Part shown: piece after piece, positions 1-64,000 of the stretch
Position numbering within the stretch: position 1 is the first letter of the stretch
Layout: every line of letters starts with the position of its first letter
Assembly: GCA_016873495.1 (NCBI GenBank)
Contig: VGXC01000012.1
Coordinates: 8,434 to 72,433 of the forward strand
Direction: 5' to 3'
Source of the DNA: Nitrospira sp.
GTDB taxonomy: Bacteria > Nitrospirota > Nitrospiria > Nitrospirales > Nitrospiraceae
Length of the DNA: 64,000 bases
The notes under the pieces: model-generated
Databases searched by the model: none
The model's input: only the letters and a program-made list of their open reading frames with translations
What the model was told of the DNA's origin: nothing
Translations under genes and position numbers: made by a program

Positions 1-128
1 TCGCGCCCGTGTTCGGCGAGCTGGGCCCGCAGCATCTGGCCGAATGGGTCCTGGCCGACCGGCTGCCGGTGCGGTTCCAACTACAATTGCACAAATTCAT
101 CTGGGCCCCGGATATGCGGGGAGTGTGA
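1..128 (+). CDS. queE: 7-carboxy-7-deazaguanine synthase QueE, C-terminal fragment (5' end outside window)
   Basis: Frame 3 reads APVFGELGPQHLAEWVLADRLPVRFQLQLHKFIWGPDMRGV and stops at TGA 126-128. The RFQLQLHK(F/Y)IWGP tail is typical of radical-SAM QueE C-termini. Confidence 0.6.
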   Translation, partial: APVFGELGPQHLAEWVLADRLPVRFQLQLHKFIWAPDMRGV

Positions 129-159
129 AGAGAAGAGCTGATGGCTTCTGGAAAAGGAG

Positions 160-1701
160 ATGGGAATGGCATCTGTTGACGTACAAGTGAAGCAAGGCCG
201 CATTGAATCCGAGGCGGACGAAGTCCTGGTGCTCCACCATTATGAAGGCGAGGCCGGGCTGCACGACGAAGCCGCCACAGTGGACCGGGCGCTCGAGGGA
301 CTCCTGCGCGACTTGCTCAAGAGCGGCGAGTTCGAGGGGAAGAACGGCCAGACGGTCCTCCTGCATACGCACGGCAAGATTCCCGCCAAGCGCGTCCTGC
401 TGGTCGGACTGGGCAAGAAGAAGGATGCGAAGCTCGATACGGTGCGGCAGGCCATGGGCACGGTCGCCAAGAGGGTCCGGCAGGCCGGCGCCAGGTCGTT
501 CACCACGCCCCTGCACGGCCGCGCGATTGCCGACACGACGGGGTTGTTGCTTGCCCAGGCGATGGTCGAGGGGGCGATCCTGAGCGGCTACCATTTCAAC
601 GCCTACCGGAGCGATCTGGGCAAGGACTCGAAGGACCTGACCCGCATCCGCATCATCGCCGCCGGGGCGTCGGAGGCGGCACAGATCCGCGAGGGAGCCA
701 GACGTGGCCTGGCCGGCGCCGAGGCGACGATGTTCGTGCGCGACCTCTGCAACCATCCCTCCAACGTGATGACGCCTTCGCGCATCGCGGCCGAAGCCAA
801 ACGGATCGGCAAGGAGCGGGGCGTCACGGTCAAGGTGCTGGAGCAGCGCGCCGTGGAGAAGCTCGGGATGGGCGCGTTCCTGGGCGTGGCACGGGGCAGC
901 CACGAGCCGCCCAAGTTCATCATCCTGGAATATCGGGGAGCGGCCGGGCGGGCATCGGGCAACGGACGCGGGAGCAAGCCCATCGTGCTGGTCGGCAAGA
1001 CCATCACGTTCGACACGGGCGGCATCTCGCTCAAGCCGGCCGAAAACATGGAACAGATGAAGGCGGATATGACCGGCGGGGCCGAGGTTCTGGCAACGAT
1101 CCGGGCGATCTCGCGCCTGAAATTGCCGCTGCACGTGATCGGCCTCCTGCCGGCGACCGAGAACATGCCGGGCGGGCGGGCGATCAAGCCGGGCGACATC
1201 CTGATGACCCTTTCGGGCAAGACCGTGGAGGTGCAGAACACGGACGCGGAAGGACGGTTGATCCTGGCCGACGGGTTGGCCTATGCCACGCGCTTGAAGC
1301 CGAAAGCGATCATCGACATTGCCACCCTGACCGGAGCGTGTGCGGTGGCGCTGGGACAGTTCGCCATCGGCCTGTTGGGCAACGACGAGTCGCTCAAGCG
1401 TCGTGTGCAGCAGGCCGGCCTCACCGCCGGCGAACGGGCCTGGGAAATGCCGCTCTGGGAGGAGTATTTCGAGCAACTCAAAAGCGACGTGGCCGACATG
1501 CGCAACATCGGCGGCCGGGGCGGCGGGATGATCACCGCGGCGCTGTTCCTGAGCAAGTTTGTGGGCAACTATCCCTGGGTGCACTTGGACATCGCCAGCA
1601 CCGACTGGAGCGAGCGCGAACGGGCCTACATCCCCAAGGGCCCGACCGGCATCGGCACCCGCCTACTGCTTCAGTATCTGCTGAACGAAGCGGAGAGATA
1701 G
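160..1701 (+). CDS. pepA: leucyl aminopeptidase (M17 family)
   Basis: 513-aa ORF with the M17 signature NTDAEGRLILAD and VGKTITFDTGG. AAGGAG at 154-159 makes ATG 166 an equally plausible start. Confidence 0.95.
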   Translation: MGMASVDVQVKQGRIESEADEVLVLHHYEGEAGLHDEAATVDRALEGLLRDLLKSGEFEGKNGQTVLLHTHGKIPAKRVLLVGLGKKKDAKLDTVRQAMGTVAKRVRQAGARSFTTPLHGRAIADTTGLLLAQAMVEGAILSGYHFNAYRSDLGKDSKDLTRIRIIAAGASEAAQIREGARRGLAGAEATMFVRDLCNHPSNVMTPSRIAAEAKRIGKERGVTVKVLEQRAVEKLGMGAFLGVARGSHEPPKFIILEYRGAAGRASGNGRGSKPIVLVGKTITFDTGGISLKPAENMEQMKADMTGGAEVLATIRAISRLKLPLHVIGLLPATENMPGGRAIKPGDILMTLSGKTVEVQNTDAEGRLILADGLAYATRLKPKAIIDIATLTGACAVALGQFAIGLLGNDESLKRRVQQAGLTAGERAWEMPLWEEYFEQLKSDVADMRNIGGRGGGMITAALFLSKFVGNYPWVHLDIASTDWSERERAYIPKGPTGIGTRLLLQYLLNEAER

Positions 1702-1707
1702 GAGCTG

Positions 1708-2811
1708 ATGGATCGCTCGCTGCGCGAACAGATCGGACAGCTCTTCATGCTGGGGTTCATGGGGACCTCGGTCACGCCGGAGCTGGCTTCGTTCATATCC
1801 ACTTACAAACCGGGCGGGGTGATTCTCTTCCGGCGCAATCTGGAAAGCGTCGCGCAGATCGTCCAACTGACCAACGACCTTCAGACGCTGTCTCCCCGCT
1901 CGCCTCTGCTGATCTCGATCGACCAGGAGGGGGGGCGGGTCTCCCGGCTGCCGACCGGCTTCACCATCTTTCCCCCCTGCGCCACGCTGGGCGCTTGCGG
2001 CTCCCACGACCTGGCCTACGCAGCCGCCTCGGTGACCGCCGTCGAACTGCGCGCCGTCGGCATCAACATGAACATGGCGCCGGTGTTGGACGTGCATACG
2101 AACCCAGCCAACCCGATCATCGGCGACCGGGCTTTCGGGTCCGATCCGGCCCTGGTGAGCGATCTGGGAGAGGCCACCTTCAAAGGGCTCCAGGACAACC
2201 ACGTCGTGGCTTGCGGCAAACATTTTCCCGGTCACGGGGACACGAGCGCCGACTCCCACAAGGAACTGCCGCTGGTGTCCGTCTCGCGCGAGCGGCTGGA
2301 CGCGTTCGAGCTGCCGCCCTTCTACCATGCGTTTCAGCGCGGGCTGGCCAGCCTCATGACCGCTCATGTCCTCTACCCGGCGCTGGACCGTCAGTACCCC
2401 GCCACCCTCTCTTCGGCGATTCTGACCGGCCTGCTCCGCGAACAAATGGGCTACGACGGCCTGGTTCTCACGGACGATATGGAAATGCAGGCAATCATGG
2501 ACCACTATGGGATCGGCGACGCGTCGATCCGCGCCTTTCAGGCCGGGGCGGATGTGATTCTGATTTGCAAGGAACAGGCGTTGCAGGTGGCGGCGCTGGA
2601 GACCTTTGCTAAGGCCGTGGAGGACGGAACGATCCACCCGGCGCGGATCGAGGCCTCGCTCCGACGGGTCGCCCTAGTCAAAGCGCGATTCCTCCGGCCC
2701 TACAAACCGGCCGACCTCACGTCGGCGACGGTGGCGGTGGGAACCGGCAGCCATCGAGCCTTGCACGCGCAGCTGCTCCAGGCTACCGCCCGCCTGAAAG
2801 CCTCTGCGTGA
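1708..2811 (+). CDS. nagZ: beta-N-acetylhexosaminidase (GH3, NagZ-like)
   Basis: 367 aa with GH3 motifs IDQEGGRV and KHFPGHGDTSADSH. Starts 6 nt after the pepA stop. Confidence 0.9.
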   Translation: MDRSLREQIGQLFMLGFMGTSVTPELASFISTYKPGGVILFRRNLESVAQIVQLTNDLQTLSPRSPLLISIDQEGGRVSRLPTGFTIFPPCATLGACGSHDLAYAAASVTAVELRAVGINMNMAPVLDVHTNPANPIIGDRAFGSDPALVSDLGEATFKGLQDNHVVACGKHFPGHGDTSADSHKELPLVSVSRERLDAFELPPFYHAFQRGLASLMTAHVLYPALDRQYPATLSSAILTGLLREQMGYDGLVLTDDMEMQAIMDHYGIGDASIRAFQAGADVILICKEQALQVAALETFAKAVEDGTIHPARIEASLRRVALVKARFLRPYKPADLTSATVAVGTGSHRALHAQLLQATARLKASA

Positions 2812-4103
2812 CCGAGCAGGTCCGGACGACCCCGGTGGGACGCCGGGAACTCTGGGCCTGGTGCCTGTACGACTTCGCCAATTCCTCCTTCACTACCCTC
2901 ATCGTCACCGTCGCCTACAGCGTCTATTTCGTGCAGGTAGTCGCGCACGACCTGGGGCAGGACGGCACCGCCGAGCGCGTCTGGTTCTGGGGTTACGCGA
3001 TCTCGATGTTGATCGTGGCCCTGCTCTCGCCGTCGCTCGGCGCCCTGGCGGATGCCCGCGCGGCCAAGCGGGTGGGACTGATCGCCGCCACCCTCGGCTG
3101 CGTCGTCTGCACCGCCCTGCTCTTTTTCGTCCAGGCCGGCGATGTCTGGATGGGCCTGCTCCTCTTCGCGGTGGCCAATATCGCCTTCGACCTGGGCTTC
3201 ATGTTTTGCAGCGCCTTTCTGGTGGAGCTGGCCCCTCCGGAAGCGATGGGGCGCCTGTCCGGCTATGGCTGGGGCCTGGGCTATGCGGGAGGGCTCCTCT
3301 CGCTGGCAATCGCCTACCCGCTGATCCGCGGCGGCTTCACGGAGACCAATCTGCCGCTGTACCGGACCAGCTTCGTCGTCACGGCCGGATTTTTCCTGCT
3401 CGCCTCCCTACCCACCTTCTTGTGGCTGAAGGAGCGGGCGGTGCCGCAGCCACGGGAGGGCCGCTCCCTCTGGGAGGACGCGTTCGGAAGACTGGCGCAG
3501 ACTGCTCGTCGCCTCCGCCAATACCGGGATCTTTCGACCTATTTGATCGCCTACCTGATCTACACCGACGCGATCAACACGGTCATCGTCGCATCGGGCA
3601 TTTTCGCGAACAAAGTCCTGGACTTTTCGCCGGGCGATCTGATTATCTACTTCCTGATTACGCAGGTGACGGCCGGCCTCGGCGCCGTTTGGTTCGGGCG
3701 ATTGGCGGATCGGATCGGCTCGAAGCGGACCATCAGCCTCACGCTCCTGATCTGGATCGGCTTGGCCATCTGCGCCGCCGTGGTGCAGACCCAGGCACAG
3801 TTCTATGCGATCGGGCTCGTGGCCGGGGCGGTGCTGGGCGCCAACCAAAGCGCCAGCCGCACACTGGTAGCGCAGTTTATCCCGGTCGGTCGGCAGGCTG
3901 AGTTTTTCAGTTTCTTCTCGGTCACGGGGAAGTTCGCCGCCGTGATCGGCCCCCTGGTCTACGGGGAAGTCACGGCCTGGACTGGCAGCCAGCGCTGGGC
4001 CATTCTTTCGATGGCGGTCTTTTTCGCCATCGGCTTGCTGGTGTTCCAGGCGGTTGACGAGCAACGGGGCCGGGCGGCGGCACAGTCCTTCGACAAGTCC
4101 TAA
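2808..4103 (+). CDS. MFS transporter, UMF1/Atg22-like
   Basis: 431-aa polytopic membrane protein. The N-terminal WAWCLYDFANSSF motif is typical of the UMF1 family. The GTG start overlaps the nagZ TGA (GTGA). Confidence 0.85.
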   Translation: MTEQVRTTPVGRRELWAWCLYDFANSSFTTLIVTVAYSVYFVQVVAHDLGQDGTAERVWFWGYAISMLIVALLSPSLGALADARAAKRVGLIAATLGCVVCTALLFFVQAGDVWMGLLLFAVANIAFDLGFMFCSAFLVELAPPEAMGRLSGYGWGLGYAGGLLSLAIAYPLIRGGFTETNLPLYRTSFVVTAGFFLLASLPTFLWLKERAVPQPREGRSLWEDAFGRLAQTARRLRQYRDLSTYLIAYLIYTDAINTVIVASGIFANKVLDFSPGDLIIYFLITQVTAGLGAVWFGRLADRIGSKRTISLTLLIWIGLAICAAVVQTQAQFYAIGLVAGAVLGANQSASRTLVAQFIPVGRQAEFFSFFSVTGKFAAVIGPLVYGEVTAWTGSQRWAILSMAVFFAIGLLVFQAVDEQRGRAAAQSFDKS

Positions 4104-4180
4104 AGTCTGAACGTCACGAAGTCGCCATCGGATGGCTTTGTGACTAGAGCGACTTTCAATCTTTTTGACTGGGCACTCAC

Positions 4181-4579
4181 ATGGGTGTGAAGAAAGGTGA
4201 CATTCTCGACGAGCGCAAACGGCATCCGGATTCCTGCGGGCTGGTCGTGAAGGTGATGGGCGGGGGCGAGGGATTTGAAAAGATCCTGTGCTGCGGCCAC
4301 GAACTGACCGCAGACGATGTCGTGCTGCAGATAGGCTCGCCGCTGGGACGCAAGAAGGGGGAGCTGCCGCTGGCGGTGATCCTGGACGAAAAGAAATTCT
4401 ATCCCGATTCCTGCGGCCTCCGGGTCATGATCATGGACGGCGGCGCCGGATTCCAGAAGATCGTCTGCTGCGGCCATGAACTCACAATCACGTCGATGCA
4501 GGAGCTGAAGTTCGGGCAACTGCGCAATCCGGCCCCGCCGCCCCCCGGCCCCAACACAAGCCACCAGGGCACAGCCTAA
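4181..4579 (+). CDS. hypothetical small protein with two tandem Cys/His-containing repeat modules
   Basis: 132 aa with two 38-aa modules, ILDE(R/K)K..PDSCGL.V..M.GG.GF.KI.CCGHELT. The DNA copies (4202-4315 and 4379-4492) differ mostly at synonymous sites, which supports coding. No obvious SD. Confidence 0.6.
   Translation: MGVKKGDILDERKRHPDSCGLVVKVMGGGEGFEKILCCGHELTADDVVLQIGSPLGRKKGELPLAVILDEKKFYPDSCGLRVMIMDGGAGFQKIVCCGHELTITSMQELKFGQLRNPAPPPPGPNTSHQGTA
4202..4492 (+). repeat. intragenic tandem duplication (2 x 114 nt, offset 177 nt)
   Basis: Direct comparison of 4202-4315 with 4379-4492 shows many synonymous differences (att/atc, ctc/ctg, gag/gaa, ccg/ccc, cac/cat, acc/aca). Confidence 0.8.
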
Positions 4580-4601
4580 CCATGCGAGAGGAGACCTTCC
4601 C

Positions 4602-5105
4602 ATGAGCGACCGGATGGATATCATGAAGCATCTCCCCTGCCGGGTCGTGCACTGGATGGAATGGCTGGACCGCTGGGGCTATGTCACCGCAGGGTTCAGC
4701 CTGCTCTTGCTGGGCATGCTCATCTTCGGATACAGCTGGGTCTCCTTCATCAAAGCCATCGAGCATATCGGCCTGCTGGTCGCCGGGCTCAAACTGCTGA
4801 ACGACCTGCTTCTCGTCATCATCTTGTTGGAATTGTATCGGACCGTCATCCGGTTCCTCCAGACCGGCATCCTGGCCTTGGAACCCTACCTGGCCGTGGG
4901 CATTATCGCCTGCACGAGGCGGATCCTGACGGCCAGCGCCGAACTGTCCCACCAACCGGAGGTCACCGACCTCCTGTTCAACCGCTACCTCATGGACGTG
5001 GGGTTAAATGTCATCGTCATTATGGTGCTGATCTTCGCGGTGTTTATCCTCCGGCGACGGCCGGCACAGGTCGATCACGTCATGACCCGAGCGGACAACG
5101 ACTGA
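4602..5105 (+). CDS. PsiE-family (phosphate-starvation-inducible E-like) membrane protein
   Basis: 167 aa with about 4 TM segments. The core LLLVIILLELYRTVIRFLQTG...YLAVGIIACTRRIL resembles PsiE. GAGGAG SD; starts 22 nt after the preceding ORF. Confidence 0.7.
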   Translation: MSDRMDIMKHLPCRVVHWMEWLDRWGYVTAGFSLLLLGMLIFGYSWVSFIKAIEHIGLLVAGLKLLNDLLLVIILLELYRTVIRFLQTGILALEPYLAVGIIACTRRILTASAELSHQPEVTDLLFNRYLMDVGLNVIVIMVLIFAVFILRRRPAQVDHVMTRADND

Positions 5106-5118
5106 CGTCCATCGCACG

Positions 5119-6642
5119 ATGTCCGACGTCATTGCCCAGGATCCCCTCACACCGGCTGGATTACAAGTCGGGCCTCCGCTGCGCCGGTTCAAACGCCTGG
5201 GCCTTGTGATCGGCCCGGCCGCAGCCCTGCTGCTCTATCTGCTCCCACTCCCGGCGCTCTCGGACGATGCGCACATCCTCACGGCCATCCTCGCCTGGGC
5301 GATCCTCTACTGGATTATGGAGCCGATCCCTCTCCCGATCACCTCGTTGCTCGGCACAACGTTCTGTGTCGTGGCCGGGCTCGGTTCGGCAAAAAGCATC
5401 TTTGCCGCCTATGCGCACCCGATCATTTTTTTGTTTATCGGCAGTTTTTTTATCGCCGAAGCGATGGCCGTGCAGGGTGTCGACCGGCGATTTGCCGCCT
5501 GGATGTTGTCGTTTCCCTGGGTCGCGGCCAGTTCTTCCCGCGTCCTGCTGGTGATCGGAACCATCACCGCGGCGATCTCCATGTGGATCAGCAACACCGC
5601 GGCCACGGCGATGATGCTGCCCGTGGCCCTGGGCATCTGTTCGACGTTGGGCGGGGCTTCGGCGCAGAGCCAGCGCCATTTTCGGACGGCCATCATGCTC
5701 ACCCTCTCGTATACGGCCACCGCCGGCGGCCTGGCCACCCTGATCGGGACCCCGCCGAATTTGATCGGCGTCGGGCTGCTCGCCGAACAGACAGGCGTCT
5801 CCCTCTCCTTCTTTACTTGGATGGCGTTCGGCTTGCCCCTGGCCGTGCTGATGTTGTTCCTGTGCTGGGGACTGCTGCTCCTGCTCCATCCGCCGGGCAC
5901 CGCCGTGATTCCGTACCTCACCAGCCAATTTCAGTCCCAGCGCGATGCCCTCGGTCCATGGACTAGGGGACAGATCAATGCGGTCCTGGCCTTCGGCATC
6001 GCCGTTCTGTTCTGGATCGGGCCGGGACTGATCACGGCCTTTTGGGGTTCCGCGCATCCGGTGTCCGTCTGGTTCGACCGTCACTTGCCCAATGAGCTGG
6101 TGGCGCTGATCGCCTCCGGACTGCTGTTTCTGCTGCCTGTCGACATGGCGCGCGGCCAGTTCACCCTGTCCTGGAAGGAGGCCGGCAACATCAACTGGGG
6201 CATCATCCTGCTCTTCGGCGGCGGCCTGGCCTTCGGCGAGCTGATGGTGAAGACCGGGTTATCGAGTGCGGTCGGGCATGGGTTCGTGAACTGGTTCGGG
6301 GTGAGTACGCTCTGGAGCCTGACCGCCCTGTCCATCGGCGTGGCCGTCCTGGTCAGCGAGCTGGCGTCCAACACCGCGTCGGCCAGCATGTTGGTGCCGC
6401 TGGTCATCGCCATCGCGCAATCCGCCGACGTACCCGTCGCGCCACCGGCGCTGGGGGTCTGCTTGGGGGCCAGCCTGGGCTTTGCCCTGCCGGTCTCCAC
6501 CCCGCCAAACGCCATCGTCTACGGCACCGGCTACATTTCGATCCACAACATGGTTCGCGCCGGACTCCTGTTCGACCTCATCGGCGCCGTGTTCATCTGG
6601 CTGACGCTCAGACTGCTCTGCCCCCTTCTGGGCTTGGCCTGA
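5119..6642 (+). CDS. SLC13/DASS family anion:Na+ symporter (sulfate or di/tricarboxylate)
   Basis: 507-aa polytopic protein with duplicated hairpin motifs ISNTAATAMMLP and ASNTASASMLVP. Confidence 0.9.
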   Translation: MSDVIAQDPLTPAGLQVGPPLRRFKRLGLVIGPAAALLLYLLPLPALSDDAHILTAILAWAILYWIMEPIPLPITSLLGTTFCVVAGLGSAKSIFAAYAHPIIFLFIGSFFIAEAMAVQGVDRRFAAWMLSFPWVAASSSRVLLVIGTITAAISMWISNTAATAMMLPVALGICSTLGGASAQSQRHFRTAIMLTLSYTATAGGLATLIGTPPNLIGVGLLAEQTGVSLSFFTWMAFGLPLAVLMLFLCWGLLLLLHPPGTAVIPYLTSQFQSQRDALGPWTRGQINAVLAFGIAVLFWIGPGLITAFWGSAHPVSVWFDRHLPNELVALIASGLLFLLPVDMARGQFTLSWKEAGNINWGIILLFGGGLAFGELMVKTGLSSAVGHGFVNWFGVSTLWSLTALSIGVAVLVSELASNTASASMLVPLVIAIAQSADVPVAPPALGVCLGASLGFALPVSTPPNAIVYGTGYISIHNMVRAGLLFDLIGAVFIWLTLRLLCPLLGLA

Positions 6643-6801
6643 TCGCCGCGGCACGACGGCCCTGGACGGCCTCACGACCTGTCCACCATTTCCCGTTCCT
6701 CGTCTTGCAAGTTGGTTCCCTGTCGGCTAAAATGACGCGGTTTTTACGAATGGATGAGCCGCGTCGGGCCCCGCTCGGGGTTCGTGTCGAAGGAGGAGCG
6801 C

Positions 6802-7332
6802 ATGAGCGGGAGACGGTGGCCGGTGGTGCTGGTGTGGCTCGTGGTGTCAGTGCTGCTGACCGGTTGGGACATTGCCGCTGCGGAACCCTATGAGCTAACC
6901 AAACACGATGTGATGGACCCCAAGGTCGTAAAGAGCGCGGACATCTCTCTCTTCGGCGTCAAGTTGGGCGACCCGGAGTCGAAAGCCGTGGATCTGCTGG
7001 TCAACGAAAAGATCGCCGGCATCAAGCCGGAGCAGGAAGCCTCGTTCATCTTCATCCTGGACCAGCGCAAGCCCACTGGCCCGATGGCGGGGGTGCAACT
7101 GTTGGACGGCAAAGTCGCGTTGATTTTTATCAACAACCGGTTTGCCTACAAGACGCGCGGAATCTTCCGGGCCGTGCTCAACAGCGAGAGCCCCGACGAC
7201 ATCCGCAAATTGCTGGGCAAGGAAGACTTCGGGGATGAAAACGTGATGGGCGCCGCGATGAACTACGAGAAGCAAGGCTTTGTGGTGAACTACCTCGGCA
7301 AGGACGTCAACATCGAATTCTCCCGCCCCTAA
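6802..7332 (+). CDS. hypothetical secreted protein
   Basis: AAGGAGG SD lies 5 nt before ATG 6802. Signal peptide MSGRRWPVVLVWLVVSVLLTGWDIAAA. The ORF track starts at 6754 but has no SD there. Confidence 0.6.
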   Translation: MSGRRWPVVLVWLVVSVLLTGWDIAAAEPYELTKHDVMDPKVVKSADISLFGVKLGDPESKAVDLLVNEKIAGIKPEQEASFIFILDQRKPTGPMAGVQLLDGKVALIFINNRFAYKTRGIFRAVLNSESPDDIRKLLGKEDFGDENVMGAAMNYEKQGFVVNYLGKDVNIEFSRP

Positions 7333-7354
7333 TAGCCCACCGCTTTCGACCGTT

Positions 7355-7522
7355 ACAGGATGCTCAAAAAGGCTGTCGTCTCACCCGCTTACCCCAGGCG
7401 CGCCAAGACGCGCCCGTACCATGGGCAAGGCCGCAGCGAGGGAAGGATCGAGGCGTCTGAGGAAGTACGGTGAGGGCCGGAGCGAGACGAACACGACGCG
7501 GGCAGACTATTTGAACCTGCCT
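7355..7522. repeat. MITE/REP-like intergenic repeat, copy A (long form with GC hairpin)
   Basis: Shares the core GGCCGCAG..CGAGGCGT..G.A.AAGTACG.TGAGGG and imperfect terminal inverted repeats (CAGGATGCTCAAAAAGG / CAGGTTCAAATAG) with copies at 56995-57166 and 63289-63413. Confidence 0.75.
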
Positions 7523-8463
7523 CAGCGCTGCTGGAGGCCGTAGTTGATCAGACTGGCCGCCGTGTTCCAACGGCGGTTGGCATGCAGCAGCACCAGCAGC
7601 AATTCTTTCCCATCCTGGGACACTTTGGCGATCAGGCAGCGGCCCGCGCGCGAGGTAAACCCCGTCTTGACCCCCTCCACGCCGGGGAACTTGCCGAGCA
7701 GCCGGTTCGTGTTCTTCAGCAAATAGGTGCGGTTTGCATTGACCGGGCTGATCAACTGGATCTCCTCGCGCACCAAGGACCGGAACACCGGATCTCGCAG
7801 CGCCACTTCGCTGAGCTTCGCCAGATCGGCCGCCGTCGCGTAATGCTCCGGCGCATCGAACCCGCAGGCGTTGCTGAAATGGGTGTCCGTCAGCCCCAGG
7901 GCGGCGGCCTTCGCGTTCATCAGCGCCACGAACCGCTCTTCCGATCCCCCGACATGCTCGGCCGCGGCCAGACAGGCATCGTTCGCCGAGGTAATCAGCA
8001 TCGCTTTGAGCAGATCCCCAAGTTGATAGACATGCCCAGGACGAAGCCGCAAGTGGGTCTTGGGCGCCGCAGCGGCGGTCCGACTGACCGTCACCAAGTC
8101 CTCCTGTCGCCCAGACTCCAGTATGACCAACGCCGACATGATCTTGGTCAGGCTGGCCGGCGAGAGCCGCCGGTCGGAACCATATTCGTAGAGGGTGCGG
8201 CCCGTGTTCAAGTCTTTGAGCAGTATGCCGTGAGCCGAGTGCTGGCTTTGCAGTGTTCGGGCGGACCGCGACCGGTGGCGCAACGCGACTGGGAAATCAT
8301 CCTCGGGCTCCGCCATGAGCGCGCGATTGACGATCGGTTGGGCTACGGTCGGGGCGGGAAGGGCAAGCGGGCCGGCCACCATCAAGGCGGCGAGCGCCGG
8401 GAGGATCCAACGATGGGCCCTGCGGACGCTAGAGCGTGAAGGTTTCTCTGGTTTTGTTTCCAC
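7522..8463 (-). CDS. D-alanyl-D-alanine carboxypeptidase (S11, PBP5/6-like)
   Basis: Carries SxxK (SPASLTKIM), SxN (TSAND) and KTG (VKTGFT) motifs and the signal peptide RRAHRWILPALAALMVAGPLALPAPTVA. The start is uncertain: GTG 8463 or ATG 8547. Confidence 0.85.
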   Translation of the reverse strand: METKPEKPSRSSVRRAHRWILPALAALMVAGPLALPAPTVAQPIVNRALMAEPEDDFPVALRHRSRSARTLQSQHSAHGILLKDLNTGRTLYEYGSDRRLSPASLTKIMSALVILESGRQEDLVTVSRTAAAAPKTHLRLRPGHVYQLGDLLKAMLITSANDACLAAAEHVGGSEERFVALMNAKAAALGLTDTHFSNACGFDAPEHYATAADLAKLSEVALRDPVFRSLVREEIQLISPVNANRTYLLKNTNRLLGKFPGVEGVKTGFTSRAGRCLIAKVSQDGKELLLVLLHANRRWNTAASLINYGLQQR

Positions 8464-8617
8464 GTACCCCGCTGTCAATGACCTTGTGAAAAAATCTGAG
8501 GAGATCGGCCAGGTCCAACCAAAACCCGCAATTGAGGCACCGGGCATAGAGACGCCGATTGAGCAGCGTATAGTGCCGCTCCACCATCATAAATCCTTTG
8601 CACTTCAGACAATTCAT
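8429..8617 (-). CDS. putative small zinc-ribbon protein
   Basis: 62 aa, MNCLKCKGFMMVERHY...ARCLNCGFWLD (CxxC-x20-CxxC). Lower GC than the flanks. It overlaps the 5' end of the carboxypeptidase ORF, so only one of the two start models can be right. Confidence 0.35.
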   Translation of the reverse strand: MNCLKCKGFMMVERHYTLLNRRLYARCLNCGFWLDLADLLRFFHKVIDSGVRGNKTRETFTL

Positions 8618-8847
8618 GAACTCGCTCGACTGATCGCATCGTCACCACATCCAGAGCCCGCTCACCGGTGCACTGGCGAGCTTCTACCTCGTCTCGTGGC
8701 TCCTGTCAAGCAGATTGTGCGCTCGCAGGCTTATGAACAAAGGGTTCCTCTCTCGTTGTCGGTCGATTTTTTCCAGAACTTAAGGGGCTCCCCAAAGATT
8801 TTTCGATCGCCAATCGGACGCCGCTCCGTCAGCGATCTTCGTTCGAG

Positions 8848-10008
8848 TTAGGACTTGGCCGGAGCGGCCGTCGCCCCCGGCGCTTTCAACCCCCGGTGAA
8901 GAAAGATTGAGACGCTGCCGGTCCCGTTGTTGGCAATGGCCAGCCCAGGCTCTTCGGCGGCGTGCTTGGTGGTGAGGGTGAGCGAGGCGATGGCGAAGGG
9001 GCCGCCCTTCGTCTTGTAGTTCTGAGGAGGGTATTGGAAGGTCCCGTCGCCGCGGCCGTATAGGATGGACAGGTCATTTGACTGGACATTGGCGACGGCG
9101 ACGTCGGGCAGGTGGTCCCCATTAAAATCACGGGCCAGCCCGAATACGGGTCCCGCATCCGCCCCGGCTTCCTTGCCGGCCTGGAATGTGCCGTCCCCGT
9201 TCCCCAGAAAGATCGTGAACGTGTCCATCTCCCCGTTCATCACGAGCAGGTCGGTCAGCTGGTCATTGTTGAAATCGGCGAAGGCCACCGCCAACGGCCG
9301 CTTCCCGGTCCGATAATCCTTGGGTTTCTGAAACGTGCCATCGCCCTTTCCCAACCAGATGGACACCGCGCTGCTCATCGGCCCCCCGTTGGTCACGGCC
9401 AGGTCCGGCTTGCCGTCTCGGTTTAAGTCCGCCACGGCTAGGGACGTCGGCGTATCCCCGTACTCATAGAGCACCCCTTCGGTAAACGTGCCGTCGCCGT
9501 TGCCGAGGAACACTTTCACCTTGTCGTTGCGAAGAGCGACAACAAGGTCCGGTTTCTGATCGCCGTTGAAATCCCCGCTGGCGATGGAGACCGGTGTCTT
9601 GTTCACGGCATAGCGCTGGCCCTGCCCGAAGTGCCCGTTCGCCAAGCCCAGAAAAATGGCCACATGGTCGCTGCCGGCGCAGGCCACCGCCAGATCCATC
9701 CAGCCATCCCCGTTATAGTCGTTCAACGCCAGAGCTCGGGGCTCCTTAGCAACCTCGAGCTGGACCTGATCCTTGAACGTCCCATCCCCATTGCCGAACA
9801 GCAGCGACAGGGAATTGTTTGCAATGTTGGTGGTAATCAAATCGGTGAGCCCGTCCTGATTGAAATCGGCCGTGGCCACCGAGGTCGGATTCTTGCCGAC
9901 CGGGTAAGTCGCAAAGAGGTAAAAGAGGTCCGGCGGGACGTAGGAGTCTTTTTGGACACAGCCGACGAACGCCAGCAGTCCCAGGATGAGCGTGATGCGG
10001 AGCCCCAT
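8848..10008 (-). CDS. FG-GAP/VCBS repeat lipoprotein
   Basis: Start at MGLRITLILGLLAFVGC (lipobox LAFVGC). Seven-fold repeats of FN.DG..DL...N...(V/L)S(I/L)(F/L)LG.GDGTF. Confidence 0.85.
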   Translation of the reverse strand: MGLRITLILGLLAFVGCVQKDSYVPPDLFYLFATYPVGKNPTSVATADFNQDGLTDLITTNIANNSLSLLFGNGDGTFKDQVQLEVAKEPRALALNDYNGDGWMDLAVACAGSDHVAIFLGLANGHFGQGQRYAVNKTPVSIASGDFNGDQKPDLVVALRNDKVKVFLGNGDGTFTEGVLYEYGDTPTSLAVADLNRDGKPDLAVTNGGPMSSAVSIWLGKGDGTFQKPKDYRTGKRPLAVAFADFNNDQLTDLLVMNGEMDTFTIFLGNGDGTFQAGKEAGADAGPVFGLARDFNGDHLPDVAVANVQSNDLSILYGRGDGTFQYPPQNYKTKGGPFAIASLTLTTKHAAEEPGLAIANNGTGSVSIFLHRGLKAPGATAAPAKS

Positions 10009-10368
10009 CGTGGCGGCACGGCCCTGCCGGACTGCCTGGACTTGCCTCACGGGAACTGGCCTTTCTACGCTGCCGATGCAATCAGCAGGACAGGAAGAAG
10101 GGCGATGCCTTGGGCGCCCGCACCCCTCCGGAAGATCGCCACCGCGCTCTTGCGTACGGATTGAGTATACAAAGCCCCTGCACGCTTCGCAATGGGCATT
10201 CCCTATGGGAAGGCGCAGCCCTACGGAGCTGACGCAGTCCTGCCCCAGCCGACAACGGATGGAACGCCGGCGTCGGCCGGCGCCTGCCCTCTGAAGATTG
10301 ATGCGATTCCCTCTGGAAGATGGGCGCAGTCCTGGGGTAGAATGCACCCCTGATTCAAGGAGGGGCTT

Positions 10369-10689
10369 ATGGCAGAGAAAGTTAAAATCGAGTTGACGAT
10401 GTACGGGATTGCGGAGGTTATTAAGTGGTGCATCGACAAAAATCATGGCCGGGTTCCCGTCGCAAACACGGACGGCTTCAAGAAGATGCAGGCCTTGCTC
10501 ACGGAGAAACCGCAATCCAACGACTACTTCTCGTTGGACCAGTTCTGGAAGAAGCCGGTGGTGATGGAGTTGACGGAAGACGAGGTGGCCACGATCGACC
10601 GCTGCCTGTATGACATTCCCAACATGGACAACGTCCAACTCCCCCAGATCAGGCACAAGTTCTGGCCGAAACAGACGACCGCCCACTGA
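10369..10689 (+). CDS. hypothetical protein
   Basis: 106 aa with a strong SD (AAGGAGG at 10357-10363) and a TAGAAT -10-like box at 10338-10343. Protein-like composition; no recognisable domain. Confidence 0.6.
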   Translation: MAEKVKIELTMYGIAEVIKWCIDKNHGRVPVANTDGFKKMQALLTEKPQSNDYFSLDQFWKKPVVMELTEDEVATIDRCLYDIPNMDNVQLPQIRHKFWPKQTTAH

Positions 10690-10776
10690 CGACCCCTTCA
10701 GAAAGGAACCGGTCCTCGGCTGAATACGTGAACAGCCTGAGGAGCGGCTGGCCTGAGGAAATGCTTTCCTCGCTCA

Positions 10777-11304
10777 TCAATTGGACGGGGTAGTCGGCGG
10801 GACAGCCATGACCGCCACCCGGGCAAGGCGATCGGAACAATACTTCGTGACCGGGTCCGTCTCGGCATCCGGATCGGTTCCGTCCCAGAAGACCGCGTGG
10901 ATATTCCAACGGATGACGGGATAAAAGATCACCCCCGGATTTGTGATCAACACCGCCCCGACCTCCGTCAGGATTTCCTCTTCGTCTATCCTGGTGCGCA
11001 CGCGCTTATACACCTTGTCATACCAGTCCAGCGTCGGACGATGGGACGCCTTGGCTTCCACGAACCGTCGGTACGCTTCTCCCGCATCCAGCATGCCGTC
11101 CTGACGGCGATCGCCGAATGCCCCGTTCAGCGCCGCATCGCGCCGAAGCATCGAGGCGCGCCAAGACGCTTCGAGCTGTTCCAACTCTTCTTGGGCTTGG
11201 AGATAGTCGGGCGTGAGGCTGGCCAGGCAGCGCCCTTCGTGTTTCAGCGCCGTGGCGCAGCCAGCCAAGAGGAAACCTACCAGCAGCAAGCCTGCGAGCT
11301 TCAT
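10777..11304 (-). CDS. hypothetical lipoprotein
   Basis: MKLAGLLLVGFLLAGC lipobox. 175 aa. Confidence 0.65.
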   Translation of the reverse strand: MKLAGLLLVGFLLAGCATALKHEGRCLASLTPDYLQAQEELEQLEASWRASMLRRDAALNGAFGDRRQDGMLDAGEAYRRFVEAKASHRPTLDWYDKVYKRVRTRIDEEEILTEVGAVLITNPGVIFYPVIRWNIHAVFWDGTDPDAETDPVTKYCSDRLARVAVMAVPPTTPSN

Positions 11305-11336
11305 AGCACTCTCCGGCCCTCGATGGCCGGCAGCTC

Positions 11337-12341
11337 CTACAGCGAGCCTTCGCCTTTGAGGTAACTCCGGAACCGATCCATCAACTCGGCGCCGAGCGTG
11401 CCCCCCTCCGGCTTCTTGGTCTCCGGATCTTTGAAATGATCCCGGATTTCCGCGAGGCGCTTCTCGGCTTGCTCGTTGCCCTGCAAACGCTTCGTTTTTT
11501 GCAGCGCGGTGTCGAATGCGTCGAAGGTCAGCTCCTTGTAGCCGAAGCTCCGGATGCGTTTCACGGCTTTCATCATGGCTTCGTTTCGGAACTTCGTGAG
11601 GTGTTCCGAATCGATCTCCTTCAGGCCCAGCTTGCGGGCCCGGCGCTCGGCGGCTTTTCGGATCCCGCTGCGCACGAAGTCCGGCGACGTCTGCAGCCGC
11701 TTCCAGGATTCATCCGTCCACGCAACCCGTTCCAGCGGCGCATCCCACAGCTGCGTCAGCGCCGCCTCGTCGATCCGCGCGAGCCCTTTGTCGCGGGCCA
11801 TGTCCTCGGTGTCCCGCTTGAGCATGTCGGTCACGAAATCCATGGCGATCGGGGGGGCCTGCTTGATCTTCTCCTGCAGCCGGCCCAGGGCTCCTTCGCT
11901 CCACTCCATCGGAGGGCGCGCCGCTTCCTGCACATCGCCCAGCGCTTCGACGCGTTCGAAGAGCTCGATGTTGACTTCCAGGTGGCCCCCTTCGACGGCC
12001 AGTTCCTCCGCGATCTGCTTGATCATCGACTGCATGAATTCCGGCACCGCAGCCAATCGTTCCCGCGCCGCAGCGGTCCAGGGCAATTTCCCCTGGGCCA
12101 TCTGGTCGGCGGCCGCGGCCATGCCCGCCTCTCCACCCATACGCCCCATCATCTGGCCCTTGAACTGGTCCAGAATCGCGCCGGTGATCTCGGGATAGCC
12201 AAGCTCGCGGGCTTTTTTCTCGGCCAGTTTCTTCACCATCCCGCGGAGAAACACCGGGGCCCGTTCCATGCGCTGCAGCGCATCCTCGGTCCAGAGAATG
12301 TCGGGCGCGGCGGCCTGATCTTGCGAATCGAGAGTTCCCAT
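11337..12341 (-). CDS. protein with four PCP_red (protochlorophyllide reductase subunit B C-terminal-like) domains
   Basis: Four units of W(T/S).(D/E/A)A..R(L/M)...P.F(V/L/M)R..(V/I)(K/R)K.AE..AR..G. The clearest are WTEDALQRMERAPVFLRGMVKKLAEKKARELG and WTDESWKRLQTSPDFVRSGIRKAAERRARKLG. Starts 20 nt downstream of ihfB. Confidence 0.8.
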   Translation of the reverse strand: MGTLDSQDQAAAPDILWTEDALQRMERAPVFLRGMVKKLAEKKARELGYPEITGAILDQFKGQMMGRMGGEAGMAAAADQMAQGKLPWTAAARERLAAVPEFMQSMIKQIAEELAVEGGHLEVNIELFERVEALGDVQEAARPPMEWSEGALGRLQEKIKQAPPIAMDFVTDMLKRDTEDMARDKGLARIDEAALTQLWDAPLERVAWTDESWKRLQTSPDFVRSGIRKAAERRARKLGLKEIDSEHLTKFRNEAMMKAVKRIRSFGYKELTFDAFDTALQKTKRLQGNEQAEKRLAEIRDHFKDPETKKPEGGTLGAELMDRFRSYLKGEGSL

Positions 12342-12361
12342 GGTGAACCTTTCGGGCTGCT

Positions 12362-12640
12362 TTATCGGTTTAACAGCTCTTTCAGTTCCTTGCCGGCTTT
12401 AAAGAAGGGCACGCGCTTGGCCGGAACCGCCACGGTCGCGCCGGTCTTTGGATTGCGGCCTTCTTTCATCCGGCGGGCGCGCAGGCGAAAGCTGCCGAAT
12501 CCCCGAATCTCGGTCTTGTCGCCCTTCTGGAGCGAATTGCGGATGCTGTTGAAGATGGTGTTCACGACGATCTCGGCCTGGCGTTTGGTCAACGTCGTGA
12601 CTTGCTCCGAAACTCGTTCGATGATCTGTGCCTTCGTCAT
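12362..12640 (-). CDS. ihfB: integration host factor subunit beta (HU/IHF family)
   Basis: 92 aa, MTKAQIIERV...EIRGFGSFRLRARRMKEGRNPKTG...VPFFKAGKELK. Lies downstream of rpsA, as in the cmk-rpsA-ihfB arrangement. Confidence 0.9.
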   Translation of the reverse strand: MTKAQIIERVSEQVTTLTKRQAEIVVNTIFNSIRNSLQKGDKTEIRGFGSFRLRARRMKEGRNPKTGATVAVPAKRVPFFKAGKELKELLNR

Positions 12641-12688
12641 GTCGTGGCCTCCTGGAGAGAAAAATTGCGCATGCCTTCACCGCATGGA

Positions 12689-13600
12689 TCAGAATGCCAT
12701 CAAATACTTGAGGCTGACTCCGGTTTGAAAGTCCAATCGGGGCAGCGTGCCGAACACATGGCTTTCGAGCAGTTCCCTGACCGAGAACCGCCGCCGGGGT
12801 TCCACCACTTTAGGCTCCCCTTCGATGCCGCCCATCTCCGCGGCAAGCTTGATGGCGTCTTCCAGGTCGCCCAGCTCGTCCACCAGCTTGGCGGCCTTGG
12901 CCTGCCGGCCGGTAAAGACGCGCCCGTCGGCCAGCATGCGGACCTCGCGCACATCCAGCGCGCGCCCGTCGGCCACGGCCTCGATAAACTGACTATGCAC
13001 ATCGTCCATCACGGCCTGGAGGATGAGACGGTCATCCTCTTTCATCTTCCGGAACGGCGACCCGATGTCCTTGTGCTCGCCGCTTTTCACCACTACGCTC
13101 TCCACCCCGATTTTCTTGAGGAGGCCTTCGAAATTCGCCAGTTCCATGATCACCCCGATGCTGCCCGTCAGGGTGCCGGGATTGGCCATGATCCGGTCGG
13201 TCGCGGCGGCGATGTAGTAGCCTCCCGAGGCCGCCACCGTCCCCATCGAGGCGACGACGGCCTTGTTGTTCTTGCTTCGGATGCGCTTCACCGCGTCATA
13301 GATTTCCTGTGACGGCACGACCCCGCCGCCGGGGCTGTCGATCCGCAGCACGATGGCTTTCACCGCGGGTATTTCTGCGTACTTTTTCAAGTCCCCCACA
13401 GTCTGCTGGGCGTCCAGAATCACCCCCTCGACGCGGATCAGGGCAACCCGGTCTTCGCCGGACAGGTCGAGATCCGGCCCCAGAATATTGGCCAGCGTCA
13501 GGAGTAGGAATCCACCCAGCACAAGCCAGAAGAGGATCCGCAAAGGCCTCCACCGACGCGGCTTCTGAGAACTATCGTCTGTCATAGACGTATGCGCCAT
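12689..13600 (-). CDS. sppA: signal peptide peptidase SppA, 36K type
   Basis: 303 aa with an N-terminal TM segment and the S49 motif MGTVAASGGYYIA. Confidence 0.9.
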   Translation of the reverse strand: MAHTSMTDDSSQKPRRWRPLRILFWLVLGGFLLLTLANILGPDLDLSGEDRVALIRVEGVILDAQQTVGDLKKYAEIPAVKAIVLRIDSPGGGVVPSQEIYDAVKRIRSKNNKAVVASMGTVAASGGYYIAAATDRIMANPGTLTGSIGVIMELANFEGLLKKIGVESVVVKSGEHKDIGSPFRKMKEDDRLILQAVMDDVHSQFIEAVADGRALDVREVRMLADGRVFTGRQAKAAKLVDELGDLEDAIKLAAEMGGIEGEPKVVEPRRRFSVRELLESHVFGTLPRLDFQTGVSLKYLMAF

Positions 13601-13607
13601 TCGCTTC

Positions 13608-13648
13608 CAGTCGTCGGCGGCCGGCGCTGCGCCGATCGCCGACGACTG
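13608..13648 (-). promoter_or_regulatory. strong stem-loop in the rpsA-sppA spacer
   Basis: Perfect 12-bp inverted repeat CAGTCGTCGGCG (13608-13619) / CGCCGACGACTG (13637-13648) with further GGCGC/GCGCC pairing inside. It ends 7 nt upstream of the sppA ATG. No U-tract. Confidence 0.55.
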
Positions 13649-13663
13649 CGGAACTGTCGTTCG

Positions 13664-15382
13664 TTACCCGTTGTCCGATTCGTCGTCGTTACGCTTCTTG
13701 GTCTTCTTGGCCGCCCGCCCGAGGCTCTGATCCAGGACGCCCTGGGTGGCGTGATACTCGTCCACCTGCCTCCGTTCCGAGTCCATCGCATGCTCCCGCA
13801 GGCTCAGGGCGATCTTCCGCTCATCCCGGTCCACCTTGATGATCTTGGCCGCCAGTTCGTCCCCGACCTTGAATTTCTCTTCCATGCGCACCGATGGCTC
13901 CAGCCCCGTCTCGCTGATATGGATCAGCCCTTCCAGACCACCTTCCAGTTCGACGAACACACCGAAGTCCGTGATCTTGGTGACCTTGCCGGTCACGGCG
14001 GTCCCGACCCGATACTTCGACGGAATCTCGTCTTCCCAGGGATCACGGCTCAACTGCTTGTATCCCAGCGACAGCCGTTCCTTTTCCTTGTCGATCCGCA
14101 GCACGACCGCGGACACAGGCTGGCCCTTCTTGAACAGCTCGGACGGGTGCTTGATGTGCTTGGTCCAGGACATATCGGAAATGTGGATCAAGCCGTCGAT
14201 CCCCTCGTCCAAGCCGACGAACGCCCCGAAATCGGTCAGGCTCTTCACCTTCCCCTCGATTCGCGTGCCGCTCGGGTACTTGGCCTCGACCATGTCCCAG
14301 GGATTCGGCGCGGTCTGCTTCATCCCCAGCGAAATCTTCCGGCTGTTCGGATCCACGTTCAGGACCGCCGCTTCAACCTGATCCCCGACCGAGACCAGAC
14401 GGGACGGATGCCGGACCTCGTGCGTCCAGGACATCTCGGACACGTGCACCAACCCTTCGACTCCCGGCTCCAGCTCGATGAACGCGCCGTAGTCGGTCAG
14501 GCTCACAACCCGCCCCTTCACCCTGGTCCCAATCGGGTACTTGCCGCCCACATTACTCCAGGGGTCCGAGCCCTTTTGCTTCAGGCCGAGCGAGATGCGC
14601 CCAGTCTCTCGGTCGTACTTCAGCACCATAACTTCCACCTTGTCCCCGATCACGAACAGCTCGGAGGGATGGCCGACCCGCCCCCAGGACATGTCCGTGA
14701 TGTGCAGCAAGCCATCGATCCCGCCCAGGTCGATGAAGGCGCCGTACTCGGTGATGTTCTTGACCATGCCCTGGATCAACTGGCCTTCCTTCAGCGTCGA
14801 GAGGGTCGTCTGCCGTTTCTTGTCCCTGGCCTCCTCCAGCAGGACACGGCGCGATACGACCACGTTCCCCCGACGATGGTTGATCTTGATGATCTTCAGC
14901 GGGAAGGTCTTGCCGACCAACCCGTCCAGATCGCGCACCGGATGCAGATCGATTTGCGAGCCGGGCAGGAAGGCTTTGACGCCAATGTCCACCATCATGC
15001 CGCCCTTGATGCGGGAAATGATCCGGCCCTCGACGACTTTCTCGTCCTTGTGGGCCTTTTCCAGTTCCTCCCACACTTTCATCTTGTCGGCCTTTTCCTT
15101 CGACAAGATCAGGTTGCCGTCGGCGTCCTCGCGCTCCTCGATATAGACCTGCAGCCGGTCGCCCGGCTTCAGCCCTTGTAGGTCTTCCGGCACAAACTGA
15201 TCGGTCGGGATGATCCCTTCCGATTTGTACCCGATATCCACGACCACCCTGTCTTTGCTGACCGCCACTACGCGGCCCTCGATGATCGTGCCCTCTTCGA
15301 AGTTCCGGAAGGTCTCTTCGTACAGAGCCTCCAGGGCCCCCCGGTCCATCACCTCGCCTACCTGCTTCGTTGCCATGTCCAT
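13664..15382 (-). CDS. rpsA: 30S ribosomal protein S1
   Basis: 572 aa with six S1 domains (repeated G..V.G.V..I..FGAFV.L). Confidence 0.97.
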   Translation of the reverse strand: MDMATKQVGEVMDRGALEALYEETFRNFEEGTIIEGRVVAVSKDRVVVDIGYKSEGIIPTDQFVPEDLQGLKPGDRLQVYIEEREDADGNLILSKEKADKMKVWEELEKAHKDEKVVEGRIISRIKGGMMVDIGVKAFLPGSQIDLHPVRDLDGLVGKTFPLKIIKINHRRGNVVVSRRVLLEEARDKKRQTTLSTLKEGQLIQGMVKNITEYGAFIDLGGIDGLLHITDMSWGRVGHPSELFVIGDKVEVMVLKYDRETGRISLGLKQKGSDPWSNVGGKYPIGTRVKGRVVSLTDYGAFIELEPGVEGLVHVSEMSWTHEVRHPSRLVSVGDQVEAAVLNVDPNSRKISLGMKQTAPNPWDMVEAKYPSGTRIEGKVKSLTDFGAFVGLDEGIDGLIHISDMSWTKHIKHPSELFKKGQPVSAVVLRIDKEKERLSLGYKQLSRDPWEDEIPSKYRVGTAVTGKVTKITDFGVFVELEGGLEGLIHISETGLEPSVRMEEKFKVGDELAAKIIKVDRDERKIALSLREHAMDSERRQVDEYHATQGVLDQSLGRAAKKTKKRNDDESDNG

Positions 15383-15491
15383 GCGTTATGATCCTAACTT
15401 TCTGAACTTCCGACTCCCGTCGGATGCTGATGGTAAACGCGATGGCGGTGCGACCCTCTCCGGGCCGTCATGCCCGCCGAAACACCCGGTC

Positions 15492-16163
15492 TCACTCAGC
15501 GCTGAGAGACCCGGCTGCCTGACCGGCGGACCGGTCCGCCGGCGGGGGTACCTGCCCCAGCTCGGCGATCCGCTCCATAACAGTCCGGCTCACGTGTTTG
15601 TAGAACTCCTTCCCGGTCATCCGCTCCAGATCCTTCGTGAAATCCACCGGCGCCCCGAATCGTATATCGATCGGCCGGAACCGCACCCAGGTCCTGCCCA
15701 TCGGCAGCGCGTCGAAGGCGCCTTTGACATACGCCGGTACCACGGGACACCGGGTTTCTTCCACGATCACGCCGATCCCCGGCTTGCCTGGCCGCAAAGC
15801 CCCATCCGGCGTGCGCGTACCTTCCGGAAAGATCACCACGACCTGCCCCTGCTTGATCAGGCTGATCGCCTTTCCGAACCCTTCTCGATCCAATCGGCCC
15901 AGACGGATGGGGATCCATCCCAGCCAGCGGCAGACCGCTTTGACCCAGTTAGGGCCGAACAAGTCCTGACGGCCCAAGTACCAAGCCCGCCGCCTGAGTC
16001 CACAGCCCACGAGCGGAATATCCAGGTAGCTGGCATGGTTCGCCGCGATCAGCAGCCCCCCCTGTTTGGGCACCAGTTCCAGCCCTCGGACCCGAAACCG
16101 GAAACAGAGCCGGGCGATCGCTTGGCAGGCCACCCACAGATACGCATACGCGATTCCGCTCAC
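15492..16163 (-). CDS. plsC: 1-acyl-sn-glycerol-3-phosphate acyltransferase
   Basis: NHxxxxD (AANHASYLD) and FPEGTR motifs. Overlaps the cmk stop by 4 nt. Confidence 0.85.
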   Translation of the reverse strand: MSGIAYAYLWVACQAIARLCFRFRVRGLELVPKQGGLLIAANHASYLDIPLVGCGLRRRAWYLGRQDLFGPNWVKAVCRWLGWIPIRLGRLDREGFGKAISLIKQGQVVVIFPEGTRTPDGALRPGKPGIGVIVEETRCPVVPAYVKGAFDALPMGRTWVRFRPIDIRFGAPVDFTKDLERMTGKEFYKHVSRTVMERIAELGQVPPPADRSAGQAAGSLSAE

Positions 16164-16885
16164 AGTTTGGTCGCGATCACATCCAACAGCCGGTCGACCA
16201 CCTGCTCCACCATCAGCGCCGAGGAGTCGACCCGGACTGCATCCGGCGCCGGGACGAGGGGAGCCAATTCCCTGGTCCGGTCCTGCCTGTCTCGGATCTC
16301 GATCTCCTGACGGGTCTCTTCCAACCGCGACGCCTGGCCGGCCTCGGCCAGATCACGATGTCGCCTGGCCGCTCTGGTCGCCACATCCGCGTCCAAAAAA
16401 AACTTGGCCTGGGCCTGGGGGAAAATGCGCGTTCCCAGATCCCGCCCCTCGGCGACAATCCCGCCTGCCGCGCCGATCTGCCGCTGGACAGGGAGCAGCC
16501 ATTCGCGCACCGCCGGAATCGCCGAAACCAGGGAGGCCAGCCGGCTGATCTCGGGCTTGCGGATCTCTTCCGTCACATCCCGCCCGTCGACCGACACCAG
16601 GGGCCGGTCGGGCCGATACTCCAACGCGACCTTGGTCGTGGGCAGCAACCCCGCCACCGCCGCCGCATCCGATGGATTGACGCCGGCCTCGCGCACTTTC
16701 CACGCCACCGCCCGATACAGGGCGCCCGTGTCCAGATACAGGTAGCCCAGTCGCGCCGCCAGGAGCTTGGCCACCGTGCTCTTGCCGGCGCCGGCCGGGC
16801 CGTCCAGGGTCACGATCAGCCGCCGCGGTGTCGTTGGCGCAACCGACGCGCCTTCGGATCGGGCCTGCATGGTGGACCGGGTCAT
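16160..16885 (-). CDS. cmk: cytidylate kinase
   Basis: P-loop DGPAGAGKSTVAK with a YLDTGALYRA lid motif. Confidence 0.93.
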   Translation of the reverse strand: MTRSTMQARSEGASVAPTTPRRLIVTLDGPAGAGKSTVAKLLAARLGYLYLDTGALYRAVAWKVREAGVNPSDAAAVAGLLPTTKVALEYRPDRPLVSVDGRDVTEEIRKPEISRLASLVSAIPAVREWLLPVQRQIGAAGGIVAEGRDLGTRIFPQAQAKFFLDADVATRAARRHRDLAEAGQASRLEETRQEIEIRDRQDRTRELAPLVPAPDAVRVDSSALMVEQVVDRLLDVIATKL

Positions 16886-18189
16886 GACGGTGTCGTTACC
16901 TCCACAAGCTTGCGCTCGAATTCCGGGAACGAGGTCTCGATGCAGGCTGTGTCGTCGATCCGCGACGGGGCGTCCGCGACCAGCCCGGCCACCGTCATGG
17001 ACATGGCCACACGGTGGTCCCCATGGCTGTGGCAGGCGGCTCCTGTGAACGGTCGCCCCGCCGTGCCTTCGATGACCATCCCGTCTTGCGTCTCGGTGAT
17101 TGTCGCGCCCATTTTGCGCAGTTCGGACGCCATCGTGGCGATGCGATCGCTTTCCTTCACGCGCAACTCGCCCGCACCGCTGATCACCGTCCTGCCCTTC
17201 GCATAGGCGGCCGCCACGCAGAGCACGGGGAACTCGTCGATGGTTTGCGGAATCTGCGCCTCTCCGATCGTCACGCCGCGCAAGGACGCAGCCCGCACCC
17301 GCAGGTCCGCAATCGGCTCTCCCGCCTCTTCCCTCGGATTCAGCACCTGAATATCGGCCCCCATCTCCTGCAAAATCGTGAGCAGGCCGATGCGGGTGGG
17401 ATTGACGCCCACGCCGCTGATCGTCACGTCGGATTCAGGCACGAGCGACGCGCCCACCAGAAAAAACGCGGCAGCCGAAAAGTCTCCCGCCACGGGCAAC
17501 TCTTTGACCCCTTGCCAGCCCGTGGCCGGCCGCCCTTCGAGCACCAGGGCCTGCCCCTGTTCTCTGATCGGAATGCCGAAAAATCGGAACAGCCGCTCCG
17601 TATGGTCCCGTGACCGTCTCGGTTCCGTGATGGTGGTCTGCCCTTCGGCGAACAGACCGGCCAGGAGCAGCGACGACTTCACTTGCGCGCTGGCCACCGG
17701 CGATTGATAGGCGATCCCCGTGAGCCGGCTGCCGGTAATGGCCAGAGGGGCCAGCTCGCCGCCCTTGCGGCCGGCGATCGTCGCGCCCATGGCGCGCAGC
17801 GGTTTGACCACCCGGCCCATCGGACGTCGCCGGATGGATTCGTCGCCGGTCAGGACCGTGAAGAAGTCCTGCCCGGCCAGGAGCCCGGCCAGCAACCGGA
17901 TGCCCGTGCCGGAGTTCCCGCAATCGATCGGCTGGGACGGCTCGGAGAGGCCCCACAGGCCCTTGCCGGATACCAGCAGCCGGTCCGTCTGTTCCTGGAT
18001 GGGAATGCCCATCGCTTGCAGTGCCCGCATCGTATTCAGACAGTCTTCCCCTCGACAATACTTGGTAATCAGGCTGTTCCCTTCCGCCAACGCACTCAAA
18101 ATCAGCGCCCGGTGCGTGATGGACTTGTCTCCCGGCACCGTGAGCGTGCCGCGCAAGGGGCAACCTGGCTTGATGGTCAGCGAGGTCAT
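16882..18189 (-). CDS. aroA: 3-phosphoshikimate 1-carboxyvinyltransferase (EPSP synthase)
   Basis: 435 aa with PGDKSITHRALIL, CGNSGTGIRLL and ELRVKESDR motifs. Confidence 0.95.
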   Translation of the reverse strand: MTSLTIKPGCPLRGTLTVPGDKSITHRALILSALAEGNSLITKYCRGEDCLNTMRALQAMGIPIQEQTDRLLVSGKGLWGLSEPSQPIDCGNSGTGIRLLAGLLAGQDFFTVLTGDESIRRRPMGRVVKPLRAMGATIAGRKGGELAPLAITGSRLTGIAYQSPVASAQVKSSLLLAGLFAEGQTTITEPRRSRDHTERLFRFFGIPIREQGQALVLEGRPATGWQGVKELPVAGDFSAAAFFLVGASLVPESDVTISGVGVNPTRIGLLTILQEMGADIQVLNPREEAGEPIADLRVRAASLRGVTIGEAQIPQTIDEFPVLCVAAAYAKGRTVISGAGELRVKESDRIATMASELRKMGATITETQDGMVIEGTAGRPFTGAACHSHGDHRVAMSMTVAGLVADAPSRIDDTACIETSFPEFERKLVEVTTPS

Positions 18190-19064
18190 GATTTGTTCAG
18201 CCGCTCCCGCACGTCTTTGGCCCGCGTCAATTCCTTTTCGATGCCCGGACCGTCGCCCGTCTGAATGAGTCGCTTGAGTTCCTGAAGATGGCGGACATAG
18301 ATATCGATCTGAGCCACCACGTTATCCCGATTCCAAAGAAAAATGTCCCGCCACATCTCCGGCGAGCTGGCGGCAATGCGGGTCGTGTCGCGCAATCCGC
18401 CTCCCGCATAGGCCAGCAAATCCAACTCCGGCGTCTGGCGCTCCTTGACCTCCGTCAGGGCGTTGATCAGGGCGAAGGCCGCCGCATGGGGCAAATGGCT
18501 GACGGCGCCCAGGACCCGATCGTGTAGAAACGGATCCATCGAGAGCACGACGGAACCGGCTGTTTCCCAGACTTCGCGGACCGTGGCCAGCGCGCGCGCA
18601 TCGGTGCGTGCGGTCGGCGTCAAGATACAGCGGGCGCCCTTGAAGAGATCCACGGAACCGGCAGCCACGCCGGTTTTTTCCTTCCCGGCGATCGGATGAC
18701 CGCCCACGAAGCAGGCCCGTTCCGGCACCAGCCCTTCCGCTTGCGCGACCAGAGCCCCTTTGACGCTTCCGACATCGGTGACGATCGCCCCCTCGTCCAG
18801 GCACCCGGCCCAGTCCTTGAGGTGTCGTTCGTAGGTATCGACGGGCGTCGCCAAGACCACCAGGTCTGCGCCGGCGATTCCTTCCTTGGCGTCCGCCACG
18901 TACCGGTCGATCGCGCCCAGCGCCACGGCGGTTTTGAGATTCTCCACGCGCCGGCCGATACCTACCACCTGATCGGCTAAGGCCCGACGCTTGAGAATCA
19001 TCCCCAGCGAGCCGCCGATCAAGCCGACCCCGACGATCGCCACGTGTTTGAAATGGATGCCCAT
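18186..19064 (-). CDS. tyrA: prephenate/arogenate dehydrogenase
   Basis: N-terminal Rossmann GxGxxG (VGVGLIGGS) and HPIAG catalytic His motif. 4-nt overlap with aroA. Confidence 0.9.
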   Translation of the reverse strand: MGIHFKHVAIVGVGLIGGSLGMILKRRALADQVVGIGRRVENLKTAVALGAIDRYVADAKEGIAGADLVVLATPVDTYERHLKDWAGCLDEGAIVTDVGSVKGALVAQAEGLVPERACFVGGHPIAGKEKTGVAAGSVDLFKGARCILTPTARTDARALATVREVWETAGSVVLSMDPFLHDRVLGAVSHLPHAAAFALINALTEVKERQTPELDLLAYAGGGLRDTTRIAASSPEMWRDIFLWNRDNVVAQIDIYVRHLQELKRLIQTGDGPGIEKELTRAKDVRERLNKS

Positions 19065-19077
19065 AAGACTAATTATG

Positions 19078-19166
19078 AATGTTGAATCGTGAATTTTTCA
19101 TTGTGGGCCTGGCCTCGTCAATCACAGGCCGAGCAAATCATCATTCAACATTCACAATTCAACATT
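19078..19166 (-). promoter_or_regulatory. AT-rich structured intercistronic element (DAHP synthase-tyrA spacer)
   Basis: 16 of 17 bp long-range stem AATGTTGAATCGTGAAT (19078-19094) / ATTCACAATTCAACATT (19150-19166). It encloses a GC hairpin GGCCT...AGGCC. Both arms are built from TGAAT/ATTCA words. Confidence 0.5.
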
Positions 19167-19170
19167 ACTT

Positions 19171-20184
19171 TCAGATTTCCCGCCCGACCGCCGCCGCGAT
19201 TTTCTTGAGATCTTGCATCAATTCCTTGAACTTGCTCGGCTTGATAGATTCTTCCCCGTCGCAAAGGGCGCATTCGGGGTTGGAATGGACCTCGATCAAG
19301 AGACCGTCCGCGCCGGCGGCGATGGCGGCCTTGGACATCGGCGCCACCAAATTCCACTTGCCCGTGGCATGACTGGGGTCCACGATGACGGGCAAATGGG
19401 ACAGTTCCTTGAGCGTCGGCACCGCGGCCAGATCTAGGGTGTTCCGGTACTGGGTTTCGAACGTGCGGATGCCGCGCTCACACAGCATCACATTGCGGTT
19501 TCCGCGGGACATGATGTACTCGGCGGAGAGGAGAAACTCCTTGATCGTGGCCGAGAGCCCCCGTTTCAGCAACACAGGCTTGTCATAGGCGCCGACTTCC
19601 TTGAGCAGTTCGAAGTTTTGCATGTTGCGGGCGCCGATCTGGATGATGTCCGCCTTCTGCAGAAACAGCTCGATGTCGCGGGTGTCCAGAATTTCGCTCA
19701 CCACCGGCATGCCCGTCTGCTTCTTGGCCTCGATCAGGTAGTCCAGCCCTTCCCGTCCCACGCCCTGGAAGGAATAGGGCGACGTGCGCGGCTTGTAGGC
19801 TCCGCCCCGCAGGATGCTGCCCCCGGCGGCCTTCACCTCATGGGCAATGCCGACGGTCAGCTCAAGCTTCTCGACCGCGCAGGGCCCGGCCATGATCACC
19901 ACCTTCTGGCCGCCGACCTTGACGCCGTTCACATCGATAACCGTGTTGTCCTTCTTGAACTCGCGGCTGACGAGTTTCCACGGGGCCAGGATGGGCGTGA
20001 CGCTTTCCACGCCGGGAAACGCGGTGATCGGCTGATTCTGGAGGATGCGATCGTCGCCGATGACGCCGATGATCGTCCGCTCCTCTCCCTGCGTCATGTG
20101 CGATTTCAGGCCCAGCTCGCGCAGCCGGTCCAGCAAGTGATCGATCTGGGGCTCGGTGGCTTCGGGTTTCAGCACAATAATCAT
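19171..20184 (-). CDS. aroF: 3-deoxy-7-phosphoheptulonate (DAHP) synthase, class I-beta with N-terminal regulatory domain
   Basis: Start at [21 protein letters not shown]8PS-like core with [23 protein letters not shown] and VDPSHA motifs. The ORF-track N-terminal extension to 20448 overlaps hisC and is rejected. Confidence 0.9.
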
Positions 20185-20221
20185 GACAACCTCATGCGCT
20201 TGATATATCCGACCCTTTTGT

Positions 20222-21301
20222 TCATGTTCCGACGACCTTCTTGAGAGCGGCCAGAAACTGGCGGTTCTCCTCGGGAAGACCGATCGTGACGCGCACCATG
20301 CGCCCTTCGATATGGCGGACGATGACGCCCTCACGCAGGAGGGCTTGAAAGACCTCCCGCCCGTCGCGGCCGGCGTCGAAGTAGAGAAAATTTGCTTGGC
20401 TCGGCAGCGGCTGAAAACCCAGCGCGGCGAGCCCGGCCCGAACCGCACCCATCTCCGACTGGTTCAGCGCGCGGCTGCGCGCCACATGCTCCTCGTCGGC
20501 CAAGGCCGCCAGGGCCGCCCGTTGGGCCAGACTGTTGGCGTTGAACGGAGGTCGGAGGCGATTCAGGTATCCGGCAATCTCGCCCGTCGTCAAGCCATAG
20601 CCGATGCGCAGACCGGCCAGGCCGTAAATCTTGGAGAAAGTACGGAGCACGATCGCGTTGCGCCCTTGCTTGACATAGGCGAGGCTGTCCGGAAACTCGC
20701 GGCTCTGCACATACTCGTAATAGGCCTCGTCGAACACCACGATCACCGACTCCGGCACGCGCGCCATTAACCGGGTTACCTCGTCCGCGGTCACCATGGT
20801 TCCGGTGGGATTGTTGGGATTGCACAAGAACAGGAGCCTGGTCCTCGGCGTGACGGCCTCCACCATGGCGGCCAGGTCATGGCGGCCCTCCTGCGTAGGC
20901 ACGATGACGGGTTGCCCATGCGCGGCGGTCACTTCCATCTTATAAATCACGAAGGTCTGATCGGCCATGACCGCTTCGTCGCCGGGTGCCAGGAACGTCC
21001 GCGCCAGCAGGCCGATGATCTCGTCCGACCCGTTGCCCAGGATGACCTGCTCCGGCTGAACCTTCCAGCGATCCGCCAAGGCCACGCGCAGCTTGTGGGC
21101 GCCTCCGTCGGGATACCGATGCAACGTAGCCGTGGCCTCGGCAAGCACGGCCAGAGCCTTGGGCGAAGGCCCAAGCGGGTTTTCGTTGGACGCCAGCTTG
21201 ATAGCCTTGGGAATCCCCAGTTCACGTTCCAGCTCTTCCACAGGCTTGCCGGGAACGTAGGGGGTCAGGGACGCGATATCGGGATGAATTTTGAGCGGCA
21301 T
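20222..21301 (-). CDS. hisC: histidinol-phosphate/aromatic aminotransferase
   Basis: Start MPLKIHPDIASLTPYVPGKP. PLP-Lys motif TFSKIYGLAGLRIGY. Confidence 0.9.
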   Translation of the reverse strand: MPLKIHPDIASLTPYVPGKPVEELERELGIPKAIKLASNENPLGPSPKALAVLAEATATLHRYPDGGAHKLRVALADRWKVQPEQVILGNGSDEIIGLLARTFLAPGDEAVMADQTFVIYKMEVTAAHGQPVIVPTQEGRHDLAAMVEAVTPRTRLLFLCNPNNPTGTMVTADEVTRLMARVPESVIVVFDEAYYEYVQSREFPDSLAYVKQGRNAIVLRTFSKIYGLAGLRIGYGLTTGEIAGYLNRLRPPFNANSLAQRAALAALADEEHVARSRALNQSEMGAVRAGLAALGFQPLPSQANFLYFDAGRDGREVFQALLREGVIVRHIEGRMVRVTIGLPEENRQFLAALKKVVGT

Positions 21302-21306
21302 AGCGT

Positions 21307-22389
21307 TTAGTTGTGGGCCGGGTACGATCCGAGAATCTTCATGAACAGGCACCGGCCCTTGATCTCCTCCAGTGCCTTCTTCACCGGTTCCTCTTCGATA
21401 TGGCCTTCGACATCCACGAAGAAGATATATTCCCAGGCCTTGCGACGGGACGGCCGGGATTCAATTTTGGTCATGTTGAGGCCGTGGGAGGCGAAGGGCC
21501 GCAACAGATCGTAGAGCGCGCCGACCTTGTCCTTCACCGAGATCATGACAGAGGTCTTGTCTTTGCCGGTCCGCTCCGGCGCTTTCTTCGAGAGGACCAA
21601 AAAGCGGGTAAAGTTGTGGACATTGTCCTCGATCCGCGCCTTGATGATCTTCAAGCCGTAGAGTTGCGCCGCCAACTCGGAGGCAATGGCCGCAACCGTG
21701 GGATCGGTGGCGCAGATTTCGGCAGCCCGGGCCGTGCTGGTGACTTCCGAGACCGGCACCTGCGGCAAGTTGGTCTCCAGCCAGTGACGGCACTGGGCGA
21801 TCGGCTGCGGATGCGAATAAATTTTTGTGATGTCTTCGAGACGCCCGGTTTTCGACAGCAAGTTGTGGGACACCTCCAGGAGCACCTCGCCATAGATCAG
21901 CAGGGTTGAATCCACGAACATGTCGAGGGTGTAATTGACGACGCCCTCAGTCGAGTTTTCGATCGGCACCACCCCGAAGTTGGCCCGCCCCCGCTCCACC
22001 TCGTCGAATACATCCTTGATGCTGTTGACCGGGACATACTGGGCCGAAGCCCCGAATTTCTTGATGCAGGCCAGGTGAGTAAACGTGGCAGCCGGCCCGA
22101 AGTAGGCGACCTTCTGAGGCCCTTCCAGCGAGAGGGAGGCAGACATGATTTCCCGGTAGACGGGGCGGATCGCATCGTTGGGGAATGGGCCCTGATTTTG
22201 GGCCATGAGGCGGTTCACAATTTCCGCTTCCCGACCGGGCGTATGCAGGTTCGCGTTGCTGTCCGATTCCTTCTTCAGTTTGCCGATTTCGATGACGGAC
22301 TTGGACCGTTCGTTCAACAGACGCAGGATCTCGTCGTCGATCCGATCGATCTCCTTCCGGAACTTCTGGATGTCCTGCTGGTTCACCAT
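21307..22389 (-). CDS. pheA: bifunctional chorismate mutase / prephenate dehydratase
   Basis: Start MVNQQDIQKFRKEIDRIDDEILRLLNERS (chorismate mutase), then the dehydratase domain (TRFLVL) and an ACT domain (ESRPS). Confidence 0.92.
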   Translation of the reverse strand: MVNQQDIQKFRKEIDRIDDEILRLLNERSKSVIEIGKLKKESDSNANLHTPGREAEIVNRLMAQNQGPFPNDAIRPVYREIMSASLSLEGPQKVAYFGPAATFTHLACIKKFGASAQYVPVNSIKDVFDEVERGRANFGVVPIENSTEGVVNYTLDMFVDSTLLIYGEVLLEVSHNLLSKTGRLEDITKIYSHPQPIAQCRHWLETNLPQVPVSEVTSTARAAEICATDPTVAAIASELAAQLYGLKIIKARIEDNVHNFTRFLVLSKKAPERTGKDKTSVMISVKDKVGALYDLLRPFASHGLNMTKIESRPSRRKAWEYIFFVDVEGHIEEEPVKKALEEIKGRCLFMKILGSYPAHN

Positions 22390-22586
22390 AGGTAGCTCAG
22401 CCGGCCACAGCCTGTCACTGCCTGCGACCAGACAGGAAATGGTACAGGAAGCAAACTGGCTTTGCAAGATTTATCAATAGGATTCGAATGGTTGGGGGGG
22501 CCGCAACTCTGAGCGTTCGGCCACCTTTTCGGAGCCGGTTCGCAGAGGATTTTGACTGTGCACGCTGACGGCTGCCGGCTTCTTGG

Positions 22587-23591
22587 CTACGTCAGTAAAT
22601 CCTTAGTCTTTCCAAAGTGTTCAAACGTGAGCCTGGTGGCCTGGCGGCCGCGTGCGGTCCGCTCCAAGTAGCCGGATTGAATGAGGAATGGCTCGTAGAC
22701 GTCTTCCAACGTGCCTTTTTCCTCGTTGACGGCTGCAGCCAGGGATTCGACCCCGACCGGCCCTCCGCCGAACTTCTCGAGGATCGTCAGGAGAATCTTG
22801 CGATCCATGTCGTCGAACCCGGCCTGGTCCACTCCCAGCCAAGCCAAGGCGTCGCAGGCCACTTGGCGGGTGATTCGGCCCTCCGCTTTGATCTGAGCAA
22901 AGTCGCGCACGCGCTTGATCAAGCGGTTGACGATGCGCGGGGTTCCCCTGGCGCGACCGGCAATCTCCGCGGCTCCTTCAGGGACGATCGGAATGCCCAA
23001 GAGGCCGGCCGAACGGGTGACGATGGTTTGCAGATCGGCCGGCGTATAGAAATCCAGGCGGTTTACCAGCCCGAAGCGTTCCCGGAGGGGCGAAGTCAAG
23101 GCGCCGGCCCTGGTCGTCGCCCCGATCAGGGTGAAACGCGGCAGGTCCAGCTTGATCGTGCGCGTCGAGGGCCCCTGCCCGACAACCAAGTCGAGCTGGT
23201 AATCCTCCATGGCCGGGTAGAGCGCCTCCTCGACGGAGGCCGGCAATCGGTGGATTTCGTCGATGAAGAGGACATCGCGCTCCTGTAAATTCGTCAGGAT
23301 CGCCGCCAGGTCCCCCGCATGGGCCAGGACCAACCCCGAGGTCGAACGGATCGCCGCCCCCATCTCCCGCGCGATGATATGGGCGATAGTGGTCTTGCCC
23401 AAGCCGGGCGGCCCGTAAAAGATCGCGTGGTCCAGGGCTTCCCCCCTGCGTTTCGCGGCCGCGATGCAAATGCGCAGGGATTCCTTCATCCGTTCCTGCC
23501 CGACATATTCGTCGAGCGTCTGAGGACGGAGCGTGGCCTCCAGCCCCCGTTCGTCCTCCGTCAATTGACTGGTCACAATCCGGTCGGTCAC
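22587..23591 (-). CDS. ruvB: Holliday junction branch migration helicase RuvB
   Basis: 334 aa with Walker [10 protein letters not shown] and Walker B LFIDEIH. Confidence 0.97.
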
Positions 23592-23634
23592 GCCGGCACC
23601 TCATGGCTCATTCCCCAAAGACAAGGCGGCCCGT

Positions 23635-24132
23635 TCACTTGCTCTCCTTCGCCGCATCTTTCGGAGCGGGCACGTATTGGGGCGGAGGCGGCATCGCCCC
23701 CTGCCCCGGCGTCGGCATCGTGCCGGCGCAATTCGGCGGACAGAAGAGCCCCCCCTGGGTCGGGTCTGGCAGGCGGTTCTCGAACTTCTCGAGCTGGCAC
23801 TGACTCATACGCCCCCCGTCCTCGCTCCCACAACGGGCCGGCAACGACGAGTAGCCCGCCTGGCGATAGCCCTCGGGACAAGACCCGCAGACCGCCAGCA
23901 AATTCATCGCGCCGATGGGCACGCATTCCACCAGGATCGGATCGCCGTCTTTGCAGATCTCCGGCGCCTGGGTGACCCCCGTCTTAGCATAGCCCGACGG
24001 GCACGTTCCGCAGGTCATCCTGATGCTCTTGGGCGATCCGTCCTCGCCCGAAGCGGCAGAGGGGAACGCGGCCCAGGCCAGGACCAGCAGTCCGCCGACG
24101 GCCAGGACCTTCGACCCGATGCTTTGCCCCAT
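23635..24132 (-). CDS. hypothetical secreted Cys-rich protein inserted between ruvA and ruvB
   Basis: Signal peptide VLAVGGLLVLAWAAFPSAASG. Duplicated module CG(T/S)CP(S/E)GY...G.....P..C, and a Pro-rich tail. Confidence 0.6.
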   Translation of the reverse strand: MGQSIGSKVLAVGGLLVLAWAAFPSAASGEDGSPKSIRMTCGTCPSGYAKTGVTQAPEICKDGDPILVECVPIGAMNLLAVCGSCPEGYRQAGYSSLPARCGSEDGGRMSQCQLEKFENRLPDPTQGGLFCPPNCAGTMPTPGQGAMPPPPQYVPAPKDAAKESK

Positions 24133-24135
24133 AGA

Positions 24136-24744
24136 CTATCCCCTTGCCAGGTCCTTCAGGACCTCTCGAATAACCTCTTTCAACGTGCCGGCCGCCGACG
24201 GACCGGCCGCCACGCGTTTGAGGGTCTGTTTGACCTCGGCAGGCTTGTACCCCAGATTAACCAGCGCGGACAAGGCGTCCTCCTGGAGTTGATTCAAGGG
24301 TTCGGAAGCGGGTTCCGGCAAGGCCGCGGATCCAGGAGCCAGCCGCTCGACCTTATCCTTGATCTCCAGCGCAATCCGCGCTGCGGTTTTCTTCCCGACG
24401 CCGGGCACCGTGGCCAGCTTGTCGACATCGCCGGCTCGTACCGCCGAAATCAGATCGGCGACGCTCAGGGCTGACAGGACGCTCAGGGCCAGCTTCGGGC
24501 CGATGCCGGAAATTCCCGTGAGCAGGATGAAGGCCTCCTTCTCCAAGAGGGTTAGGAAGCCGAAGAGCTGGATCGCATCCTCCCGCACATGGGTATGCAC
24601 GCTGAGCGAGGCCAGCTCGTTCAGCTCCGGCAGGGAATAAAAGGTACTGAGGGGGATAAGCACTTCATACCCGACGCCATGGACATCGAGCGTAATGTGG
24701 GAAGGAGCCTTGAAGGCCAGCCGGCCGGTCAGTGAAGCGATCAT
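24136..24744 (-). CDS. ruvA: Holliday junction DNA helicase RuvA
   Basis: Start MIASLTGRLAFK. HhH motifs GIGPKLA and GVGKKTAARI. Confidence 0.93.
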   Translation of the reverse strand: MIASLTGRLAFKAPSHITLDVHGVGYEVLIPLSTFYSLPELNELASLSVHTHVREDAIQLFGFLTLLEKEAFILLTGISGIGPKLALSVLSALSVADLISAVRAGDVDKLATVPGVGKKTAARIALEIKDKVERLAPGSAALPEPASEPLNQLQEDALSALVNLGYKPAEVKQTLKRVAAGPSAAGTLKEVIREVLKDLARG

Positions 24745-24759
24745 CGTCGAGGCAACGCG

Positions 24760-24835
24760 GAGTGATGAATGCAACCCGCTGAATGAAGGGCGCACAGCCG
24801 TCGCTCAGCGTTCATCGTTCAAGCATTCATCGTTC
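24760..24835 (-). promoter_or_regulatory. structured yebC-ruvA intercistronic element
   Basis: 13-bp stem (9 Watson-Crick pairs, 2 G-U, 2 Watson-Crick) GAGTGATGAATGC (24760-24772) / GCATTCATCGTTC (24823-24835). It encloses an inner CGCTGA/TCAGCG stem. The TGAAT/ATTCA word arms resemble the element at 19078-19166. Confidence 0.4.
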
Positions 24836-24836
24836 G

Positions 24837-25589
24837 TTAACCGGCCGCCGCCACTTTCTCCATGATCTCGTCCGGAATGTCGAAGTTCGCATGAACTTTC
24901 TGGACATCATCGTGCTCGTCCAGGATCTCCATTAGCTTGAGCATCTGCTCGGCCGCCTTCTCTTGAAGCTTTACATTATTCTGCGGCACGAAGGTCACTT
25001 CGGCCAGAGAGGATTCGATCTTCGCGTCGGTCAAGGCCTTCTTGACCGTCTCGAAGTCATGGGGATCGGTGATCACCTCGAAGGCCTTCTCATCCACCTT
25101 CACATCCTCGGCCCCGGCCTCCAGAGCCAGGGACAGGAGCTTATCCTCATCCACTTTTCCCTTTTCCACCACGATCAACCCCTTCTTGTGGAACTGCCAG
25201 GAAACGGCGCCGGCCTCGGCCATGTTGCCGCTGTTCTTCGTAAGCAGGTTCCGAATTTCCGCAACGGTGCGATTGCGGTTGTCGCTGGTAATCTCGAGCA
25301 GCACCGCCGTGCCCCCCGGCCCGTATCCTTCCAACGTAAACTCTTCGTAGGTAACGCCGGGAAGCTCGCCCGTGCCGCGCTGGATGGCTTTCTTCAGCGT
25401 GTCCCCGGGCATGTTGGCATCTTTGGCCTTGGCGATGGCCAGACGCAGGCGCGGGTTTCCGTCCGGATCGCCGCCGGCCCGGGCCGCAATGGTGATCTCG
25501 CGGATGATGCGGGTAAAGACTTTGCCGCGCTTGGCGTCCACCGACGCTTTGTGCCGCTTCGTGGTGGCCCAATGGCTATGGCCGCCCAT
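24837..25589 (-). CDS. yebC: YebC/PmpR family DNA-binding transcriptional regulator
   Basis: 250 aa, MGGHSHWATTKRHKA...GKVFTR. Confidence 0.95.
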   Translation of the reverse strand: MGGHSHWATTKRHKASVDAKRGKVFTRIIREITIAARAGGDPDGNPRLRLAIAKAKDANMPGDTLKKAIQRGTGELPGVTYEEFTLEGYGPGGTAVLLEITSDNRNRTVAEIRNLLTKNSGNMAEAGAVSWQFHKKGLIVVEKGKVDEDKLLSLALEAGAEDVKVDEKAFEVITDPHDFETVKKALTDAKIESSLAEVTFVPQNNVKLQEKAAEQMLKLMEILDEHDDVQKVHANFDIPDEIMEKVAAAG

Positions 25590-25685
25590 GATCGCTCCCC
25601 TCCAAATAGCGAAAATCGTCTGTATTTATGCGGTGGTTCTAGCACACCGCCTGGAGAAGTGTCAACGGCGCCAGGCCGGTGTGCC

Positions 25686-26024
25686 TCAAGCACGGGTGCC
25701 GGGCAGACTTGCCGGAGATGCGAAACGCCGCGCCGTTTTCGCCGCATCCAGGATGCTCCAGATCGAAAGGGCCAACAACGGCAGCGCCCGAAGCAGGATG
25801 GCCCAACTGTCTTGCGGCGGCGCGCCGGCAGCCAGGCCTTGCACGAGGCCGATGAGTCCGACGGAGACCCCCAACGCCCCGTCGATGACCAAGCCGGCAA
25901 TGAGCAGCGCCGCTCCCGTTCCCCATTGCCGGCAATAGAATTGACCGAGCCCGGGCATCAACCCGGAGAGGATGGCGGCCAGCATAGGACTTTTCGAGCG
26001 GTGGGAAGAAAGAGGCATCGTCAT
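25686..26024 (-). CDS. small membrane protein, PGLGQFY-motif paralogue 2
   Basis: PMLAAILSGLMPGLGQFYCRQWGTG...SIWSILDAAKTAR. Paralogous to the upstream gene. Start ATG 26024 or 26018. Confidence 0.55.
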   Translation of the reverse strand: MTMPLSSHRSKSPMLAAILSGLMPGLGQFYCRQWGTGAALLIAGLVIDGALGVSVGLIGLVQGLAAGAPPQDSWAILLRALPLLALSIWSILDAAKTARRFASPASLPGTRA

Positions 26025-26058
26025 CGCCGGACGACCAAGCCGAGCGTTCCTGCGTCGG

Positions 26059-26379
26059 CTATGCAGGGCCTCGTGCCTTGCGGAATGCATCCATGGCGCT
26101 CCAAATGATGCAGCCGATGAGGAACGGCCCGACGGTAAAGACCATGTCTTCGCGGCTCCAGAGCGGCGTCTGGTTGTAGGCGAGATTGGCCTTCGACAAG
26201 GTGCGAAGGCCGTTGGCCAAAATGAGCACGGCGCACCCGGCGCCCAAGAGAAAGCCCACTCCCTTTCCGATTTCGCGATTATAAAACTGGCCGAGGCCCG
26301 GCAGGAGCACCGACAGTATGGCGGCAAGGAGGGGGTTTTTGGGGGGTGTCTTGCGCGATTGGCGTCGTATGCGTGCCAT
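26059..26379 (-). CDS. small membrane protein, PGLGQFY-motif paralogue 1
   Basis: MARIRRQSRKTPPKNPLLAAILSVLLPGLGQFYNREIGKG...IIWSAMDAFRKAR. Confidence 0.6.
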   Translation of the reverse strand: MARIRRQSRKTPPKNPLLAAILSVLLPGLGQFYNREIGKGVGFLLGAGCAVLILANGLRTLSKANLAYNQTPLWSREDMVFTVGPFLIGCIIWSAMDAFRKARGPA

Positions 26380-26463
26380 GGCCCTTCGCCATTGCCGGTG
26401 GGTCGTAGTCAGCGGCCCCCACCACAAGGCCCCAAATCTTTCTCTGCGGGAACGATCCGGCCG

Positions 26464-27213
26464 CTACATGAACTTCATGAACTTGTCTTTGGCCTCGTCC
26501 ATCACCTGCGCCGTGATCGTGGTGGCGCCGCGCTCCTTCGCCAGTCGCTCGATCTCGCGGCGGGCCATGGGGCGGATGAAGTCCGGGATGTTTTCCAGCC
26601 GTTTCTCCGCGTCGGCCGACCAGGTGACGCCGTTCGAGTCGTTCTTGGAATCGTCCATCACCTGCAGCGTGATGGTGGTTAGGCCGTGCTTGCGGGCATA
26701 GGCCTCGATGCTGCTCTGCACCATCGGCTTGACGAAGGAGGGGAGCCGATCCAGCTTCTCTTTCGCATCCGGGGTCCAGGTAAAGTCCGACGTGCCGGGC
26801 TGGCTGCTGGACGTCAACCCCATCTGCGCCACCATGGCGGAGAAGGGACAACCGGCCGCCTTCTCGCCTTCTTTCGCCGGCGTCTCAGCGCTCGCCGTGA
26901 CGCCCGCCGCAGATGCGGCCGGCTTGCCGGCTTGAATCTTGTCATTCAAATAGGCCGCCATCTGACCGGACCCGGCGAGGGCCTCGTCTTTGAGCGTGCC
27001 GCGGGTCATTTCAAAGGGTTGGGCCGCCTCGGTGCGGCCGCCCAGCTTGACGCCGAGCGAACTGACCATCTGCGTCTCGCCCGGGTTCGTCACCATCGAG
27101 AACTTGGCGCTGCACGAGGGGCAGGCGAAAAAAACGCCCAGCGACCCTTCCGCAGGCTTTTCCACCTTTTCGAAGGTCATGTAGGTTTCACAATTCAAAC
27201 AGACGAATTTCAT
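26464..27213 (-). CDS. zinc-ribbon protein with two PCP_red domains
   Basis: N-terminal CLNC...CPSC ribbon. Then WTPDAKEKLDRLPSFVKPMVQSSIEAYARKHG and WSADAEKRLENIPDFIRPMARREIERLAKERGATTITAQVMDEAK, which closely resemble the ChlB/BchB C-terminal domain. Confidence 0.8.
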   Translation of the reverse strand: MKFVCLNCETYMTFEKVEKPAEGSLGVFFACPSCSAKFSMVTNPGETQMVSSLGVKLGGRTEAAQPFEMTRGTLKDEALAGSGQMAAYLNDKIQAGKPAASAAGVTASAETPAKEGEKAAGCPFSAMVAQMGLTSSSQPGTSDFTWTPDAKEKLDRLPSFVKPMVQSSIEAYARKHGLTTITLQVMDDSKNDSNGVTWSADAEKRLENIPDFIRPMARREIERLAKERGATTITAQVMDEAKDKFMKFM

Positions 27214-27282
27214 ATGGAACTCCTTGGGGAAGTTGTCAGTATTCAGGTCTCGGCCTACTGAAGACTGATCACTGAGAACTGT

Positions 27283-28200
27283 CTACAACTTTTCCGCCAG
27301 CACTTTCTTATAGTCCAGCATCGCCTGGACCCGTTCCGCGATTTCCTGATAACGCTGGATAGTCGGGTACGTAGCATCCAACAGCGGCAGGCCCTTGTCG
27401 AAGGTCCGAGCCAGCGTCCGATCGAAGGGCACGCGGCCCAACAAGGGCACGTTCAACGCGTCGCACATGGCGTCCGTATCCCCCTCGAACAGTTCGTGCT
27501 CGACGCCGCAGGACGGGCACCGGAACCGGCTCATGTTCTCCACCATGCCCAGCACGTGGATCCCCATGTCCCTGGCATAGGTCACCGATTTCTGCACGAC
27601 GTCGGAGGCGACCTCGGAGGGCGTGGTCACGACAATCGCCCCGGCCAGGTCCGGGATGAATCCGGCGATGACCGGCGGCTTGTCCGCCGCGGCCCCAGGG
27701 GGCAAGTCGGTCAGCAGGTAGTCCAACTCACCCCATATCACATCCGCCAGGAACTCACGGATCACGTTCATTTCCATGAGCCCAAGCCAGACCGGGCTCA
27801 AGTCCATCGGCCCTTTCCAGCGCACGGGAGAGGCGGCCCCCAGGAAAAAATCCATGGAGGCGACTTTGACCCCTAGCGGGCCGACCGGCGGGATCGCCCC
27901 TTCCGGCGTGATGGTCAGCGCTTGCCCGTGCATGCCCAGCATGCGCGGCACGCAGGGCCCGTTCAGGTCCACATCCAACAGCCCCACTTTGTGCCCCAGA
28001 CGGGCCAGCGCGAGCGCTAGGTTTACCGTGGTCATGCTCTTGCCGACCCCGCCCTTGCCGCTCATGACTACCAGCTTGTGTCGGATGCCGGCCATGCGGG
28101 CCTGCACCTGCCTCATCTGCGCGGTAATCTGCTGCACGACCTTGGCGTCGTCGCTGTATTGGAGCTTGCCGAGGATCGTTTTGAGGTCATGACCGGCCAT
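27283..28200 (-). CDS. apbC: Mrp/NBP35/ApbC family Fe-S cluster carrier ATPase
   Basis: Start MAGHDLKTILG. Deviant Walker A SGKGGVGKS and the ENMS.F.CPSCG motif. Confidence 0.9.
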   Translation of the reverse strand: MAGHDLKTILGKLQYSDDAKVVQQITAQMRQVQARMAGIRHKLVVMSGKGGVGKSMTTVNLALALARLGHKVGLLDVDLNGPCVPRMLGMHGQALTITPEGAIPPVGPLGVKVASMDFFLGAASPVRWKGPMDLSPVWLGLMEMNVIREFLADVIWGELDYLLTDLPPGAAADKPPVIAGFIPDLAGAIVVTTPSEVASDVVQKSVTYARDMGIHVLGMVENMSRFRCPSCGVEHELFEGDTDAMCDALNVPLLGRVPFDRTLARTFDKGLPLLDATYPTIQRYQEIAERVQAMLDYKKVLAEKL

Positions 28201-28357
28201 AAAACACTCCCCAGAGGTTGTCGGCCGTCGGTAACGGCCCGCTCTTAATCGTCGTAGGTCAGCTGCTGATTGCTTCTTAGCATCGGCACGGTAACACAGG
28301 GGTTTCGAGGGAGTCAAACCAGCTCCGCGGGATCAGCCATCGGCTGTCAGCTCTTGC

Positions 28358-30202
28358 TTAAATCGAGTATTGAAACGTCGGCTTGCCCCCGATCGCCTGC
28401 GCCAAGACGCCTCGTTTCTTGAGTTCTTCGATGATCCGGCGCGCGGCCTCATCGAAATCCTTCGGCCCGGCGAATTGAAGGTCCGTGTCCGAGGGGGGCT
28501 CCTCGGCCACCTTGCTCATGTGCACGGTGATGACCGGAGCCGGATGCACCAAGGTACGGATCGCTTGGGCGGCTTGCGCATAGGCCGACCCGAACGCCTT
28601 GGTGGTCGAGACCACGATCAGACCCGTGTCGATGAGCAGCCTGGCCACTTCGCCATACCGGCGCGCCATCTCATCCGTCCCGGCCAGGTCCGATCCGGCC
28701 AGGTCCGCATCCAGCCCGCGTCGGAGGTTTTCCCCCTCCAACAGATAGGCATGGCGGCCCTCGGCCACCAGCACCGACTCCAGCTTGCGGGCCAGGAAAG
28801 ACTTGCCGGTCTGCGGCGCTCCGGTGAGGAGCACTACCGCCGCCCGATGGCCGTAATGCTGCGCCCGTTGTTCCGCTCCGACTTCCCCTTTGACCCAGGC
28901 AAAATCTCTCCGCCGGGCTTCATCGCGCAGAAACTCCTGCTCGTCATGCACCAGCTCGGTGATAATGCCCCCGCCGGCGATATCGTACTCGTCTACGAGC
29001 ACAAAGCGACCGGTGGACTCGAACGCATGATACGGATCGAAGGCGATCGGAGATTTCGTCCGCAGGGTCAATTCCGCTACCTGGTTTCGTTCGACGACGT
29101 TCCCTCCCTGCCGTTGGTCCAAATCCGCCGTGTCGACGATCCGGTTGATCGTTGCCACTTCACAGTCCACCTCGTGGGTGGCCAGACGAAGCTGGTACTT
29201 CCGGCCGCGCTCCAACGGACGCCGGCCCAGCCAGAACAGATTGACCCGAAAGGAGGTGGACACGAGCGGGATGGACTCCTGGCGGGACGCAATCTCGCCG
29301 CGCTCGATGAAAATCTGCTCGTCCAGCGTGATTCCGACGGACTGTCCCGCTGTGGCCTCGGTCGGAGAGGGTTCGACGTTGAAGGCTTCTACGGATTTGA
29401 CGTTGGCCGACTTGTTGGACGGGGAAAAGACCAGCCGGTCGCCGACTTTCAAACGGCCGGCGGTCAGCCGGCCGGCGATGATCCGCCGCGCGTCGAACTT
29501 GTAGACGTCCTGGACCGGGAACCGGAGCGGTTGCTCGCCGCGGGCGGTTTCCTTGCGAAACGCCTCCAGCGTCTCAAGCACGGTCTGGCCCTGGTACCAG
29601 GCCATGTGGGTGCTGCGGGAGGCAATGTTGTCGCCGAGCTTCGCGCTCACCGGGATGACGCGCTCCGGCACCACCTTCAACTGGCCCAGGAAGTCCCGGT
29701 ATTCCTTTTCGATGCCGTCGAACACATCCTGGCGGTACCCGACCAGGTCCATCTTGTTCACCACCACCGCGACCTGCTTCACGCCCAGTAGCGACAGCAG
29801 ATATCCGTGCTTCTTGGACTGCTCCTTCACGCCCTCCAGCGCATCGATCAGCAGCAGCGCCGCCTCCGCGCGGGCGGCGCCGGAGATCATGTTCTTGAGG
29901 AACTCCTTGTGGCCGGGCGCGTCGATGATGATGTATTGGCGCCCCTTCCACGTGAAAAACGTGCGGGCCGTGTCGATCGTAATGCCTTGCTCTTGCTCTT
30001 CCAGGAACGCGTCGAAGAGGAAGGCGTATTCGAACTCCTTGCCCTGCTGCCGGCAGATGGCCTGCACCTTCTCCAGCTTCCCGTCGGGGAGCGAGCCGGT
30101 GTCGGCGTAGAGTCGCCCCAGCAGCGTGGATTTTCCATGATCCACATGCCCGACAATCACAGTGTTCAGGTTTTCCGTCGGTCTGGCTTGTACGGTCGCC
30201 AT
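28358..30202 (-). CDS. cysN: sulfate adenylyltransferase subunit 1 (CysN) fused to an APS-kinase-like domain
   Basis: Start MATVQARP. GTPase motifs [14 protein letters not shown] and NKMD. The C-terminal roughly 185 aa carry a P-loop (GAPQTGKS) and [10 protein letters not shown], but the rest of the CysC motif set is divergent. Confidence 0.93.
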
Positions 30203-30333
30203 TTGGTTATCCAATGAATTCTGTCGCGTGGCGCGACACCTTTTCATGGGCCAGGGAAATCATTGCCTGCTGGTACGACTGGCGCGCCACTGCCGGTTGG
30301 CCGACAAACCCGGCATTTTCGATCGCGCCACGG

Positions 30334-31131
30334 TTACATGTACCCGTCTTTGCGTAGGAGTTCCATCCCGCGCCCTTCATCCTGCGCCCGTCCAGACCGC
30401 TCGGCCACCGTGGTATGGCGCAGCTCTTCGATGATGGCATCCACGGTCTTGGCCGTGGACTTGATCGGGGTGGTGCAGGGGGCGCAGCCCAGACTGCGGT
30501 ACCTCGTGCCGTCGCCCCTATCGAGATAGAGGTCGATAAAGGGGATATTCTCGTACTTGATGTATTCCCAGATGTTGATCTCCGTCCAGTCCAGGAGCGG
30601 GTGAATCCGGATGTGCGTGCCCGGCGGGAAGGCGGTCTTAAACTGATCCCAGAGCTCCGGCGGCTGATCCCGGAAGTCCCAGTCCCCGTGCTTGTCGCGC
30701 GGCGAGAAGTATCGCTCCTTGGCCCTGGTACCCTCTTCATCGGCCCGCACGCCCAAAATGATGCCCGTGTAGCCCTTTTGCTCGATGAGCTGTTTCAGCC
30801 CGTTGGTCTTGAGCGCCGTGCAGCAGGTCACACGGCCCATCGTATGGTTCATGCCGGCCGCGAGGGCCTCCTTGTTCTGACCGACGACCAGATTCAACCG
30901 CCATTCACGGGCCAGCCGGTCCCGGTACTCGATCATCGCGGGAATCTTGTAACTGGTGTCCACATGGAGCAGCGGGAACGGCACGTGGCCGAAGAAGGCC
31001 TTGCGGGCCAGCCACAAGAGCACGGTCGAGTCCTTCCCCATGGACCAGAGCATGGCCAGGTTGTCGAAGTGCTTGTAGGCTTCGCGAAAAATGTAGACGC
31101 TTTGGTCTTCGAGCTGGCGGAGATGCTTCAT
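30334..31131 (-). CDS. cysD: sulfate adenylyltransferase subunit 2
   Basis: 265 aa, [13 protein letters not shown]...CCTALKT. 4-nt overlap with the upstream gene. Confidence 0.95.
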
Positions 31132-32195
31132 GCGCGCTCCTCGGAGCTGATGGCCGATAGCTGATGGCTTCCTGACAATTCCTCCAGCTTCCGTGCCGCC
31201 GCTCCGCTGTCCAGCGTCTGCTGCGCCAGCGGAACACCGGCTGTAATGGATTGGGCCTTGCCGGCGGCATAGAGCAGCATGGCCGCGTTCATGACCACCC
31301 AGTCTCGCTGCCCACCGCGCACCTGATTGTGCAGGATGCGTCGCAACAAGGTCGCCTCCTGATCCAGTTGCCCCGGAGGAAACCCGGACATGGCCTGAAA
31401 GCTCCCCGGCGGAAGGCCACAGTCCTTGGGCGTCAGCGTCAAGGGCACAATGCGTTCGTCCCGCACTTCGAGCAGCCTGGTTACCGACGCAATGGACAGT
31501 TCCGGCTCGCCCTCCGACCCACGGACGATCAATGCCCGCTTGCTGCCCAGCATAAGGAGCGCCTCGGCGGTCTTTTCGAAGTAGGGGGGATGGCTCAGGC
31601 CGATCACTTGCGAGGCAGCCCGGGCCGGGTTCAGCATCTTGGCCACCGGATGGAACAAACTCCGCACCCCCAACTCGCGCCGCAGATCCAGAAACCGGGC
31701 GACCGGCGGATGGTAGAGGGCGATATCCAGATAGACCAATCCTTTTGCCGTCAGTTCTTCGGCCGCCTGCTTGGGCGGCAGGTCGGTCGGAAGGCCGAGC
31801 TGGGCCAGAATTTCGACGGTCCCGGGCCGTTCCGGAATGCCTTCATGCCCATGCATCAGGATAGAAGCCCCGGCGGCGGCAGCCACGATCGCCGCGCCTG
31901 CGGACACGTGAAAGGTATCCTGTTTCCCCGCATACGTCGGCAAATCCACCAGCGGCAGGTGACGCGGCACCGGGAGGGGCGGCACATACTCACGCACCGC
32001 CGAGGTGAAGGCCGCCAACTCCGTGATCGATTCCATCTTTACGCGCATGGCGAGGAGAAAAGCGCCGACCTGCACCGGAGTGGCCTGGCCCTCGACGAGC
32101 ATCCGCATCGCCTGTTTGGCCTCTTCCCAGGTCAGGTCCTTGGAGGCCTTCTGGCCCTTGCCGATTTTGGCGATGCATTGCGAGAATTCCGTCAT
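31128..32195 (-). CDS. anthranilate phosphoribosyltransferase-like (glycosyltransferase family 3) protein with divergent active-site motifs
   Basis: 355 aa, colinear with TrpD ([31 protein letters not shown]...). GTGGD is replaced by [12 protein letters not shown] by MHGH, and GLDE by SEGEPE. Confidence 0.8.
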
Positions 32196-32220
32196 GCGGG
32201 GTCAATCCTCTCCGCTCGAG

Positions 32221-32634
32221 TTAAAACGTCAACACTTGGTCCGCCGGCGCGACCGCTTCCCTCCAGAAGGCCTCGGCCTTCTGCACCTCGTCCAGCTCGG
32301 GCAACAACTGATCCACGGTGATCTCGAAGAATTCGATCGTCTCGCGGCAGATCGAGAGCTTCACGTCCCCCGCCTCTTTGACCTCACGCAACACCGCCGG
32401 CAAATCGAGCCGTTTCCGCTCCTGCAGCATGTTGCGCACCTTCGACTCGCGCCCCTTATAGGCATCCGAAAACGTCAACTGCTTCAGCCTCTCGTGCGTC
32501 AATTTGGACGCCGCCTCGTCTCGAAACAAGACGTTCACGTGCATGCCGGACGCAGCGGCGACACGAATTAATTCGCAGGCCTGCAAGAGATTGTTGTAGC
32601 TTCCCCCGGTCACGATCACGGCCAGCTTCTTCAT
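32221..32634 (-). CDS. DsrE/DsrF-like (DrsE_2-type) protein
   Basis: 137 aa, MKKLAVIVTGGSYNNLLQACELIRVAAASGMHVNVLF... with a single conserved-looking Cys in KLSICRETIEFF. Confidence 0.65.
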   Translation of the reverse strand: MKKLAVIVTGGSYNNLLQACELIRVAAASGMHVNVLFRDEAASKLTHERLKQLTFSDAYKGRESKVRNMLQERKRLDLPAVLREVKEAGDVKLSICRETIEFFEITVDQLLPELDEVQKAEAFWREAVAPADQVLTF

Positions 32635-32666
32635 TCTTTATCTCCTGCCTCGATACGCTCGGCAAT

Positions 32667-32713
32667 CAGCCTTCAGCTCTCAGCCTTGCTACTGGCTGAC
32701 ACTGAAAGCTGAC
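32667..32713 (-). promoter_or_regulatory. intercistronic hairpin (cysH - dsrE-like spacer)
   Basis: Imperfect 16-bp stem TCAGCCTTCAGCTCTCAGCC / GGCTGACACTGAAAGCTGA. The arms are built from TCAGC/GCTGA words. Confidence 0.45.
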
Positions 32714-32715
32714 AG

Positions 32716-33435
32716 CTATTTGTGCAAGCCACACTCGGTTTTGGCGAAGTTCTGCCACCGGCCCGAGCGCGGATCGGCGCCAGGCGCGACCGGAGCCGTG
32801 CAATGGGTGCAGCCGATGCTGGGGTAGCCGCGGTCATGCAACGCGTTGTAGGGCACCTCGTAGACCTTAATGTAGGCCCAGACCTCCGCCACCGTCCAAC
32901 GAGCCAGCGGGTTGAACTTGACCAATTGAAATTTCTTGTCCCATTCCACCAAGCCCGCATTGGCGCGTGTCGGCGCCTGATCGCGCCGGATGCCGGTGAT
33001 CCAGGCCTCGTAACCGCCCAACACCCGGGCCAACGGCTCGACCTTGCGCAGGTGGCAACATTGGTCCGGCTGTTTGGCCCAGAGCTCCGCTCCATATTGC
33101 GCCGCTTGCTGTTCGGGCGTCAGCAGGGACTTCACCTGGATCACTTGCGCGGGGCGCAAGCCATACTTGGCGACAATCCGGTCCCGCACCTCTTGGGTCT
33201 CCGGGAATAAAAAGTCCGTATCCAGGTAGAATAGAGGCGCACCTGGATCCAGCCGGTGGATCATGTCCACCAGCACCACGTCTTCCGCCCCGAAGCTGCA
33301 GGCCAACACGATATGCCCGCGATACCGCTCTAGGGCATAGGCGAGCACCTCTTGCGGCTGCTTGGACTCGAAGGAGTCGCTCTGCGCCTTCAAATCCTCA
33401 TCGGAGGGTCTGGTCCGGACCGCCTGATCCGCCAC
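32716..33435 (-). CDS. cysH: adenylylsulfate (APS) reductase, Fe-S type assimilatory CysH
   Basis: 239 aa with the CC pair (DQCCHLRK), CxxC (GCTHCT) and C-terminal ECGLH. This is the signature set of [4Fe-4S] APS reductases rather than PAPS reductases. Confidence 0.92.
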   Translation of the reverse strand: MADQAVRTRPSDEDLKAQSDSFESKQPQEVLAYALERYRGHIVLACSFGAEDVVLVDMIHRLDPGAPLFYLDTDFLFPETQEVRDRIVAKYGLRPAQVIQVKSLLTPEQQAAQYGAELWAKQPDQCCHLRKVEPLARVLGGYEAWITGIRRDQAPTRANAGLVEWDKKFQLVKFNPLARWTVAEVWAYIKVYEVPYNALHDRGYPSIGCTHCTAPVAPGADPRSGRWQNFAKTECGLHK

Positions 33436-33444
33436 GGTTTCCCT

Positions 33445-35955
33445 CTAGCCTTCGACCTTTTCCACCAGCACTTTGAAATGGGCTGCTTCCGGCTCCAACG
33501 GCTCTTCCAATAGAATCTTGTGTCCGTCGTTGCGCAGACTCATCGGCACGTTTTTGATCGGCTCGCCTGCGTCCAACCAGACTTCCAGCCGCTCGCCCAC
33601 ATCCATCATCTCCAGCTTCAATTTGGTCTTCACATAGTTGAGCGGACAGGCCACGCCGCGGAGATCGTACACCGATGCGTCCGGCCCTGCCGCAACGGAC
33701 TGAGCCGGGGCCGAGGGCTTGGCCTCTGCCGCCTGCTTCGCGGACACCTCGGCCTCGCCGGCTTGCGCCAGCTTCAAGTCCTTGCCGATCTGCTCGGTTG
33801 CCGCCCGGCACACTTCCACGAAGCCGCGGGCGAAGGCGATCTTAGCCTGCGCGAATTCCGGACTGCTATCCTTCTGACCCAAGTCACCCGCCTGAGCGCC
33901 CAGGTTCTTATACCGGGCCAGCACGAGGCTGCGCTGGCCCAGCCGCCGCTCGAACTCGATAAAAGTTTCGGCATCGGTGGCAGGATCCAGCCCCTCGGTG
34001 ACCAGCAACGCCTTGGCCGCGGCCAGCACGGCCCGGTAGGCTTTGTTGACCGAGACGGAATACTGGTGCTTCTCGGCCAGCAACTTGGCCTGATAGAGCT
34101 CCTGCTCCGCCTCGAGGATCCGATCGCCGATCATCTCCAGAGCGCCGCCGGCGCATTCGCCCGGTCCCAGATCCTCCAGGATAAATTCCTCTTCCCCTTC
34201 CCAGTCGTAATAAAAGGTCGGGTCCTCTTCGAAGGTCGGCACGATCGTATAGGGAATCAGCTCTTCTTTCAGCGCGACCTTGCCCGCCCGCGTGATGAAA
34301 GAGGACAGGCTCTCGCCCTGACGCCGGTCCCGGCGATAGACCGAGAGCAGATGCGTGATGGCGGCCGGCACGCTCTTGGCCGGCAGTTTCACGGTCATCT
34401 GACCGATCTTGGCCGTCCCGTTCACCTGTCCGCCCAAGTGCAATTCATAGTGGGGCGCCACATGGTCGCCCAGACGCTTGCCCACGCCGTGCAAACCGAT
34501 CGTCGCGATGTGATGCTGGGCGCAGGAATTATGGCAGCCGCTGATCTTGACGCTGACCTCCTTCAAGTCTTCGGGCACACGACCGGGTGGAAAGACCTCC
34601 GCCATAGCCCGCGCCAATCCCTTGGATGAGGTAATGCCCAGTCCGCAGGTGTCGGTGCCAGGACAAGCGATGATGTCTTCCACCAACTCTGCGCCCGGAT
34701 CGCCCAATCCCTGTGAAACGAGGTCTTCGTAAAGGGCCGCCAGCCTTGATTCCGGCACCCACCGAAGCACCAGGTTCTGGTTGATCGTGGTCCGCAAGTT
34801 CCCATTGGAATAATCCTCCGCCAGGTCCGCGACGAACTGCATCTGCCCGGCGGTGAGGTCGCCCATCTGGAGCTTGATCGCGGCCACCGCATAGCCCGGC
34901 TGTTTCTGGGGAACCACGTTGGTCCGTTTCCACATCTGATAGGGTGTTTCAGCTGACCCAAGGCCGTGGCCCGATGATCCGTTGCCATTGCCGTTTCCAT
35001 TGCCCGCTGAAGCGGATGCCGGAGTCGGCATGATGAGGGGCACCGGCTCGTCCGCATACGGGAGTAGCTTGATGGGGGCATGATCGGGCCTGGCATGGCC
35101 TAGACTGACGTAGGCCTCTTCCCACCGCCGCTTGAATTCCTCAAAGCCCAGCTTGTCGATCACGAACTTCATCCGGGCCTTGTTGCGGTTCTTGCGATTG
35201 CCCAGCGTATCGAACACTTTGATGACCGCCTCGACCGTGGGGATCAATTCGTTCATCGGGACGAACTCCCGCAACAGCTGCGCGATGCGCGGGGCCGAGC
35301 CGAGCCCGCCCCCGACGACCATGCGGAATCCGATGGCGCCGTCCTCGCGCTTGGCCGCCAGCAGTCCCACGTCGTGGATCGGCGTCAGGGCGCAGTCGTG
35401 CCGGCAGCCGGAGAAGGCGATCTTGAATTTCCGCGGCAGGCTCTGGTTAAGCGGGTTCCGCAGGAGATGCAAGGCCACGGTCTTGGCATAGGGCGTCACG
35501 TCGAACACTTCACCCTGGCAGACGCCGGCCAAGTGACAGGCCGTCACGTTGCGCACCGTGTTCGCGCAGGCTTCCCTGGTAGTCAGGCCGACTTCGGCCA
35601 GCCCGCGCATGACCGTGCCGACATCCTTCAGTTCGACGAAGTGGAGCTGGATGTCCTGGCGAGTCGTGACGTGGCCGACGCCGGTCCCATATCGGTCGGC
35701 TAGTTCGGCCACCCGACGCAGTTGATTGGCATTCAGCCCGCCGAAGGGAATCTTGATCCGCACCATTTGCACGCCGGGCTGGCGCTGCCCGTAAATGCCA
35801 TGTTGCAACCGAAAGGGCTTGAACAGGTCGTTGGACACATCCCCGGCCTGCAGCCGTTGGGCTTCGCCTTCGAAGGTTTCGATCTCTTCGAGAATGTCAG
35901 GCGGAATCGGGGCGGTCTGTATGACCACCGGCTGTATAGTCCGTGGAGTGCTCAT
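33445..35955 (-). CDS. sir: ferredoxin-type assimilatory sulfite reductase fused to a C-terminal all-alpha module and a TusA-like domain
   Basis: 836 aa. Siroheme/[4Fe-4S] ligands are CPGTDTCGLG and SGCHNSCAQH. There is a (GN)4 insertion at aa 318-325. The last 74 aa are VYDLRGVACPLNYVKTKLKLEMM... (TusA-like). Confidence 0.9.
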   Translation of the reverse strand: MSTPRTIQPVVIQTAPIPPDILEEIETFEGEAQRLQAGDVSNDLFKPFRLQHGIYGQRQPGVQMVRIKIPFGGLNANQLRRVAELADRYGTGVGHVTTRQDIQLHFVELKDVGTVMRGLAEVGLTTREACANTVRNVTACHLAGVCQGEVFDVTPYAKTVALHLLRNPLNQSLPRKFKIAFSGCRHDCALTPIHDVGLLAAKREDGAIGFRMVVGGGLGSAPRIAQLLREFVPMNELIPTVEAVIKVFDTLGNRKNRNKARMKFVIDKLGFEEFKRRWEEAYVSLGHARPDHAPIKLLPYADEPVPLIMPTPASASAGNGNGNGNGSSGHGLGSAETPYQMWKRTNVVPQKQPGYAVAAIKLQMGDLTAGQMQFVADLAEDYSNGNLRTTINQNLVLRWVPESRLAALYEDLVSQGLGDPGAELVEDIIACPGTDTCGLGITSSKGLARAMAEVFPPGRVPEDLKEVSVKISGCHNSCAQHHIATIGLHGVGKRLGDHVAPHYELHLGGQVNGTAKIGQMTVKLPAKSVPAAITHLLSVYRRDRRQGESLSSFITRAGKVALKEELIPYTIVPTFEEDPTFYYDWEGEEEFILEDLGPGECAGGALEMIGDRILEAEQELYQAKLLAEKHQYSVSVNKAYRAVLAAAKALLVTEGLDPATDAETFIEFERRLGQRSLVLARYKNLGAQAGDLGQKDSSPEFAQAKIAFARGFVEVCRAATEQIGKDLKLAQAGEAEVSAKQAAEAKPSAPAQSVAAGPDASVYDLRGVACPLNYVKTKLKLEMMDVGERLEVWLDAGEPIKNVPMSLRNDGHKILLEEPLEPEAAHFKVLVEKVEG

Positions 35956-35983
35956 GAGAATTGCTCCAGTTTAATATTCGGTC

Positions 35984-36018
35984 ATTGTCGATGGACGTAG
36001 TCCTCGTCAATCGACAAT
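35984..36018 (-). promoter_or_regulatory. intercistronic hairpin (rrf2 - sir spacer)
   Basis: 9-bp stem ATTGTCGAT (35984-35992) / ATCGACAAT (36010-36018), with flanking GTCAAT/GTCATT words. Confidence 0.4.
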
Positions 36019-36036
36019 CCAGCCACCGTCAATGAT

Positions 36037-36489
36037 TCAAATGTGGTACATGAGGGTCCGCTCGCGATCGAGCTGCTGGTGCCGTTCTGCCAGCTCGCGA
36101 AGCGTCACGCCATTCAACACACCCAGCTCCGCCTGACGGACCCGTTCCCAGACGTCGGCTAAGAGCAGGTCCGGCCTCGATGGCCCCGTGATGTGACGCC
36201 CCGCCCCCCGATGGCTGCTCGGGGCCGAAAGGGTGCCGTCCAACGCCTCCACGATATCCGCCAGTGAAATTTCTTCCGGCAGTTTGCCTAAAAGATAGCC
36301 TCCCTGAGCGCCGCGTAGGCTATCGACCAGTCCGGCGTTCTTCATCGCGTTCAGGACTTGCTCGAGAAAACGGAGCGGGATGGCCTGACGCCGGGCGATC
36401 GCCTTTGCCTGAATAGGCGAGGTGCCGTCATTTAAGGCCAAATCCAGCGCCGCCAGCACTCCATATGTAGCCTTCAAGGATATTTTCAT
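36037..36489 (-). CDS. Rrf2 family transcriptional regulator (Cys-free, CymR-like)
   Basis: 150 aa, MKISLKATYGVLAALDLAL...IPLRFLEQVLNAMKNAGLV. Contains no cysteine, so it cannot bind Fe-S as IscR or NsrR do. Confidence 0.9.
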   Translation of the reverse strand: MKISLKATYGVLAALDLALNDGTSPIQAKAIARRQAIPLRFLEQVLNAMKNAGLVDSLRGAQGGYLLGKLPEEISLADIVEALDGTLSAPSSHRGAGRHITGPSRPDLLLADVWERVRQAELGVLNGVTLRELAERHQQLDRERTLMYHI

Positions 36490-36865
36490 GAGTCGCGATT
36501 CATGAGTATTCCGATGGGAAATGACATTGGCCTATCTATACAGCCCCATTGCCTGAAATGTCAAGTCGGTTTTTCCTCGCGTGGGGCAGGGTTTGTCCCT
36601 TGCCTCATTTCCATGGTTCGGAATCGCTGTGCCATGGTTTCTGCTGGGGAGACTAGGTCCCCGTCCCCAAGTTTTGGCACCAAGGCCAGGGGAAATACCC
36701 CTCTCGTTCCACGCCGCCACGAGCGATGAAATATTTCTGACTCCTCAGCTCCGGGACAACAAAAACCGGCACGGCTGACCAATTTTTCGGCCAGCTCCTG
36801 AATTTGATTCGGAAGGCACCCAAAGAAATCCGGCCGAATTGTAAGAATCGACGACCGCGGCATCG

Positions 36866-36881
36866 TGGCACTACTGTTGCT
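36866..36881 (+). promoter_or_regulatory. sigma-54 type promoter (-24/-12)
   Basis: TGGCAC-TACTG-TTGCT matches TGGCAC-N5-TTGCW. Lies about 100 nt upstream of the Fis-family regulator gene. Confidence 0.45.
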
Positions 36882-36889
36882 TCTTCCCA

Positions 36890-36913
36890 ACCGACTCGTT
36901 CAGCCGAGTCGGT
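36890..36913 (+). promoter_or_regulatory. perfect 9-bp hairpin at the predicted 5' end of the sigma-54 transcript
   Basis: ACCGACTCG-ttcagc-CGAGTCGGT. Confidence 0.4.
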
Positions 36914-36981
36914 CCGATTTATCCGTTGACTTGGCGGAATCCGGTGGAGGATAATCCCGCCCTCTTCTTCTTGGTGCCTGC

Positions 36982-37566
36982 ATGCCGACCCGAACAGCCG
37001 CCGTCACCATTCTTTTGCTCACTGCCGATCCTGACCTCCAGGCCCAGATCAAGCGTGACTTCAAGGACACGGCGGTTACGGTGGCCAAGGATCTGGCATC
37101 GTTGCCTCGGGCTTCAGCCAAGCGCACGTTCGACGGCGTGATCATAGAAACCAAACGGAACCAGCCCCAGGAATTGGCGGAACTCTCCCGACACATCGAC
37201 CCGACCAAAACGGTGGTCGTCGCGGGATCGCGCGCAGTGCTCCGGCAGACCCACCGCATGTTCCACACCCTCTCGAACGGCGCCGGCCCCTCGGCCAACC
37301 ATGCCGATCCGAACTTCTCACTCGACGACTACATCAAGTCAAAATTGGGAGATTTTGTCAGGGGAATGAAGAACGGCTCCGCCCGTGATTTGCATCCGAT
37401 TTTGATCAAGGCGGTGGAAGAACCTTTGATTACGCTTGTGCTGAGGGAAACCAACGGCAATCAGATGCAAGCGGCGGATTTACTGGGCATGAATCGCAAC
37501 ACCCTCCGCAAGAAAATCACCGAGTTCCGGATTTCCGTCAAACGAGAGCGAGCGCGGCGAACGTAG
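36982..37566 (+). CDS. Fis-family HTH regulator with degenerate receiver-like N-terminus (no AAA+ domain)
   Basis: C-terminal NGNQMQAADLLGMNRNTLRKKITEF (Fis/NtrC-type HTH). In the N-terminal ILLLTADPD...FDGVIIETK, Glu sits where the phospho-acceptor Asp would be. Confidence 0.75.
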   Translation: MPTRTAAVTILLLTADPDLQAQIKRDFKDTAVTVAKDLASLPRASAKRTFDGVIIETKRNQPQELAELSRHIDPTKTVVVAGSRAVLRQTHRMFHTLSNGAGPSANHADPNFSLDDYIKSKLGDFVRGMKNGSARDLHPILIKAVEEPLITLVLRETNGNQMQAADLLGMNRNTLRKKITEFRISVKRERARRT

Positions 37567-37645
37567 GACGCATCCGCCTGCAACAGAGCCGGCTCGATCA
37601 AGGACGGGCTGCATCCGCTTGCCTGCCCCTATCCAGGCGAAATTC

Positions 37646-37672
37646 TTGACAGTACCGCTTGGGCTATATTAG
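37646..37672 (+). promoter_or_regulatory. putative sigma-70 promoter of tRNA-Val/thrS
   Basis: TTGACA at 37646-37651, followed by the A/T-rich TATATTAG at 37665-37672. The spacer is 13-15 nt, which is sub-optimal. Confidence 0.35.
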
Positions 37673-37688
37673 CATGGCCCCTGACGTT

Positions 37689-37763
37689 AGGCGCGTAGCT
37701 CAGGGGGAGAGCGCTACCTTGACACGGTAGAGGTCGACGGTTCAAGACCGTCCGCGCCTACCA
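37689..37763 (+). tRNA. tRNA-Val (anticodon GAC)
   Basis: Manual cloverleaf: acceptor AGGCGCG/CGCGCCT, D arm GCTC/GAGC, anticodon arm CTACC-TTGACAC-GGTAG, T arm GACGG-TTCAAGA-CCGTC. Encoded CCA. Confidence 0.93.
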
Positions 37764-37991
37764 TTTCGCGGAACGAAGGCATCAGGTCGCCGGGGACGAG
37801 AACCCATTCGATTGCGGGAGACGGAGTCAGATGCGAGGTCGCAGGCAACAGAGAACCACAGGCGCAGTGACGTGCATGCGTTGAGGGTTTCTCCAAGCCG
37901 GTCCGGCCGCAGATGATTTCGGGACGCTTCCCGCAGGAACGAAGAGGTTCCGGAAGACAGGTCCCGCGGCGATCGTGATGCCTTTTCTTAT

Positions 37992-39932
37992 TTGAACCCT
38001 ATGCCTATCGAGACCCAACAGATTCAGATCACCTTGACGGACGGAACCACCCGCCAGGTCCAGAGCGGCTGTACCGTCGGCGAAGCCCTGAGCGGAACAA
38101 CCGGCCGTCTCGGCCCGGACATCCTGGCGGCGAAGGTCAACGGTACGCCCGTGGACCTGAGCAAGGCCCTGACCGAACCGGCGACGGTGGAACCGATCAC
38201 CTTCGCCTCCCCGGAGGGCAAAGAAGTCTACCGGCACAGCAGCACCCATATTATGGCCCAGGCGGTCAAAGAAGTGTTCCCCTCGGCCCAAGTCACCATC
38301 GGCCCGGCCATCGAGGAAGGCTTTTACTACGACTTTGCCTTCGAACGGCCGTTTACCCCGGAAGATCTGGCCAAAATCGAGGCCCAAGCCTTGGAGCTTA
38401 TCAAGGCCAACCGCCCCTTCAAGCGTGTGGAGATGCGCCGCTGGGATGCGATCAATTTCTTCAAACACCGCGGCGAGTTGTACAAGGCCGAAATTCTCGA
38501 AAGCATCGAGGATGAGACCGTCTCACTCTACGATCAGGGCGATTTCATCGACCTCTGCCGCGGACCGCACCTGCCGTCCACCGGACGGGTTGGGGCCTTC
38601 AAGCTGCTCTCCAGCGCCGGCGCCTACTGGCGGGGAGACGAGCGCAATCCGATGTTGCAGCGGATTTACGGGACCTCTTTCCCGACCCAGGCGGAGCTGG
38701 ATGCGCACCTCGCCAAGCTTGAAGAGATCAAGCGGCGGGACCACCGCAAGCTCGGCAAAGAGCTCGACTTGATCTCGCTGCAGGACGAGATCGGGCCAGG
38801 CCTCGTCCTCTGGCATCCCAAAGGCGCCCTGGTCCGCCTGCTGATCGAGAATTTTTGGCGGGAGCAGCACATCAAGCAGGGCTATGAGCTGGTCTATTCG
38901 CCCCACGTCGCGCGCCTGGATCTCTGGAAGACCAGCGGACATGTGGATTACTACCGGGAAAACATGTTCGCCTCGATGAAGGTGGAAGCCAGCGAGTACC
39001 AACTCAAGCCGATGAATTGCCCGTTCCACATCATGATCTACAAGGGCCACCTGCGCAGCTACCGGGACTTGCCGATCCGGTACGGCGAGTTGGGCACCGT
39101 GTATCGGTACGAGCGAACCGGCGTGCTGCACGGCCTGTTGCGGGTCCGCGGCTTCACCCAGGACGATGCCCATCTGTTCTGCCGGCCGGACCAGATCGAG
39201 TCCGAAGTCAGCCGGGTCCTGGACTTTACCTTCTTCGTGCTCCGGACGTTCGGCTTCTCGGAATTCGAAGTCTACGTCTCGACCAAGCCTGAAAAATCAG
39301 TCGGCGCGCCGGAAAACTGGGCGCTGGCGACCAGCGCCCTGGAAGCCGCCCTCAAGGGACGGGGCGTCGCCTACGAGATCGACCCGGGCGAGGGGGTCTT
39401 CTACGGCCCCAAGATCGACATCAAAATCAAGGACGTGCTTGGCCGGGCCTGGCAATGTTCCACGATCCAGATCGACTTCAACAATCCCGAACGGTTCGGA
39501 CTGGCCTACACGGGCGAGGATGGGAAAGCCCACCAGCCGATCATGATCCACCGGGCGTTGATGGGGTCCATCGAACGTTTCTTCGGCATTCTGGTGGAAC
39601 ACTACGCCGGGGCCTTCCCCACCTGGCTCGCGCCGGTTCAGGCGATGGTGCTGCCGATCAGCGAGCACCAGCATGCCTATGCCGTGAAAGTCACGGAACA
39701 GCTGAAGGAAGCTGGGCTACGCGCCGACGTCGATCTGCGGAACGAAAAAGCCGGCTATAAAATCCGCGAAGCCGAGAAGGCGAAAATTCCCTATATGCTG
39801 GTCGTTGGCGCCCGCGAACAGCAGGCTGAATCGGTGTCGATCCGCAAGCGCGGCGGCGAAGATAAGGGCAGCCAGCCGGTGCTGGCGGCCATTGATCTGA
39901 TCAGGGCCGATCTGGCGCAGGCCCTGTCGTGA
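37992..39932 (+). CDS. thrS: threonine--tRNA ligase
   Basis: 646 aa with TGS, editing, class II core and anticodon-binding domains. TTG 37992 or ATG 38001 start. Confidence 0.97.
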   Translation: MNPMPIETQQIQITLTDGTTRQVQSGCTVGEALSGTTGRLGPDILAAKVNGTPVDLSKALTEPATVEPITFASPEGKEVYRHSSTHIMAQAVKEVFPSAQVTIGPAIEEGFYYDFAFERPFTPEDLAKIEAQALELIKANRPFKRVEMRRWDAINFFKHRGELYKAEILESIEDETVSLYDQGDFIDLCRGPHLPSTGRVGAFKLLSSAGAYWRGDERNPMLQRIYGTSFPTQAELDAHLAKLEEIKRRDHRKLGKELDLISLQDEIGPGLVLWHPKGALVRLLIENFWREQHIKQGYELVYSPHVARLDLWKTSGHVDYYRENMFASMKVEASEYQLKPMNCPFHIMIYKGHLRSYRDLPIRYGELGTVYRYERTGVLHGLLRVRGFTQDDAHLFCRPDQIESEVSRVLDFTFFVLRTFGFSEFEVYVSTKPEKSVGAPENWALATSALEAALKGRGVAYEIDPGEGVFYGPKIDIKIKDVLGRAWQCSTIQIDFNNPERFGLAYTGEDGKAHQPIMIHRALMGSIERFFGILVEHYAGAFPTWLAPVQAMVLPISEHQHAYAVKVTEQLKEAGLRADVDLRNEKAGYKIREAEKAKIPYMLVVGAREQQAESVSIRKRGGEDKGSQPVLAAIDLIRADLAQALS

Positions 39933-39960
39933 CCATAACCCTTTTTCTGAGAGGTGTCGT

Positions 39961-40467
39961 ATCGTCCCCAAACTGCGTGTAAATCGGGAAATCCGAGTCC
40001 GGGAAGTGCGCGTGATCGGGCCTGAAGGCGAGCAATTGGGCATCCTGCCCACACCCGATGCGCTCAAGAAGGCCCAGGAACTGGGCTACGATCTGGTCGA
40101 GGTGGCGCCCACGTCGGCGCCGCCGGTCTGCCGGATCATGGATCATGGAAAATACAAGTACGAGCTTCAGAAAAAAGAACACCAGAGCCGGAAGCATCAA
40201 AAATCCACGCAGGTCAAAGAGATCAAGCTGCGGCCCCGCACCGACAAACACGATCTGGAGATCAAAATCCGGCAGGTCAAGGAGTTCCTGGCGGATGGCA
40301 ACAAGACCAAAGTCACGGTCACGTTCCGGGGACGCGAGATGGCGAACCAGGAAATGGGACGCACGATGATGAACAGCGTGATGCAGCAATTGATGGAAAA
40401 CGGGACGATCGAGTATGCGCCCAGGATGGAAGGGCGCAGTCTGATCATGATCGTCGCGCCCAAGTGA
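39961..40467 (+). CDS. infC: translation initiation factor IF-3 (non-canonical ATC start proposed)
   Basis: The frame is open from 39940. GAGAGG SD at 39949-39954, then 6 nt, then ATC 39961, giving IVPKLRVNREIRVREVRVIGPEGEQLG, the conserved IF3 N-terminus. The ORF-track GTG at 40006 would truncate it. Confidence 0.85.
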   Translation: MVPKLRVNREIRVREVRVIGPEGEQLGILPTPDALKKAQELGYDLVEVAPTSAPPVCRIMDHGKYKYELQKKEHQSRKHQKSTQVKEIKLRPRTDKHDLEIKIRQVKEFLADGNKTKVTVTFRGREMANQEMGRTMMNSVMQQLMENGTIEYAPRMEGRSLIMIVAPK

Positions 40468-40541
40468 TCCGCGTGCCGGGAAGGGACCGGGCACTGAGCC
40501 GCAGCCACTGAAGAGCAAGCAACTCGGGAAGGAGAACGACG

Positions 40542-40748
40542 ATGGCAGGGCAAAAATTGAAAACGCACAGCGGCGCCAGCAAGCGCATCGGCCGGACCGG
40601 CAGCGGCAAGCTGCGGCGGCGCAAGGCCGGGAAACGGCACATCCTAACCAGCAAGGCGCGCGACCGCAAGCGGAGACTCAAAGGCACGACGCCCGTGGAT
40701 CACACCATGACCATGTCGGTCAACCGGCTGCTCCCCTATAACACATAG
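40542..40748 (+). CDS. rpmI: 50S ribosomal protein L35
   Basis: 68 aa, [29 protein letters not shown]. Confidence 0.95.
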
Positions 40749-40818
40749 CTGTTAGCTGTGAGCCGACAGCCCTCAGCGTCCGACCACGCTTTATAAATAA
40801 AGGTAAGGAGAACAAGAC

Positions 40819-41178
40819 ATGCCACGCGTAAAAGGCGGTCCCAAGACCAGGCAGCGGAGAAAGAAACGGCTGAAGCTTGCTAAAGGCCAGTACGGAGCGA
40901 AGAGCCGGCTGTTCAGAAGCGCCACCGAATCGGTGGACAAGGGCCAGACATACGCCTATGCCGAGCGGAAGAAGCGGAAACGGAATTTCCGGCGCCTCTG
41001 GGTCACCCGTATCAGCGCCGCGGTGCGTCAGCACGGGATGACCTACAGCCGTTTTATCAATGCGCTGAAAAAAGCCAATGTGCTGCTGGATCGGAAGGTG
41101 CTGTCGGATATGGCCATCAAGGACCCGGCAGGATTCGACCAGCTGGCCACCCTGGCGAAGCAGACCGCCTCGGCATAG
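40819..41178 (+). CDS. rplT: 50S ribosomal protein L20
   Basis: 119 aa, MPRVKGGPKTRQRRKKRLKLAKGQYG. Confidence 0.97.
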   Translation: MPRVKGGPKTRQRRKKRLKLAKGQYGAKSRLFRSATESVDKGQTYAYAERKKRKRNFRRLWVTRISAAVRQHGMTYSRFINALKKANVLLDRKVLSDMAIKDPAGFDQLATLAKQTASA

Positions 41179-41194
41179 CCCGCTCACAGGTCGG

Positions 41195-41251
41195 AAAGTC
41201 TGAAAGTCAGAAAGTCCGCCCCGTTTCAGGACTTGACGACTTTCAGACTTT
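41195..41251. terminator. long bidirectional hairpin between convergent rplT and pheT
   Basis: 6 bp + 3-nt internal loop + 14 bp stem: AAAGTCTGAAAGTCAGAAAGTCC / GGACTTGACGACTTTCAGACTTT. The arms are (GAAAGTC)n words. T-rich after the 3' arm. The pheT stop lies inside the 3' arm. Confidence 0.5.
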
Positions 41252-42995
41252 ATGACTTTTCGACAGTCCCTTCGGCCAGCCGATCCACTTCCAGTTCGAA
41301 TACCACCGCCGGCATCGTCACCTGCCACTGCTCCAAAACTTCGGGGTGCAGTTCGCCGATCAGGCCGATGGCGTGGCCCTGCAGCAGAATCCGGCCGGCC
41401 CGCCCGGGCAAGAACGAAGGGTGAGCCACCGGCTCCAGGCTGTAGGGACAATTCAAATAAAACAACAGCAGGTCCAAACTGGAATGGACTTCCGAGAAGT
41501 TCGCGCTGGCATGGGCGATCAGCGCACCGAGCGACATCCGAGTACGTGATCCGTGCTCCTCTGCCTGATCAGGCACCGCCACTTCCCCGACCTCAAAGAG
41601 CCGGTGCGGATAGAAGGAACGGGTGGACGCCGCCTCCACCCGCAGGAGGGACGGCACAAGCCACTGCCTTAGGCAACTGAAGGTCTGAGACATCGCATTG
41701 TCCACTTCCACGATACGGTCCCACTCGCTTCCGGTCAGCCCCATCCGCTCGATCAGTTCTTGCCGCGAGGCCAAGATGTTGGCCATGATTTCCTGGAAGC
41801 CCAGCCCGACCATCAGATCGCGCACCCGGTCGGACATCTGCTCCACGCGGGACAGGCCGCCCACGGTGAACTGGGACGGCATCACAGGCTCGAACGAGCC
41901 GTACCCGCGGCTGATCGCTACGTCTTCTACCACGTCGACCGCATGCATCAGGTCGTTCCGGTAGGGCGGCAGCTTCACCGTCAGCTTGTCCTTCGATCCT
42001 CGGACTTCGCACCCATAGACCGACAGAGCCTCGCGGATCTGCTTCGGCTCCAACGGCACCCCCAGAGCTTCCCGAATCACCTGGACTGCAATGGCCCGTG
42101 GCTGGCCGAAATCCAGCGGGGTGAGCATGGATTTCCCCAAGGCCGTCTCATAGGGGTAGGTCATCTGCACCGGCTCAATGGCGGCGCCCCGATCCGCCAG
42201 ATTGACCGCCAGAATGTTCAGGGTCAGCACGACCATCAACAGATCGGTGCCGGTGACTTCCACAAAGAGGTCCCGGTCTCCGATCCGCACTTCCCCAATC
42301 TCCCGGCTATTGATGATCGGAGGGAGCGACAGCACCTGCCCCTCGTCATCCCGCAGGAGAGGCACCCGGTCATGGCCGGCGATCAACGCCCCGTACTCTA
42401 ATCCTTTGGGATGCACGGCGAGGATCTCGCGCAGCGACATCTTGTCGTCGAAACCCAGCGGCGTGAACCGGGCATCATCAGGCTTGACCAGATCGTAGGT
42501 CACCGGAAAGACAATCGCCGGGAGGCGATAGAGCCCGATGGACACGGTGCTGCGCTTGCGCCCGAAGATGTCGGCCAGTTTTTCCTGCACCTGGATCAAC
42601 TGCGCCAGACCGACCTCGGTCACTGCATAGCCGCAAGCCGTACAGGCCGCCACATAGGGGCGAATCTGCTCCAGGCCCGGCGCAACGAGCAGGCGCCGTC
42701 TCGCCTGGGGCTTGGCGCCGAAGAACGGATAGGCCGGCGCGGCGCCGGTCAGCTTGATCCGAATCTGCCGGGCCACGCCCTCGGCGGACCAGAGATCGGG
42801 CCGGTTGCTGTCCTGCAATTCGACCCGCACCTCGCCCGTCTCGTGGTCATGATCTTTCAGCTCACCCTTGACCAAAGACAGCCAGGGCTCCAGGCTCTCG
42901 GCGGTCAGAACATTCCGCCCCGCCGTGGCTTCCCCAAGCGCAACGGTGCCGAGAAGCTGCTCGAAATCTTTGAGATTGATGGAAATGGTCGGCAT
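41250..42995 (-). CDS. pheT: phenylalanine--tRNA ligase beta subunit, archaeal/eukaryotic type
   Basis: 581 aa (bacterial type is about 800 aa). N-terminus MPTISINLKDFEQLLG with B3/B4 and B5 architecture. Confidence 0.9.
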   Translation of the reverse strand: MPTISINLKDFEQLLGTVALGEATAGRNVLTAESLEPWLSLVKGELKDHDHETGEVRVELQDSNRPDLWSAEGVARQIRIKLTGAAPAYPFFGAKPQARRRLLVAPGLEQIRPYVAACTACGYAVTEVGLAQLIQVQEKLADIFGRKRSTVSIGLYRLPAIVFPVTYDLVKPDDARFTPLGFDDKMSLREILAVHPKGLEYGALIAGHDRVPLLRDDEGQVLSLPPIINSREIGEVRIGDRDLFVEVTGTDLLMVVLTLNILAVNLADRGAAIEPVQMTYPYETALGKSMLTPLDFGQPRAIAVQVIREALGVPLEPKQIREALSVYGCEVRGSKDKLTVKLPPYRNDLMHAVDVVEDVAISRGYGSFEPVMPSQFTVGGLSRVEQMSDRVRDLMVGLGFQEIMANILASRQELIERMGLTGSEWDRIVEVDNAMSQTFSCLRQWLVPSLLRVEAASTRSFYPHRLFEVGEVAVPDQAEEHGSRTRMSLGALIAHASANFSEVHSSLDLLLFYLNCPYSLEPVAHPSFLPGRAGRILLQGHAIGLIGELHPEVLEQWQVTMPAVVFELEVDRLAEGTVEKS

Positions 42996-43071
42996 AGAAA
43001 GAAGTTATCCGTCGTCAGTTCTCAGTAAAAATAGGCCCTCTGCCTGAGCTCGTTAGCCCCCGCCTCGCTCC

Positions 43072-43105
43072 TTACCGACCACTGAATACTGTTTACCGAC
43101 CACTG
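43072..43105. repeat. 13-nt direct repeat x2 in the pheS-pheT spacer
   Basis: TTACCGACCACTG at 43072-43084 and 43093-43105 (21-nt period). Confidence 0.8.
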
Positions 43106-43106
43106 C

Positions 43107-44678
43107 TTAGAAGTGTCCGCGGGTGGTCCGCAGCATGTCCAGATCGGTGGAGAATAGGTCCCGAATATCGTGGATGCCCAAGGCCACCATGGCCATTCGG
43201 TCCAGCCCCAGTCCCCAGGCGATCACCGGCACCTCGACGCCCAGCGGCAGCGTAACCTCCGGGCGAAATAACCCGGCTCCGCCCAGCTCCATCCACCCGA
43301 GCTTGGGATGCCGGACATGCAGCTCCACGGACGGTTCAGTGAAAGGGAAGTAGGCCGGCAGGAACCGGCTTTCCTTTGCCTGCGCCATTTCGACGGCAAA
43401 CAAGTTCAGCAGCCCCAGCAAGGTGCGAAAATTGATGTCAGGCCCCAGGACGATCCCTTCCACCTGAAAGAAATCGGTCGCATGCGTCGCGTCCACTTGG
43501 TCGTAGCGGAAGCAGCGCGCGATGGAGAAATACTTCCCCGGCACCGCAGGCCCGGACGCCAACCGATGCGCCGACACCGCCGTGCCCTGGCTGCGCAGCA
43601 CCAGCCGCTTGGCTCGCTCGGGATCATAGGCATAGCCCCAGCCGGCGGATCCCGTGTCGTCGCCGCTGCGATGCGTCTCCGCCACGCGCGACAGAAAGGG
43701 CTCGGCGATTGCCCGCGCATGCGTGGGTTCTTTTAGGAAATAGACGTCGTGAATGGCCCGCGCCGGATGGAACTGCGGCATGTACAACGCGTCCATGTTC
43801 CAGAACTCGGTCTCGACCAGAGAGCCCCGCATTTCCTGGAACCCCATGCTGACCAGCTTGCGTTTGACCAAATCGAGAAACTCGCGGTAGGGATGCCGCC
43901 GCCCCGCCGACAGGCGCGGCGGCCGCAGGCTGATCGTATATTGCCGGAAACGCTTCGTCCGCCAGGACCCGTCTTTGAGCAGTTCCGGCGTGAGCTGCGA
44001 GACCTCGTCGCCCAAGCCCTGGGTCGCGATCGTCTGCGCAGCTTCCTGCCCGGTCGGGGTCAATTGATAGCGGCGCTCGACCCGGTCGTCGATCCGAAAA
44101 GGCTCGTTGGGATTGCCCCGTTTGACGGCATAGTGTTCGATGACCCGGCGCAGGGGCTCCGAAAACGCGTGGAGCTCCCTGGGCGCCCCGTGCAGATCCT
44201 TCAGCAAGGTGCGCAAGGATTCGGCCAGGGGGCTGGGCGCGCCGGTGGCTTCGACGTGCCCGCCCGGCACGATCCGAATCGCGCCTTCCTTCTTCAGACT
44301 CCCGACAGCGCCGCTCATTTCGCTGGGCTCCAACCCTTCGCGGGCCTGGAGGTCCTGAATGGTGATGCGCTTGCCGGTCTGCTTGGCGTCCCGGACCACC
44401 GACAGAATGCGTTCGATGGGGGCATATTTCTCGAAGTACCGCTCGCCCACCTTGCTCAACGACACGATCGGCGTGACGACTTCGGATTCTACCCGGATCA
44501 GCGCTTTCGCCAGCAACCACTCTACGGCCATGCTGAGTTGTGAGGGCTCCAGGCCGGCGGCGTGTCCGATATCTTCCTGGCGAAGAGGACGAGCCTGCTG
44601 CGTCTGGTGCTGGCCGAGCACGGTCAGCACCTTGATCTCGAGGGGATGGAGGCTGCCGATCTGGGAAAGGGTGTCCAC
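43107..44678 (-). CDS. pheS: phenylalanine--tRNA ligase alpha subunit, archaeal/eukaryotic type
   Basis: 523 aa (bacterial type is about 340 aa). Long N-terminal winged-helix region. Core motifs FWNMDALYMPQFHPAR and GAGLFRPEV. Confidence 0.92.
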   Translation of the reverse strand: MDTLSQIGSLHPLEIKVLTVLGQHQTQQARPLRQEDIGHAAGLEPSQLSMAVEWLLAKALIRVESEVVTPIVSLSKVGERYFEKYAPIERILSVVRDAKQTGKRITIQDLQAREGLEPSEMSGAVGSLKKEGAIRIVPGGHVEATGAPSPLAESLRTLLKDLHGAPRELHAFSEPLRRVIEHYAVKRGNPNEPFRIDDRVERRYQLTPTGQEAAQTIATQGLGDEVSQLTPELLKDGSWRTKRFRQYTISLRPPRLSAGRRHPYREFLDLVKRKLVSMGFQEMRGSLVETEFWNMDALYMPQFHPARAIHDVYFLKEPTHARAIAEPFLSRVAETHRSGDDTGSAGWGYAYDPERAKRLVLRSQGTAVSAHRLASGPAVPGKYFSIARCFRYDQVDATHATDFFQVEGIVLGPDINFRTLLGLLNLFAVEMAQAKESRFLPAYFPFTEPSVELHVRHPKLGWMELGGAGLFRPEVTLPLGVEVPVIAWGLGLDRMAMVALGIHDIRDLFSTDLDMLRTTRGHF

Positions 44679-44690
44679 CGAATCTCCCGA

Positions 44691-45410
44691 TCAGGACCGA
44701 CGAGACGATCGGCCGGCCGGAGCCACGCCGGTTGCAGGAGCCGTACGGTGAGAGGCCCGACGCAACGCGCCGATCACCGCGCCATAGTCCGCGCTGCAGA
44801 ATATCGCCGAGCCGGACACGAGCACGTCGGCGCCGGCCTCAATGATGTGCCCGGCATTGTCGACTTTGACGCCGCCGTCCACCTCCAGCAACGCGCCGCT
44901 GCCGGTTTGATCGATGAGCTGCCTGGCCCTCATAATCTTGTCCAGGACCGACGGGATGAACTGTTGCCCGCCGAACCCCGGATTCACCGACATGATCAAC
45001 AAGAGGTCGGCCTCGACGAGTATTTCCTCCACCGTCGCCAGCGAGGTCGCCGGATTCAGCGTCACCCCGGCCTTGACGCCCCGTTCCTTGATGGACTGGA
45101 CCGTGCGATGGAGATGCGGACAGGCCTCCACGTGGACCGTCAGATAGGTCGCGCCGGCCTGCGCAAACTCGGCAATGAAGGCATCGGGGTTCGTCATCAT
45201 GAGATGCACATCCAGCGGAAGCTTGGTCGCCTTGCGCAAGGCCTCGACGATCGGCGGGCCGACCGTCAGGTTGGGGACGAAGTGGCCGTCCATAACGTCC
45301 ACGTGAAGCCAATCGGCCCCGGCCGCTTCCACGCGGGCCACTTCCTCGGCCAAACGGGCAAAGTCCGCGGAGAGAATGGACGGAGCGATCCGCAGGGAAG
45401 GCCGTGCCAT
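44691..45410 (-). CDS. rpe: ribulose-phosphate 3-epimerase
   Basis: IAPSILSADFARL...HVDVMDGHFVPN...DGGV. The ATG overlaps the rsmB TGA by 1 nt. Confidence 0.93.
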   Translation of the reverse strand: MARPSLRIAPSILSADFARLAEEVARVEAAGADWLHVDVMDGHFVPNLTVGPPIVEALRKATKLPLDVHLMMTNPDAFIAEFAQAGATYLTVHVEACPHLHRTVQSIKERGVKAGVTLNPATSLATVEEILVEADLLLIMSVNPGFGGQQFIPSVLDKIMRARQLIDQTGSGALLEVDGGVKVDNAGHIIEAGADVLVSGSAIFCSADYGAVIGALRRASHRTAPATGVAPAGRSSRRS

Positions 45411-46771
45411 CACGCACCCGCCTTTCTGAGCCGGGCGGCAAAAAACCCGTCCATCGAAAAACGATTCACCGCCGTCGACAAGTCGCCTTGTTGGGTGATC
45501 AACTCCAGGCCGGTCGTCGGCAGGAGAGCCGAAACTGGTTCCCTGCGGAACTCCGCGTGCTTGCTCAGGAATTGATTGATCACGTCGGTCGTCTCCTCCG
45601 GCTCTGTGGAGCAGGTACTATAGACCAAGCAGCCGCCGGGCCGCAAGAGACGGCACGCCGACTCGAGTAGCAGGAGCTGCTTTCTCTGGTGGGCGGGAAG
45701 CAGCACGGCATGCTTCTGCCACTTTCCCTCCGGATGACGCCGCAAGACACCCAGCCCGCTGCAGGGAGCATCCAGCAAAATGCGATCGAACGGCCGAGCG
45801 GCCGCCGGCTCTCCTCGCGTCACATCTCCCTGTACCGGGGTGACGATCTGGACGCCGAGCCTGGCACAATTTTCCCGAAGCCGCCGTAACCGGTCCGGGC
45901 TTTGGTCCATGGCCACCACCTCCCCCCGATTCTCCATCAAGGCCGCCAGGGCCGTGGACTTTCCTCCCGGCGCGGCACAGGCATCCAGAATCCGCTCGCC
46001 CGGCTGCGGGGCCAGCAGGCCGGTCACCAACTGGGCCGCCTCGTCCTCGACGTAGAACAGTCCCTCGCCGAACTGGGGGATGTCGGTAATCAGCCCGCAC
46101 TTGTCCAGCACCAGGCCAAGTGGGCTGACCAAGGTCGGGGTGACCTGGTAGCCGCTCAACCGCAGCGCCTCGGCCAAGGCCTCGCGGGTGCTCCGCAGGC
46201 TGTTGATTCTGATCGTCAACGGCGGAATGGTCAGGGTGGCTTGGCAAAGCTGCTCCGCTTGGGCCATGTCGAAACGCGCGGCCCACCGCTCGGCCAGCCA
46301 GGCGGGGCAAGCATAGCGAATGGAGAGAAACGTCGCTGGCTCTTTGTCCGGATCGGGCCAGGCTGGGGCCGATTCCCGGATTAAGCTGCGGAGCACCGCG
46401 TTGGTATAACCGGACCATCGCGTTCCCGCGCCTGGCTGAGCTTTGATAAGGGCCACCGATTCGTTGACCGCGGCGGACTGGGGGATCCGGTCGAGGTAGA
46501 GCAGTTGGTAGGCCGCCAGGCGCAGGGCCGCTTGCACGGGATGGGGGAGGCGCTGGATCGGCCGGTCCGCCACATGATCAAGCCGCCAGTCGAGGGTCAA
46601 TCGATGCCGGAGCACCCCATAGACCAGTTCCACCGCGAGAGCCCGATCGCGGGGATCCAGCGAGGCGCGGCGCAAACTCTGATCCAGCGCGTCGTCGGCA
46701 TAAACGCGCGCGCGGTCGACGGCCAGCAGCGTCTCCAGCGCCGCCGCTCTCGCCCCTTGCAATGGTTTCAT
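45410..46771 (-). CDS. rsmB: 16S rRNA (cytosine967-C5)-methyltransferase
   Basis: 453 aa with an NusB-like N-terminus and the SAM site ILDACAAPGGKS. Confidence 0.92.
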   Translation of the reverse strand: MKPLQGARAAALETLLAVDRARVYADDALDQSLRRASLDPRDRALAVELVYGVLRHRLTLDWRLDHVADRPIQRLPHPVQAALRLAAYQLLYLDRIPQSAAVNESVALIKAQPGAGTRWSGYTNAVLRSLIRESAPAWPDPDKEPATFLSIRYACPAWLAERWAARFDMAQAEQLCQATLTIPPLTIRINSLRSTREALAEALRLSGYQVTPTLVSPLGLVLDKCGLITDIPQFGEGLFYVEDEAAQLVTGLLAPQPGERILDACAAPGGKSTALAALMENRGEVVAMDQSPDRLRRLRENCARLGVQIVTPVQGDVTRGEPAAARPFDRILLDAPCSGLGVLRRHPEGKWQKHAVLLPAHQRKQLLLLESACRLLRPGGCLVYSTCSTEPEETTDVINQFLSKHAEFRREPVSALLPTTGLELITQQGDLSTAVNRFSMDGFFAARLRKAGA

Positions 46772-47736
46772 GAGGGCACAGTCGGCGGAGGAGGACCGAA
46801 CTGGAGGCCCGGCTCAAGCGCATGGCCGGCCAGGTATTGGGACACGGACATCCGCCGGCTGTTGGCTGGCTGCACCTCCGTGATACGCAGCAGCCCCGAG
46901 CCGGTTTGCACAAGCAGCGCGTCTTTTCCGACAGCCACAATGGCGCCGGGAACAGCCGCCGGGGCGGTCCCCGAGGCAACCGGCGCGACGGCCTCGGTCT
47001 TCCAGAAGCTCCACCGATCCGCTCCAAGATACGTATAGGCGCCGGGCCATGGCGACAAGCCGCGCACCCGGTTGGCCAACGCTGCGGCCGGCAAGGTCCA
47101 GTCGAGCAATCCATCGTCCTTCTTCAGCAACGGCGCCATCGAAGCCTGGCTGGAATCCTGTGGGCATGGAGTCAGACTTCCCGCTTTGAGGCGACGGAGG
47201 GTCTCGATCAGCAGTCGGCCCCCGACCGCCGCCAGCTTGACCGACAGAGAGCCGGCCGTATCGTCCGGAGCGATGGCCACCGACTCCTGCAACAGAATCG
47301 CGCCTGTGTCCATCCCCTCGTCCATCAGCATAGTCGTGATTCCGGTCTCACGCTCCCCGTTGATGACGGCCCACTGGATCGGTCCGGCGCCGCGATACTT
47401 GGGCAGCAGCGAGGCGTGGACGTTCACGCAACCTTTGGGCGGGAGATCCAGAATCATCTTGGGCAGGATGCGCCCGAACGCCGCCACCGCGATCAAGTCC
47501 GGCCGCCAGGCTTGCAGCGCCTCCAGAAACGCAGGGTCCTTCATCTTCAGCGGCTGCAAGATTGGAATCTGCGCCCGTTGGGCAACGAGCTTCACGGGAG
47601 ACAGCGCGAGATCCTGCCCTCGCCCCTTCGGGCGATCCGGCTGCGTGACCACGCCCACGACGTCGTCAGGCGAATGACGGAGTGCGTCCAACGACGGCAC
47701 GGCGAACTCCGGCGTGCCCATGAAGACAATACGCAT
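46768..47736 (-). CDS. fmt: methionyl-tRNA formyltransferase
   Basis: MRIVFMGTPEFAVP...HASLLPKYRGAGPIQ. Confidence 0.95.
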   Translation of the reverse strand: MRIVFMGTPEFAVPSLDALRHSPDDVVGVVTQPDRPKGRGQDLALSPVKLVAQRAQIPILQPLKMKDPAFLEALQAWRPDLIAVAAFGRILPKMILDLPPKGCVNVHASLLPKYRGAGPIQWAVINGERETGITTMLMDEGMDTGAILLQESVAIAPDDTAGSLSVKLAAVGGRLLIETLRRLKAGSLTPCPQDSSQASMAPLLKKDDGLLDWTLPAAALANRVRGLSPWPGAYTYLGADRWSFWKTEAVAPVASGTAPAAVPGAIVAVGKDALLVQTGSGLLRITEVQPANSRRMSVSQYLAGHALEPGLQFGPPPPTVPS

Positions 47737-47785
47737 GGGGCTGTGTTAACACGCCACCGGCACGAAATCAACGACCGGCCTTACC

Positions 47786-47815
47786 TTGACTTCGCTTCGA
47801 CCGCTTTGTTAGTAT
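47786..47815 (+). promoter_or_regulatory. sigma-70 promoter of initiator tRNA
   Basis: TTGACT (47786-47791), 18-nt spacer, TAGTAT (47810-47815). The tRNA 5' end is 6 nt downstream. Confidence 0.5.
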
Positions 47816-47820
47816 CCGGC

Positions 47821-47897
<77 letters not shown>

Positions 47898-47919
47898 AAC
47901 GAACGCGATGCTCGTCAAG

Positions 47920-47955
47920 GCCCTGGCCGCTAATCGGTCGGGGCTTTTGTGTTTT
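47920..47955 (+). terminator. Rho-independent terminator after tRNA-fMet
   Basis: 10-bp stem GCCCTGGCCG / CGGTCGGGGC (2 G-U pairs), loop CTAAT, followed by TTTTGTGTTTT. Confidence 0.55.
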
Positions 47956-47990
47956 CACGGGCCGATGGGAGAGGGGATCGGGGGGCGCCT

Positions 47991-48293
47991 TTAGCGGCAG
48001 GATTGCGGCGGCCACTCCTTGACGGTCCATTCCTGGAGAACCTGCTTCCGGTCGAAGGTCAGCACGTATTCGACGCAACTTGAGACGCCGAACGGAGGGT
48101 TGTGGGAGTAGTTGAGCTCCCGGTAGACCCAGATGTCCCCGCTTTTGTCCGGCGGGAAGATTTTGAGTGGCGGGCCGATATCCCGCTTCACGTCAGCCTG
48201 AGTCGCCACGCCCTGGACGGAGGGCAGGTACTCGACCAACCGTGGACCGGCGCATCCGGCGAGCAAGAGGATGAAGAGGATGGCGGAACGCAT
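47991..48293 (-). CDS. hypothetical small lipoprotein
   Basis: MRSAILFILLLAGC lipobox. Confidence 0.6.
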   Translation of the reverse strand: MRSAILFILLLAGCAGPRLVEYLPSVQGVATQADVKRDIGPPLKIFPPDKSGDIWVYRELNYSHNPPFGVSSCVEYVLTFDRKQVLQEWTVKEWPPQSCR

Positions 48294-48376
48294 GGAGGGG
48301 AGCGAGAAAACCTGCACGAGATTCGTCCTAGGTCAAAGCTTGACGTTGCAAGAGATATCGATTTGCCGCAGACCGA

Positions 48377-49081
48377 TTAGTCCTTCAACAAGAACGACAT
48401 CTTGACGCCTGCGACTTCCAGCAGATCCCCGTCCTTCAGATCGGCCCGTCCCTGGATCGGCGTGCCGTTGACCAACACCTTCTTGCCGTCTTCCGAGAGG
48501 CTGATGTTGTAGCCGGCCGGCCGACGGCTGATCATGGCCGCCACCTTCGGGGCAAACCAGCCGGTGAGCTTCACCGTGGAGCCATCCTGCGAACCGATGA
48601 GGACGATGCGGCCGGTAAGCTGGTATTCTTTTTTATCCGTGCCGCCCGAGAGGACCTGCAACACCCCGATCTGTTCCTTTGGCTTGGGCTGCGTGGTCTG
48701 CTCGGCTTTGAGCAGCTCCCGCTGTTTCTGGGTGTCCAGGATCATCGTCTTATCCGTATCCACGGCCTGAGCAGGCGGCAATGCCAAGCCCTTCGCCTCG
48801 TCTTCATAGAGCAGCACGTGTTTCCCGATGGTGACTCGGTCCCCGTCCTTCAACTGGCGCTTATCGATTTTCTTCTCGTTGACGAAGGTGCCGTTGGTGC
48901 TGCCCAGGTCTTCGAGAAAATAAACCGCTTGCACGCGGGACAACTTGGCATGGTGTCCGGACACGGCCGGATTGTCGATGACCACGTCGTTGTCGGGCTT
49001 CCGGCCGATCGTGAATTGCTCGCGATCCAGCGGCACGTCCTTGATGACCGCCTCGTTGAATTTCACAATGATCTTTGGCAT
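48377..49081 (-). CDS. FHA domain protein (canonical N-terminal FHA plus divergent C-terminal FHA-like domain)
   Basis: FTIGRKPDNDVVIDNPAVSGHHAKL...STNGTFVN. The C-terminal VLIGSQDGSTVKL...VLVNGTPI lacks the R/S/H triad. Confidence 0.85.
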   Translation of the reverse strand: MPKIIVKFNEAVIKDVPLDREQFTIGRKPDNDVVIDNPAVSGHHAKLSRVQAVYFLEDLGSTNGTFVNEKKIDKRQLKDGDRVTIGKHVLLYEDEAKGLALPPAQAVDTDKTMILDTQKQRELLKAEQTTQPKPKEQIGVLQVLSGGTDKKEYQLTGRIVLIGSQDGSTVKLTGWFAPKVAAMISRRPAGYNISLSEDGKKVLVNGTPIQGRADLKDGDLLEVAGVKMSFLLKD

Positions 49082-49126
49082 ACCCTCTTCACCTTGGCCG
49101 GCCCCATGAATGTGCGACGCGATCCG

Positions 49127-49924
49127 TCATCCCCACACCCGACGCCAGAGCCCCCTCAGCCCGCCTTCACACAAGGCGATCAGCACAACCGTCGTATTAT
49201 CCTCTCCTCCCGCGGCATTAGCCAGCGCCACCAACCGTTCGGCCGCGGCCTGCGGCGTCGCCCCGTTGCGCACCGCGTGCAGAATCTCATCCGGTTTGAC
49301 CCCGCGTGTCAACCCGTCCGAGCAGAGCAGCAGCACATCGTTCACCTCCAGGGGCAGCTCGTCGAGCGCGACCTCCACCGTTTCCTCGATGCCCAAGGCC
49401 CGCGTCACGATGTTCTTCTGGGGAGACCGCTCGGCCTCCTCCTCCGTCAGCAACCCCCGACGGACCTGCTCCGCCACCAGCGAATGGTCTTCGGTCAAGG
49501 GCTGAATGCCGCCGCCGCGGATCAAGTACAGCCGGCTGTCCCCGATGTGCGCGACGGACAACGTCTGCCCGCTGATCAGCGCGGACACCACGGTCGTCCC
49601 CATCCCGGCCTGATCGGATCGGCTCCGCGCCGCCCCATGCACCACTTGATTGGCCAGGCGGAGCGCGCTCGCCAGCCGGTTGGTCTGCGGCGAGAACCCG
49701 GCATCGGACGGCCCGACCATCGGCAACGTCGCATTCAGGCCAGCATCGCGAACATGCTGCTGGATCACCTCCACCGCGAGACGGCTCGCCACCTCCCCCG
49801 CATTGCGCCCGCCCATGCCGTCACAGACTAGATAGAGACCCAGATCGGGCGCGGCACAAAAACTGTCCTCGTTGTGCCCCCGCTTGAGGCCGACGTCCGA
49901 CTTGGCTCCAAACCGGGTTTCCAT
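49127..49924 (-). CDS. PP2C-family Ser/Thr phosphatase
   Basis: VCDGMGG, GMGTT and GGEDNTTVV motifs. Confidence 0.92.
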   Translation of the reverse strand: METRFGAKSDVGLKRGHNEDSFCAAPDLGLYLVCDGMGGRNAGEVASRLAVEVIQQHVRDAGLNATLPMVGPSDAGFSPQTNRLASALRLANQVVHGAARSRSDQAGMGTTVVSALISGQTLSVAHIGDSRLYLIRGGGIQPLTEDHSLVAEQVRRGLLTEEEAERSPQKNIVTRALGIEETVEVALDELPLEVNDVLLLCSDGLTRGVKPDEILHAVRNGATPQAAAERLVALANAAGGEDNTTVVLIALCEGGLRGLWRRVWG

Positions 49925-50014
49925 AGCTGCCGCCTATCTGCTCCTCCCGCAACCGCGCCTACGCTACATCCCCTGGAGGCAAGCCCGTAGGGCTTGGGCC
50001 ATCTCGCTCCCACG

Positions 50015-52564
50015 CTAGTACCGCAAAGCGACATCCTTTTGCAAGGCCCTGCCGAGCACCGCTTGGCAGGCGGCCGGCAAGTCGGGCCGGATCTTGGTCG
50101 GCGACTGGTGGGGTTGGTTCGCTATCTGAAACAGGAGGGTGGCCACGCTGTCGGCCTGGAACGGCTTCTCGCCGGTCAGCAGCTCGAACAGGACGACCCC
50201 CAACGAGAACAAATCGGACCGGCCGTCCACCTTGGCGCCGGCCAGCTGCTCCGGAGACATGTAACTGGGCGTGCCCAGCACCACGCCGGTCTGGGTCTTG
50301 GAGGAGGCCGCGATCCGCGCAATGCCGAAGTCGGTCACTTTCGGCGTCCCGTCCTTCATCAGCATGATATTCGCGGGCTTGATGTCCCGATGCACAATCC
50401 CCTGGTGGTGCGCATAGTCCAGCGCGTCCGCCACCTTGGCCACGATTTCCAGGGCGCGTGGCAGCGGCAACAGGTTCTCTTTCCGGCAATGGCCCTTCAG
50501 ATCGGTCCCCTCCAGCACCTCCATGGCGATGAAACCCAATTCCTGCTCCTCGCCCGCATCGTAGATCGTGACGATGTTCGGATGCGAGAGCCGGCCGGCC
50601 GACTCGGCCTCGCGGAAGAACCGTTCTTTGACCTCGGCCGACTGTTCCGGCTCCACGTCGTCCAGGCGCATGGTCTTGATCGCAACGGACCGTTGGATTT
50701 TGGGGTCCTTGCCCAAATAGACGACGCCCATGGCACCGCGGCCCAGCTCCTTGACGACCTCGTACCGGCCCAATGTCGGTTTCACCCCGCCGTCCTCCAA
50801 AACGACGGTCCCCTCGGCTCCGCCTTTCTTGAGGCCGCCCGATCCGAAGATCATGGTCTCGCCCGCTTCTTTCAGGCGCTGCCTGCGCGCGTCGACGTCT
50901 TTGAACCGGAGCTCGTTGGTCTGAATATGCTCGTAGACCGCCACGGCCTTGTTGAACATGCGCTTGCGTTCGAAGTCGAGGGCGAGGTTGTAGAGGAGTC
51001 CCATCATGGCGTCGTCCAGCGGACACTTGCGGAATTTTTCGAAAGCCAGGTCCAGCATGCCCTGCCCTTGGAAGGAGAGGCCCAGCATCTTATTCGTCTC
51101 GATGCTGTCCGCTTCCGCCAGCTCCTGCCGCCACTCGCTGAGCATCACGCGTGTGCCAACGGCAACCGCATAGCCCAGCCCCAACAACAGGCAAGCCGGC
51201 AGGACAGAGACCACAGCGCCGGACATCGCAAAGAGCGCCGCGGCGATGCCGGCAAGGAGCAGGATCGCAGCCCCGGTCATAATGCCGCCCCACCTGATGC
51301 TCAGCCGAGGCAGGCCCCCGACGAGACACGCGCCGGCCAGCAGCAGAGCGACGAGTTCGAACGGGCCGGCCCACAGGGGGACAAAGATGAACTGCTGATC
51401 CAAAAGATTCTGCGCGACGCTGGCCATCACCTCGACGCCGGGAACCGAGGCCGCGAGCGGCGTGACGTACCGATCGGCCAGTCCGTCCGCCAAGGGGCCC
51501 AGCAGAACCAGTTTGTTGCGGAACGTTCCGGGCAGGACCTCTCCCGAGAGGACCGCATGCGCCGAGACGGTCTTGAATGCATGGCCTGCTCGAGCAAAGC
51601 CGACGGGCAGCCGCAGCCAGGGGTCCGTGGGAATCTGGACTGAGCCGAGCGACACCTGTCCACCCAGCTGCACTTGCACCTTGCCCGGCGGGACGTTCAA
51701 AAACACGCTGACCGTCCGCAGGGCGAACGAGGGATAGACGTGTCCGTGATAGTCCACCAACAAGAGCTCGCGGCGCACCACGCCGTCTTCGTCCGGACGC
51801 AAATTGACATGGCCGACGGCCATTCCATCCCGCTGGAAGGCCGAGAGGGGCGGCGTGAGCCGCCGGGCCTCGGTCGGCGGAAAGACGTTCCGGTCCGGCG
51901 GATTGCTGATGGCGTCCATGGCGTTGGCCAGAATCGGCGCCGGGGGATCGGCAGCCTCTGCGCCCAGCGGGGAGCCGATCTCAAATACCATCGGCAGCAC
52001 CACTTGGGGTGCCCGTTCAAGCGAGGCGGCCAGCTTGGCATCGTGGTCCAGACGGGTTTCGGCCTCGGTCAGGTCTTGCAGCAGCGCAGCATATATCTCC
52101 TGCGCCCGTAGGTCCGCCTCGGCCGGTTTCTTGGCCGCCTCCAACTCCGTTGCCGCGACCTGGGATTGCAGAAGCAGCTCTTTTTTGAGCCCGCGGATTT
52201 CCTGCAACCCTTGCGTCTGGTCCGGTTCGGACAGGACAAAATCCACGCCGATCACCGCGGCGCCGCTTTCGCGCAGAATGTCGATCAACTCGCCCATGGT
52301 GGACCGGGGCCAAGGCCAGCGACCGACCCGCGTCAGACTGTCGTCGTCGACGCCGACGATCACGATCTGGTCCGACGGTGGCGCGGACGCCCGCAGGGGC
52401 ATACGAAGATCGTAGGTGAGATAGTCGAGGTGACGCAACACCGGCCAGTCGGCCAGGTACCCGACGACGAACAGGAGGGTAAGGCCCCCTCCGATGACCC
52501 ACTCGGAGAGTAGACGGTTGGACGATGCGACGCTCATGGCCCTATCCAAGACTGCCTGTGGCAA
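50015..52564 (-). CDS. CHASE2 sensor-domain Ser/Thr protein kinase (sensor N-terminal, Hanks kinase C-terminal)
   Basis: N-terminus IVIVGVDDDSLTRVGRWPWPR (CHASE2), then a TM cluster, then the kinase motifs GRGAMGVVY, VAIK, HRDIKPANIML, DFGIA and SPE. Ends right after subdomain XI. Confidence 0.9.
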   Translation of the reverse strand: MPQAVLDRAMSVASSNRLLSEWVIGGGLTLLFVVGYLADWPVLRHLDYLTYDLRMPLRASAPPSDQIVIVGVDDDSLTRVGRWPWPRSTMGELIDILRESGAAVIGVDFVLSEPDQTQGLQEIRGLKKELLLQSQVAATELEAAKKPAEADLRAQEIYAALLQDLTEAETRLDHDAKLAASLERAPQVVLPMVFEIGSPLGAEAADPPAPILANAMDAISNPPDRNVFPPTEARRLTPPLSAFQRDGMAVGHVNLRPDEDGVVRRELLLVDYHGHVYPSFALRTVSVFLNVPPGKVQVQLGGQVSLGSVQIPTDPWLRLPVGFARAGHAFKTVSAHAVLSGEVLPGTFRNKLVLLGPLADGLADRYVTPLAASVPGVEVMASVAQNLLDQQFIFVPLWAGPFELVALLLAGACLVGGLPRLSIRWGGIMTGAAILLLAGIAAALFAMSGAVVSVLPACLLLGLGYAVAVGTRVMLSEWRQELAEADSIETNKMLGLSFQGQGMLDLAFEKFRKCPLDDAMMGLLYNLALDFERKRMFNKAVAVYEHIQTNELRFKDVDARRQRLKEAGETMIFGSGGLKKGGAEGTVVLEDGGVKPTLGRYEVVKELGRGAMGVVYLGKDPKIQRSVAIKTMRLDDVEPEQSAEVKERFFREAESAGRLSHPNIVTIYDAGEEQELGFIAMEVLEGTDLKGHCRKENLLPLPRALEIVAKVADALDYAHHQGIVHRDIKPANIMLMKDGTPKVTDFGIARIAASSKTQTGVVLGTPSYMSPEQLAGAKVDGRSDLFSLGVVLFELLTGEKPFQADSVATLLFQIANQPHQSPTKIRPDLPAACQAVLGRALQKDVALRY

Positions 52565-52642
52565 GTTCAGTCAGAGTAGTCAAACGGTCCATGCAAGTCA
52601 AATAAAACGCGAAGTTACGCGAGGCGAGGAGGATCGGGCCGG

Positions 52643-53974
52643 TTACGGCCGATCGAGAGGTTGAACCGGAGCCGGAGATTGGACCGATGCCAGCTCGTCG
52701 TAGAGTCCCATCCGGTCCCGCACTTGTCTGAGGTAGAGCCCGGTGTCCTCCGGAGCCCGCTGCGCCAGGAGGGTGAGCACTTGCGTGTCGGTCAGGTCCT
52801 GGACCCGCACTTGCTTGAGGACCTTGTTCTGGACGTTGGCCGGGCCCCATTTGTAGGCGCAGATCATCAGGGAGGTTTGCTTGTCGCCGGCCTCCAATCC
52901 CCCGACGAGCTGCTTCCGCAACAGGCGCAAATAGGCGGCGCCCAGCTCGACGTTGTGGGCCGGGTCCAGGAGGTATTCATCGTCCAGCACCCGGTCTTCT
53001 TTGTAGAGAAAATTGTAGGCGTCCCGCGCCGCCGCCCGGGGCACCAACTGCATCAACCCGTAGGTCGGCGAGGGGGATTGGGCCCGGGGGTTGAAAAACG
53101 ATTCCGTATGGATCACCGCATAGAGCAAGCGCGGATCGAGCCCGTGCTGCTTCGCGTACAGCGGCACCACGTCCTGATATTGCAAGGCGCGCTGCGTGAT
53201 ATGGTCGGGCGTCATCGCGATCTTGGCCGTGACCTTCACGCGCGCAACCCCATCCCGCGATTCCACCGGCTTCTGCTCGACCACCGCGGCGGGCAGAACC
53301 TCATCCTGCACGAAAGCCTTGACGGTCTGCCGATCCACCGGTTTCCCCTCGCGACTCACGACTTGACCGGCCAGCGCCGTCCGGCCCGGCGCGGCTTCCT
53401 GGTCGAAGACCCGCTCGAGCTGATGGAGGAGCCGGCTCCAGGACCCGGGCAGGGCGATCAGGCGCAACTGCGCCTGGTCCGGAAGCGGCGCCAGCAAGGC
53501 CGGCACCGCCCGCAACCCATTCAGCGTCAGGCCGACCCTGGTCAGGGACAAAAACCAGGCTGGCTGCATGGCGCTGACTTCGGCCAGGGGCACCAACGCC
53601 GCGACCTCGACCGTCCCTTGCTCGAAATCCACGATGCTCCTGGTCTCATGGGTCTGGGAATAGTCAACCCAGTCCTTCGGGGTGGACCGCAACGCCCGGT
53701 CCCACTTCTGTTCGATGGCCTGTTTGGTCCGGTCCCAGCGAGCCTCGATCTCCCGCTCTCGCTGCTTCCACTGGGATTCCATGGCCTGCCGCTTGCCCCG
53801 ATACTCCTCGTGAAGGCTGCGGAGCGCATCCTCTCCCTGCTGCTGCCGCTCTTGAAACCGCCGGTCGATCTCTTGAAACGGGTCGGCGGCCAGGGCGGGA
53901 CCGGGAGTCACGCCCCCAGCTGCGATCCCCATGACGACACCGACCGCCAGCATCCTCCGCCCTATCCGCTTCAT
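52643..53974 (-). CDS. lytic murein transglycosylase (MltC-like, SLT domain)
   Basis: Start MKRIGRRMLAVGVVMGIAAGG. Catalytic region AVIHTESFFNP...YGLMQL. Confidence 0.85.
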   Translation of the reverse strand: MKRIGRRMLAVGVVMGIAAGGVTPGPALAADPFQEIDRRFQERQQQGEDALRSLHEEYRGKRQAMESQWKQREREIEARWDRTKQAIEQKWDRALRSTPKDWVDYSQTHETRSIVDFEQGTVEVAALVPLAEVSAMQPAWFLSLTRVGLTLNGLRAVPALLAPLPDQAQLRLIALPGSWSRLLHQLERVFDQEAAPGRTALAGQVVSREGKPVDRQTVKAFVQDEVLPAAVVEQKPVESRDGVARVKVTAKIAMTPDHITQRALQYQDVVPLYAKQHGLDPRLLYAVIHTESFFNPRAQSPSPTYGLMQLVPRAAARDAYNFLYKEDRVLDDEYLLDPAHNVELGAAYLRLLRKQLVGGLEAGDKQTSLMICAYKWGPANVQNKVLKQVRVQDLTDTQVLTLLAQRAPEDTGLYLRQVRDRMGLYDELASVQSPAPVQPLDRP

Positions 53975-54002
53975 CGCCGGCTCCTCGCGCAACGGGCCTC
54001 GA

Positions 54003-54650
54003 TTAAATTCCGAATTGCCGCTTCAACTTGTCGATCTCGGCCGGATCGTACTTTTTCCGAATTTCAAATTCTTTCTTGAGCGCCGACACTTGCTCGGACA
54101 ATTCGAGAAAATCCTTGATCCAGTGGCCGGGCACAAAGGCTTTGACATCGGTAGACTTGTAGATCGGACCGTAGGGCGTCGGCTCCTCGATCAGGTCGAT
54201 GGCCAGGAGCGTGGTGCCGGCGTCATTGCAGAAGGAGAGGAGCGTCGGCGCGCGAAGCCCCTTCGTCGCCCCTCCGTTGCCTCCGACCCCTCGGCTGAGG
54301 CGCAGCGTATAGCCATGCCGATTCTGATCGAAATGGAGGATCTCTTCTTCGCAAGCCTCGGGCTGGACCGTCCGGGAATCGTCGGTCGCATTTTGGAGCG
54401 TTTCCGCCGCAGGCGCATCGCCGGCGACCGCGGGCGCAATCTTATCCCAGCTGGGAGAACCCTGGACCTGCTCGTACATGTCCAACAGCCGCCGGCTCAG
54501 CTCCAAGCTGCGGGCCAGCGCTTTGCGTTGCTCCACTTGGGCATGGATGTTCCCGGTCATTTTTTTCAAGTCCTGTTCCAACCGGTGGAGCCGGTCGTCG
54601 AGTGCCCGACGAAGCGAGACCAGGTCGTGAAATTTCGGTTCGTCTTCCAT
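54003..54650 (-). CDS. hypothetical protein (coiled-coil N-terminus)
   Basis: Start MEDEPKFHDLVSL. 215 aa, no recognisable domain. Upstream of and co-directional with the transglycosylase. Confidence 0.55.
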   Translation of the reverse strand: MEDEPKFHDLVSLRRALDDRLHRLEQDLKKMTGNIHAQVEQRKALARSLELSRRLLDMYEQVQGSPSWDKIAPAVAGDAPAAETLQNATDDSRTVQPEACEEEILHFDQNRHGYTLRLSRGVGGNGGATKGLRAPTLLSFCNDAGTTLLAIDLIEEPTPYGPIYKSTDVKAFVPGHWIKDFLELSEQVSALKKEFEIRKKYDPAEIDKLKRQFGI

Positions 54651-54857
54651 GGGGTCCGTCGCAAAGGCGGCGCAGCCGTTCACGCTCCCGGGTCGGCCGC
54701 AACCGGGCTCCAGCTTAGCATTGAGGCGGGTGGCGTACAACTCCTCCGCAGGATTCCTCCGGTCCGCGGCGCCCACGCAGAAGTCGCGGTTGCGCCTTCA
54801 GCGGCAGCCGGGTACAGTACCCCCAATGCAGGGGACGGTCCGCAGAGGAGGGTGGGT

Positions 54858-55826
54858 ATGCAGTATCGGCGCCTGGGGAGAACGGGGTGGCAAATCTCCG
54901 AGGTCGGCTTCGGTGCCTGGGGCATCGGCGGCACCTTCTGGATCGGTGCCCAGGACCAGGAGTCCCTCTCGGCTCTCCACGCTTCCATCGACGCGGGGTT
55001 GAATTTCATCGACACGGCTTTGGTCTACGGCGACGGGCACAGCGAAGCTCTCGTGGGCCAGGTGGTCCGGTCCCGCAAGGAACGTCTCTATGTCGCCACC
55101 AAAGTCCCCCCGAAGAACCTTCATTGGCCAGCCTTGACCGGCGATACGGTGGAGACGACCTTCCCGCCGGCCCACATTATCGACTGTACCGAGCAGAGCC
55201 TGAAGAACCTCAAACTCGAATGCATCGATTTGCAGCAACTGCACGTCTGGCGCGACGAATGGATGGAAGACCAGCGCTGGCTGGAGGCCTTGCTCAAGCT
55301 CAAGAGCCAGGGAAAGATTCGGGCCATCGGCGTGTCCATCAACGATCATGAGCCGGACTCGGCGCTCCGCCTGGTCGCCAGCGGGCTGATCGACACCGTG
55401 CAGGTAATCTACAACATTTTCGACCAGTCCCCGAACCGTGCGCTGCTCCCTGCCTGCCTCAAGCACGACGTCGGCGTCCTGGCCCGCTGTCCCTTCGACG
55501 AGGGGGGCTTGACCGGCAAGATCACCCCCGAGACTCAGTTCCCCGCCGGCGACTGGCGCAACGACTACTTCAAGGGCGACCGCAAGGCGCAGGTCGCCGC
55601 GCGAGTCGAACCGCTCAAGAAGCTGCTCGGCCCCGAAGCGAAGACGCTGCCGGAACTGGCGCTCCGCTTTTGCCTGGCCCATCCGGCGGTGAGCACGGTC
55701 ATCCCCGGCATGCGCACCCAGGCCAACGTGCGCGCAAACTGTGCCTGGGCGGACGGGCGGCGCCTGAGCGACCAACTGGTGGCCTCGCTCAAGGCCCATG
55801 CCTGGAACAGGAATTTTTATGATTAA
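54858..55826 (+). CDS. aldo/keto reductase
   Basis: MQYRRLGRTGWQISEVGFGAWGIGG...IDTALVYGDGHSE. The ORF-track upstream extension to 53931 is antisense noise. Confidence 0.92.
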   Translation: MQYRRLGRTGWQISEVGFGAWGIGGTFWIGAQDQESLSALHASIDAGLNFIDTALVYGDGHSEALVGQVVRSRKERLYVATKVPPKNLHWPALTGDTVETTFPPAHIIDCTEQSLKNLKLECIDLQQLHVWRDEWMEDQRWLEALLKLKSQGKIRAIGVSINDHEPDSALRLVASGLIDTVQVIYNIFDQSPNRALLPACLKHDVGVLARCPFDEGGLTGKITPETQFPAGDWRNDYFKGDRKAQVAARVEPLKKLLGPEAKTLPELALRFCLAHPAVSTVIPGMRTQANVRANCAWADGRRLSDQLVASLKAHAWNRNFYD

Positions 55827-55847
55827 CGCGAACCGGATGAGGTGGCG

Positions 55848-56321
55848 ATGGGCAATCTGAAGGTCGGCGATCCAGCCCCGGACTTTACCGCAAGAACAGG
55901 CACCGGCGAGACCATCTCGCTCAAGTCCCTGCGCGGCAAACAAATCGTGCTCTACTTCTATCCGAAGGACGATACACCAGGCTGCACGATCGAAGCCTGC
56001 GGGTTTCGTGACGCGACAACCTCATTGGAACAGGCGGGGGCGGTGGTGCTGGGAATCAGCCGGGACGGGCAGGCTTCCCACCAAACGTTCAGCAAGAAAT
56101 TCAACCTGCCGTTCCGCCTGCTCTGCGACGAGGACGGAACGATCGAGCGGGCCTACGGAGCGCACTGGCCGATCCTGAGCTGCCTGCCGGTCATCGGCCG
56201 CTTGATCGGCTCCAAACGCAAGACATTCGTCATCGACGCAACCGGCCGCCTCAAAGCCATCTTCCCGAAGGTCGACGTGAAGACCCACGTGGATGAAGTC
56301 TTAGCAACCCTTTGTGACTGA
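55848..56321 (+). CDS. bcp: thioredoxin-dependent peroxiredoxin Bcp
   Basis: YFYPKDDTPGCT active site. GAGGTG SD before ATG 55848. Confidence 0.9.
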   Translation: MGNLKVGDPAPDFTARTGTGETISLKSLRGKQIVLYFYPKDDTPGCTIEACGFRDATTSLEQAGAVVLGISRDGQASHQTFSKKFNLPFRLLCDEDGTIERAYGAHWPILSCLPVIGRLIGSKRKTFVIDATGRLKAIFPKVDVKTHVDEVLATLCD

Positions 56322-56350
56322 ATACAATCCAGCCTGCTTTCTTCGCAGAG

Positions 56351-56947
56351 TTAGCCCTGACCATCAACGTAACCCTGAGCGATCCGTTTCACCTCTTCCG
56401 CAAATGATGGATCCTCCGAAAAGGAGGGAATCTCCATCAGTGCGATGAGCGCAAAGGCGTTTGCAAAGGTCAACACATCTTCTATATCTTCCGGTGATTA
56501 GTTCGGACCGATGTATTCAGGTGCATTTCGGCTCACTACTTGAGCATTACCACCATGAACATAGTTGCTCATCGGCTTCCAGGCCTTATCATAGAAGCTC
56601 TGTAGAGTGACCACGTAATCACCATCGCCCTTGGGCCTGAGGCGTCTAATGACTGAAACTGGTTTGATCGTAAGACGGTCCTGCTCGAGCCGTTCAAGTT
56701 CACTCTCAGTTGCTAGATATGTTGCCCACAGTCCAGTGATTCACCCGTCAAACATAGGGCGAAGCAATGAGAACGCCGAGCCAACAAATCAGCGCTCGAC
56801 AAGAAGAATGATGGAACGATGGCGCTCAAGAACCGCGTCGAAGCTTCCCCCGGCAATGCTCCTTCGTAGGGAAGTAGGGGCGCTTCGGCCATATATGACC
56901 GTATAGATTTTGCGCGAAAACGATTGGGATCGGTGAAGAATGTCCAT
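56351..56947 (-). pseudogene. 198-codon low-GC reading frame interrupted by three in-frame stops (TGA, TGA, TAA) and no frameshift; product unknown
   Basis: Manual codon-by-codon translation gives MDILHRSQSFSRKIYTVIYGRSAPTSLRRSIAGGSFDAVLERHRSIILLVER*FVGSAFSLLRPMFDG*ITGLWATYLATESELERLEQDRLTIKPVSVIRRLRPKGDGDYVVTLQSFYDKAWKPMSNYVHGGNAQVVSRNAPEYIGPN*SPEDIEDVLTFANAFALIALMEIPSFSEDPSFAEEVKRIAQGYVDGQG*. In-frame stops are at 56789-56791, 56741-56743 and 56498-56500. Confidence 0.6.
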
Positions 56948-56994
56948 AACAAGAAAGAGAGACTACCTATGAGTAGATGACATTTCCAAGCCTC

Positions 56995-57166
56995 ACAGGC
57001 TGTTCAAAAATGGCTTGTCACACCCGGCCCACCCCGCGCGCGCCTAGACGCGCGCATTTCCCGTGGCGAGGCCGCAGGGCGTGAGGACCCCGAGGCGTAC
57101 TGGAGAAGTACGTTGAGGGGTTCGAGCGCCCGAGAACAAAGTTGGGGATTTTTAGGACAGCCTGTC
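56995..57166. repeat. MITE/REP-like intergenic repeat, copy B (long form)
   Basis: Terminal inverted repeats ACAGGCTGTTCAAAAAT / ATTTTTAGGACAGCCTGT. GC hairpin GCGCGCGCC-tagA-CGCGCGC. Core CGAGGCGTACTGGAGAAGTACGTTGAGGGG shared with copies A and C. Confidence 0.8.
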
Positions 57167-58031
57167 AGCGGCCAATTTCGGCTAAGGGTTCCTTCGTCAC
57201 ATGAATCGCGCCGCGCGGGTTGGCGTCCAACTGATTGGCCGCAGCCAGTTCTTCCCTCGGCGGCGACGTCGTACATTCCGGCGTGGTGACCAGGCCCCAA
57301 TGCTGGTTGTCTCGGCAGACGTTGCTCAGGACCATGGCTTCGGCATTGTGGAAGAGCAGAATGCCGCTGAGCATGTTGTCCCGGCAGACATTGCGGATGA
57401 GGTCCGGATGCGTCCCCTCGTCCCGGACGGCGAGTCCGAAATGGTGGTTGGCGAAACAGTGGTTTTGGGCGAGGTAGGGGCGGGCGCCGGCGAACGAAAA
57501 GATGCCGGACTCGCGGTTGTGGCACACTTCGTTGTCGATCAAGGTGGGCCGGCAGTCCGGCCCATAGATGACCACGCCGGACAAGATGCCTTCCGTCGCG
57601 CGGCAGCCGGCGATCGTGCAGGTGCTGTCCAGAATATTCATCGCGGAATTCTGGTCGCTGCCGACGTAGCGGAAGGTGATCCCGCTGATGCGACCGCTGG
57701 GCACCCGCTGCAGATAGAGCGGGCCGCCACGCCGGCTGAAGATCTGCACGACGTCGCGCCCGGCCCCGATCAGCAGGATCGGCCGCTCCGACACGAAGAG
57801 CTTGTCCTCATATCGTCCCGGCCTGATAAAAACCTGATCCTCCGGGCCTGCCTCTTTGACCGCCGCGCTGGGACGTGGATAAGCCTCGGGATCGGCCGCG
57901 TCCACGATGAGCGTCCGGCCGCCATTCGGGTTCGGCGGCGGCTCTTGCAGAATGGGCTGGACATAAGGTTGCTGGTCCGGGGAGCCGGAGCCAGACGCTT
58001 TCGCGGACTCACCTGACGATCCATTCGCCAT
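57165..58031 (-). CDS. right-handed parallel beta-helix (PbH1/NosD-like) repeat protein
   Basis: Repeats of about 22 aa with N..C..N...G(I/L) periodicity (NEVCHNRESGIFSF, NHCFANHHFGLAV, NVCRDNMLSGILLF, NVCRDNQHWGLV). No signal peptide. Confidence 0.8.
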   Translation of the reverse strand: MANGSSGESAKASGSGSPDQQPYVQPILQEPPPNPNGGRTLIVDAADPEAYPRPSAAVKEAGPEDQVFIRPGRYEDKLFVSERPILLIGAGRDVVQIFSRRGGPLYLQRVPSGRISGITFRYVGSDQNSAMNILDSTCTIAGCRATEGILSGVVIYGPDCRPTLIDNEVCHNRESGIFSFAGARPYLAQNHCFANHHFGLAVRDEGTHPDLIRNVCRDNMLSGILLFHNAEAMVLSNVCRDNQHWGLVTTPECTTSPPREELAAANQLDANPRGAIHVTKEPLAEIGR

Positions 58032-58062
58032 ACTCTGGCCTCAAGCCGGGCCATTCCGGCTA

Positions 58063-58608
58063 TTACTCGGAAGGAATGCGACGGGCTACGACGCCGACTT
58101 GCAGTTGATACTGTCCCCGGCGGCGATCCTCCACGTATCTGGCCAGCGCTTCATGAATGACCGGGAAGGCGAGGCGATCCCAGGGCATCTTGTCCCAGGG
58201 AAACAGCTGCACCTCCAGGCTTTCCGTGCCGGCGCCGAAGTCCAGGTTGCGGAGCGTTCCCCGGAATACCACATAGACCTGGCTCACATGGGGCAGGCTG
58301 AGCAGAGCATAGAGCGAGGCGATCTCCACGGAGGCCTTGGCTTCTTCGAGGGTCTCGCGGGCCGCGGCCTGAGCCGTGTCCTCGCCGGCCTCCATGAATC
58401 CGGCGGGAAAGGTCCAGAAGCCAGTGCGCGGCTCGATGGCCCGACGGCAGAGGAGAATCTGATCTTCCCATTCGGGAATGCAGCCGGCGACGATCTTGGG
58501 ATTCTGGTAGTGGATCGTCTGGCAGGCCTCGCACACATGGCGGGGCAGGTTGTCCCCCGGAGGCACCTTGAGCACGACAGGACGGCCGCAGTGGCTGCAA
58601 TAGTTCAT
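58063..58608 (-). CDS. NUDIX hydrolase with N-terminal zinc ribbon
   Basis: CSHC...CEAC ribbon. NUDIX box GFMEAGEDTAQAAARETLEEA. Confidence 0.9.
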   Translation of the reverse strand: MNYCSHCGRPVVLKVPPGDNLPRHVCEACQTIHYQNPKIVAGCIPEWEDQILLCRRAIEPRTGFWTFPAGFMEAGEDTAQAAARETLEEAKASVEIASLYALLSLPHVSQVYVVFRGTLRNLDFGAGTESLEVQLFPWDKMPWDRLAFPVIHEALARYVEDRRRGQYQLQVGVVARRIPSE

Positions 58609-59405
58609 GGCCGACTCACATCCGATCCGCCGCCATGGTCCAAGAACTCCTGCAAGGCCTTGGGCGAAGGCTTCGCGAACGTGGCCGCCCGGCTGACTGT
58701 CGTGCCGTTGAGTCGGCGGAGGGTCACCGCCAGCTCGGCCATCTTGACCAGCACGGCCAGGCCGTTCAACACCACCGCGTGGCCGACGGTGAACTGCGCG
58801 ACGCGGGAAAAGAGGAGCATCGGCAGGCCCCCGGCCGGGATGATCACTTCCACGCCGCTGTCCGCCAGCGGCTGGGCCTGTTCGCGGAACTGCCGGAGGA
58901 TGCGCTCGAACGCCCCTGAGTCCGTAAAGGCCCGGTTGAGTTCCTCCGGATCGGTCGTCAGGGCCTTGACCGCCACCACCCGCTCCGTCAGCCCATAGCG
59001 GGCGATCTGCTCTTCGTGAAAGGGGATGAAGACCGGATTGATGGTCACCAGGGCGATTTTTCGTCCCAGTGTACAGGCATAGAGCATGGCGGTTTCGCCC
59101 AGACCCAAGACCGGGACATCCACCGTCGCCCTGGCTTCGTAGAGCCCCCCGTCCTGGAAATGTCCGATGACGAAGGCGTCGTAGCCCTGTTGTTGCGCCG
59201 TGACGGCGTTGCGCAACACCTGCGCGGCGCAGCGAAATTCCGTGATGCGATGCAGCTCGAGATCGGGCGGCGTGATCCCGTGAATCTCATAGATGACCTC
59301 CGGATCGGCGCAGGCCGTCAGCGCGCTCTGCAAGTCGCGGATATACCCGGTCTGCTGGTCGGGGTCGACGAAGCTCTGATACCATATTTTCATCGGACGG
59401 CGCAT
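58605..59405 (-). CDS. Asp/Glu/hydantoin racemase family protein
   Basis: 266 aa, YDAFVIGHFQD...VPVLGLGETAM...IIPAGG. GGAG SD 5 nt before ATG 59405. Confidence 0.75.
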   Translation of the reverse strand: MRRPMKIWYQSFVDPDQQTGYIRDLQSALTACADPEVIYEIHGITPPDLELHRITEFRCAAQVLRNAVTAQQQGYDAFVIGHFQDGGLYEARATVDVPVLGLGETAMLYACTLGRKIALVTINPVFIPFHEEQIARYGLTERVVAVKALTTDPEELNRAFTDSGAFERILRQFREQAQPLADSGVEVIIPAGGLPMLLFSRVAQFTVGHAVVLNGLAVLVKMAELAVTLRRLNGTTVSRAATFAKPSPKALQEFLDHGGGSDVSRP

Positions 59406-59604
59406 TGCAGCTCCGCGTCCTGAGTCCCGGGAGGCAGGAATCGGTCACCGGGGACCGGTTGCCCCCTCCGAGACTGTGTACCACAAACAGCCGCCGCCGG
59501 TCACGGCTCCCGCCCGATTCAAGTTTCCCGGCGATCCGACCGCTATACGTCCATATCTATCCACGTCACTTGGGCATTCGAGTTCGGCGAGGGGGCGCCT
59601 GCGC

Positions 59605-60279
59605 ATGAATGCATTTGTTTCGCATCTCAGAGCCCATCAAGCCCAGGAACGGCCGGCTGCCCACCGGGACACCCCGCTGGCGGAGGCCCAGATGTGGCAC
59701 AATCGCCGGGTATATCCGCGTATAGCCGTCTCCTTTCCCGTCGAGTTTGGGGTCCTCCCCTGGTTCAGACACTGGCTGTTGCGTCCGACCTATAAGACGG
59801 TCCGCAGCATCGATCGCAACCCAACCGGCAGCCTGGCCCTACCGGACCCTGAGCCCTGGGCCCATCCCTATCTGGCCGTGGCCCGCTACCTGGGCGAGCT
59901 GCTGTTCATCAACGGAACCCGCTGCTGGAAGGACGTAGGAAAAATTGCCTTCGCCAACGGGCTGGACCTCAGCCAGAGCGGTCTTCGCATGGCCACTGCC
60001 TATCCGCTCTGGTTGGGCGCATCGCTCCATTTGCGCGTGCCGGCCAGCGAGCTGACCCCCTTCGGATACACCATCCTGGGCAAGGTGATGCGCATCATAC
60101 GAATGGATCGCTACGAGGTGGAGGTTGGCGTGGCCTTTACCGGAGTCCACCCATCGGACAGTCATGAACTCCCCCGGTTCCTCCTGACCCCACAGCCGAA
60201 ACTGGCCACCCTGCGACAGCAGGGACGCCGTACCCCCCAGCCCCAGGTCGACGAGCCGGCTGGAATCGCAGCGCCCTGA
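59605..60279 (+). CDS. PilZ-like protein with a large insertion between the c-di-GMP binding motifs
   Basis: RRVYPR (RxxxR) and DLSQSG (DxSxxG) are separated by about 130 aa instead of about 20-30. The start at ATG 59605 is assumed. Confidence 0.5.
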   Translation: MNAFVSHLRAHQAQERPAAHRDTPLAEAQMWHNRRVYPRIAVSFPVEFGVLPWFRHWLLRPTYKTVRSIDRNPTGSLALPDPEPWAHPYLAVARYLGELLFINGTRCWKDVGKIAFANGLDLSQSGLRMATAYPLWLGASLHLRVPASELTPFGYTILGKVMRIIRMDRYEVEVGVAFTGVHPSDSHELPRFLLTPQPKLATLRQQGRRTPQPQVDEPAGIAAP

Positions 60280-60420
60280 GCCTGCCATAGGTGCCCGCAG
60301 GGTGTCCGTTGCGGCAGAGGTGTCAAGATCGGGACGCCTCACTATGCTGCTGCATTCGCCCGCCAGGCGAGAATCGGCTCCAATCTTGCCTTCTGGCGCC
60401 GGCGGACATACACTCGCCCC

Positions 60421-61566
60421 ATGCGACTCCTCTTCATCCTGGCTCTGGGCTTGGCCCTCCAGAGCTGTCAGACAGCCCCGGAGCCGGTCGACACACCGGC
60501 GACACGCGCCGCCAAGGCCGCGGTCCTCGCAGCAGCTGCCAAGGACGCCTACGAGCATCGGGAGTTCACCCAGGCGATCGAGCAGGCCAGGCACGGGCTC
60601 CAGTTGGACGCAACCTCCTTGGACTCCTGGTATTGGCTGGGGATGGCCCTGTTCGCCAGCAATCAGGACGACGAAGCGTTCACCACCAGCAAACGGTTTG
60701 TCGAGCTTGGGGCCGCCCGTCCCGACCGGGAAGGCCAACTGGCGCAAGCTTATGACAGACTGGGATGGATCAGCTTTCGGAAAGGCCGCATGGACGACGC
60801 GGCCAAATATTTTTCCCTGGCGATCGAACGGGCCCCGACCCTCGCGCATGCCCTGGACGGGCGAGGGCAGATCGCATACTTCAAGAAGGACTATCCAGCG
60901 GCCATCCGGGACTTCTCCAAGGCATTGGGATTGGGGTCCACGGCGCACCAAATTGCGGTGGAATCCCGGGGACTGGCCTACTATTGGATGGGAAACTTTG
61001 CCAAGGCGTTACCGGATCTGAAGGCCGCGTTCGAATCCACCGGAGCGGATCGGAGGACCGATCGGAAAGATTTGTTGCGGGCCAGAGCCTTCTGTCACCT
61101 AGCACTGGGGGAACAGGAGACGGCCACGAATCTCTTTGCCCGCAGCCAGGACTTCAGCGAGGAAGAACGCCGCTACAACTTCGCCGTGATGACCTATCTC
61201 ACGGGAGACAAGGAACTGGCTCTTCGCCAGGCTGGTAAGCGCACCGGCATCGGGCTCAAAGAAGCCAAGCTCAACGCCGCCACCATCGCCCGCGTGGACA
61301 AGGTGGCGCCGGGAAGCCCTGCCGAGAAGGCCGGCGTCCAGGTCGGGGACGAGATCACGATGGCCAACGGAGTCCCGGTCTCGAACCTCGAGCAGTATCG
61401 TGAGGTGATGCGCTCCATTCCCCCTGACACCAAGTTTACGCTCAGTATCGTTCGGAACGGGGCCAAACGGGAGCTCAGCCTGACGATGGGCGACGCCGAA
61501 TACGTCATCAAGTCGGACCCCTACCTGGCCCCGCTCCTGGCCAAGCCGTTACGATCTAAAAATTAA
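60421..61566 (+). CDS. TPR-repeat / PDZ-domain lipoprotein
   Basis: MRLLFILALGLALQSC lipobox, several TPR units, and a C-terminal PDZ (VAPGSPAEKAGVQVGDEITMANG). Confidence 0.8.
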   Translation: MRLLFILALGLALQSCQTAPEPVDTPATRAAKAAVLAAAAKDAYEHREFTQAIEQARHGLQLDATSLDSWYWLGMALFASNQDDEAFTTSKRFVELGAARPDREGQLAQAYDRLGWISFRKGRMDDAAKYFSLAIERAPTLAHALDGRGQIAYFKKDYPAAIRDFSKALGLGSTAHQIAVESRGLAYYWMGNFAKALPDLKAAFESTGADRRTDRKDLLRARAFCHLALGEQETATNLFARSQDFSEEERRYNFAVMTYLTGDKELALRQAGKRTGIGLKEAKLNAATIARVDKVAPGSPAEKAGVQVGDEITMANGVPVSNLEQYREVMRSIPPDTKFTLSIVRNGAKRELSLTMGDAEYVIKSDPYLAPLLAKPLRSKN

Positions 61567-61644
61567 CCGACGTGATCCCCCGTCCGTTCTTCTTCAGAAA
61601 ACATCGTCCCGTTCCGACAAAGACAAGAAGGAGAAAGCAGACCT

Positions 61645-62442
61645 ATGGCTCAGCCCAAGACCCACGAACATAGCAGCCCGGCCCGCGGCCCGTCCGAACC
61701 AGAAGTCCCGGAGCCTTCGCTGGCCGAGCGGGCGCGAACCCTCATGCACCTGGGCCCGATCGGGAGCCTCTGCACCCTGTCGCTCAAGCGACCGGGCTGG
61801 CCTTTCGGCTCGATTATGCCCTATGCCTTGGACAGCCAGGGACGGCCGATCTTTCTGATCAGCACAATGGCCATGCACACGAAGAACCTCCTGGCCGATG
61901 CCCGCGCCAGCCTCCTCGTCGCCCAGCCGGAGGTCGCAGGCGATCCGCTGGGCGCGGCCCGCGTCACGCTGATGGGACAGGTGGATCGGGTGCCCAAGGA
62001 CGAGAGCGACGCCGTACGGCACACCTATCTGGCTCGCCACGCGAACGCGAGTTATTGGGTGGACTTCGGCGATTTCGCGTTCTATCGCATGGCCATCGTG
62101 GATGTGTATTACGTCGGCGGGTTCGGCGTGATGGGCTGGGTCACCGCGGAGGACTACCAAGGGGCCTGCGTGGATCCGCTGGCCGACCAGGCGTCCGGCC
62201 TCTTGCAGCGGATGAACGCCGAACGGGCCGGGGACTTGCTGGCATTCGCCCGTGGCTCCGGCTACGCCCAGGCGGAGGACGCCAGGCTGACGGCGATGGA
62301 CCGTCTGGGCCTTCACCTGCGCCTGCGTACCGGGGAGCGCGTACAAGGGGTGCGCCTCGCCTTTCCCTGCGCCGTCACCAACGCGCAAGACGCCGAACAA
62401 CTGTTGGATGAGATGATGCGGCAAGCACAGGCACAGGCTTAG
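61645..62442 (+). CDS. pyridoxamine 5'-phosphate oxidase-fold protein with DUF2470-like C-terminus (HugZ/heme-binding family)
   Basis: ARTLMHLGPIGSLCTLS...GWPFGSIMPYALDSQGRPIFLISTMAMHTKNL. Confidence 0.75.
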   Translation: MAQPKTHEHSSPARGPSEPEVPEPSLAERARTLMHLGPIGSLCTLSLKRPGWPFGSIMPYALDSQGRPIFLISTMAMHTKNLLADARASLLVAQPEVAGDPLGAARVTLMGQVDRVPKDESDAVRHTYLARHANASYWVDFGDFAFYRMAIVDVYYVGGFGVMGWVTAEDYQGACVDPLADQASGLLQRMNAERAGDLLAFARGSGYAQAEDARLTAMDRLGLHLRLRTGERVQGVRLAFPCAVTNAQDAEQLLDEMMRQAQAQA

Positions 62443-63263
62443 TGTGCGGCATCGGCTCGCCTGACACGTTTGGGCGAGAAGAAGACCGACAGGAAGAACA
62501 CTGTGGTGGCCAGCAGCACGATGGCCGGGCCAGAAGGCAAATCCCACCAGTAGGAGACCATGACGCCCCACACGGCACACCCCACCCCGATCAGCACCGC
62601 ATAGACCGTCATCTGCTTCAGACTATGCGTCAACTGGTAGGCCGTGGAGGCGGGCACCAAGACCATGGCGAAGACCAGAATGGCCCCCACGGTTTTGAGC
62701 GAGACCACCACCGTAAGGGCGATGAGCGTCAGAAGCAGGTAGAAGATCCGGCGAGCCGGCACGCCCGACGCCTCGGCCATGTCCTGGTCGAACGCGATAA
62801 AATACAGCTCCTTCGAAAAGATGAAAATCACCCCGACGACCAGCACGCTCAGCAGCCCGATCACGCGCAGTTCCTCCGGCGTCACCGAGAGCACGCTGCC
62901 GAACAGGTAGCCGTAGACTTCCGCGTTGTAGCCCTTCATCAGCCCGATGAACAGGATCGCCAGGGCCATCGTGGCCGTATAGAGGATCCCGATCGACACG
63001 TCCAGCTTCATCCGTCCTTGTTCTTCCATGACCCCCGTGATCCACACGGTCGCCAGGCCGAACACAATGGCCAGCGGCAGCGGCGGGACCCCGAGCAGGT
63101 AAGCCAGCGCCACACCGGCAAAGGCCGCGTGGGCCGTGCCGGCCCCGATGAACGCCAGCCCCCGCAAGACGACGAACACGCCGATGACCGAGCAGACCGC
63201 TCCCACCAGCACCGCCGCCAGCAGCGACCGCTGCATGAAATCGTATGTGAGCATCTCGATCAT
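62439..63263 (-). CDS. znuB: metal (Zn/Mn) ABC transporter permease, ABC-3 family
   Basis: Start MIEMLTYDFMQRSLLAAVL. About 8-9 TM segments. The 41-aa ORF-track N-terminal extension is encoded by repeat copy C and is rejected. Confidence 0.9.
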   Translation of the reverse strand: MIEMLTYDFMQRSLLAAVLVGAVCSVIGVFVVLRGLAFIGAGTAHAAFAGVALAYLLGVPPLPLAIVFGLATVWITGVMEEQGRMKLDVSIGILYTATMALAILFIGLMKGYNAEVYGYLFGSVLSVTPEELRVIGLLSVLVVGVIFIFSKELYFIAFDQDMAEASGVPARRIFYLLLTLIALTVVVSLKTVGAILVFAMVLVPASTAYQLTHSLKQMTVYAVLIGVGCAVWGVMVSYWWDLPSGPAIVLLATTVFFLSVFFSPKRVRRADAAH

Positions 63264-63288
63264 CTCGGCTCTTTTCAGTTCTTTCCCA

Positions 63289-63413
63289 ACAGGACGCTCA
63301 AACAGGTCATCCAGCGAGGCCTCAGGGAGGCGAGGGCCCGAGGCGTACCGGATAAGTACGTTGAGGGGCCGAGCAACCGAGAACAAAGCTGGGGGCCTGT
63401 TTCAGCATCCTGC
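63289..63413. repeat. MITE/REP-like intergenic repeat, copy C (short form) in the znuC-znuB spacer
   Basis: Terminal inverted repeats CAGGACGCTCAAACAGG / CCTGTTTCAGCATCCTG (17 of 19 match). Core CGAGGCGTACCGGATAAGTACGTTGAGGGGCCGAGCAACCGAGAACAAAGCTGGGG. Confidence 0.8.
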
Positions 63414-64000
63414 TAGTGGTGGTGGTGATAGTCTTCCACAATGATCAGGTCCTTCTCCGTGATCACGAGTTCCTTCCCATAGACCTGCTGCAGCACGTCC
63501 TGGCGCAAGACTTCTGCCGGCGGACCGGCGGCATAGAGGCGGGTTTTCAGCAACACCAGCCGGTCCACGTAGGACCGGATCATGTTGATGTCGTGGGTGA
63601 TCAGGAGCACGGTCAGCTTCAGGTCCCGGTGCAGGTGTCGGATGAGATCCAGCACCGCGTGTTGCGTGGTGATGTCGATGCCGGTAGTCGGCTCGTCCAG
63701 GAGCAGTACTTGCGGCTGCTGCGCGAGCGCTCGCGCAATCAGGACTCGCTGTTGCTGCCCGCCCGAGAGGTGCCCCAACGCACTGTTCCGGTGATCCTGC
63801 ATGCCCACATGGTCCAAGGCATGCAAGGCGATCTCCCGATCCTGCTTGTCGGGCCGCGTGAAAAGGCCCAGCGCGCCGTAGCGGCCCATCATGACCGCTT
63901 CCAGCACCGTAATGGGGAAATTCCGGTCCAGGACGCCCTTCTGCGGCAGGTACCCGATGCGGGCCCGGTGGTGACAGCGTAGTTCCTGGCAGGCACAGTC
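63413..64000 (-). CDS. znuC: metal ABC transporter ATP-binding protein, partial (N-terminus outside window), C-terminal His4 tail
   Basis: The frame stays open to the window edge (…[25 protein letters not shown]…). LSGGQQQR signature, Walker B LLLLDEP. Ends VEDYHHHH*. Confidence 0.9.

Follow-up and report, generated by a model that had tools for sequence, protein, structure and literature searches.

The minus-strand locus described here, within the 64,000-nucleotide stretch that was analyzed (the window), is a sulfate-assimilation operon of a Nitrospira nitrite oxidizer. Its conserved unit comprises the genes rrf2, sir (with HEPN and TusA domains), cysH, trpD-like, cysD and cysNC, with an optional dsrE-like gene after cysH (Table 1). 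The sulfite reductase Sir combines a conserved cysteine-bearing arm with a fused TusA domain, an architecture suggesting that the enzyme releases its reduced sulfur in protein-bound form and not as free sulfide. We propose, with moderate confidence, that the operon mediates APS-pathway assimilation with a relay of Cys arm, TusA and DsrE2 bearing sulfane sulfur.

Table 1. Features of the sulfate-assimilation locus (positions in the window).
Feature	Position	Strand	Support or remark
Sigma-70-type operon promoter, TTGACA-N18-TATAGA	36535..36564	-	TTGACA 36559-36564, 18-nt spacer, TATAGA 36535-36540
Conserved palindromic box TTTCCCATCGGAATA	36507..36521	-	between -10 element and rrf2 start codon
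Rrf2-family regulator, CymR-like	36037..36489	-	PF02082, E 6.6e-31
sir ORF (sulfite reductase)	33445-35955	-	NIR_SIR x2, HEPN, TusA (Pfam/NCBIfam)
Sir core, aa 1-590	34186..35955	-	two NIR_SIR_ferr/NIR_SIR halves
Flexible arm with invariant GPGEC	34141..34173	-	Cys601 codon 34153-34155
HEPN-fold helical domain, aa ~603-722	33790..34149	-	Pfam HEPN, E 9.8e-6
TusA domain, aa ~760-833	33457..33678	-	PF01206, E 1.2e-14; Cys770-Pro771 from codon 33646-33648
CysH, Fe-S-type APS reductase	32716..33435	-	PF01507, E 2.4e-50
Hairpin between cysH and dsrE-like, TCAGC/GCTGA-rich	32635..32715	-	dG -35.8 kcal/mol, z -5.2
DsrE2B-like protein, optional operon member	32221..32634	-	PF02635 (DsrE) + PF13686 (DrsE_2); Cys96 codon 32347-32349
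TrpD2/YbiB-type anthranilate phosphoribosyltransferase paralogue	31128..32195	-	PF00591 (Glycos_transf_3) + PF02885
CysD, sulfate adenylyltransferase small subunit	30334..31131	-	NF003587, 362 bits vs cut-off 195
CysN GTPase subunit + degenerate APS-kinase-like domain	28358..30247	-	TIGR02034, 358 vs cut-off 336
Mrp/NBP35-type Fe-S carrier ATPase	27283..28200	-	PF10609 (ParA), E 1.7e-72; membership uncertain
Zn-ribbon protein, two PCP_red domains	26464..27213	-	PF08369 x2; membership uncertain
Two small PGLGQFY membrane ORFs	25686..26427	-	ORFs 26059-26427 and ~25686-26024

A preliminary description had presented eleven co-directional genes, from rrf2 to the two membrane ORFs, as one unit. All eleven were found as minus-strand ORFs, and every domain call was matched by Pfam and NCBIfam profiles. 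The 4-nt overlap of the trpD-like gene with cysD and the short gaps were also confirmed, the remaining gaps measuring 9 to 86 nt. The array does not end at eleven genes, however. The same strand runs on into yebC, ruvA and ruvB, and thus co-direction alone defines no unit. In relatives the accessory genes adjoin cys genes; the trpD-like gene does so consistently (43 of 47 loci), whereas the DsrE-like gene is optional (11 of 47). Among DsrE-like-seeded loci with enough flanking sequence, the core order was complete and identical in 41 of 41, and in distant Nitrospirales unrelated genes flank this seven-gene core. Packing of the genes is tight, the median gaps ranging from -24 to 90 nt.

It is improbable that a single system linking sulfate reduction to Fe-S assembly extends over all eleven genes, with Mrp, the PCP_red protein and the two membrane proteins included, even though the genes are co-directional and closely spaced. 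The PCP_red protein is always paired with Mrp, and at 23 of 40 Nitrospirales loci the pair comes after cysNC; in the other 17 it is absent and unrelated genes take the flank. The mrp ORF spans 27283-28317, but its likely start is M40, at 28200, which leaves approximately 157 nt after the cysNC stop. Two loci of other Nitrospiria (L148 and L149, approximately 50% identity) carry both genes in a Sir-TusA operon despite a different APS reductase and sulfurylase, and in L148 the PCP_red gene overlaps mrp by 4 nt. These are class-level relatives, however, and flanking genes of theirs recur at other Nitrospiria loci, so the adjacency of Mrp and PCP_red may be inherited synteny. The pair may serve to mature the Fe-S centers of Sir and CysH. 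The membrane ORFs are barely conserved, with matches in only 8 to 11 loci at 37 to 61% identity, and are probably outside the system.

The family membership of the pathway enzymes is strong, and their functions are predicted from it. CysD and CysN would convert sulfate to APS, the Fe-S-type CysH would reduce APS to sulfite, and the ferredoxin-type sirohaem Sir would reduce sulfite. CysH scored 235.4 bits against a cut-off of 235.3 on TIGR02055, and its translation shows CC...CxxC and ECGLH motifs. The kinase-like part of CysN gave a weak APS_kinase match and 62.5 versus 138.7 on TIGR00455 (apsK), and motif changes were read in its translation.

What sets the locus apart is the architecture of Sir. 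The ligands of the sirohaem-[4Fe-4S] center are present (C431, C437, C474 and C478), with another CX5C...CX3C set (C140, C146, C184 and C188) in the N-terminal half. Behind the core, neither E600 nor C601 varies among 54 Nitrospirales-like sequences or among 56 diverse fusion proteins (33 to 100% identity). The low pLDDT of this arm in the model indicates flexibility. The arm is absent from the Mycobacterium tuberculosis NirA structure, and plant NiR alignments end before the arm region. The HEPN domain that follows (pLDDT above 90 in the AF2 model; target-normalized TM-score of 0.80 and rmsd of 2.1 against 2hsb in Foldseek) is, on the predicted structure, a spacer separating the arm from TusA. 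The TusA assignment was upheld by the HMM, by the predicted fold (target-normalized TM-score of 0.84 against E. coli TusA, 3lvj_C) and by an invariant cysteine, C770 and P771 being present in all 56 diverse fusion proteins. Its motif is CPxN, the typical TusA motif being CPxP.

Fusions of Sir with TusA are not restricted to this genome and are widespread elsewhere. We surveyed the best 150 clusters of Sir at 50% identity. Core, GEC arm, helical linker and TusA with the invariant Cys-Pro occurred together in 59 of them, core, GEC and an extension without TusA in 24, while in 52 the proteins end in ...GxGEC[AS]x. Where modeled, the helical linker has a HEPN fold. As judged from these sequences, Sir is a member of a large multi-phylum clade whose core ends in an invariant GxGEC Cys arm; our literature search found no paper on this clade. 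TusA is a separate gene beside Sir in a Nitrospiria locus (L161) and in an NC10 locus (L079).

We suggest that the arm cysteine reaches the sirohaem pocket and takes the reduced sulfur as a persulfide (sulfane sulfur), that it would pass this sulfur to Cys770 of TusA, and that TusA may deliver it to Cys96 of the DsrE2-like protein where that gene is present. Candidate biosynthetic acceptors are cysteine synthase, ThiS/CysO-type carriers and Fe-S or thio-cofactor pathways. S0 has been reported as the direct product of four assimilatory sulfite reductases, and according to the same paper the assimilatory pathway has no known carrier of the DsrC kind (PMC13188885). Among sulfur oxidizers, transfer from TusA to DsrE is an established step (PMC11094781). 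If the persulfide hand-off that we infer is correct, little free sulfide would be set free in this aerobe. Several observations weigh against the relay: the CPxN motif of TusA, the inertness of DsrE2B in vitro, and the solitary position of five of eight Sir-TusA genes outside Nitrospirales, which have neither cys nor relay neighbors.

The same thiols might instead act upstream of the sirohaem site. They could substitute for thioredoxin in resolving the Cys-S-sulfonate intermediate of CysH and feed the sulfite to Sir, or they could split thiosulfate as YeeD does, the sulfone sulfur entering Sir as sulfite and the sulfane sulfur becoming a persulfide. We consider a substrate-side role unlikely, but several observations are in line with it. 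The YeeE-YeeD complex was the top Foldseek match of the C-terminal Sir model, and YeeD decomposes thiosulfate on a conserved cysteine (PMC11073785). DsrE3A and TusA of Metallosphaera bear thiosulfonate groups (PMC4175335). The GEC arm of Sir is similar to the ECGLH end of CysH, the sir-cysH gap is only 9 nt, and an NC10 Sir cluster includes a transporter of the YeeE type along with two unfused TusA genes. However, an unsystematic look at the region of the window and at 72 Nitrospirales loci revealed no YeeE-type transporter. Moreover, many Sir-TusA genes are solitary and lack a neighboring cysH. The arm is C-terminal to the core in every architecture, a position that suits product capture and substrate delivery alike.

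The proposed last carrier, the DsrE2-like protein, was confirmed as a DsrE-family member by the HMM, by its AF2 model (pLDDT of 94.6; TM of 0.88 with 2qs7 in Foldseek) and by Cys96, invariant among homologues. Its profile matched 2qs7 (SSO1126, DsrE2B) with an E value of 9e-10 and the cysteines aligned. DsrE2B is its nearest characterized relative. In vitro, DsrE2B failed to react with any of six sulfur compounds, and neither TusA nor DsrE3A transferred anything to it (PMC4175335). In 47 loci sampled without bias and Nitrospirales-like by sequence identity, the gene was present in 11 and missing in 36, and in 32 cysH was directly followed by the trpD-like gene. The DsrE-like protein therefore cannot be essential to the sulfur route. 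In other Nitrospiria the gene adjoins Sir/TusA at three loci (L150, L161 and L164), L150 having a DsrEFH-like trio in addition. These lineages use another sulfurylase (Sat). L164 is a CysH-type operon, while L148 and L149 are AprAB-type operons with no DsrE-like gene. Two lineages carry genes for ThiS/CysO, ThiF, JAB and CysM (PALP) within the Sir(-TusA) operon, and the products of these genes could take sulfur from TusA; ThiS, ThiF, JAB and PALP genes were absent from the window and from the Nitrospirales loci examined.

The dispensability of the DsrE-like gene in most relatives and the inertness of DsrE2B would also fit a regulatory or protective role, in which no sulfur is carried. The two Sir cysteines would then act as a redox switch, or as a lid closed by a disulfide, to gate or shield the oxygen-sensitive sirohaem/Fe-S site, as might be useful to an aerobic nitrite oxidizer (a lifestyle deduced from the Nitrospira assignment), and the DsrE-like and TrpD2-type genes would be loosely associated passengers. 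This appears quite unlikely to us. TusA is a dedicated sulfur-carrier fold and its catalytic Cys-Pro is invariant; DsrE-family, DsrEFH-like and ThiS/ThiF genes recur beside Sir, which a mere switch does not predict; and the trpD-like gene is both kept in most loci and overlapping with cysD.

The trpD-like gene was found in 71 of 72 Nitrospirales loci, and from its overlap it appears to be translationally coupled to cysD. The preliminary description had called the product a degenerate TrpD, but we found a conserved TrpD2/YbiB-type motif set instead of decay. P-x-Y-[AG]-x-K stands where TrpD has GTGGD, M-H-G-x-E takes the place of KHGN and PE that of DE, and this different set is invariant in all 70 sequences. 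Could the gene simply encode the anthranilate phosphoribosyltransferase of the organism and lie in the operon by chance? NCBI and JGI annotate it as such, it exceeds the TIGR01245 (trpD) cut-off (228 bits versus 199), and its top PDB matches are TrpD enzymes (E value of 3e-48). Nevertheless, this is most improbable: the strictly conserved PRPP-binding GTGGD, the loop KHGN and the leading residue of the metal site DE, motifs whose importance is described in PMC9835598, are replaced in 70 of 70 sequences, the replacements fit TrpD2/YbiB, no trp genes are nearby, and the gene overlaps cysD. The TrpD2-type protein is a conserved partner that bears no sulfur on a cysteine, and the proposed relay assigns it no role, which counts against that proposal.

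Regarding regulation, the preliminary description had noted hairpins in the spacers and no obvious promoter. The hairpin between cysH and the dsrE-like gene was borne out, none of 200 shuffles being as stable. It is the sole TCAGC/GCTGA cluster in the window, and its sequence showed no conservation in relatives. The remaining spacers folded no better than shuffles, and a sigma-70-type promoter was found upstream of rrf2. A TTGACA-N17/18-TAtAAt layout precedes rrf2 in approximately 50 related loci. The palindromic box downstream of it belongs to a family with the consensus aTTCCTATCGGAATAsTAGGAAt, which we presume to resemble the CymR motif of Bacillus subtilis. Its 8-mers recur in as many as 36 of 50 upstream regions, and the exact 13-mer is present in one copy per locus, always at this position; elsewhere in the window no good match to the box exists. 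A cys cluster of NC10 also has a related box upstream of its rrf2 gene. We presume the box to be the operator of the Rrf2 repressor. The regulator lacks the cluster-ligand cysteines and has no cysteine at all (orthologues have 0 or 1), and among named NCBIfam models CymR matches it best, its 98 bits being below the cut-off of 195. An rrf2 gene also stands first in Sir operons of further Nitrospiria, of NC10 and of one unplaced lineage. A Cys-free, CymR-like repressor probably binds the palindrome just downstream of the promoter and thereby controls the operon.

The enzyme families and reaction order are those of APS-pathway operons (CysDN, Fe-S CysH and a SirA/NirA of the ferredoxin type, as in M. 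tuberculosis), but the Nitrospira operon embeds TrpD2-type and DsrE2-type genes, and its Sir adds the C-terminal Cys arm, HEPN and TusA to the NirA structure. In keeping with the CymR-type Rrf2 repressor of B. subtilis, the first gene encodes an Rrf2 regulator that lacks cluster ligands, although here it falls under the CymR cut-off. Like E. coli YbiB, a TrpD2, the trpD-like protein has a TrpD fold without the PRPP motif; the two share 28% identity over 232 aa and the motifs IGKG..DL, LP[ST]Y.G, HG..E.P and G[ST]EGE. It is nevertheless nearer to true TrpD (the best YbiB match in the PDB has an E value of 9e-25) and under the YbiB model cut-off, and its gene lies in a cys operon, whereas YbiB has a LexA/dinG context.

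The CysO-CysM-Mec-MoeZ carrier-protein route to cysteine in M. tuberculosis has a possible parallel in the ThiS, ThiF, JAB and PALP genes of the Sir(-TusA) operons of the two other lineages. TusA had been described as not known in assimilatory reduction, yet YeeD acts in thiosulfate uptake (PMC11073785). The YeeE-YeeD (TsuA-TsuB) system thus likewise places a TusA-family domain in sulfur assimilation; in Nitrospira there is no fused or adjacent transporter, and TusA is tethered to the reductase. With the TusA-to-DsrE relays (TusA-TusBCD in tRNA thiolation, and Rhd-TusA-DsrEFH-DsrC and TusA-DsrE3 in sulfur oxidizers), the operon shares the Cys-Pro of the TusA fold, the canonical position of the DsrE-fold cysteine and gene adjacency. 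Here, however, the relay would sit on an assimilatory reductase and not on a desulfurase or sulfur-oxidizing system, and the partner is optional and of the DsrE2B type, the only tested DsrE2B being inert.

By analogy, the system may also resemble DsrAB-DsrC, in which a sirohaem sulfite reductase and a conserved cysteine on a flexible C-terminal arm that takes partly reduced sulfur work together (summarized in PMC13188885). The Nitrospira context is assimilatory, with no DsrC, DsrMKJOP or DsrD, and arm and reductase form one polypeptide. DsrC has two cysteines ten residues apart on the same arm, whereas the second cysteine of the Nitrospira protein lies on the TusA domain.

All eleven minus-strand ORFs of the preliminary description were present, and Pfam and NCBIfam searches upheld each of its domain calls, as listed in the table. 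The source of the window is a Nitrospira MAG; an NCBI entry from "Nitrospira sp." matches the DsrE-like protein of the window at 100% identity. Intergenic gaps were short, with a 4-nt overlap between the trpD-like gene and cysD, and the co-directional run went on past the eleven genes into yebC, ruvA and ruvB. Strong family membership and gene context showed the locus to be a predicted APS-pathway sulfate-assimilation operon. The observation made earlier was thus confirmed, and the interpretation attached to it is partly supported.

Features of the window and gene content of the comparison loci
Feature	Sequence	Positions	Strand	Basis or remarks
Eleven-ORF array	window	25686-36489	-	
Rrf2 regulator, Cys-free	window		-	Pfam/NCBIfam
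Sirohaem sulfite/nitrite reductase (Sir)	window	33445-35955	-	Pfam/NCBIfam; HEPN and TusA matches in C-terminal quarter
Fe-S-type APS reductase (CysH)	window		-	Pfam/NCBIfam
DsrE/DrsE_2 protein	window		-	Pfam/NCBIfam
TrpD-fold protein	window	31128-32195	-	Pfam/NCBIfam
CysD	window		-	Pfam/NCBIfam
CysN fused to weak APS-kinase-like domain (CysNC)	window		-	Pfam/NCBIfam
Mrp/NBP35 ATPase	window		-	Pfam/NCBIfam
Zn-ribbon protein with two PCP_red domains	window		-	Pfam/NCBIfam
Two small PGLGQFY membrane ORFs	window		-	Pfam/NCBIfam
Mrp/NBP35 and Zn-ribbon/PCP_red pair	window	26464-28200	-	
APS-kinase-like domain of CysNC	window	28358-28850	-	aa about 466-629
TCAGC/GCTGA-rich hairpin	window	32635-32715	-	cysH/dsrE-like spacer
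Low-complexity insert GNGNGNGNGSSG	window	34951-35013	-	Sir aa about 315-335
Second CX5C...CX3C set	window	35392-35538	-	Sir aa 140-188
Box TTTCCCATCGGAATA	window	36507-36521		putative operator
Small Fis-type HTH ORF	window	36982-37566	+	
tRNA gene	window	37689-37760	+	
pheA, aroF, tyrA, aroA, cmk, acyltransferase, rpsA, sppA	window	12689-22467	-	
Nitrospiria locus	L164			Rrf2, CysH, Sir-TusA, DsrE-like, Sat
Nitrospiria locus	L161			Sir ending after HEPN, separate TusA gene, DsrE-like gene, Sat
Nitrospiria locus	L150	9-3996		Sir-HEPN-TusA, three DsrE/F/H-like genes, TusA-like, DsrE2-like, Sat
Nitrospiria locus	L148	4752-13513		Rrf2, TauE, AprA, AprB, Sir-TusA, Sat, Mrp, PCP_red
Nitrospiria locus	L149	2922-13148		as L148
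NC10 locus with GEC-tailed Sir	L079	1401-15900		Rrf2, CysK, ThiS-ThiF fusion, YeeE-type transporter, two free TusA genes, CysM, JAB, TauE, CysH, Sat

The view of the eleven genes as one system did not hold, as two locus scans narrowed the conserved unit to rrf2, sir(TusA), cysH, an optional dsrE-like gene, trpD-like, cysD and cysNC. The first scan, with a DsrE-like profile against species-representative genomes, gave 72 loci; the labels of 71 were Nitrospira, Nitrospirales, Nitrospiraceae or Nitrospirota, and one unclassified bacterium and one Nitrospinota also appeared. Protein identities went down to 41-50%. The one-strand order from rrf2 to cysNC, dsrE-like gene included, was kept in 41/41 loci with enough flank, a figure biased by the seeding with the DsrE-like protein. 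This bias was removed in the second scan, of metagenomes, by using the C-terminal region of Sir as the query. Among its 47 loci that were Nitrospirales-like by sequence identity and had a readable gene after cysH, only 11 contained a dsrE-like gene; cysH was followed directly by the trpD-like gene, with a gap of about 15 nt, in 32 loci, and neither gene was found in 4. We therefore rejected a universal seven-gene core and regard the dsrE-like gene as an optional member. The accessory genes do sit with cys genes in relatives, and the trpD-like gene (43/47 and 71/72 loci) is more constant in the operon than any other of them.

CysH passed TIGR02055 narrowly (235.4 for a cut-off of 235.3) and has the PAPS_reduct fold, the CC...CxxC cluster motif and an ECGLH tail. 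The APS-kinase-like domain of CysNC missed the APS-kinase criteria (TIGR00455, 62.5 bits for a cut-off of 138.7), and its motifs are altered from LDGDN to LEGEN and from FISP to VSTT. Judged by these changes, the domain is degenerate and probably non-catalytic, which fits an APS-reductase pathway because PAPS is not needed. Mrp and PCP_red genes followed the core in 23/40 Nitrospirales loci and were also found in L148 and L149, two Nitrospiria loci; in distant Nitrospirales lineages unrelated genes flank the core and Mrp/PCP_red are absent there. The Mrp/NBP35 ATPase gene was always paired with that of the Zn-ribbon/PCP_red protein, with a 4-nt overlap in L148. Outside this context, PCP_red forms the C terminus of protochlorophyllide reductase subunit B.

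The core of Sir matched PF01077 (E 2.6e-59) and PF03460 (E 4.5e-39) in two stretches each, and the sirohaem-[4Fe-4S] ligands C431, C437, C474 and C478 (CX5C...CX3C) were invariant. Sir reached no NCBIfam equivalog cut-off; gene context, with cysH and cysDN or sat as neighbours, points to sulfite, not nitrite, as its probable substrate. HMMER, run exhaustively against 1.84 billion cluster representatives, returned 9512 Sir relatives, and we classified the architectures of the best 150 of their 50%-identity clusters. The core was followed by GxGEC, a helical linker and TusA in 59 of these clusters and by GxGEC and a TusA-less extension in 24; it ended in ...GxGEC[AS]x in 52, and the other 15 were different architectures or fragments. 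Named members of the clade came from Nitrospirota, NC10, Chloroflexota, Chrysiogenetes, Deltaproteobacteria and one archaeal MAG. In 56 diverse Sir-TusA fusions (33-100% identity), E600 and C601 of the flexible GEC arm and C770 and P771 of the TusA domain were invariant. The GEC tail is absent from the M. tuberculosis NirA structure, and alignments with plant NiR end before the tail region. A literature search returned no account of a Sir-TusA fusion, nor of TusA or DsrE in a cys operon of Nitrospira. The system is of value mainly for this widespread clade of Sir proteins bearing a Cys arm and TusA, apparently not described before.

In an AlphaFold model of Sir residues 575-836, the arm at GEC had low confidence and was followed by a helical bundle and a C-terminal domain, both modelled confidently and joined by a disordered linker. 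Foldseek matched the bundle to the HEPN fold (2hsb, target-normalised TM-score [TMt] 0.80) and the C-terminal domain to TusA/YeeD (3lvj_C, TMt 0.84). The TusA assignment made earlier was borne out by this fold, by a PF01206 score of 54 bits (cut-off 28.6), with the Cys-Pro at the N terminus of helix 1, and by the invariance of C770 and P771. The motif of the domain is CPxN, not the CPxP typical of TusA. An RNase function of the HEPN domain was rejected, as inspection by eye revealed no Rx4-6H motif, and the domain was therefore treated as a spacer. The N-terminal half of Sir contains a second complete CX5C...CX3C set (C140, C146, C184 and C188), which does not vary among the 54 Nitrospirales-like orthologues; about 36/56 of the diverse fusions keep C140 and C146, and plant NiR lacks Cys at the positions concerned. 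This set may form a second [4Fe-4S] or sirohaem site. The low-complexity insert between the two halves of Sir was not conserved among relatives.

A first set of Sir-TusA genes outside Nitrospirales comprised eight genes, five of which stood alone and three of which lay beside cysH and cysDN or sat. A stand-alone Sir-TusA gene, in locus L081, is flanked by the same pheA-to-sppA block of aromatic amino-acid and housekeeping genes as is found in the window, which hints at old conserved synteny. One of the three gene clusters, that of protein P0382, is an operon encoding Rrf2, a CysM-like protein, ThiS, a Cys_Met_Meta_PP PLP enzyme, ThiF, JAB, Sir-TusA, CysH, CysD and CysNC. The ThiS/CysO, ThiF, JAB (Mec-like) and CysM-like genes beside Sir in this operon and in the NC10 locus L079 suggest a Sir-fed carrier-protein synthesis of cysteine. 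The NC10 gene for a 327-aa protein between sir and cysH was considered as a hidden TrpD-like gene and rejected, as it gave no match to the TrpD-like protein; inspected by eye, its sequence read as that of an exported protein with repeats, perhaps a beta-propeller.

In the Nitrospiria loci, assigned by name for the L148 and L161 proteins and from shared flanks or sequence similarity for the others, TusA is fused to or split from Sir and DsrE-family genes recur beside Sir despite changes in the types of APS reductase and sulfurylase. This argues for a functional link, although the loci are interrelated, with flanking genes in common, and the recurrences are thus not fully independent. L150 holds the richest sulfur-relay set seen beside a Sir of this clade. 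In L148 and L149 a dissimilatory-type APS reductase lies within an otherwise assimilatory-looking, Rrf2-controlled operon. Of these operons, that of L148, of the AprAB/Sat type, is the one where an oxidative pathway, run in reverse, can still be entertained; for the window it is highly improbable, as the CysDN sulfurylase, which is GTP-driven, and the assimilatory CysH speak against it.

The DsrE assignment was likewise sustained, with a PF02635 score of 30.5 (cut-off 22.7) and Cys96 at the canonical active-site position. Cys96 is invariant, and in the profile match to 2qs7 (SSO1126; E 9e-10) the Cys is aligned. The model of the protein (pLDDT 94.6) superposed on 2qs7 with a TM-score of 0.88 at 28% identity in Foldseek. 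The curated DsrE2 equivalog score was missed by far (NF047629, 21 bits for a cut-off of 210). No Dsr/Hdr sulfur-oxidation genes neighbour the dsrE-like gene, whose neighbours in all loci are cys, sir and sat genes. [quoted passage not shown] Homology therefore gives no support to a carrier activity of the DsrE-like protein; its fold and the position of its Cys make such an activity plausible.

The TrpD-like protein is named anthranilate phosphoribosyltransferase in public sources and scored 228.1 on TIGR01245 (cut-off 199.05). We regard this pass as a false positive because the TrpD motifs are lost: in 70/70 sequences, P-x-Y-[AG]-x-K replaces the strictly conserved GTGGD loop, M-H-G-x-E the KHGN(R) loop and P-E the DE metal site (for the roles of GTGGD, which binds PRPP, and of KHGN and DE in TrpD, see PMC9835598). 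There are no trp genes in the 64-kb window, and the protein has no conserved Cys. BLASTP aligned it with E. coli YbiB (4muo; E 1e-27, 28% identity over 232 aa), with which it has the replacement motifs in common. The curated YbiB score was missed (NF006005, 157 for a cut-off of 185), and the gene context is cysH and cysD, not LexA/dinG. The protein had been called a degenerate TrpD; the invariance of the replacement motifs and the YbiB match indicate not decay but a TrpD2-type protein whose site has been remodelled and is conserved in its new form. For YbiB, binding to DNA and to the acidic tail of the GTPase ObgE has been described (PMC10123104); by analogy, we speculate that the TrpD2-type protein might be a partner of the CysD/CysN GTPase complex. 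Among the listed orthologues P0121-P0240, every entry named Nitrospira or Nitrospiraceae in NCBI and JGI carries the trpD annotation with the PRPP-binding motifs absent, probably a systematic misannotation via the TIGR01245 cut-off. The gene can thus be flagged as an apparently misannotated trpD across Nitrospirales.

The preliminary description had the longer spacers hold hairpins and no obvious promoters, which proved correct for the hairpin between cysH and the dsrE-like gene only; those of the other spacers were not above chance, and a promoter, TTGACA-N18-TATAGA, lies upstream of rrf2. A generic promoter and terminator scan found nothing above chance, its -10 rule having passed over the real promoter. 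Downstream of the -10 element, just ahead of the rrf2 start codon, lies a box which we take to resemble the B. subtilis CymR site. Promoter and box (consensus aTTCCTATCGGAATAsTAGGAAt) were found in about 50 related loci, with one box per locus at a constant position; the window has no second good copy, and upstream of rrf2 in an NC10 cys cluster there is a related box. The Rrf2 protein has the PF02082 winged helix without the three cluster-ligand Cys, and 51/51 orthologues have 0 or 1 Cys, which rules out cluster binding of the IscR/NsrR kind. CymR was its best named match, at less than the curated score (NF047409, 98 for a cut-off of 195). By sequence, regulator and box form a putative autoregulated repressor-operator pair, and the conserved promoter and putative operator offer a handle on sulfur regulation in organisms of poor genetic tractability. 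An inverted repeat between rrf2 and sir was rejected as operator. Relatives do not conserve it, some of them having a spacer reduced to 20-28 nt, and its fold was no better than shuffles. Between positions 24000 and 38500, no riboswitch or known RNA other than tRNA was found at E <=1. The small Fis-type HTH ORF is divergent from rrf2, and the tRNA gene lies upstream of thrS.

The hairpin between cysH and the dsrE-like gene (dG -35.8, z -5.2) is the only cluster of TCAGC/GCTGA in the window. Its sequence is not conserved in relatives, which have other repeat hairpins, either at this place or between rrf2 and sir. Where the dsrE-like gene is missing, 15 nt take the place of the hairpin spacer; gene and hairpin therefore look like one insertion/deletion cassette.

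In the textbook route, sulfite reductase frees sulfide, which is then used by cysteine synthase. A 2026 study (PMC13188885) reports that assimilatory sulfite reductases release S0 directly and notes that assimilation has no known carrier of the DsrC type. Sulfur capture by the arm and TusA is chemically reasonable because of this reported S0 release. In the most likely mechanism, the arm Cys and the TusA Cys of Sir would take sulfane sulfur from the sirohaem site and hand it on to biosynthetic acceptors and, in loci that encode one, to the DsrE2-like protein. Two other functions could be served by these domains. They might act on the substrate side, resolving a CysH thiosulfonate or splitting thiosulfate in the way of YeeD, or they might constitute a redox switch that carries no sulfur. 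The Sir clade would be a natural candidate for the missing assimilatory carrier: the Cys arm is invariant, the TusA fusion is frequent and DsrE-family and ThiS/ThiF genes recur nearby. A single recombinant protein and two point mutants would suffice for a direct test of the carrier question. Protein-bound sulfur would explain how aerobic nitrite oxidisers keep from releasing sulfide, on the assumption that sulfide harms their haem and Fe-S respiratory enzymes.

A known parallel is DsrAB-DsrC. By analogy with it, the C-terminal Cys arm of Sir would attack partly reduced, sirohaem-bound sulfur and would yield, in place of free sulfide, sulfur at the S0 level held in a persulfide of the protein or in a Cys601-S-Cys770 trisulfide. 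TusA would then distribute this sulfur directly to DsrE2-type proteins, ThiS/CysO-type carriers and cysteine synthase. We consider it possible, though somewhat doubtful, that assimilatory sulfite reduction in the whole clade follows this scheme. If it did, a sulfide-free route from sulfate to cysteine would be proven, and the many GEC-arm 50%-identity clusters of several phyla would represent natural reductase-carrier fusions. Uptake of sulfur by a Cys arm, as in DsrAB-DsrC, is here proposed for Sir, with the difference that the arm of Sir belongs to its own polypeptide.

What the first reader, a model, noticed from the sequence alone, without database searches (positions are those of the whole stretch)
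33445..34190. Sulfite reductase with a roughly 240-aa C-terminal extension ending in a TusA-like domain
The siroheme/[4Fe-4S] core is complete by about aa 590 (CPGTDTCGLG and SGCHNSCAQH). Characterised ferredoxin-type Sir/NirA enzymes end about there.

This ORF continues with three further parts:
- an all-alpha module (aa about 600-725: GALEMIGDRILEAEQELYQAKLLAEKHQ...FAQAKIAFARGFVEVCR);
- an Ala/Glu/Pro linker;
- a final 74 aa, VYDLRGVACPLNYVKTKLKLEMMDVGERLEVWLDAGEPIKNVP....

The last part fits the TusA/SirA pattern D-x-R-G-x-x-C-P-x-P, with the carrier Cys (Cys770) retained and CPLN in place of CPxP.
Basis: partly seen in the sequence, partly recalled or inferred. Interest (0 to 1): 0.65.

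Follow-up and report, generated by a model that had tools for sequence, protein, structure and literature searches.

The report
Sulfite reductase with tethered TusA domain
A Nitrospira enzyme that makes sulfide for cysteine synthesis carries a small sulfur-carrier (TusA) domain on a flexible tether; the fusion is real and widespread but unstudied, and it suggests the reduced sulfur is passed on protein-bound rather than released free.

Summary
ORF 33445-35955 (- strand, 836 aa) has three parts:
- a complete ferredoxin-type siroheme sulfite reductase (Sir) core, aa 1-572;
- a HEPN-fold helical bundle without the RNase motif, aa 605-727;
- after a disordered Ala/Glu/Pro linker, a TusA domain, aa 761-836 (Pfam PF01206, 54 bits).

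It is not an assembly artefact. More than 120 Nitrospira clusters, at least 598 species genomes and about 96 of the 150 best 50%-identity clusters show the same fusion. It also occurs in Nitrospinota, Poribacteria, Spirochaetota and Candidatus Lambdaproteobacteria.

Cys770 is invariant (49/49).

The gene lies in a sulfate-assimilation operon (Rrf2, Sir, APS reductase, DsrE-like, TrpD-like, CysD, CysNC). In other lineages the fusion sits beside DsrEFH-like genes, or beside a ThiS-like/MetY/ThiF/JAB cluster.

Best reading: the tethered TusA takes reduced sulfur from Sir as a Cys770 persulfide, with Cys601 as partner thiol, and relays it to carrier proteins. The mechanism is inferred, not shown.

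Iyer et al. (2006) saw free-standing SirA/TusA genes in such neighbourhoods. I found no paper on this fusion. I rate it a new variant of a known kind, of moderate interest.

The parts
34240..35955 (-). Sir core, aa 1-572: a ferredoxin-type assimilatory siroheme/[4Fe-4S] sulfite reductase. Cluster Cys are 431, 437, 474 and 478. Anion-site residues are R99, R135, K176 and K178. A disordered low-complexity insert lies at aa 293-333.
   Evidence: Pfam NIR_SIR_ferr and NIR_SIR, two of each. PDB sequence matches to NiR, M. tuberculosis NirA, maize SiR and CysI. Best fold match 1zj8, M. tuberculosis NirA, TM 0.75. Invariant residues. K-x-K site, against K-x-N in NiR.
34174..34239 (-). aa 573-594 (PTFEEDPTFYYDWEGEEEFILE): the conserved start of the extension, which packs on the core. 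Y582 is nearly invariant. D584 is invariant in all the alignments made, F591 in two of them (A2, A4).
   Evidence: pLDDT 83-93 for aa 571-590 in the full-length model. Conservation.
34144..34173 (-). Flexible hinge, aa 595-604 (DLGPGECAGG), carrying invariant Cys601 (codon 34153-34155) in the family motif G-x-G-E-C-[AGS]-[GA].
   Evidence: pLDDT below 50 for aa 595-604. C601 is 49/49 and E600 48/49. Codon checked.
33775..34143 (-). HEPN-fold helical bundle, aa 605-727. It has no conserved R-x4-6-H RNase motif and is presumably a scaffold, spacer or docking module.
   Evidence: Pfam HEPN, 26.2 bits. AF2 pLDDT about 90-98. Foldseek hits 2hsb (TM 0.75), 1ufb, 1o3u, 1wol and 2q00. Motif test.
33676..33774 (-). 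Disordered Ala/Glu/Pro/Lys-rich tether, aa 728-760. Its length varies among homologues, roughly 15-50 aa.
   Evidence: pLDDT below 50 for aa 728-758. Variable, gap-rich alignment columns.
33445..33675 (-). TusA sulfur-carrier domain, aa 761-836, plus the stop codon. The carrier cysteine is Cys770 (codon 33646-33648). The subfamily signature is C-P-x-N-[YF]-V-[KR]-[TAV]-K-[LI] followed by D-x-G-x-P-x-x-N-V-P-x-S.
   Evidence: Pfam TusA, 54.4 bits. PDB sequence hits 1jdq and 1je3. Fold matches 3lvj_C (TusA, TM 0.84), 3hz7 and 1dcj. Invariant C770, P771, N773, D795, G797, V803, S806 and G811.
36037..36489 (-). Rrf2-family regulator, 81 bp upstream. It is probably the first gene of the operon.
   Evidence: Pfam Rrf2. 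Present upstream in 61 of 69 Nitrospirales loci.
32716..33435 (-). CysH, an Fe-S type APS/PAPS reductase that supplies sulfite. It starts 9 bp after the Sir stop codon.
   Evidence: Pfam PAPS_reduct; NCBIfam PRK02090 and TIGR02055. Present in 67 of 69 loci. Gap sizes.
32221..32634 (-). DsrE-family small protein (137 aa) with conserved Cys20 and Cys96. It is a candidate acceptor or partner of the TusA domain. It is accessory, present in only 10 of 69 Nitrospirales loci.
   Evidence: Pfam DsrE and DrsE_2. Cysteine conservation in 10 orthologues. Frequency.
28358..32195 (-). The rest of the sulfate-activation operon: a TrpD/YbiB-like family-3 glycosyltransferase homologue (31128-32195), CysD (30334-31131) and CysN fused to an APS-kinase-like domain (28358-30247).
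   Evidence: Pfam and NCBIfam. Conserved order in Nitrospirales loci.

Best explanation
**What it is (shown).** One conserved polypeptide has four elements:
- a ferredoxin-type assimilatory siroheme sulfite reductase;
- a short flexible hinge carrying the invariant Cys601;
- a non-catalytic HEPN-fold helical bundle;
- a disordered tether of about 30 residues, ending in a TusA sulfur-carrier domain with the invariant Cys770.

It is encoded in the sulfate-assimilation operon of a Nitrospira.

**How it most likely works (inferred).**
1. APS reductase supplies sulfite, and the core reduces it at the siroheme.
2. The tethered TusA domain swings to the active-site exit and takes up the reduced sulfur as a persulfide on Cys770.
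3. Cys601 is the partner or resolving thiol. One redox-neutral cycle is:
   - HS- opens a Cys601-Cys770 disulfide to give Cys770-SSH;
   - the persulfide is passed to an acceptor;
   - Cys601 re-forms the disulfide.
4. The sulfur goes to DsrE-type transferases or to adenylated ThiS-type carrier proteins, instead of, or as well as, diffusing away as free sulfide. In this role TusA stands in for the rhodanese domain that the neighbouring E1 enzymes lack.

I put the identity and architecture at about 0.95. I put the product-capture relay at about 0.4.
For: **Architecture**
- Pfam, NCBIfam, PDB sequence matches, AF2 models and Foldseek all agree.

**Sulfite rather than nitrite**
- The anion site is K176-x-K178, as in M. 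tuberculosis NirA. Plant NiR has K-x-N there.
- The operon holds cysH, cysD and cysNC.
- A distant Nitrospirota locus has CysH, the fusion and ATP sulfurylase together.
- Another locus has a sulfate-type binding protein just downstream.

**Selection on the extension**
- The family has only six invariant cysteines. Four are cluster ligands; the other two are C601 and C770.
- Canonical TusA positions are kept.
- The fusion is retained across at least five phyla, while extension identity falls to about 30%.

**Flexibility**
- The hinge (aa 595-604) and the tether (aa 728-758) have pLDDT below 50, between confident domains.

**Relay partners next to the fusion**
- A DsrE-like gene with conserved Cys lies in the operon here and in 10 of 69 Nitrospirales loci.
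- L084 has a DsrH/DsrE/DsrH-like trio directly downstream of a homologue with two tandem TusA domains.
- L081 has a ThiS-like carrier (ending LGGG-TGR), a MetY-like enzyme, ThiF and JAB directly upstream of the fusion.
- L079 has a rhodanese-less MoeB/ThiF gene just downstream.

**Published precedent**
- Iyer, Burroughs and Aravind 2006 (PMC1779556) examined ThiS/JAB/E1 neighbourhoods that include sulfate-assimilation genes and sulfite reductase. They reported that the E1 lacks rhodanese and that a SirA (= TusA) gene is always present.
- They predicted that SirA takes the rhodanese role.
- They also noted ThiS fused to the C-terminus of sulfite reductase in some actinobacteria.
Against: - No experiment exists, and the direction of sulfur flow is not shown.
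- Sulfide is S(-II) and a TusA persulfide carries S(0). Capture therefore needs either a disulfide partner or interception of a partly reduced intermediate. Neither is demonstrated for assimilatory enzymes, which are known to release sulfide without free intermediates (my knowledge of E. coli SiRHP).
- In the Nitrospira operon itself there is no ThiS, ThiF or JAB gene.
- The DsrE-like gene is present in only 10 of 69 loci.
- Nitrospinota neighbours are unrelated housekeeping genes.
- No model coordinates or PAE were available, so the reach of Cys770 or Cys601 to the siroheme could not be measured.
- The Asn in place of the second Pro of CPxP departs from canonical TusA.
Confidence: 0.45

Rival explanations
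1. Substrate-side role. The Cys770/Cys601 pair works upstream of the siroheme. One version has it resolve the S-sulfocysteine intermediate of the adjacent APS reductase, like a built-in thioredoxin. The other has it split thiosulfate, as a rhodanese or YeeD does. Either way, sulfite is released right at the Sir active site (substrate channelling).
For: - cysH starts 9 bp after the fusion gene and is adjacent in 67 of 69 Nitrospirales loci and in L071.
- The Foldseek hits with the lowest E-values (4e-5 to 5e-4, but rmsd about 18 A) for the extension model are to YeeE-YeeD thiosulfate-uptake complex chains (8j4c, 8k1r).
- The best sequence matches are to TM0983 and YedF-type proteins rather than to TusA proper.
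- The hinge motif E-C-[GA] loosely recalls the E-C-G-L-H tail of CysH. This is a three-residue resemblance only.
Against: - Nitrospinota, Poribacteria and other carriers have no cysH next to the fusion.
- TusA is not a thioredoxin fold.
- No YeeE-type transporter was seen in the operon.
- The neighbours found in other lineages (DsrE/H, ThiS/ThiF/JAB) are acceptors of reduced sulfur, not sources of sulfite.
Confidence: 0.2
2. No sulfur transfer. HEPN plus TusA is a structural or regulatory appendage. It might mediate dimerisation, dock ferredoxin or another partner, or act as a Cys601-Cys770 redox switch that gates the enzyme in an aerobic, nitrite-exposed cell.
For: - HEPN domains commonly dimerise (my knowledge).
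- The conserved HEPN positions here are hydrophobic or structural (L650, L651, G655, F668).
- In Nitrospinota the gene has no sulfur-relay neighbours.
- Two invariant cysteines on mobile elements would also suit a thiol switch.
Against: - The full set of canonical TusA positions around the carrier cysteine is under strong constraint.
- DsrE-family or ThiS/ThiF genes are adjacent in several independent lineages.
- L084 has duplicated the TusA domain. That fits a carrier better than a switch.
Confidence: 0.15
3. Reverse or dissimilatory use. TusA delivers persulfide sulfur to the siroheme enzyme, which oxidises it to sulfite, as TusA-DsrEFH-DsrC feeds reverse DsrAB in sulfur oxidisers.
For: - L084, a 51%-identical homologue, lies between an AprB-like ferredoxin and a DsrEFH-like trio.
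- TusA-to-DsrEFH relays are typical of sulfur oxidisers (my knowledge).
Against: - In this window the gene sits in a classical assimilatory operon with CysD, CysN and CysH under an Rrf2 regulator.
- The core is closest to assimilatory NirA/SiR enzymes, not to DsrAB.
- The AprB-like match is below its family cut-off (71 bits against 135), and no AprA was seen on the 4.6 kb contig.
Confidence: 0.05
4. Artefact. Two genes were joined by a lost stop codon, a frameshift or a chimeric assembly.
For: Nothing supports this for the window. A few long-read assemblies show the opposite error, where the gene is split by frameshifts (L056, L061, L066, L081).
Against: - The same single-frame fusion is found in more than 120 close clusters, at least 598 species genomes and complete chromosomes.
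- An identical protein was seen on 3 contigs.
- 96 of the 150 best distant cluster representatives join core and extension.
- No convincing free-standing HEPN-TusA gene was found.
Confidence: 0.01

Closest known systems
Mycobacterium tuberculosis NirA (SirA), a ferredoxin-dependent assimilatory sulfite reductase (PDB 1zj8)
   Same: - It is the best fold match to the core (TM 0.75) and a strong sequence match.
- It has the same K-x-K anion site.
- Its gene is also linked to cysH (my knowledge).
- Cys130 here aligns with the NirA cysteine that I recall as Cys161 of the Tyr-Cys crosslink (the numbering is from memory).
   Different: NirA ends shortly after the core. It has no hinge cysteine, no HEPN domain and no TusA domain.
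TusA / SirA-like sulfur carriers: E. coli TusA (3lvj, 1dcj), TM0983 (1jdq), YedF (1je3)
   Same: - Same fold (TM 0.80-0.84 to 3lvj_C, 3lvk_B and 1dcj).
- Pfam TusA above the gathering score.
- The carrier cysteine lies in D-x-x-G-x-x-C-P, and the D...[DN]-[IV]-P segment is conserved.
   Different: - It is covalently tethered to an enzyme instead of free-standing.
- An invariant Asn replaces the second Pro of CPxP.
- It is below the cut-off for the YedF equivalog (35.8 bits against 79).
ThiS/MoaD-JAB-E1 sulfate-assimilation neighbourhoods with a SirA protein (Iyer, Burroughs and Aravind 2006, Table 1 row 4e), and the protein-thiocarboxylate methionine and cysteine routes (W. succinogenes HcyS/HcyF/HcyD/MetY/Sir; M. 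tuberculosis CysO/CysM)
   Same: - L081 reproduces this neighbourhood: ThiS-like, MetY-like, ThiF, JAB, CysD/N and Sir.
- The paper states that SirA is always present with rhodanese-less E1 enzymes. It also reports that a sulfur-carrier domain (ThiS) can be fused to the C-terminus of Sir.
- The routes themselves are summarised in the review read.
   Different: - Here the SirA/TusA is fused to Sir through a HEPN spacer.
- The Nitrospira operon lacks ThiS, E1 and JAB.
- I could not check whether the W. succinogenes Sir carries this extension, because the paper is not held.
DsrAB-DsrC (dissimilatory sulfite reductase with its cysteine-bearing carrier), and the TusA-DsrEFH-DsrC relay
   Same: - The concept is the same: a siroheme sulfite reductase working with a protein thiol on a mobile element that takes the sulfur.
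- DsrE/H-family genes lie next to the fusion in L084 and in some Nitrospira.
   Different: - The core is of the assimilatory type; DsrAB matches are weak.
- The carrier has the TusA fold, not the DsrC/TusE fold.
- The two cysteines are about 170 residues apart on different elements, not 10 apart on one C-terminal arm.
- No DsrMKJOP genes were seen.
YeeE-YeeD (TsuA-TsuB) thiosulfate uptake complex (8j4c, 8k1r)
   Same: A TusA-like domain is physically coupled to the protein that handles the sulfur anion. Its chains give the lowest Foldseek E-values for the extension model (4e-5 to 5e-4), though the overall superposition is poor.
   Different: The partner there is a membrane transporter, not a reductase. 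The superposition is poor overall (rmsd about 18 A; the shared part is presumably the TusA fold), and no YeeE gene is in the operon.
Minimal HEPN domain proteins: AF_0298 (2hsb), TT1696 (1ufb), TM0613 (1o3u)
   Same: Helical-bundle fold (TM 0.71-0.75; 25% identity to 2hsb) and Pfam HEPN above the gathering score.
   Different: No conserved R-x4-6-H motif. It is embedded between an oxidoreductase and a sulfur carrier rather than paired with a nucleotidyltransferase.

Membership tests
Assimilatory siroheme sulfite/nitrite reductase (NIR_SIR superfamily) | Two tandem NIR_SIR_ferr + NIR_SIR half-domains | tested here: met
   Pfam PF03460 and PF01077, two stretches each, E 4.5e-39 and 2.6e-59. Fold match to 1zj8, 3b0g, 5h8v and 1aop.
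Assimilatory siroheme sulfite/nitrite reductase (NIR_SIR superfamily) | Four cysteine ligands of the [4Fe-4S] cluster and siroheme bridge (C-x5-C ... C-x3-C) | tested here: met
   C431, C437, C474 and C478 are present and invariant in 49 of 49.
Assimilatory siroheme sulfite/nitrite reductase (NIR_SIR superfamily) | Basic anion-binding residues; sulfite-type Lys-x-Lys rather than the nitrite-type Lys-x-Asn | tested here: met
   R99, R135, K176 and K178 are invariant. LPRKFKIA aligns with M. tuberculosis NirA LPRKYKTA, against tobacco NiR LPRKWNVC; the N226K mutant has K.
Assimilatory siroheme sulfite/nitrite reductase (NIR_SIR superfamily) | Siroheme binding, six-electron sulfite reduction, ferredoxin as donor | not testable with these tools
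   This needs biochemistry. All NCBIfam equivalog scores are below their cut-offs (best PRK09567, 297 bits against 523), so no equivalog assignment is possible.
TusA / SirA-like sulfur carrier (PF01206) | Profile match above the curated threshold, and the two-layer alpha/beta fold | tested here: met
   54.4 bits against 28.6. TM 0.84 to 3lvj_C, 0.82 to 3hz7 and 0.80 to 1dcj.
TusA / SirA-like sulfur carrier (PF01206) | Conserved carrier cysteine at the N-terminus of helix 1 (D-x-x-G-x-x-C-P) | tested here: met
   D764-L-R-G-V-A-C770-P771. C770 and P771 are invariant in the 49-sequence alignments; P771 drops to nearly invariant in the two alignments that include fragments.
TusA / SirA-like sulfur carrier (PF01206) | Second proline of the C-P-x-P motif | tested here: not met
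   Asn773 is there instead, invariant in 49 of 49. This is a subfamily signature, C-P-x-N-[YF]-V-[KR].
TusA / SirA-like sulfur carrier (PF01206) | Carries a persulfide and transfers it to a partner | not testable with these tools
   This needs mass spectrometry and transfer assays.
HEPN domain (PF05168) | Helical-bundle fold and profile match | tested here: met
   26.2 bits against 22. Foldseek 2hsb TM 0.75, rmsd 2.9 A; also 1ufb, 1o3u, 1wol and 2q00.
HEPN domain (PF05168), RNase-type | Conserved R-x4-6-H catalytic motif | tested here: not met
   Absent from the query. It is found in only 12 of 49 homologues, at scattered and non-aligned positions.
DsrAB-DsrC type sulfite reduction | DsrC/TusE-fold carrier with two cysteines about 10 residues apart on a C-terminal arm; DsrA/DsrB-type core | tested here: not met
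   The carrier has the TusA fold. The cysteines are C601 and C770, on different elements. DsrA/B matches are weak (TIGR02064 and TIGR02066 at 37-80 bits against cut-offs above 340; Foldseek TM 0.40-0.47, target-normalised).
ThiS/E1/JAB protein-thiocarboxylate sulfur-assimilation neighbourhood (Iyer et al. 2006, row 4e) | ThiS/MoaD-like carrier, rhodanese-less E1, JAB protease, SirA and sulfate-assimilation genes clustered together | tested here: not met
   For this window and the Nitrospirales loci, tblastn with ThiF, JAB and PLP-enzyme queries finds nothing. The feature is met in L081 and partly met in L079. The rest of the Nitrospira genome could not be searched.

The most novel reading that the evidence does not exclude
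An assimilatory sulfite reductase that does not simply release free sulfide. It hands the reduced sulfur in cis to its own tethered carrier cysteine. Cys770 holds the persulfide and hinge Cys601 is the resolving partner, in a redox-neutral disulfide/persulfide cycle. This would be an assimilatory counterpart of the DsrAB-DsrC principle. It would link sulfate assimilation directly to persulfide and thiocarboxylate trafficking (DsrE-type proteins, ThiS-type carriers) in aerobic nitrite oxidisers and several other phyla.
Probability: 0.3. Interest if true: 0.75.

Novelty: new variant of a known kind. Interest (0 to 1): 0.55.

Why it matters
Textbook assimilatory sulfate reduction ends with free sulfide diffusing to cysteine synthase. 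This fusion is kept across Nitrospirota, Nitrospinota, Poribacteria, Spirochaetota and others, and it has two invariant cysteines on mobile elements. That argues that in these organisms the last step is wired to a protein-bound sulfur relay.

If so, several things would follow.
- It would explain how aerobic organisms whose key enzymes are sulfide-sensitive, such as the globally important nitrite oxidisers Nitrospira and Nitrospina, avoid free sulfide.
- It would give the long-predicted 'SirA replaces rhodanese' role (Iyer et al. 2006) a physical basis.
- It would provide a one-polypeptide system in which sulfur hand-off from a siroheme enzyme can be tested directly.

There is also a practical annotation point. 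NCBI names many of these proteins only 'sulfurtransferase TusA family protein' or 'HEPN domain-containing protein'. Such names hide the sulfite reductase in pathway reconstructions.

Tried and rejected
- **Artefact or lost stop codon.** Rejected on conservation.
- **Free-standing HEPN-TusA genes.** These would show the module is an independent unit. The short hits start in mid-domain, at non-ATG starts or at contig ends. The 'short' genes on long contigs are frameshift splits in long-read assemblies. None was convincing.
- **HEPN as an RNase.** Rejected, because there is no conserved R-x4-6-H motif.
- **Nitrite reductase instead of sulfite reductase.** Rejected on the K-x-K site and the operon context.
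- **Measuring the Cys770 or Cys601 distance to the siroheme.** The structure tool returns no coordinates or PAE. Only flexibility and linker length can be argued.
- **Diverse full-length sequences for the alignment behind the full-length structure model.** The third homologue search, a profile of 49 diverse sequences, again listed almost only Nitrospira. The core alignment is therefore shallow, 51-94% identity.
- **ThiF, JAB or PLP-enzyme genes near the fusion in Nitrospira.** None found.
- **Nitrospinota neighbourhoods.** These show lineage synteny with housekeeping genes and are uninformative.
- **Literature.** Five searches aimed at the fusion itself found no description of a Sir-HEPN-TusA fusion, and two further searches on thiocarboxylate pathways did not turn one up either. 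The TusA review by Tanabe, Leimkuhler and Dahl (2019) and the Wolinella paper (PMC3089676) are not held. A mention there cannot be excluded.
- **Taxon names for distant clusters.** Most have none.

Full report
**1. The observation**

The - strand ORF 33445-35955 encodes 836 aa. Pfam gives these hits:
- the two NIR_SIR_ferr/NIR_SIR repeats of siroheme sulfite/nitrite reductases;
- a TusA domain at aa 763-833 (54.4 bits, gathering score 28.6);
- a HEPN hit at aa 612-660 (26.2 bits, gathering score 22).

Characterised enzymes stop soon after the core. E. coli CysI aligns to query aa 560, at residue 558 of 570. Maize SiR aligns to query aa 566, at residue 573 of 583. The extension therefore spans about aa 573-836.

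**2. Anatomy**

An AlphaFold2 model of aa 578-836, built from 57 sequences, has mean pLDDT 83. It shows a confident helical bundle, a disordered segment and a confident alpha/beta domain. Foldseek against the PDB gives:
- for the bundle, minimal HEPN proteins: 2hsb (TM 0.75, rmsd 2.9 A, 25% identity), 1ufb, 1o3u, 1wol and 2q00;
- for the last domain, TusA: 3lvj_C (TM 0.84), 3hz7, 1dcj and the YeeD part of 8j4c.

The full-length model has pLDDT 78 and pTM 0.66.
- Residues 571-590 sit on the core (pLDDT 83-93).
- Residues 595-604 and 728-758 fall below 50.

The best structural match of the full-length model is the M. tuberculosis sulfite reductase NirA (1zj8, TM 0.75). Coordinates are not returned, so distances to the siroheme pocket could not be measured.

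**3. Conservation**

I aligned 49 full-length homologues. Whole-protein identity to the query is 30-71%; extension identity falls to about 30%. The invariant positions include:
- the four cluster cysteines;
- the anion-site residues R99, R135, K176 and K178;
- in the extension: D584, Cys601, Cys770-Pro771, Asn773, D795, G797, V803, S806 and G811.

Cys601 and Cys770 are the only invariant cysteines apart from the cluster ligands. Cys601 lies in a G-x-G-E-C-[AGS]-[GA] motif within the low-confidence hinge.

The HEPN part keeps only hydrophobic or structural positions. It has no conserved R-x4-6-H motif: none in the query, and 12 of 49 homologues with one at scattered positions. It is a scaffold, not an RNase.

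The TusA part keeps the canonical D-x-x-G-x-x-C-P and D...N-V-P pattern. An invariant Asn stands where canonical TusA has the second Pro.

**4. Not an artefact, and widespread**
- More than 120 clusters at 77-93% identity, all 817-848 aa and all with TusA, come from Nitrospira and Nitrospiraceae. Cultured or enriched strains are among the carriers.
The best 80 cover Nitrospirales, Nitrospinota and Poribacteria.
- A search of 1.84 billion representatives with aa 596-836 found 336 clusters at E <= 1e-10.
- Of the best 150, 96 join Sir core sequence to the extension. The rest look like fragments.
- Further names are Candidatus Lambdaproteobacteria and Spirochaetota.
- In all Nitrospirales loci, the tblastn matches to core and extension abut in one frame.
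- Database names vary: 'sulfite reductase (ferredoxin)', 'sulfurtransferase TusA family protein' and 'HEPN domain-containing protein'.

**5. Sulfite, not nitrite**

LPRK(176)FK(178)IA aligns with M. tuberculosis NirA LPRKYKTA. Tobacco nitrite reductase has LPRKWNVC, and its N226K mutant restores the Lys. The gene order on the - strand, with short gaps, is as follows.

| Gene | Gap to the previous gene |
|---|---|
| Rrf2 regulator | first gene |
| the fusion (Sir-HEPN-TusA) | 81 bp |
| Fe-S type APS reductase CysH | 9 bp |
| DsrE-like protein | 81 bp |
| TrpD/YbiB-like protein | 25 bp |
| CysD | 4 bp overlap |
| CysN-APS-kinase-like | 86 bp |
| ApbC/Mrp | 40 bp |
| protein with two PCP_red domains | 69 bp |

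Among 69 Nitrospirales loci, many of them truncated, the counts are: CysH 67, TrpD-like 62, Rrf2 61, CysD 60, CysNC 56, PCP_red 28, ApbC 22 and DsrE-like 10.

**6. Clues to what the TusA domain does**

The clues come from neighbours in other lineages.
- The DsrE-like protein in this operon keeps Cys20 and Cys96 in all ten orthologues.
- L084 carries a 51%-identical homologue of 899 aa with two tandem TusA domains. It is preceded by an AprB-like ferredoxin and followed by DsrH-like, DsrE-like and DsrH-like genes.
- L081 is a frameshift-ridden long-read contig. Its order is Rrf2, a CysK-like enzyme, CysD, CysN, a ThiS-like carrier ending LGGG-TGR, a MetY-like enzyme, ThiF, JAB, and then the fusion.
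- L079 (Poribacteria) has a ThrC-like enzyme and a rhodanese-less MoeB/ThiF after the fusion.
- L071 has CysH, the fusion and ATP sulfurylase together.
- L085 has a sulfate-type binding protein downstream.
- Nitrospinota neighbours are housekeeping genes.

**7. What is already known**

Iyer, Burroughs and Aravind 2006 (PMC1779556) described neighbourhoods that combine ThiS/MoaD, JAB and E1 with sulfate-assimilation genes, including sulfite reductase and O-acetylhomoserine sulfhydrylase.
- They noted that the E1 lacks rhodanese.
- They noted that a SirA (= TusA) protein is always present, and predicted that it plays the rhodanese role.
- They noted that ThiS is fused to the C-terminus of sulfite reductase in some actinobacteria.

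The thiocarboxylate routes to methionine (W. succinogenes) and cysteine (M. tuberculosis) are experimentally established (cited). From memory of Krishnamoorthy and Begley 2011, bisulfide made by Sir attacks the adenylated carrier. That paper is not held.

Seven literature searches, five of them aimed at the fusion itself, found no description of a Sir-HEPN-TusA fusion. The Nitrospina genome paper simply lists 'Sir'.

**8. Mechanism**

*Shown:* the architecture, the invariance of Cys601 and Cys770, the flexibility of the hinge and the tether, the assimilatory context, and the recurrent adjacency to DsrE-family or ThiS/E1/JAB genes.

*Inferred:* the tethered TusA collects the reduced sulfur at the Sir exit as a Cys770 persulfide. 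Cys601 acts as the partner thiol. A redox-neutral cycle is chemically possible:
1. HS- opens a C601-C770 disulfide;
2. the persulfide attacks an acceptor, such as an acyl-adenylate or a DsrE cysteine;
3. Cys601 resolves the adduct and regenerates the disulfide.

This mirrors the persulfide and resolving-cysteine logic of ThiI and of rhodanese-E1 enzymes (my knowledge).

*Weak points:*
- no ThiS or E1 gene in the Nitrospira operon;
- DsrE-like in only 10 of 69 loci;
- the direction of transfer is untested;
- no geometry is available.

*Rivals:* substrate-side channelling from CysH or thiosulfate; a purely structural or redox-switch role; reverse (oxidative) use, as L084's neighbours might hint; an assembly artefact.

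**9. Verdict**

This is a real, conserved and widespread variant of assimilatory sulfite reductase with an in-cis sulfur-carrier domain. It is visible in databases and foreshadowed by the 2006 neighbourhood analysis. As far as I could find, it is uncharacterised as a fusion. I rate it a new variant of a known kind, with interest 0.55.

Noticed in passing
window 31128-32195 (-): A TrpD/YbiB-like family-3 glycosyltransferase homologue (TIGR01245 trpD, 228 bits; it also matches the YbiB-type models PRK09071 and PRK08136). It sits inside the cys operon between cysH/dsrE-like and cysD, overlapping cysD by 4 bp. It is present in 62 of 69 Nitrospirales loci. A role in sulfate assimilation is not obvious.
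   Followed up: partly
window 26464-28317 (-): An ApbC/Mrp (NUBPL-type) Fe-S carrier ATPase and a 249-aa protein with two PCP_red (PF08369) domains follow cysNC, with gaps of 40 and 69 bp. The pair recurs downstream of cysNC in many Nitrospira loci (ApbC 22, PCP_red 28 of 69, many loci truncated). They may belong to the same operon. The function of the PCP_red protein is unknown.
   Followed up: partly
L084 503-3202 and flanks: A 51%-identical homologue (899 aa) carries two tandem TusA domains, both with CPFN. It is flanked by an AprB-like ferredoxin (71 bits, below its cut-off) and by a trio of DsrH-like, DsrE-like and DsrH-like genes. This could be a different, possibly dissimilatory or oxidative, use of the same enzyme type.
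   Followed up: partly
L081 4380-4600: A ThiS/HcyS-like carrier gene is broken by frameshifts in a long-read contig. Reconstructed, it ends LGGG-TGR, that is, with a short extension after the Gly-Gly. As I recall, W. succinogenes HcyS-Ala has such an extension, trimmed by its JAMM protease. A JAB gene lies two genes downstream.
   Followed up: partly
window 34979-35004 (aa about 318-326 of the ORF): A short tandem DNA repeat (period 12, 2.2 copies) encodes GNGNGNGNG. It lies inside a disordered insert of about 40 aa (aa 293-333, pLDDT below 50) between the two halves of the Sir core. It is probably a length-variable linker.
   Followed up: no
window, aa 55 and 130 of the ORF (codons 35791-35793 and 35566-35568): Cys130 (REAC-ANTVRN) aligns with the 'EAC' cysteine of M. 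tuberculosis NirA. From memory, that cysteine is Cys161 of the Tyr69-Cys161 crosslink beside the siroheme. Tyr55 is invariant, but Cys130 is present in only 12 of 49 fused homologues; most have Gly. The Nitrospira clade may share the NirA-type crosslink.
   Followed up: partly
window 28358-30247 and 32716-33435 (-): CysN is fused to an APS-kinase-like domain (PF01583, 63 bits), while CysH just reaches the score of the Fe-S APS-reductase subfamily (TIGR02055, 235.4 bits against a cut-off of 235.3). If CysH uses APS directly, the kinase domain may be inactive or may serve another PAPS need.
   Followed up: no
L056, L061, L066, L081: In several long-read metagenome assemblies the fusion gene is split into two or three called genes by frameshifts. 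This produces apparent 'stand-alone' HEPN-TusA or TusA proteins in protein databases, some named 'HEPN domain-containing protein' without 'partial'.
   Followed up: partly
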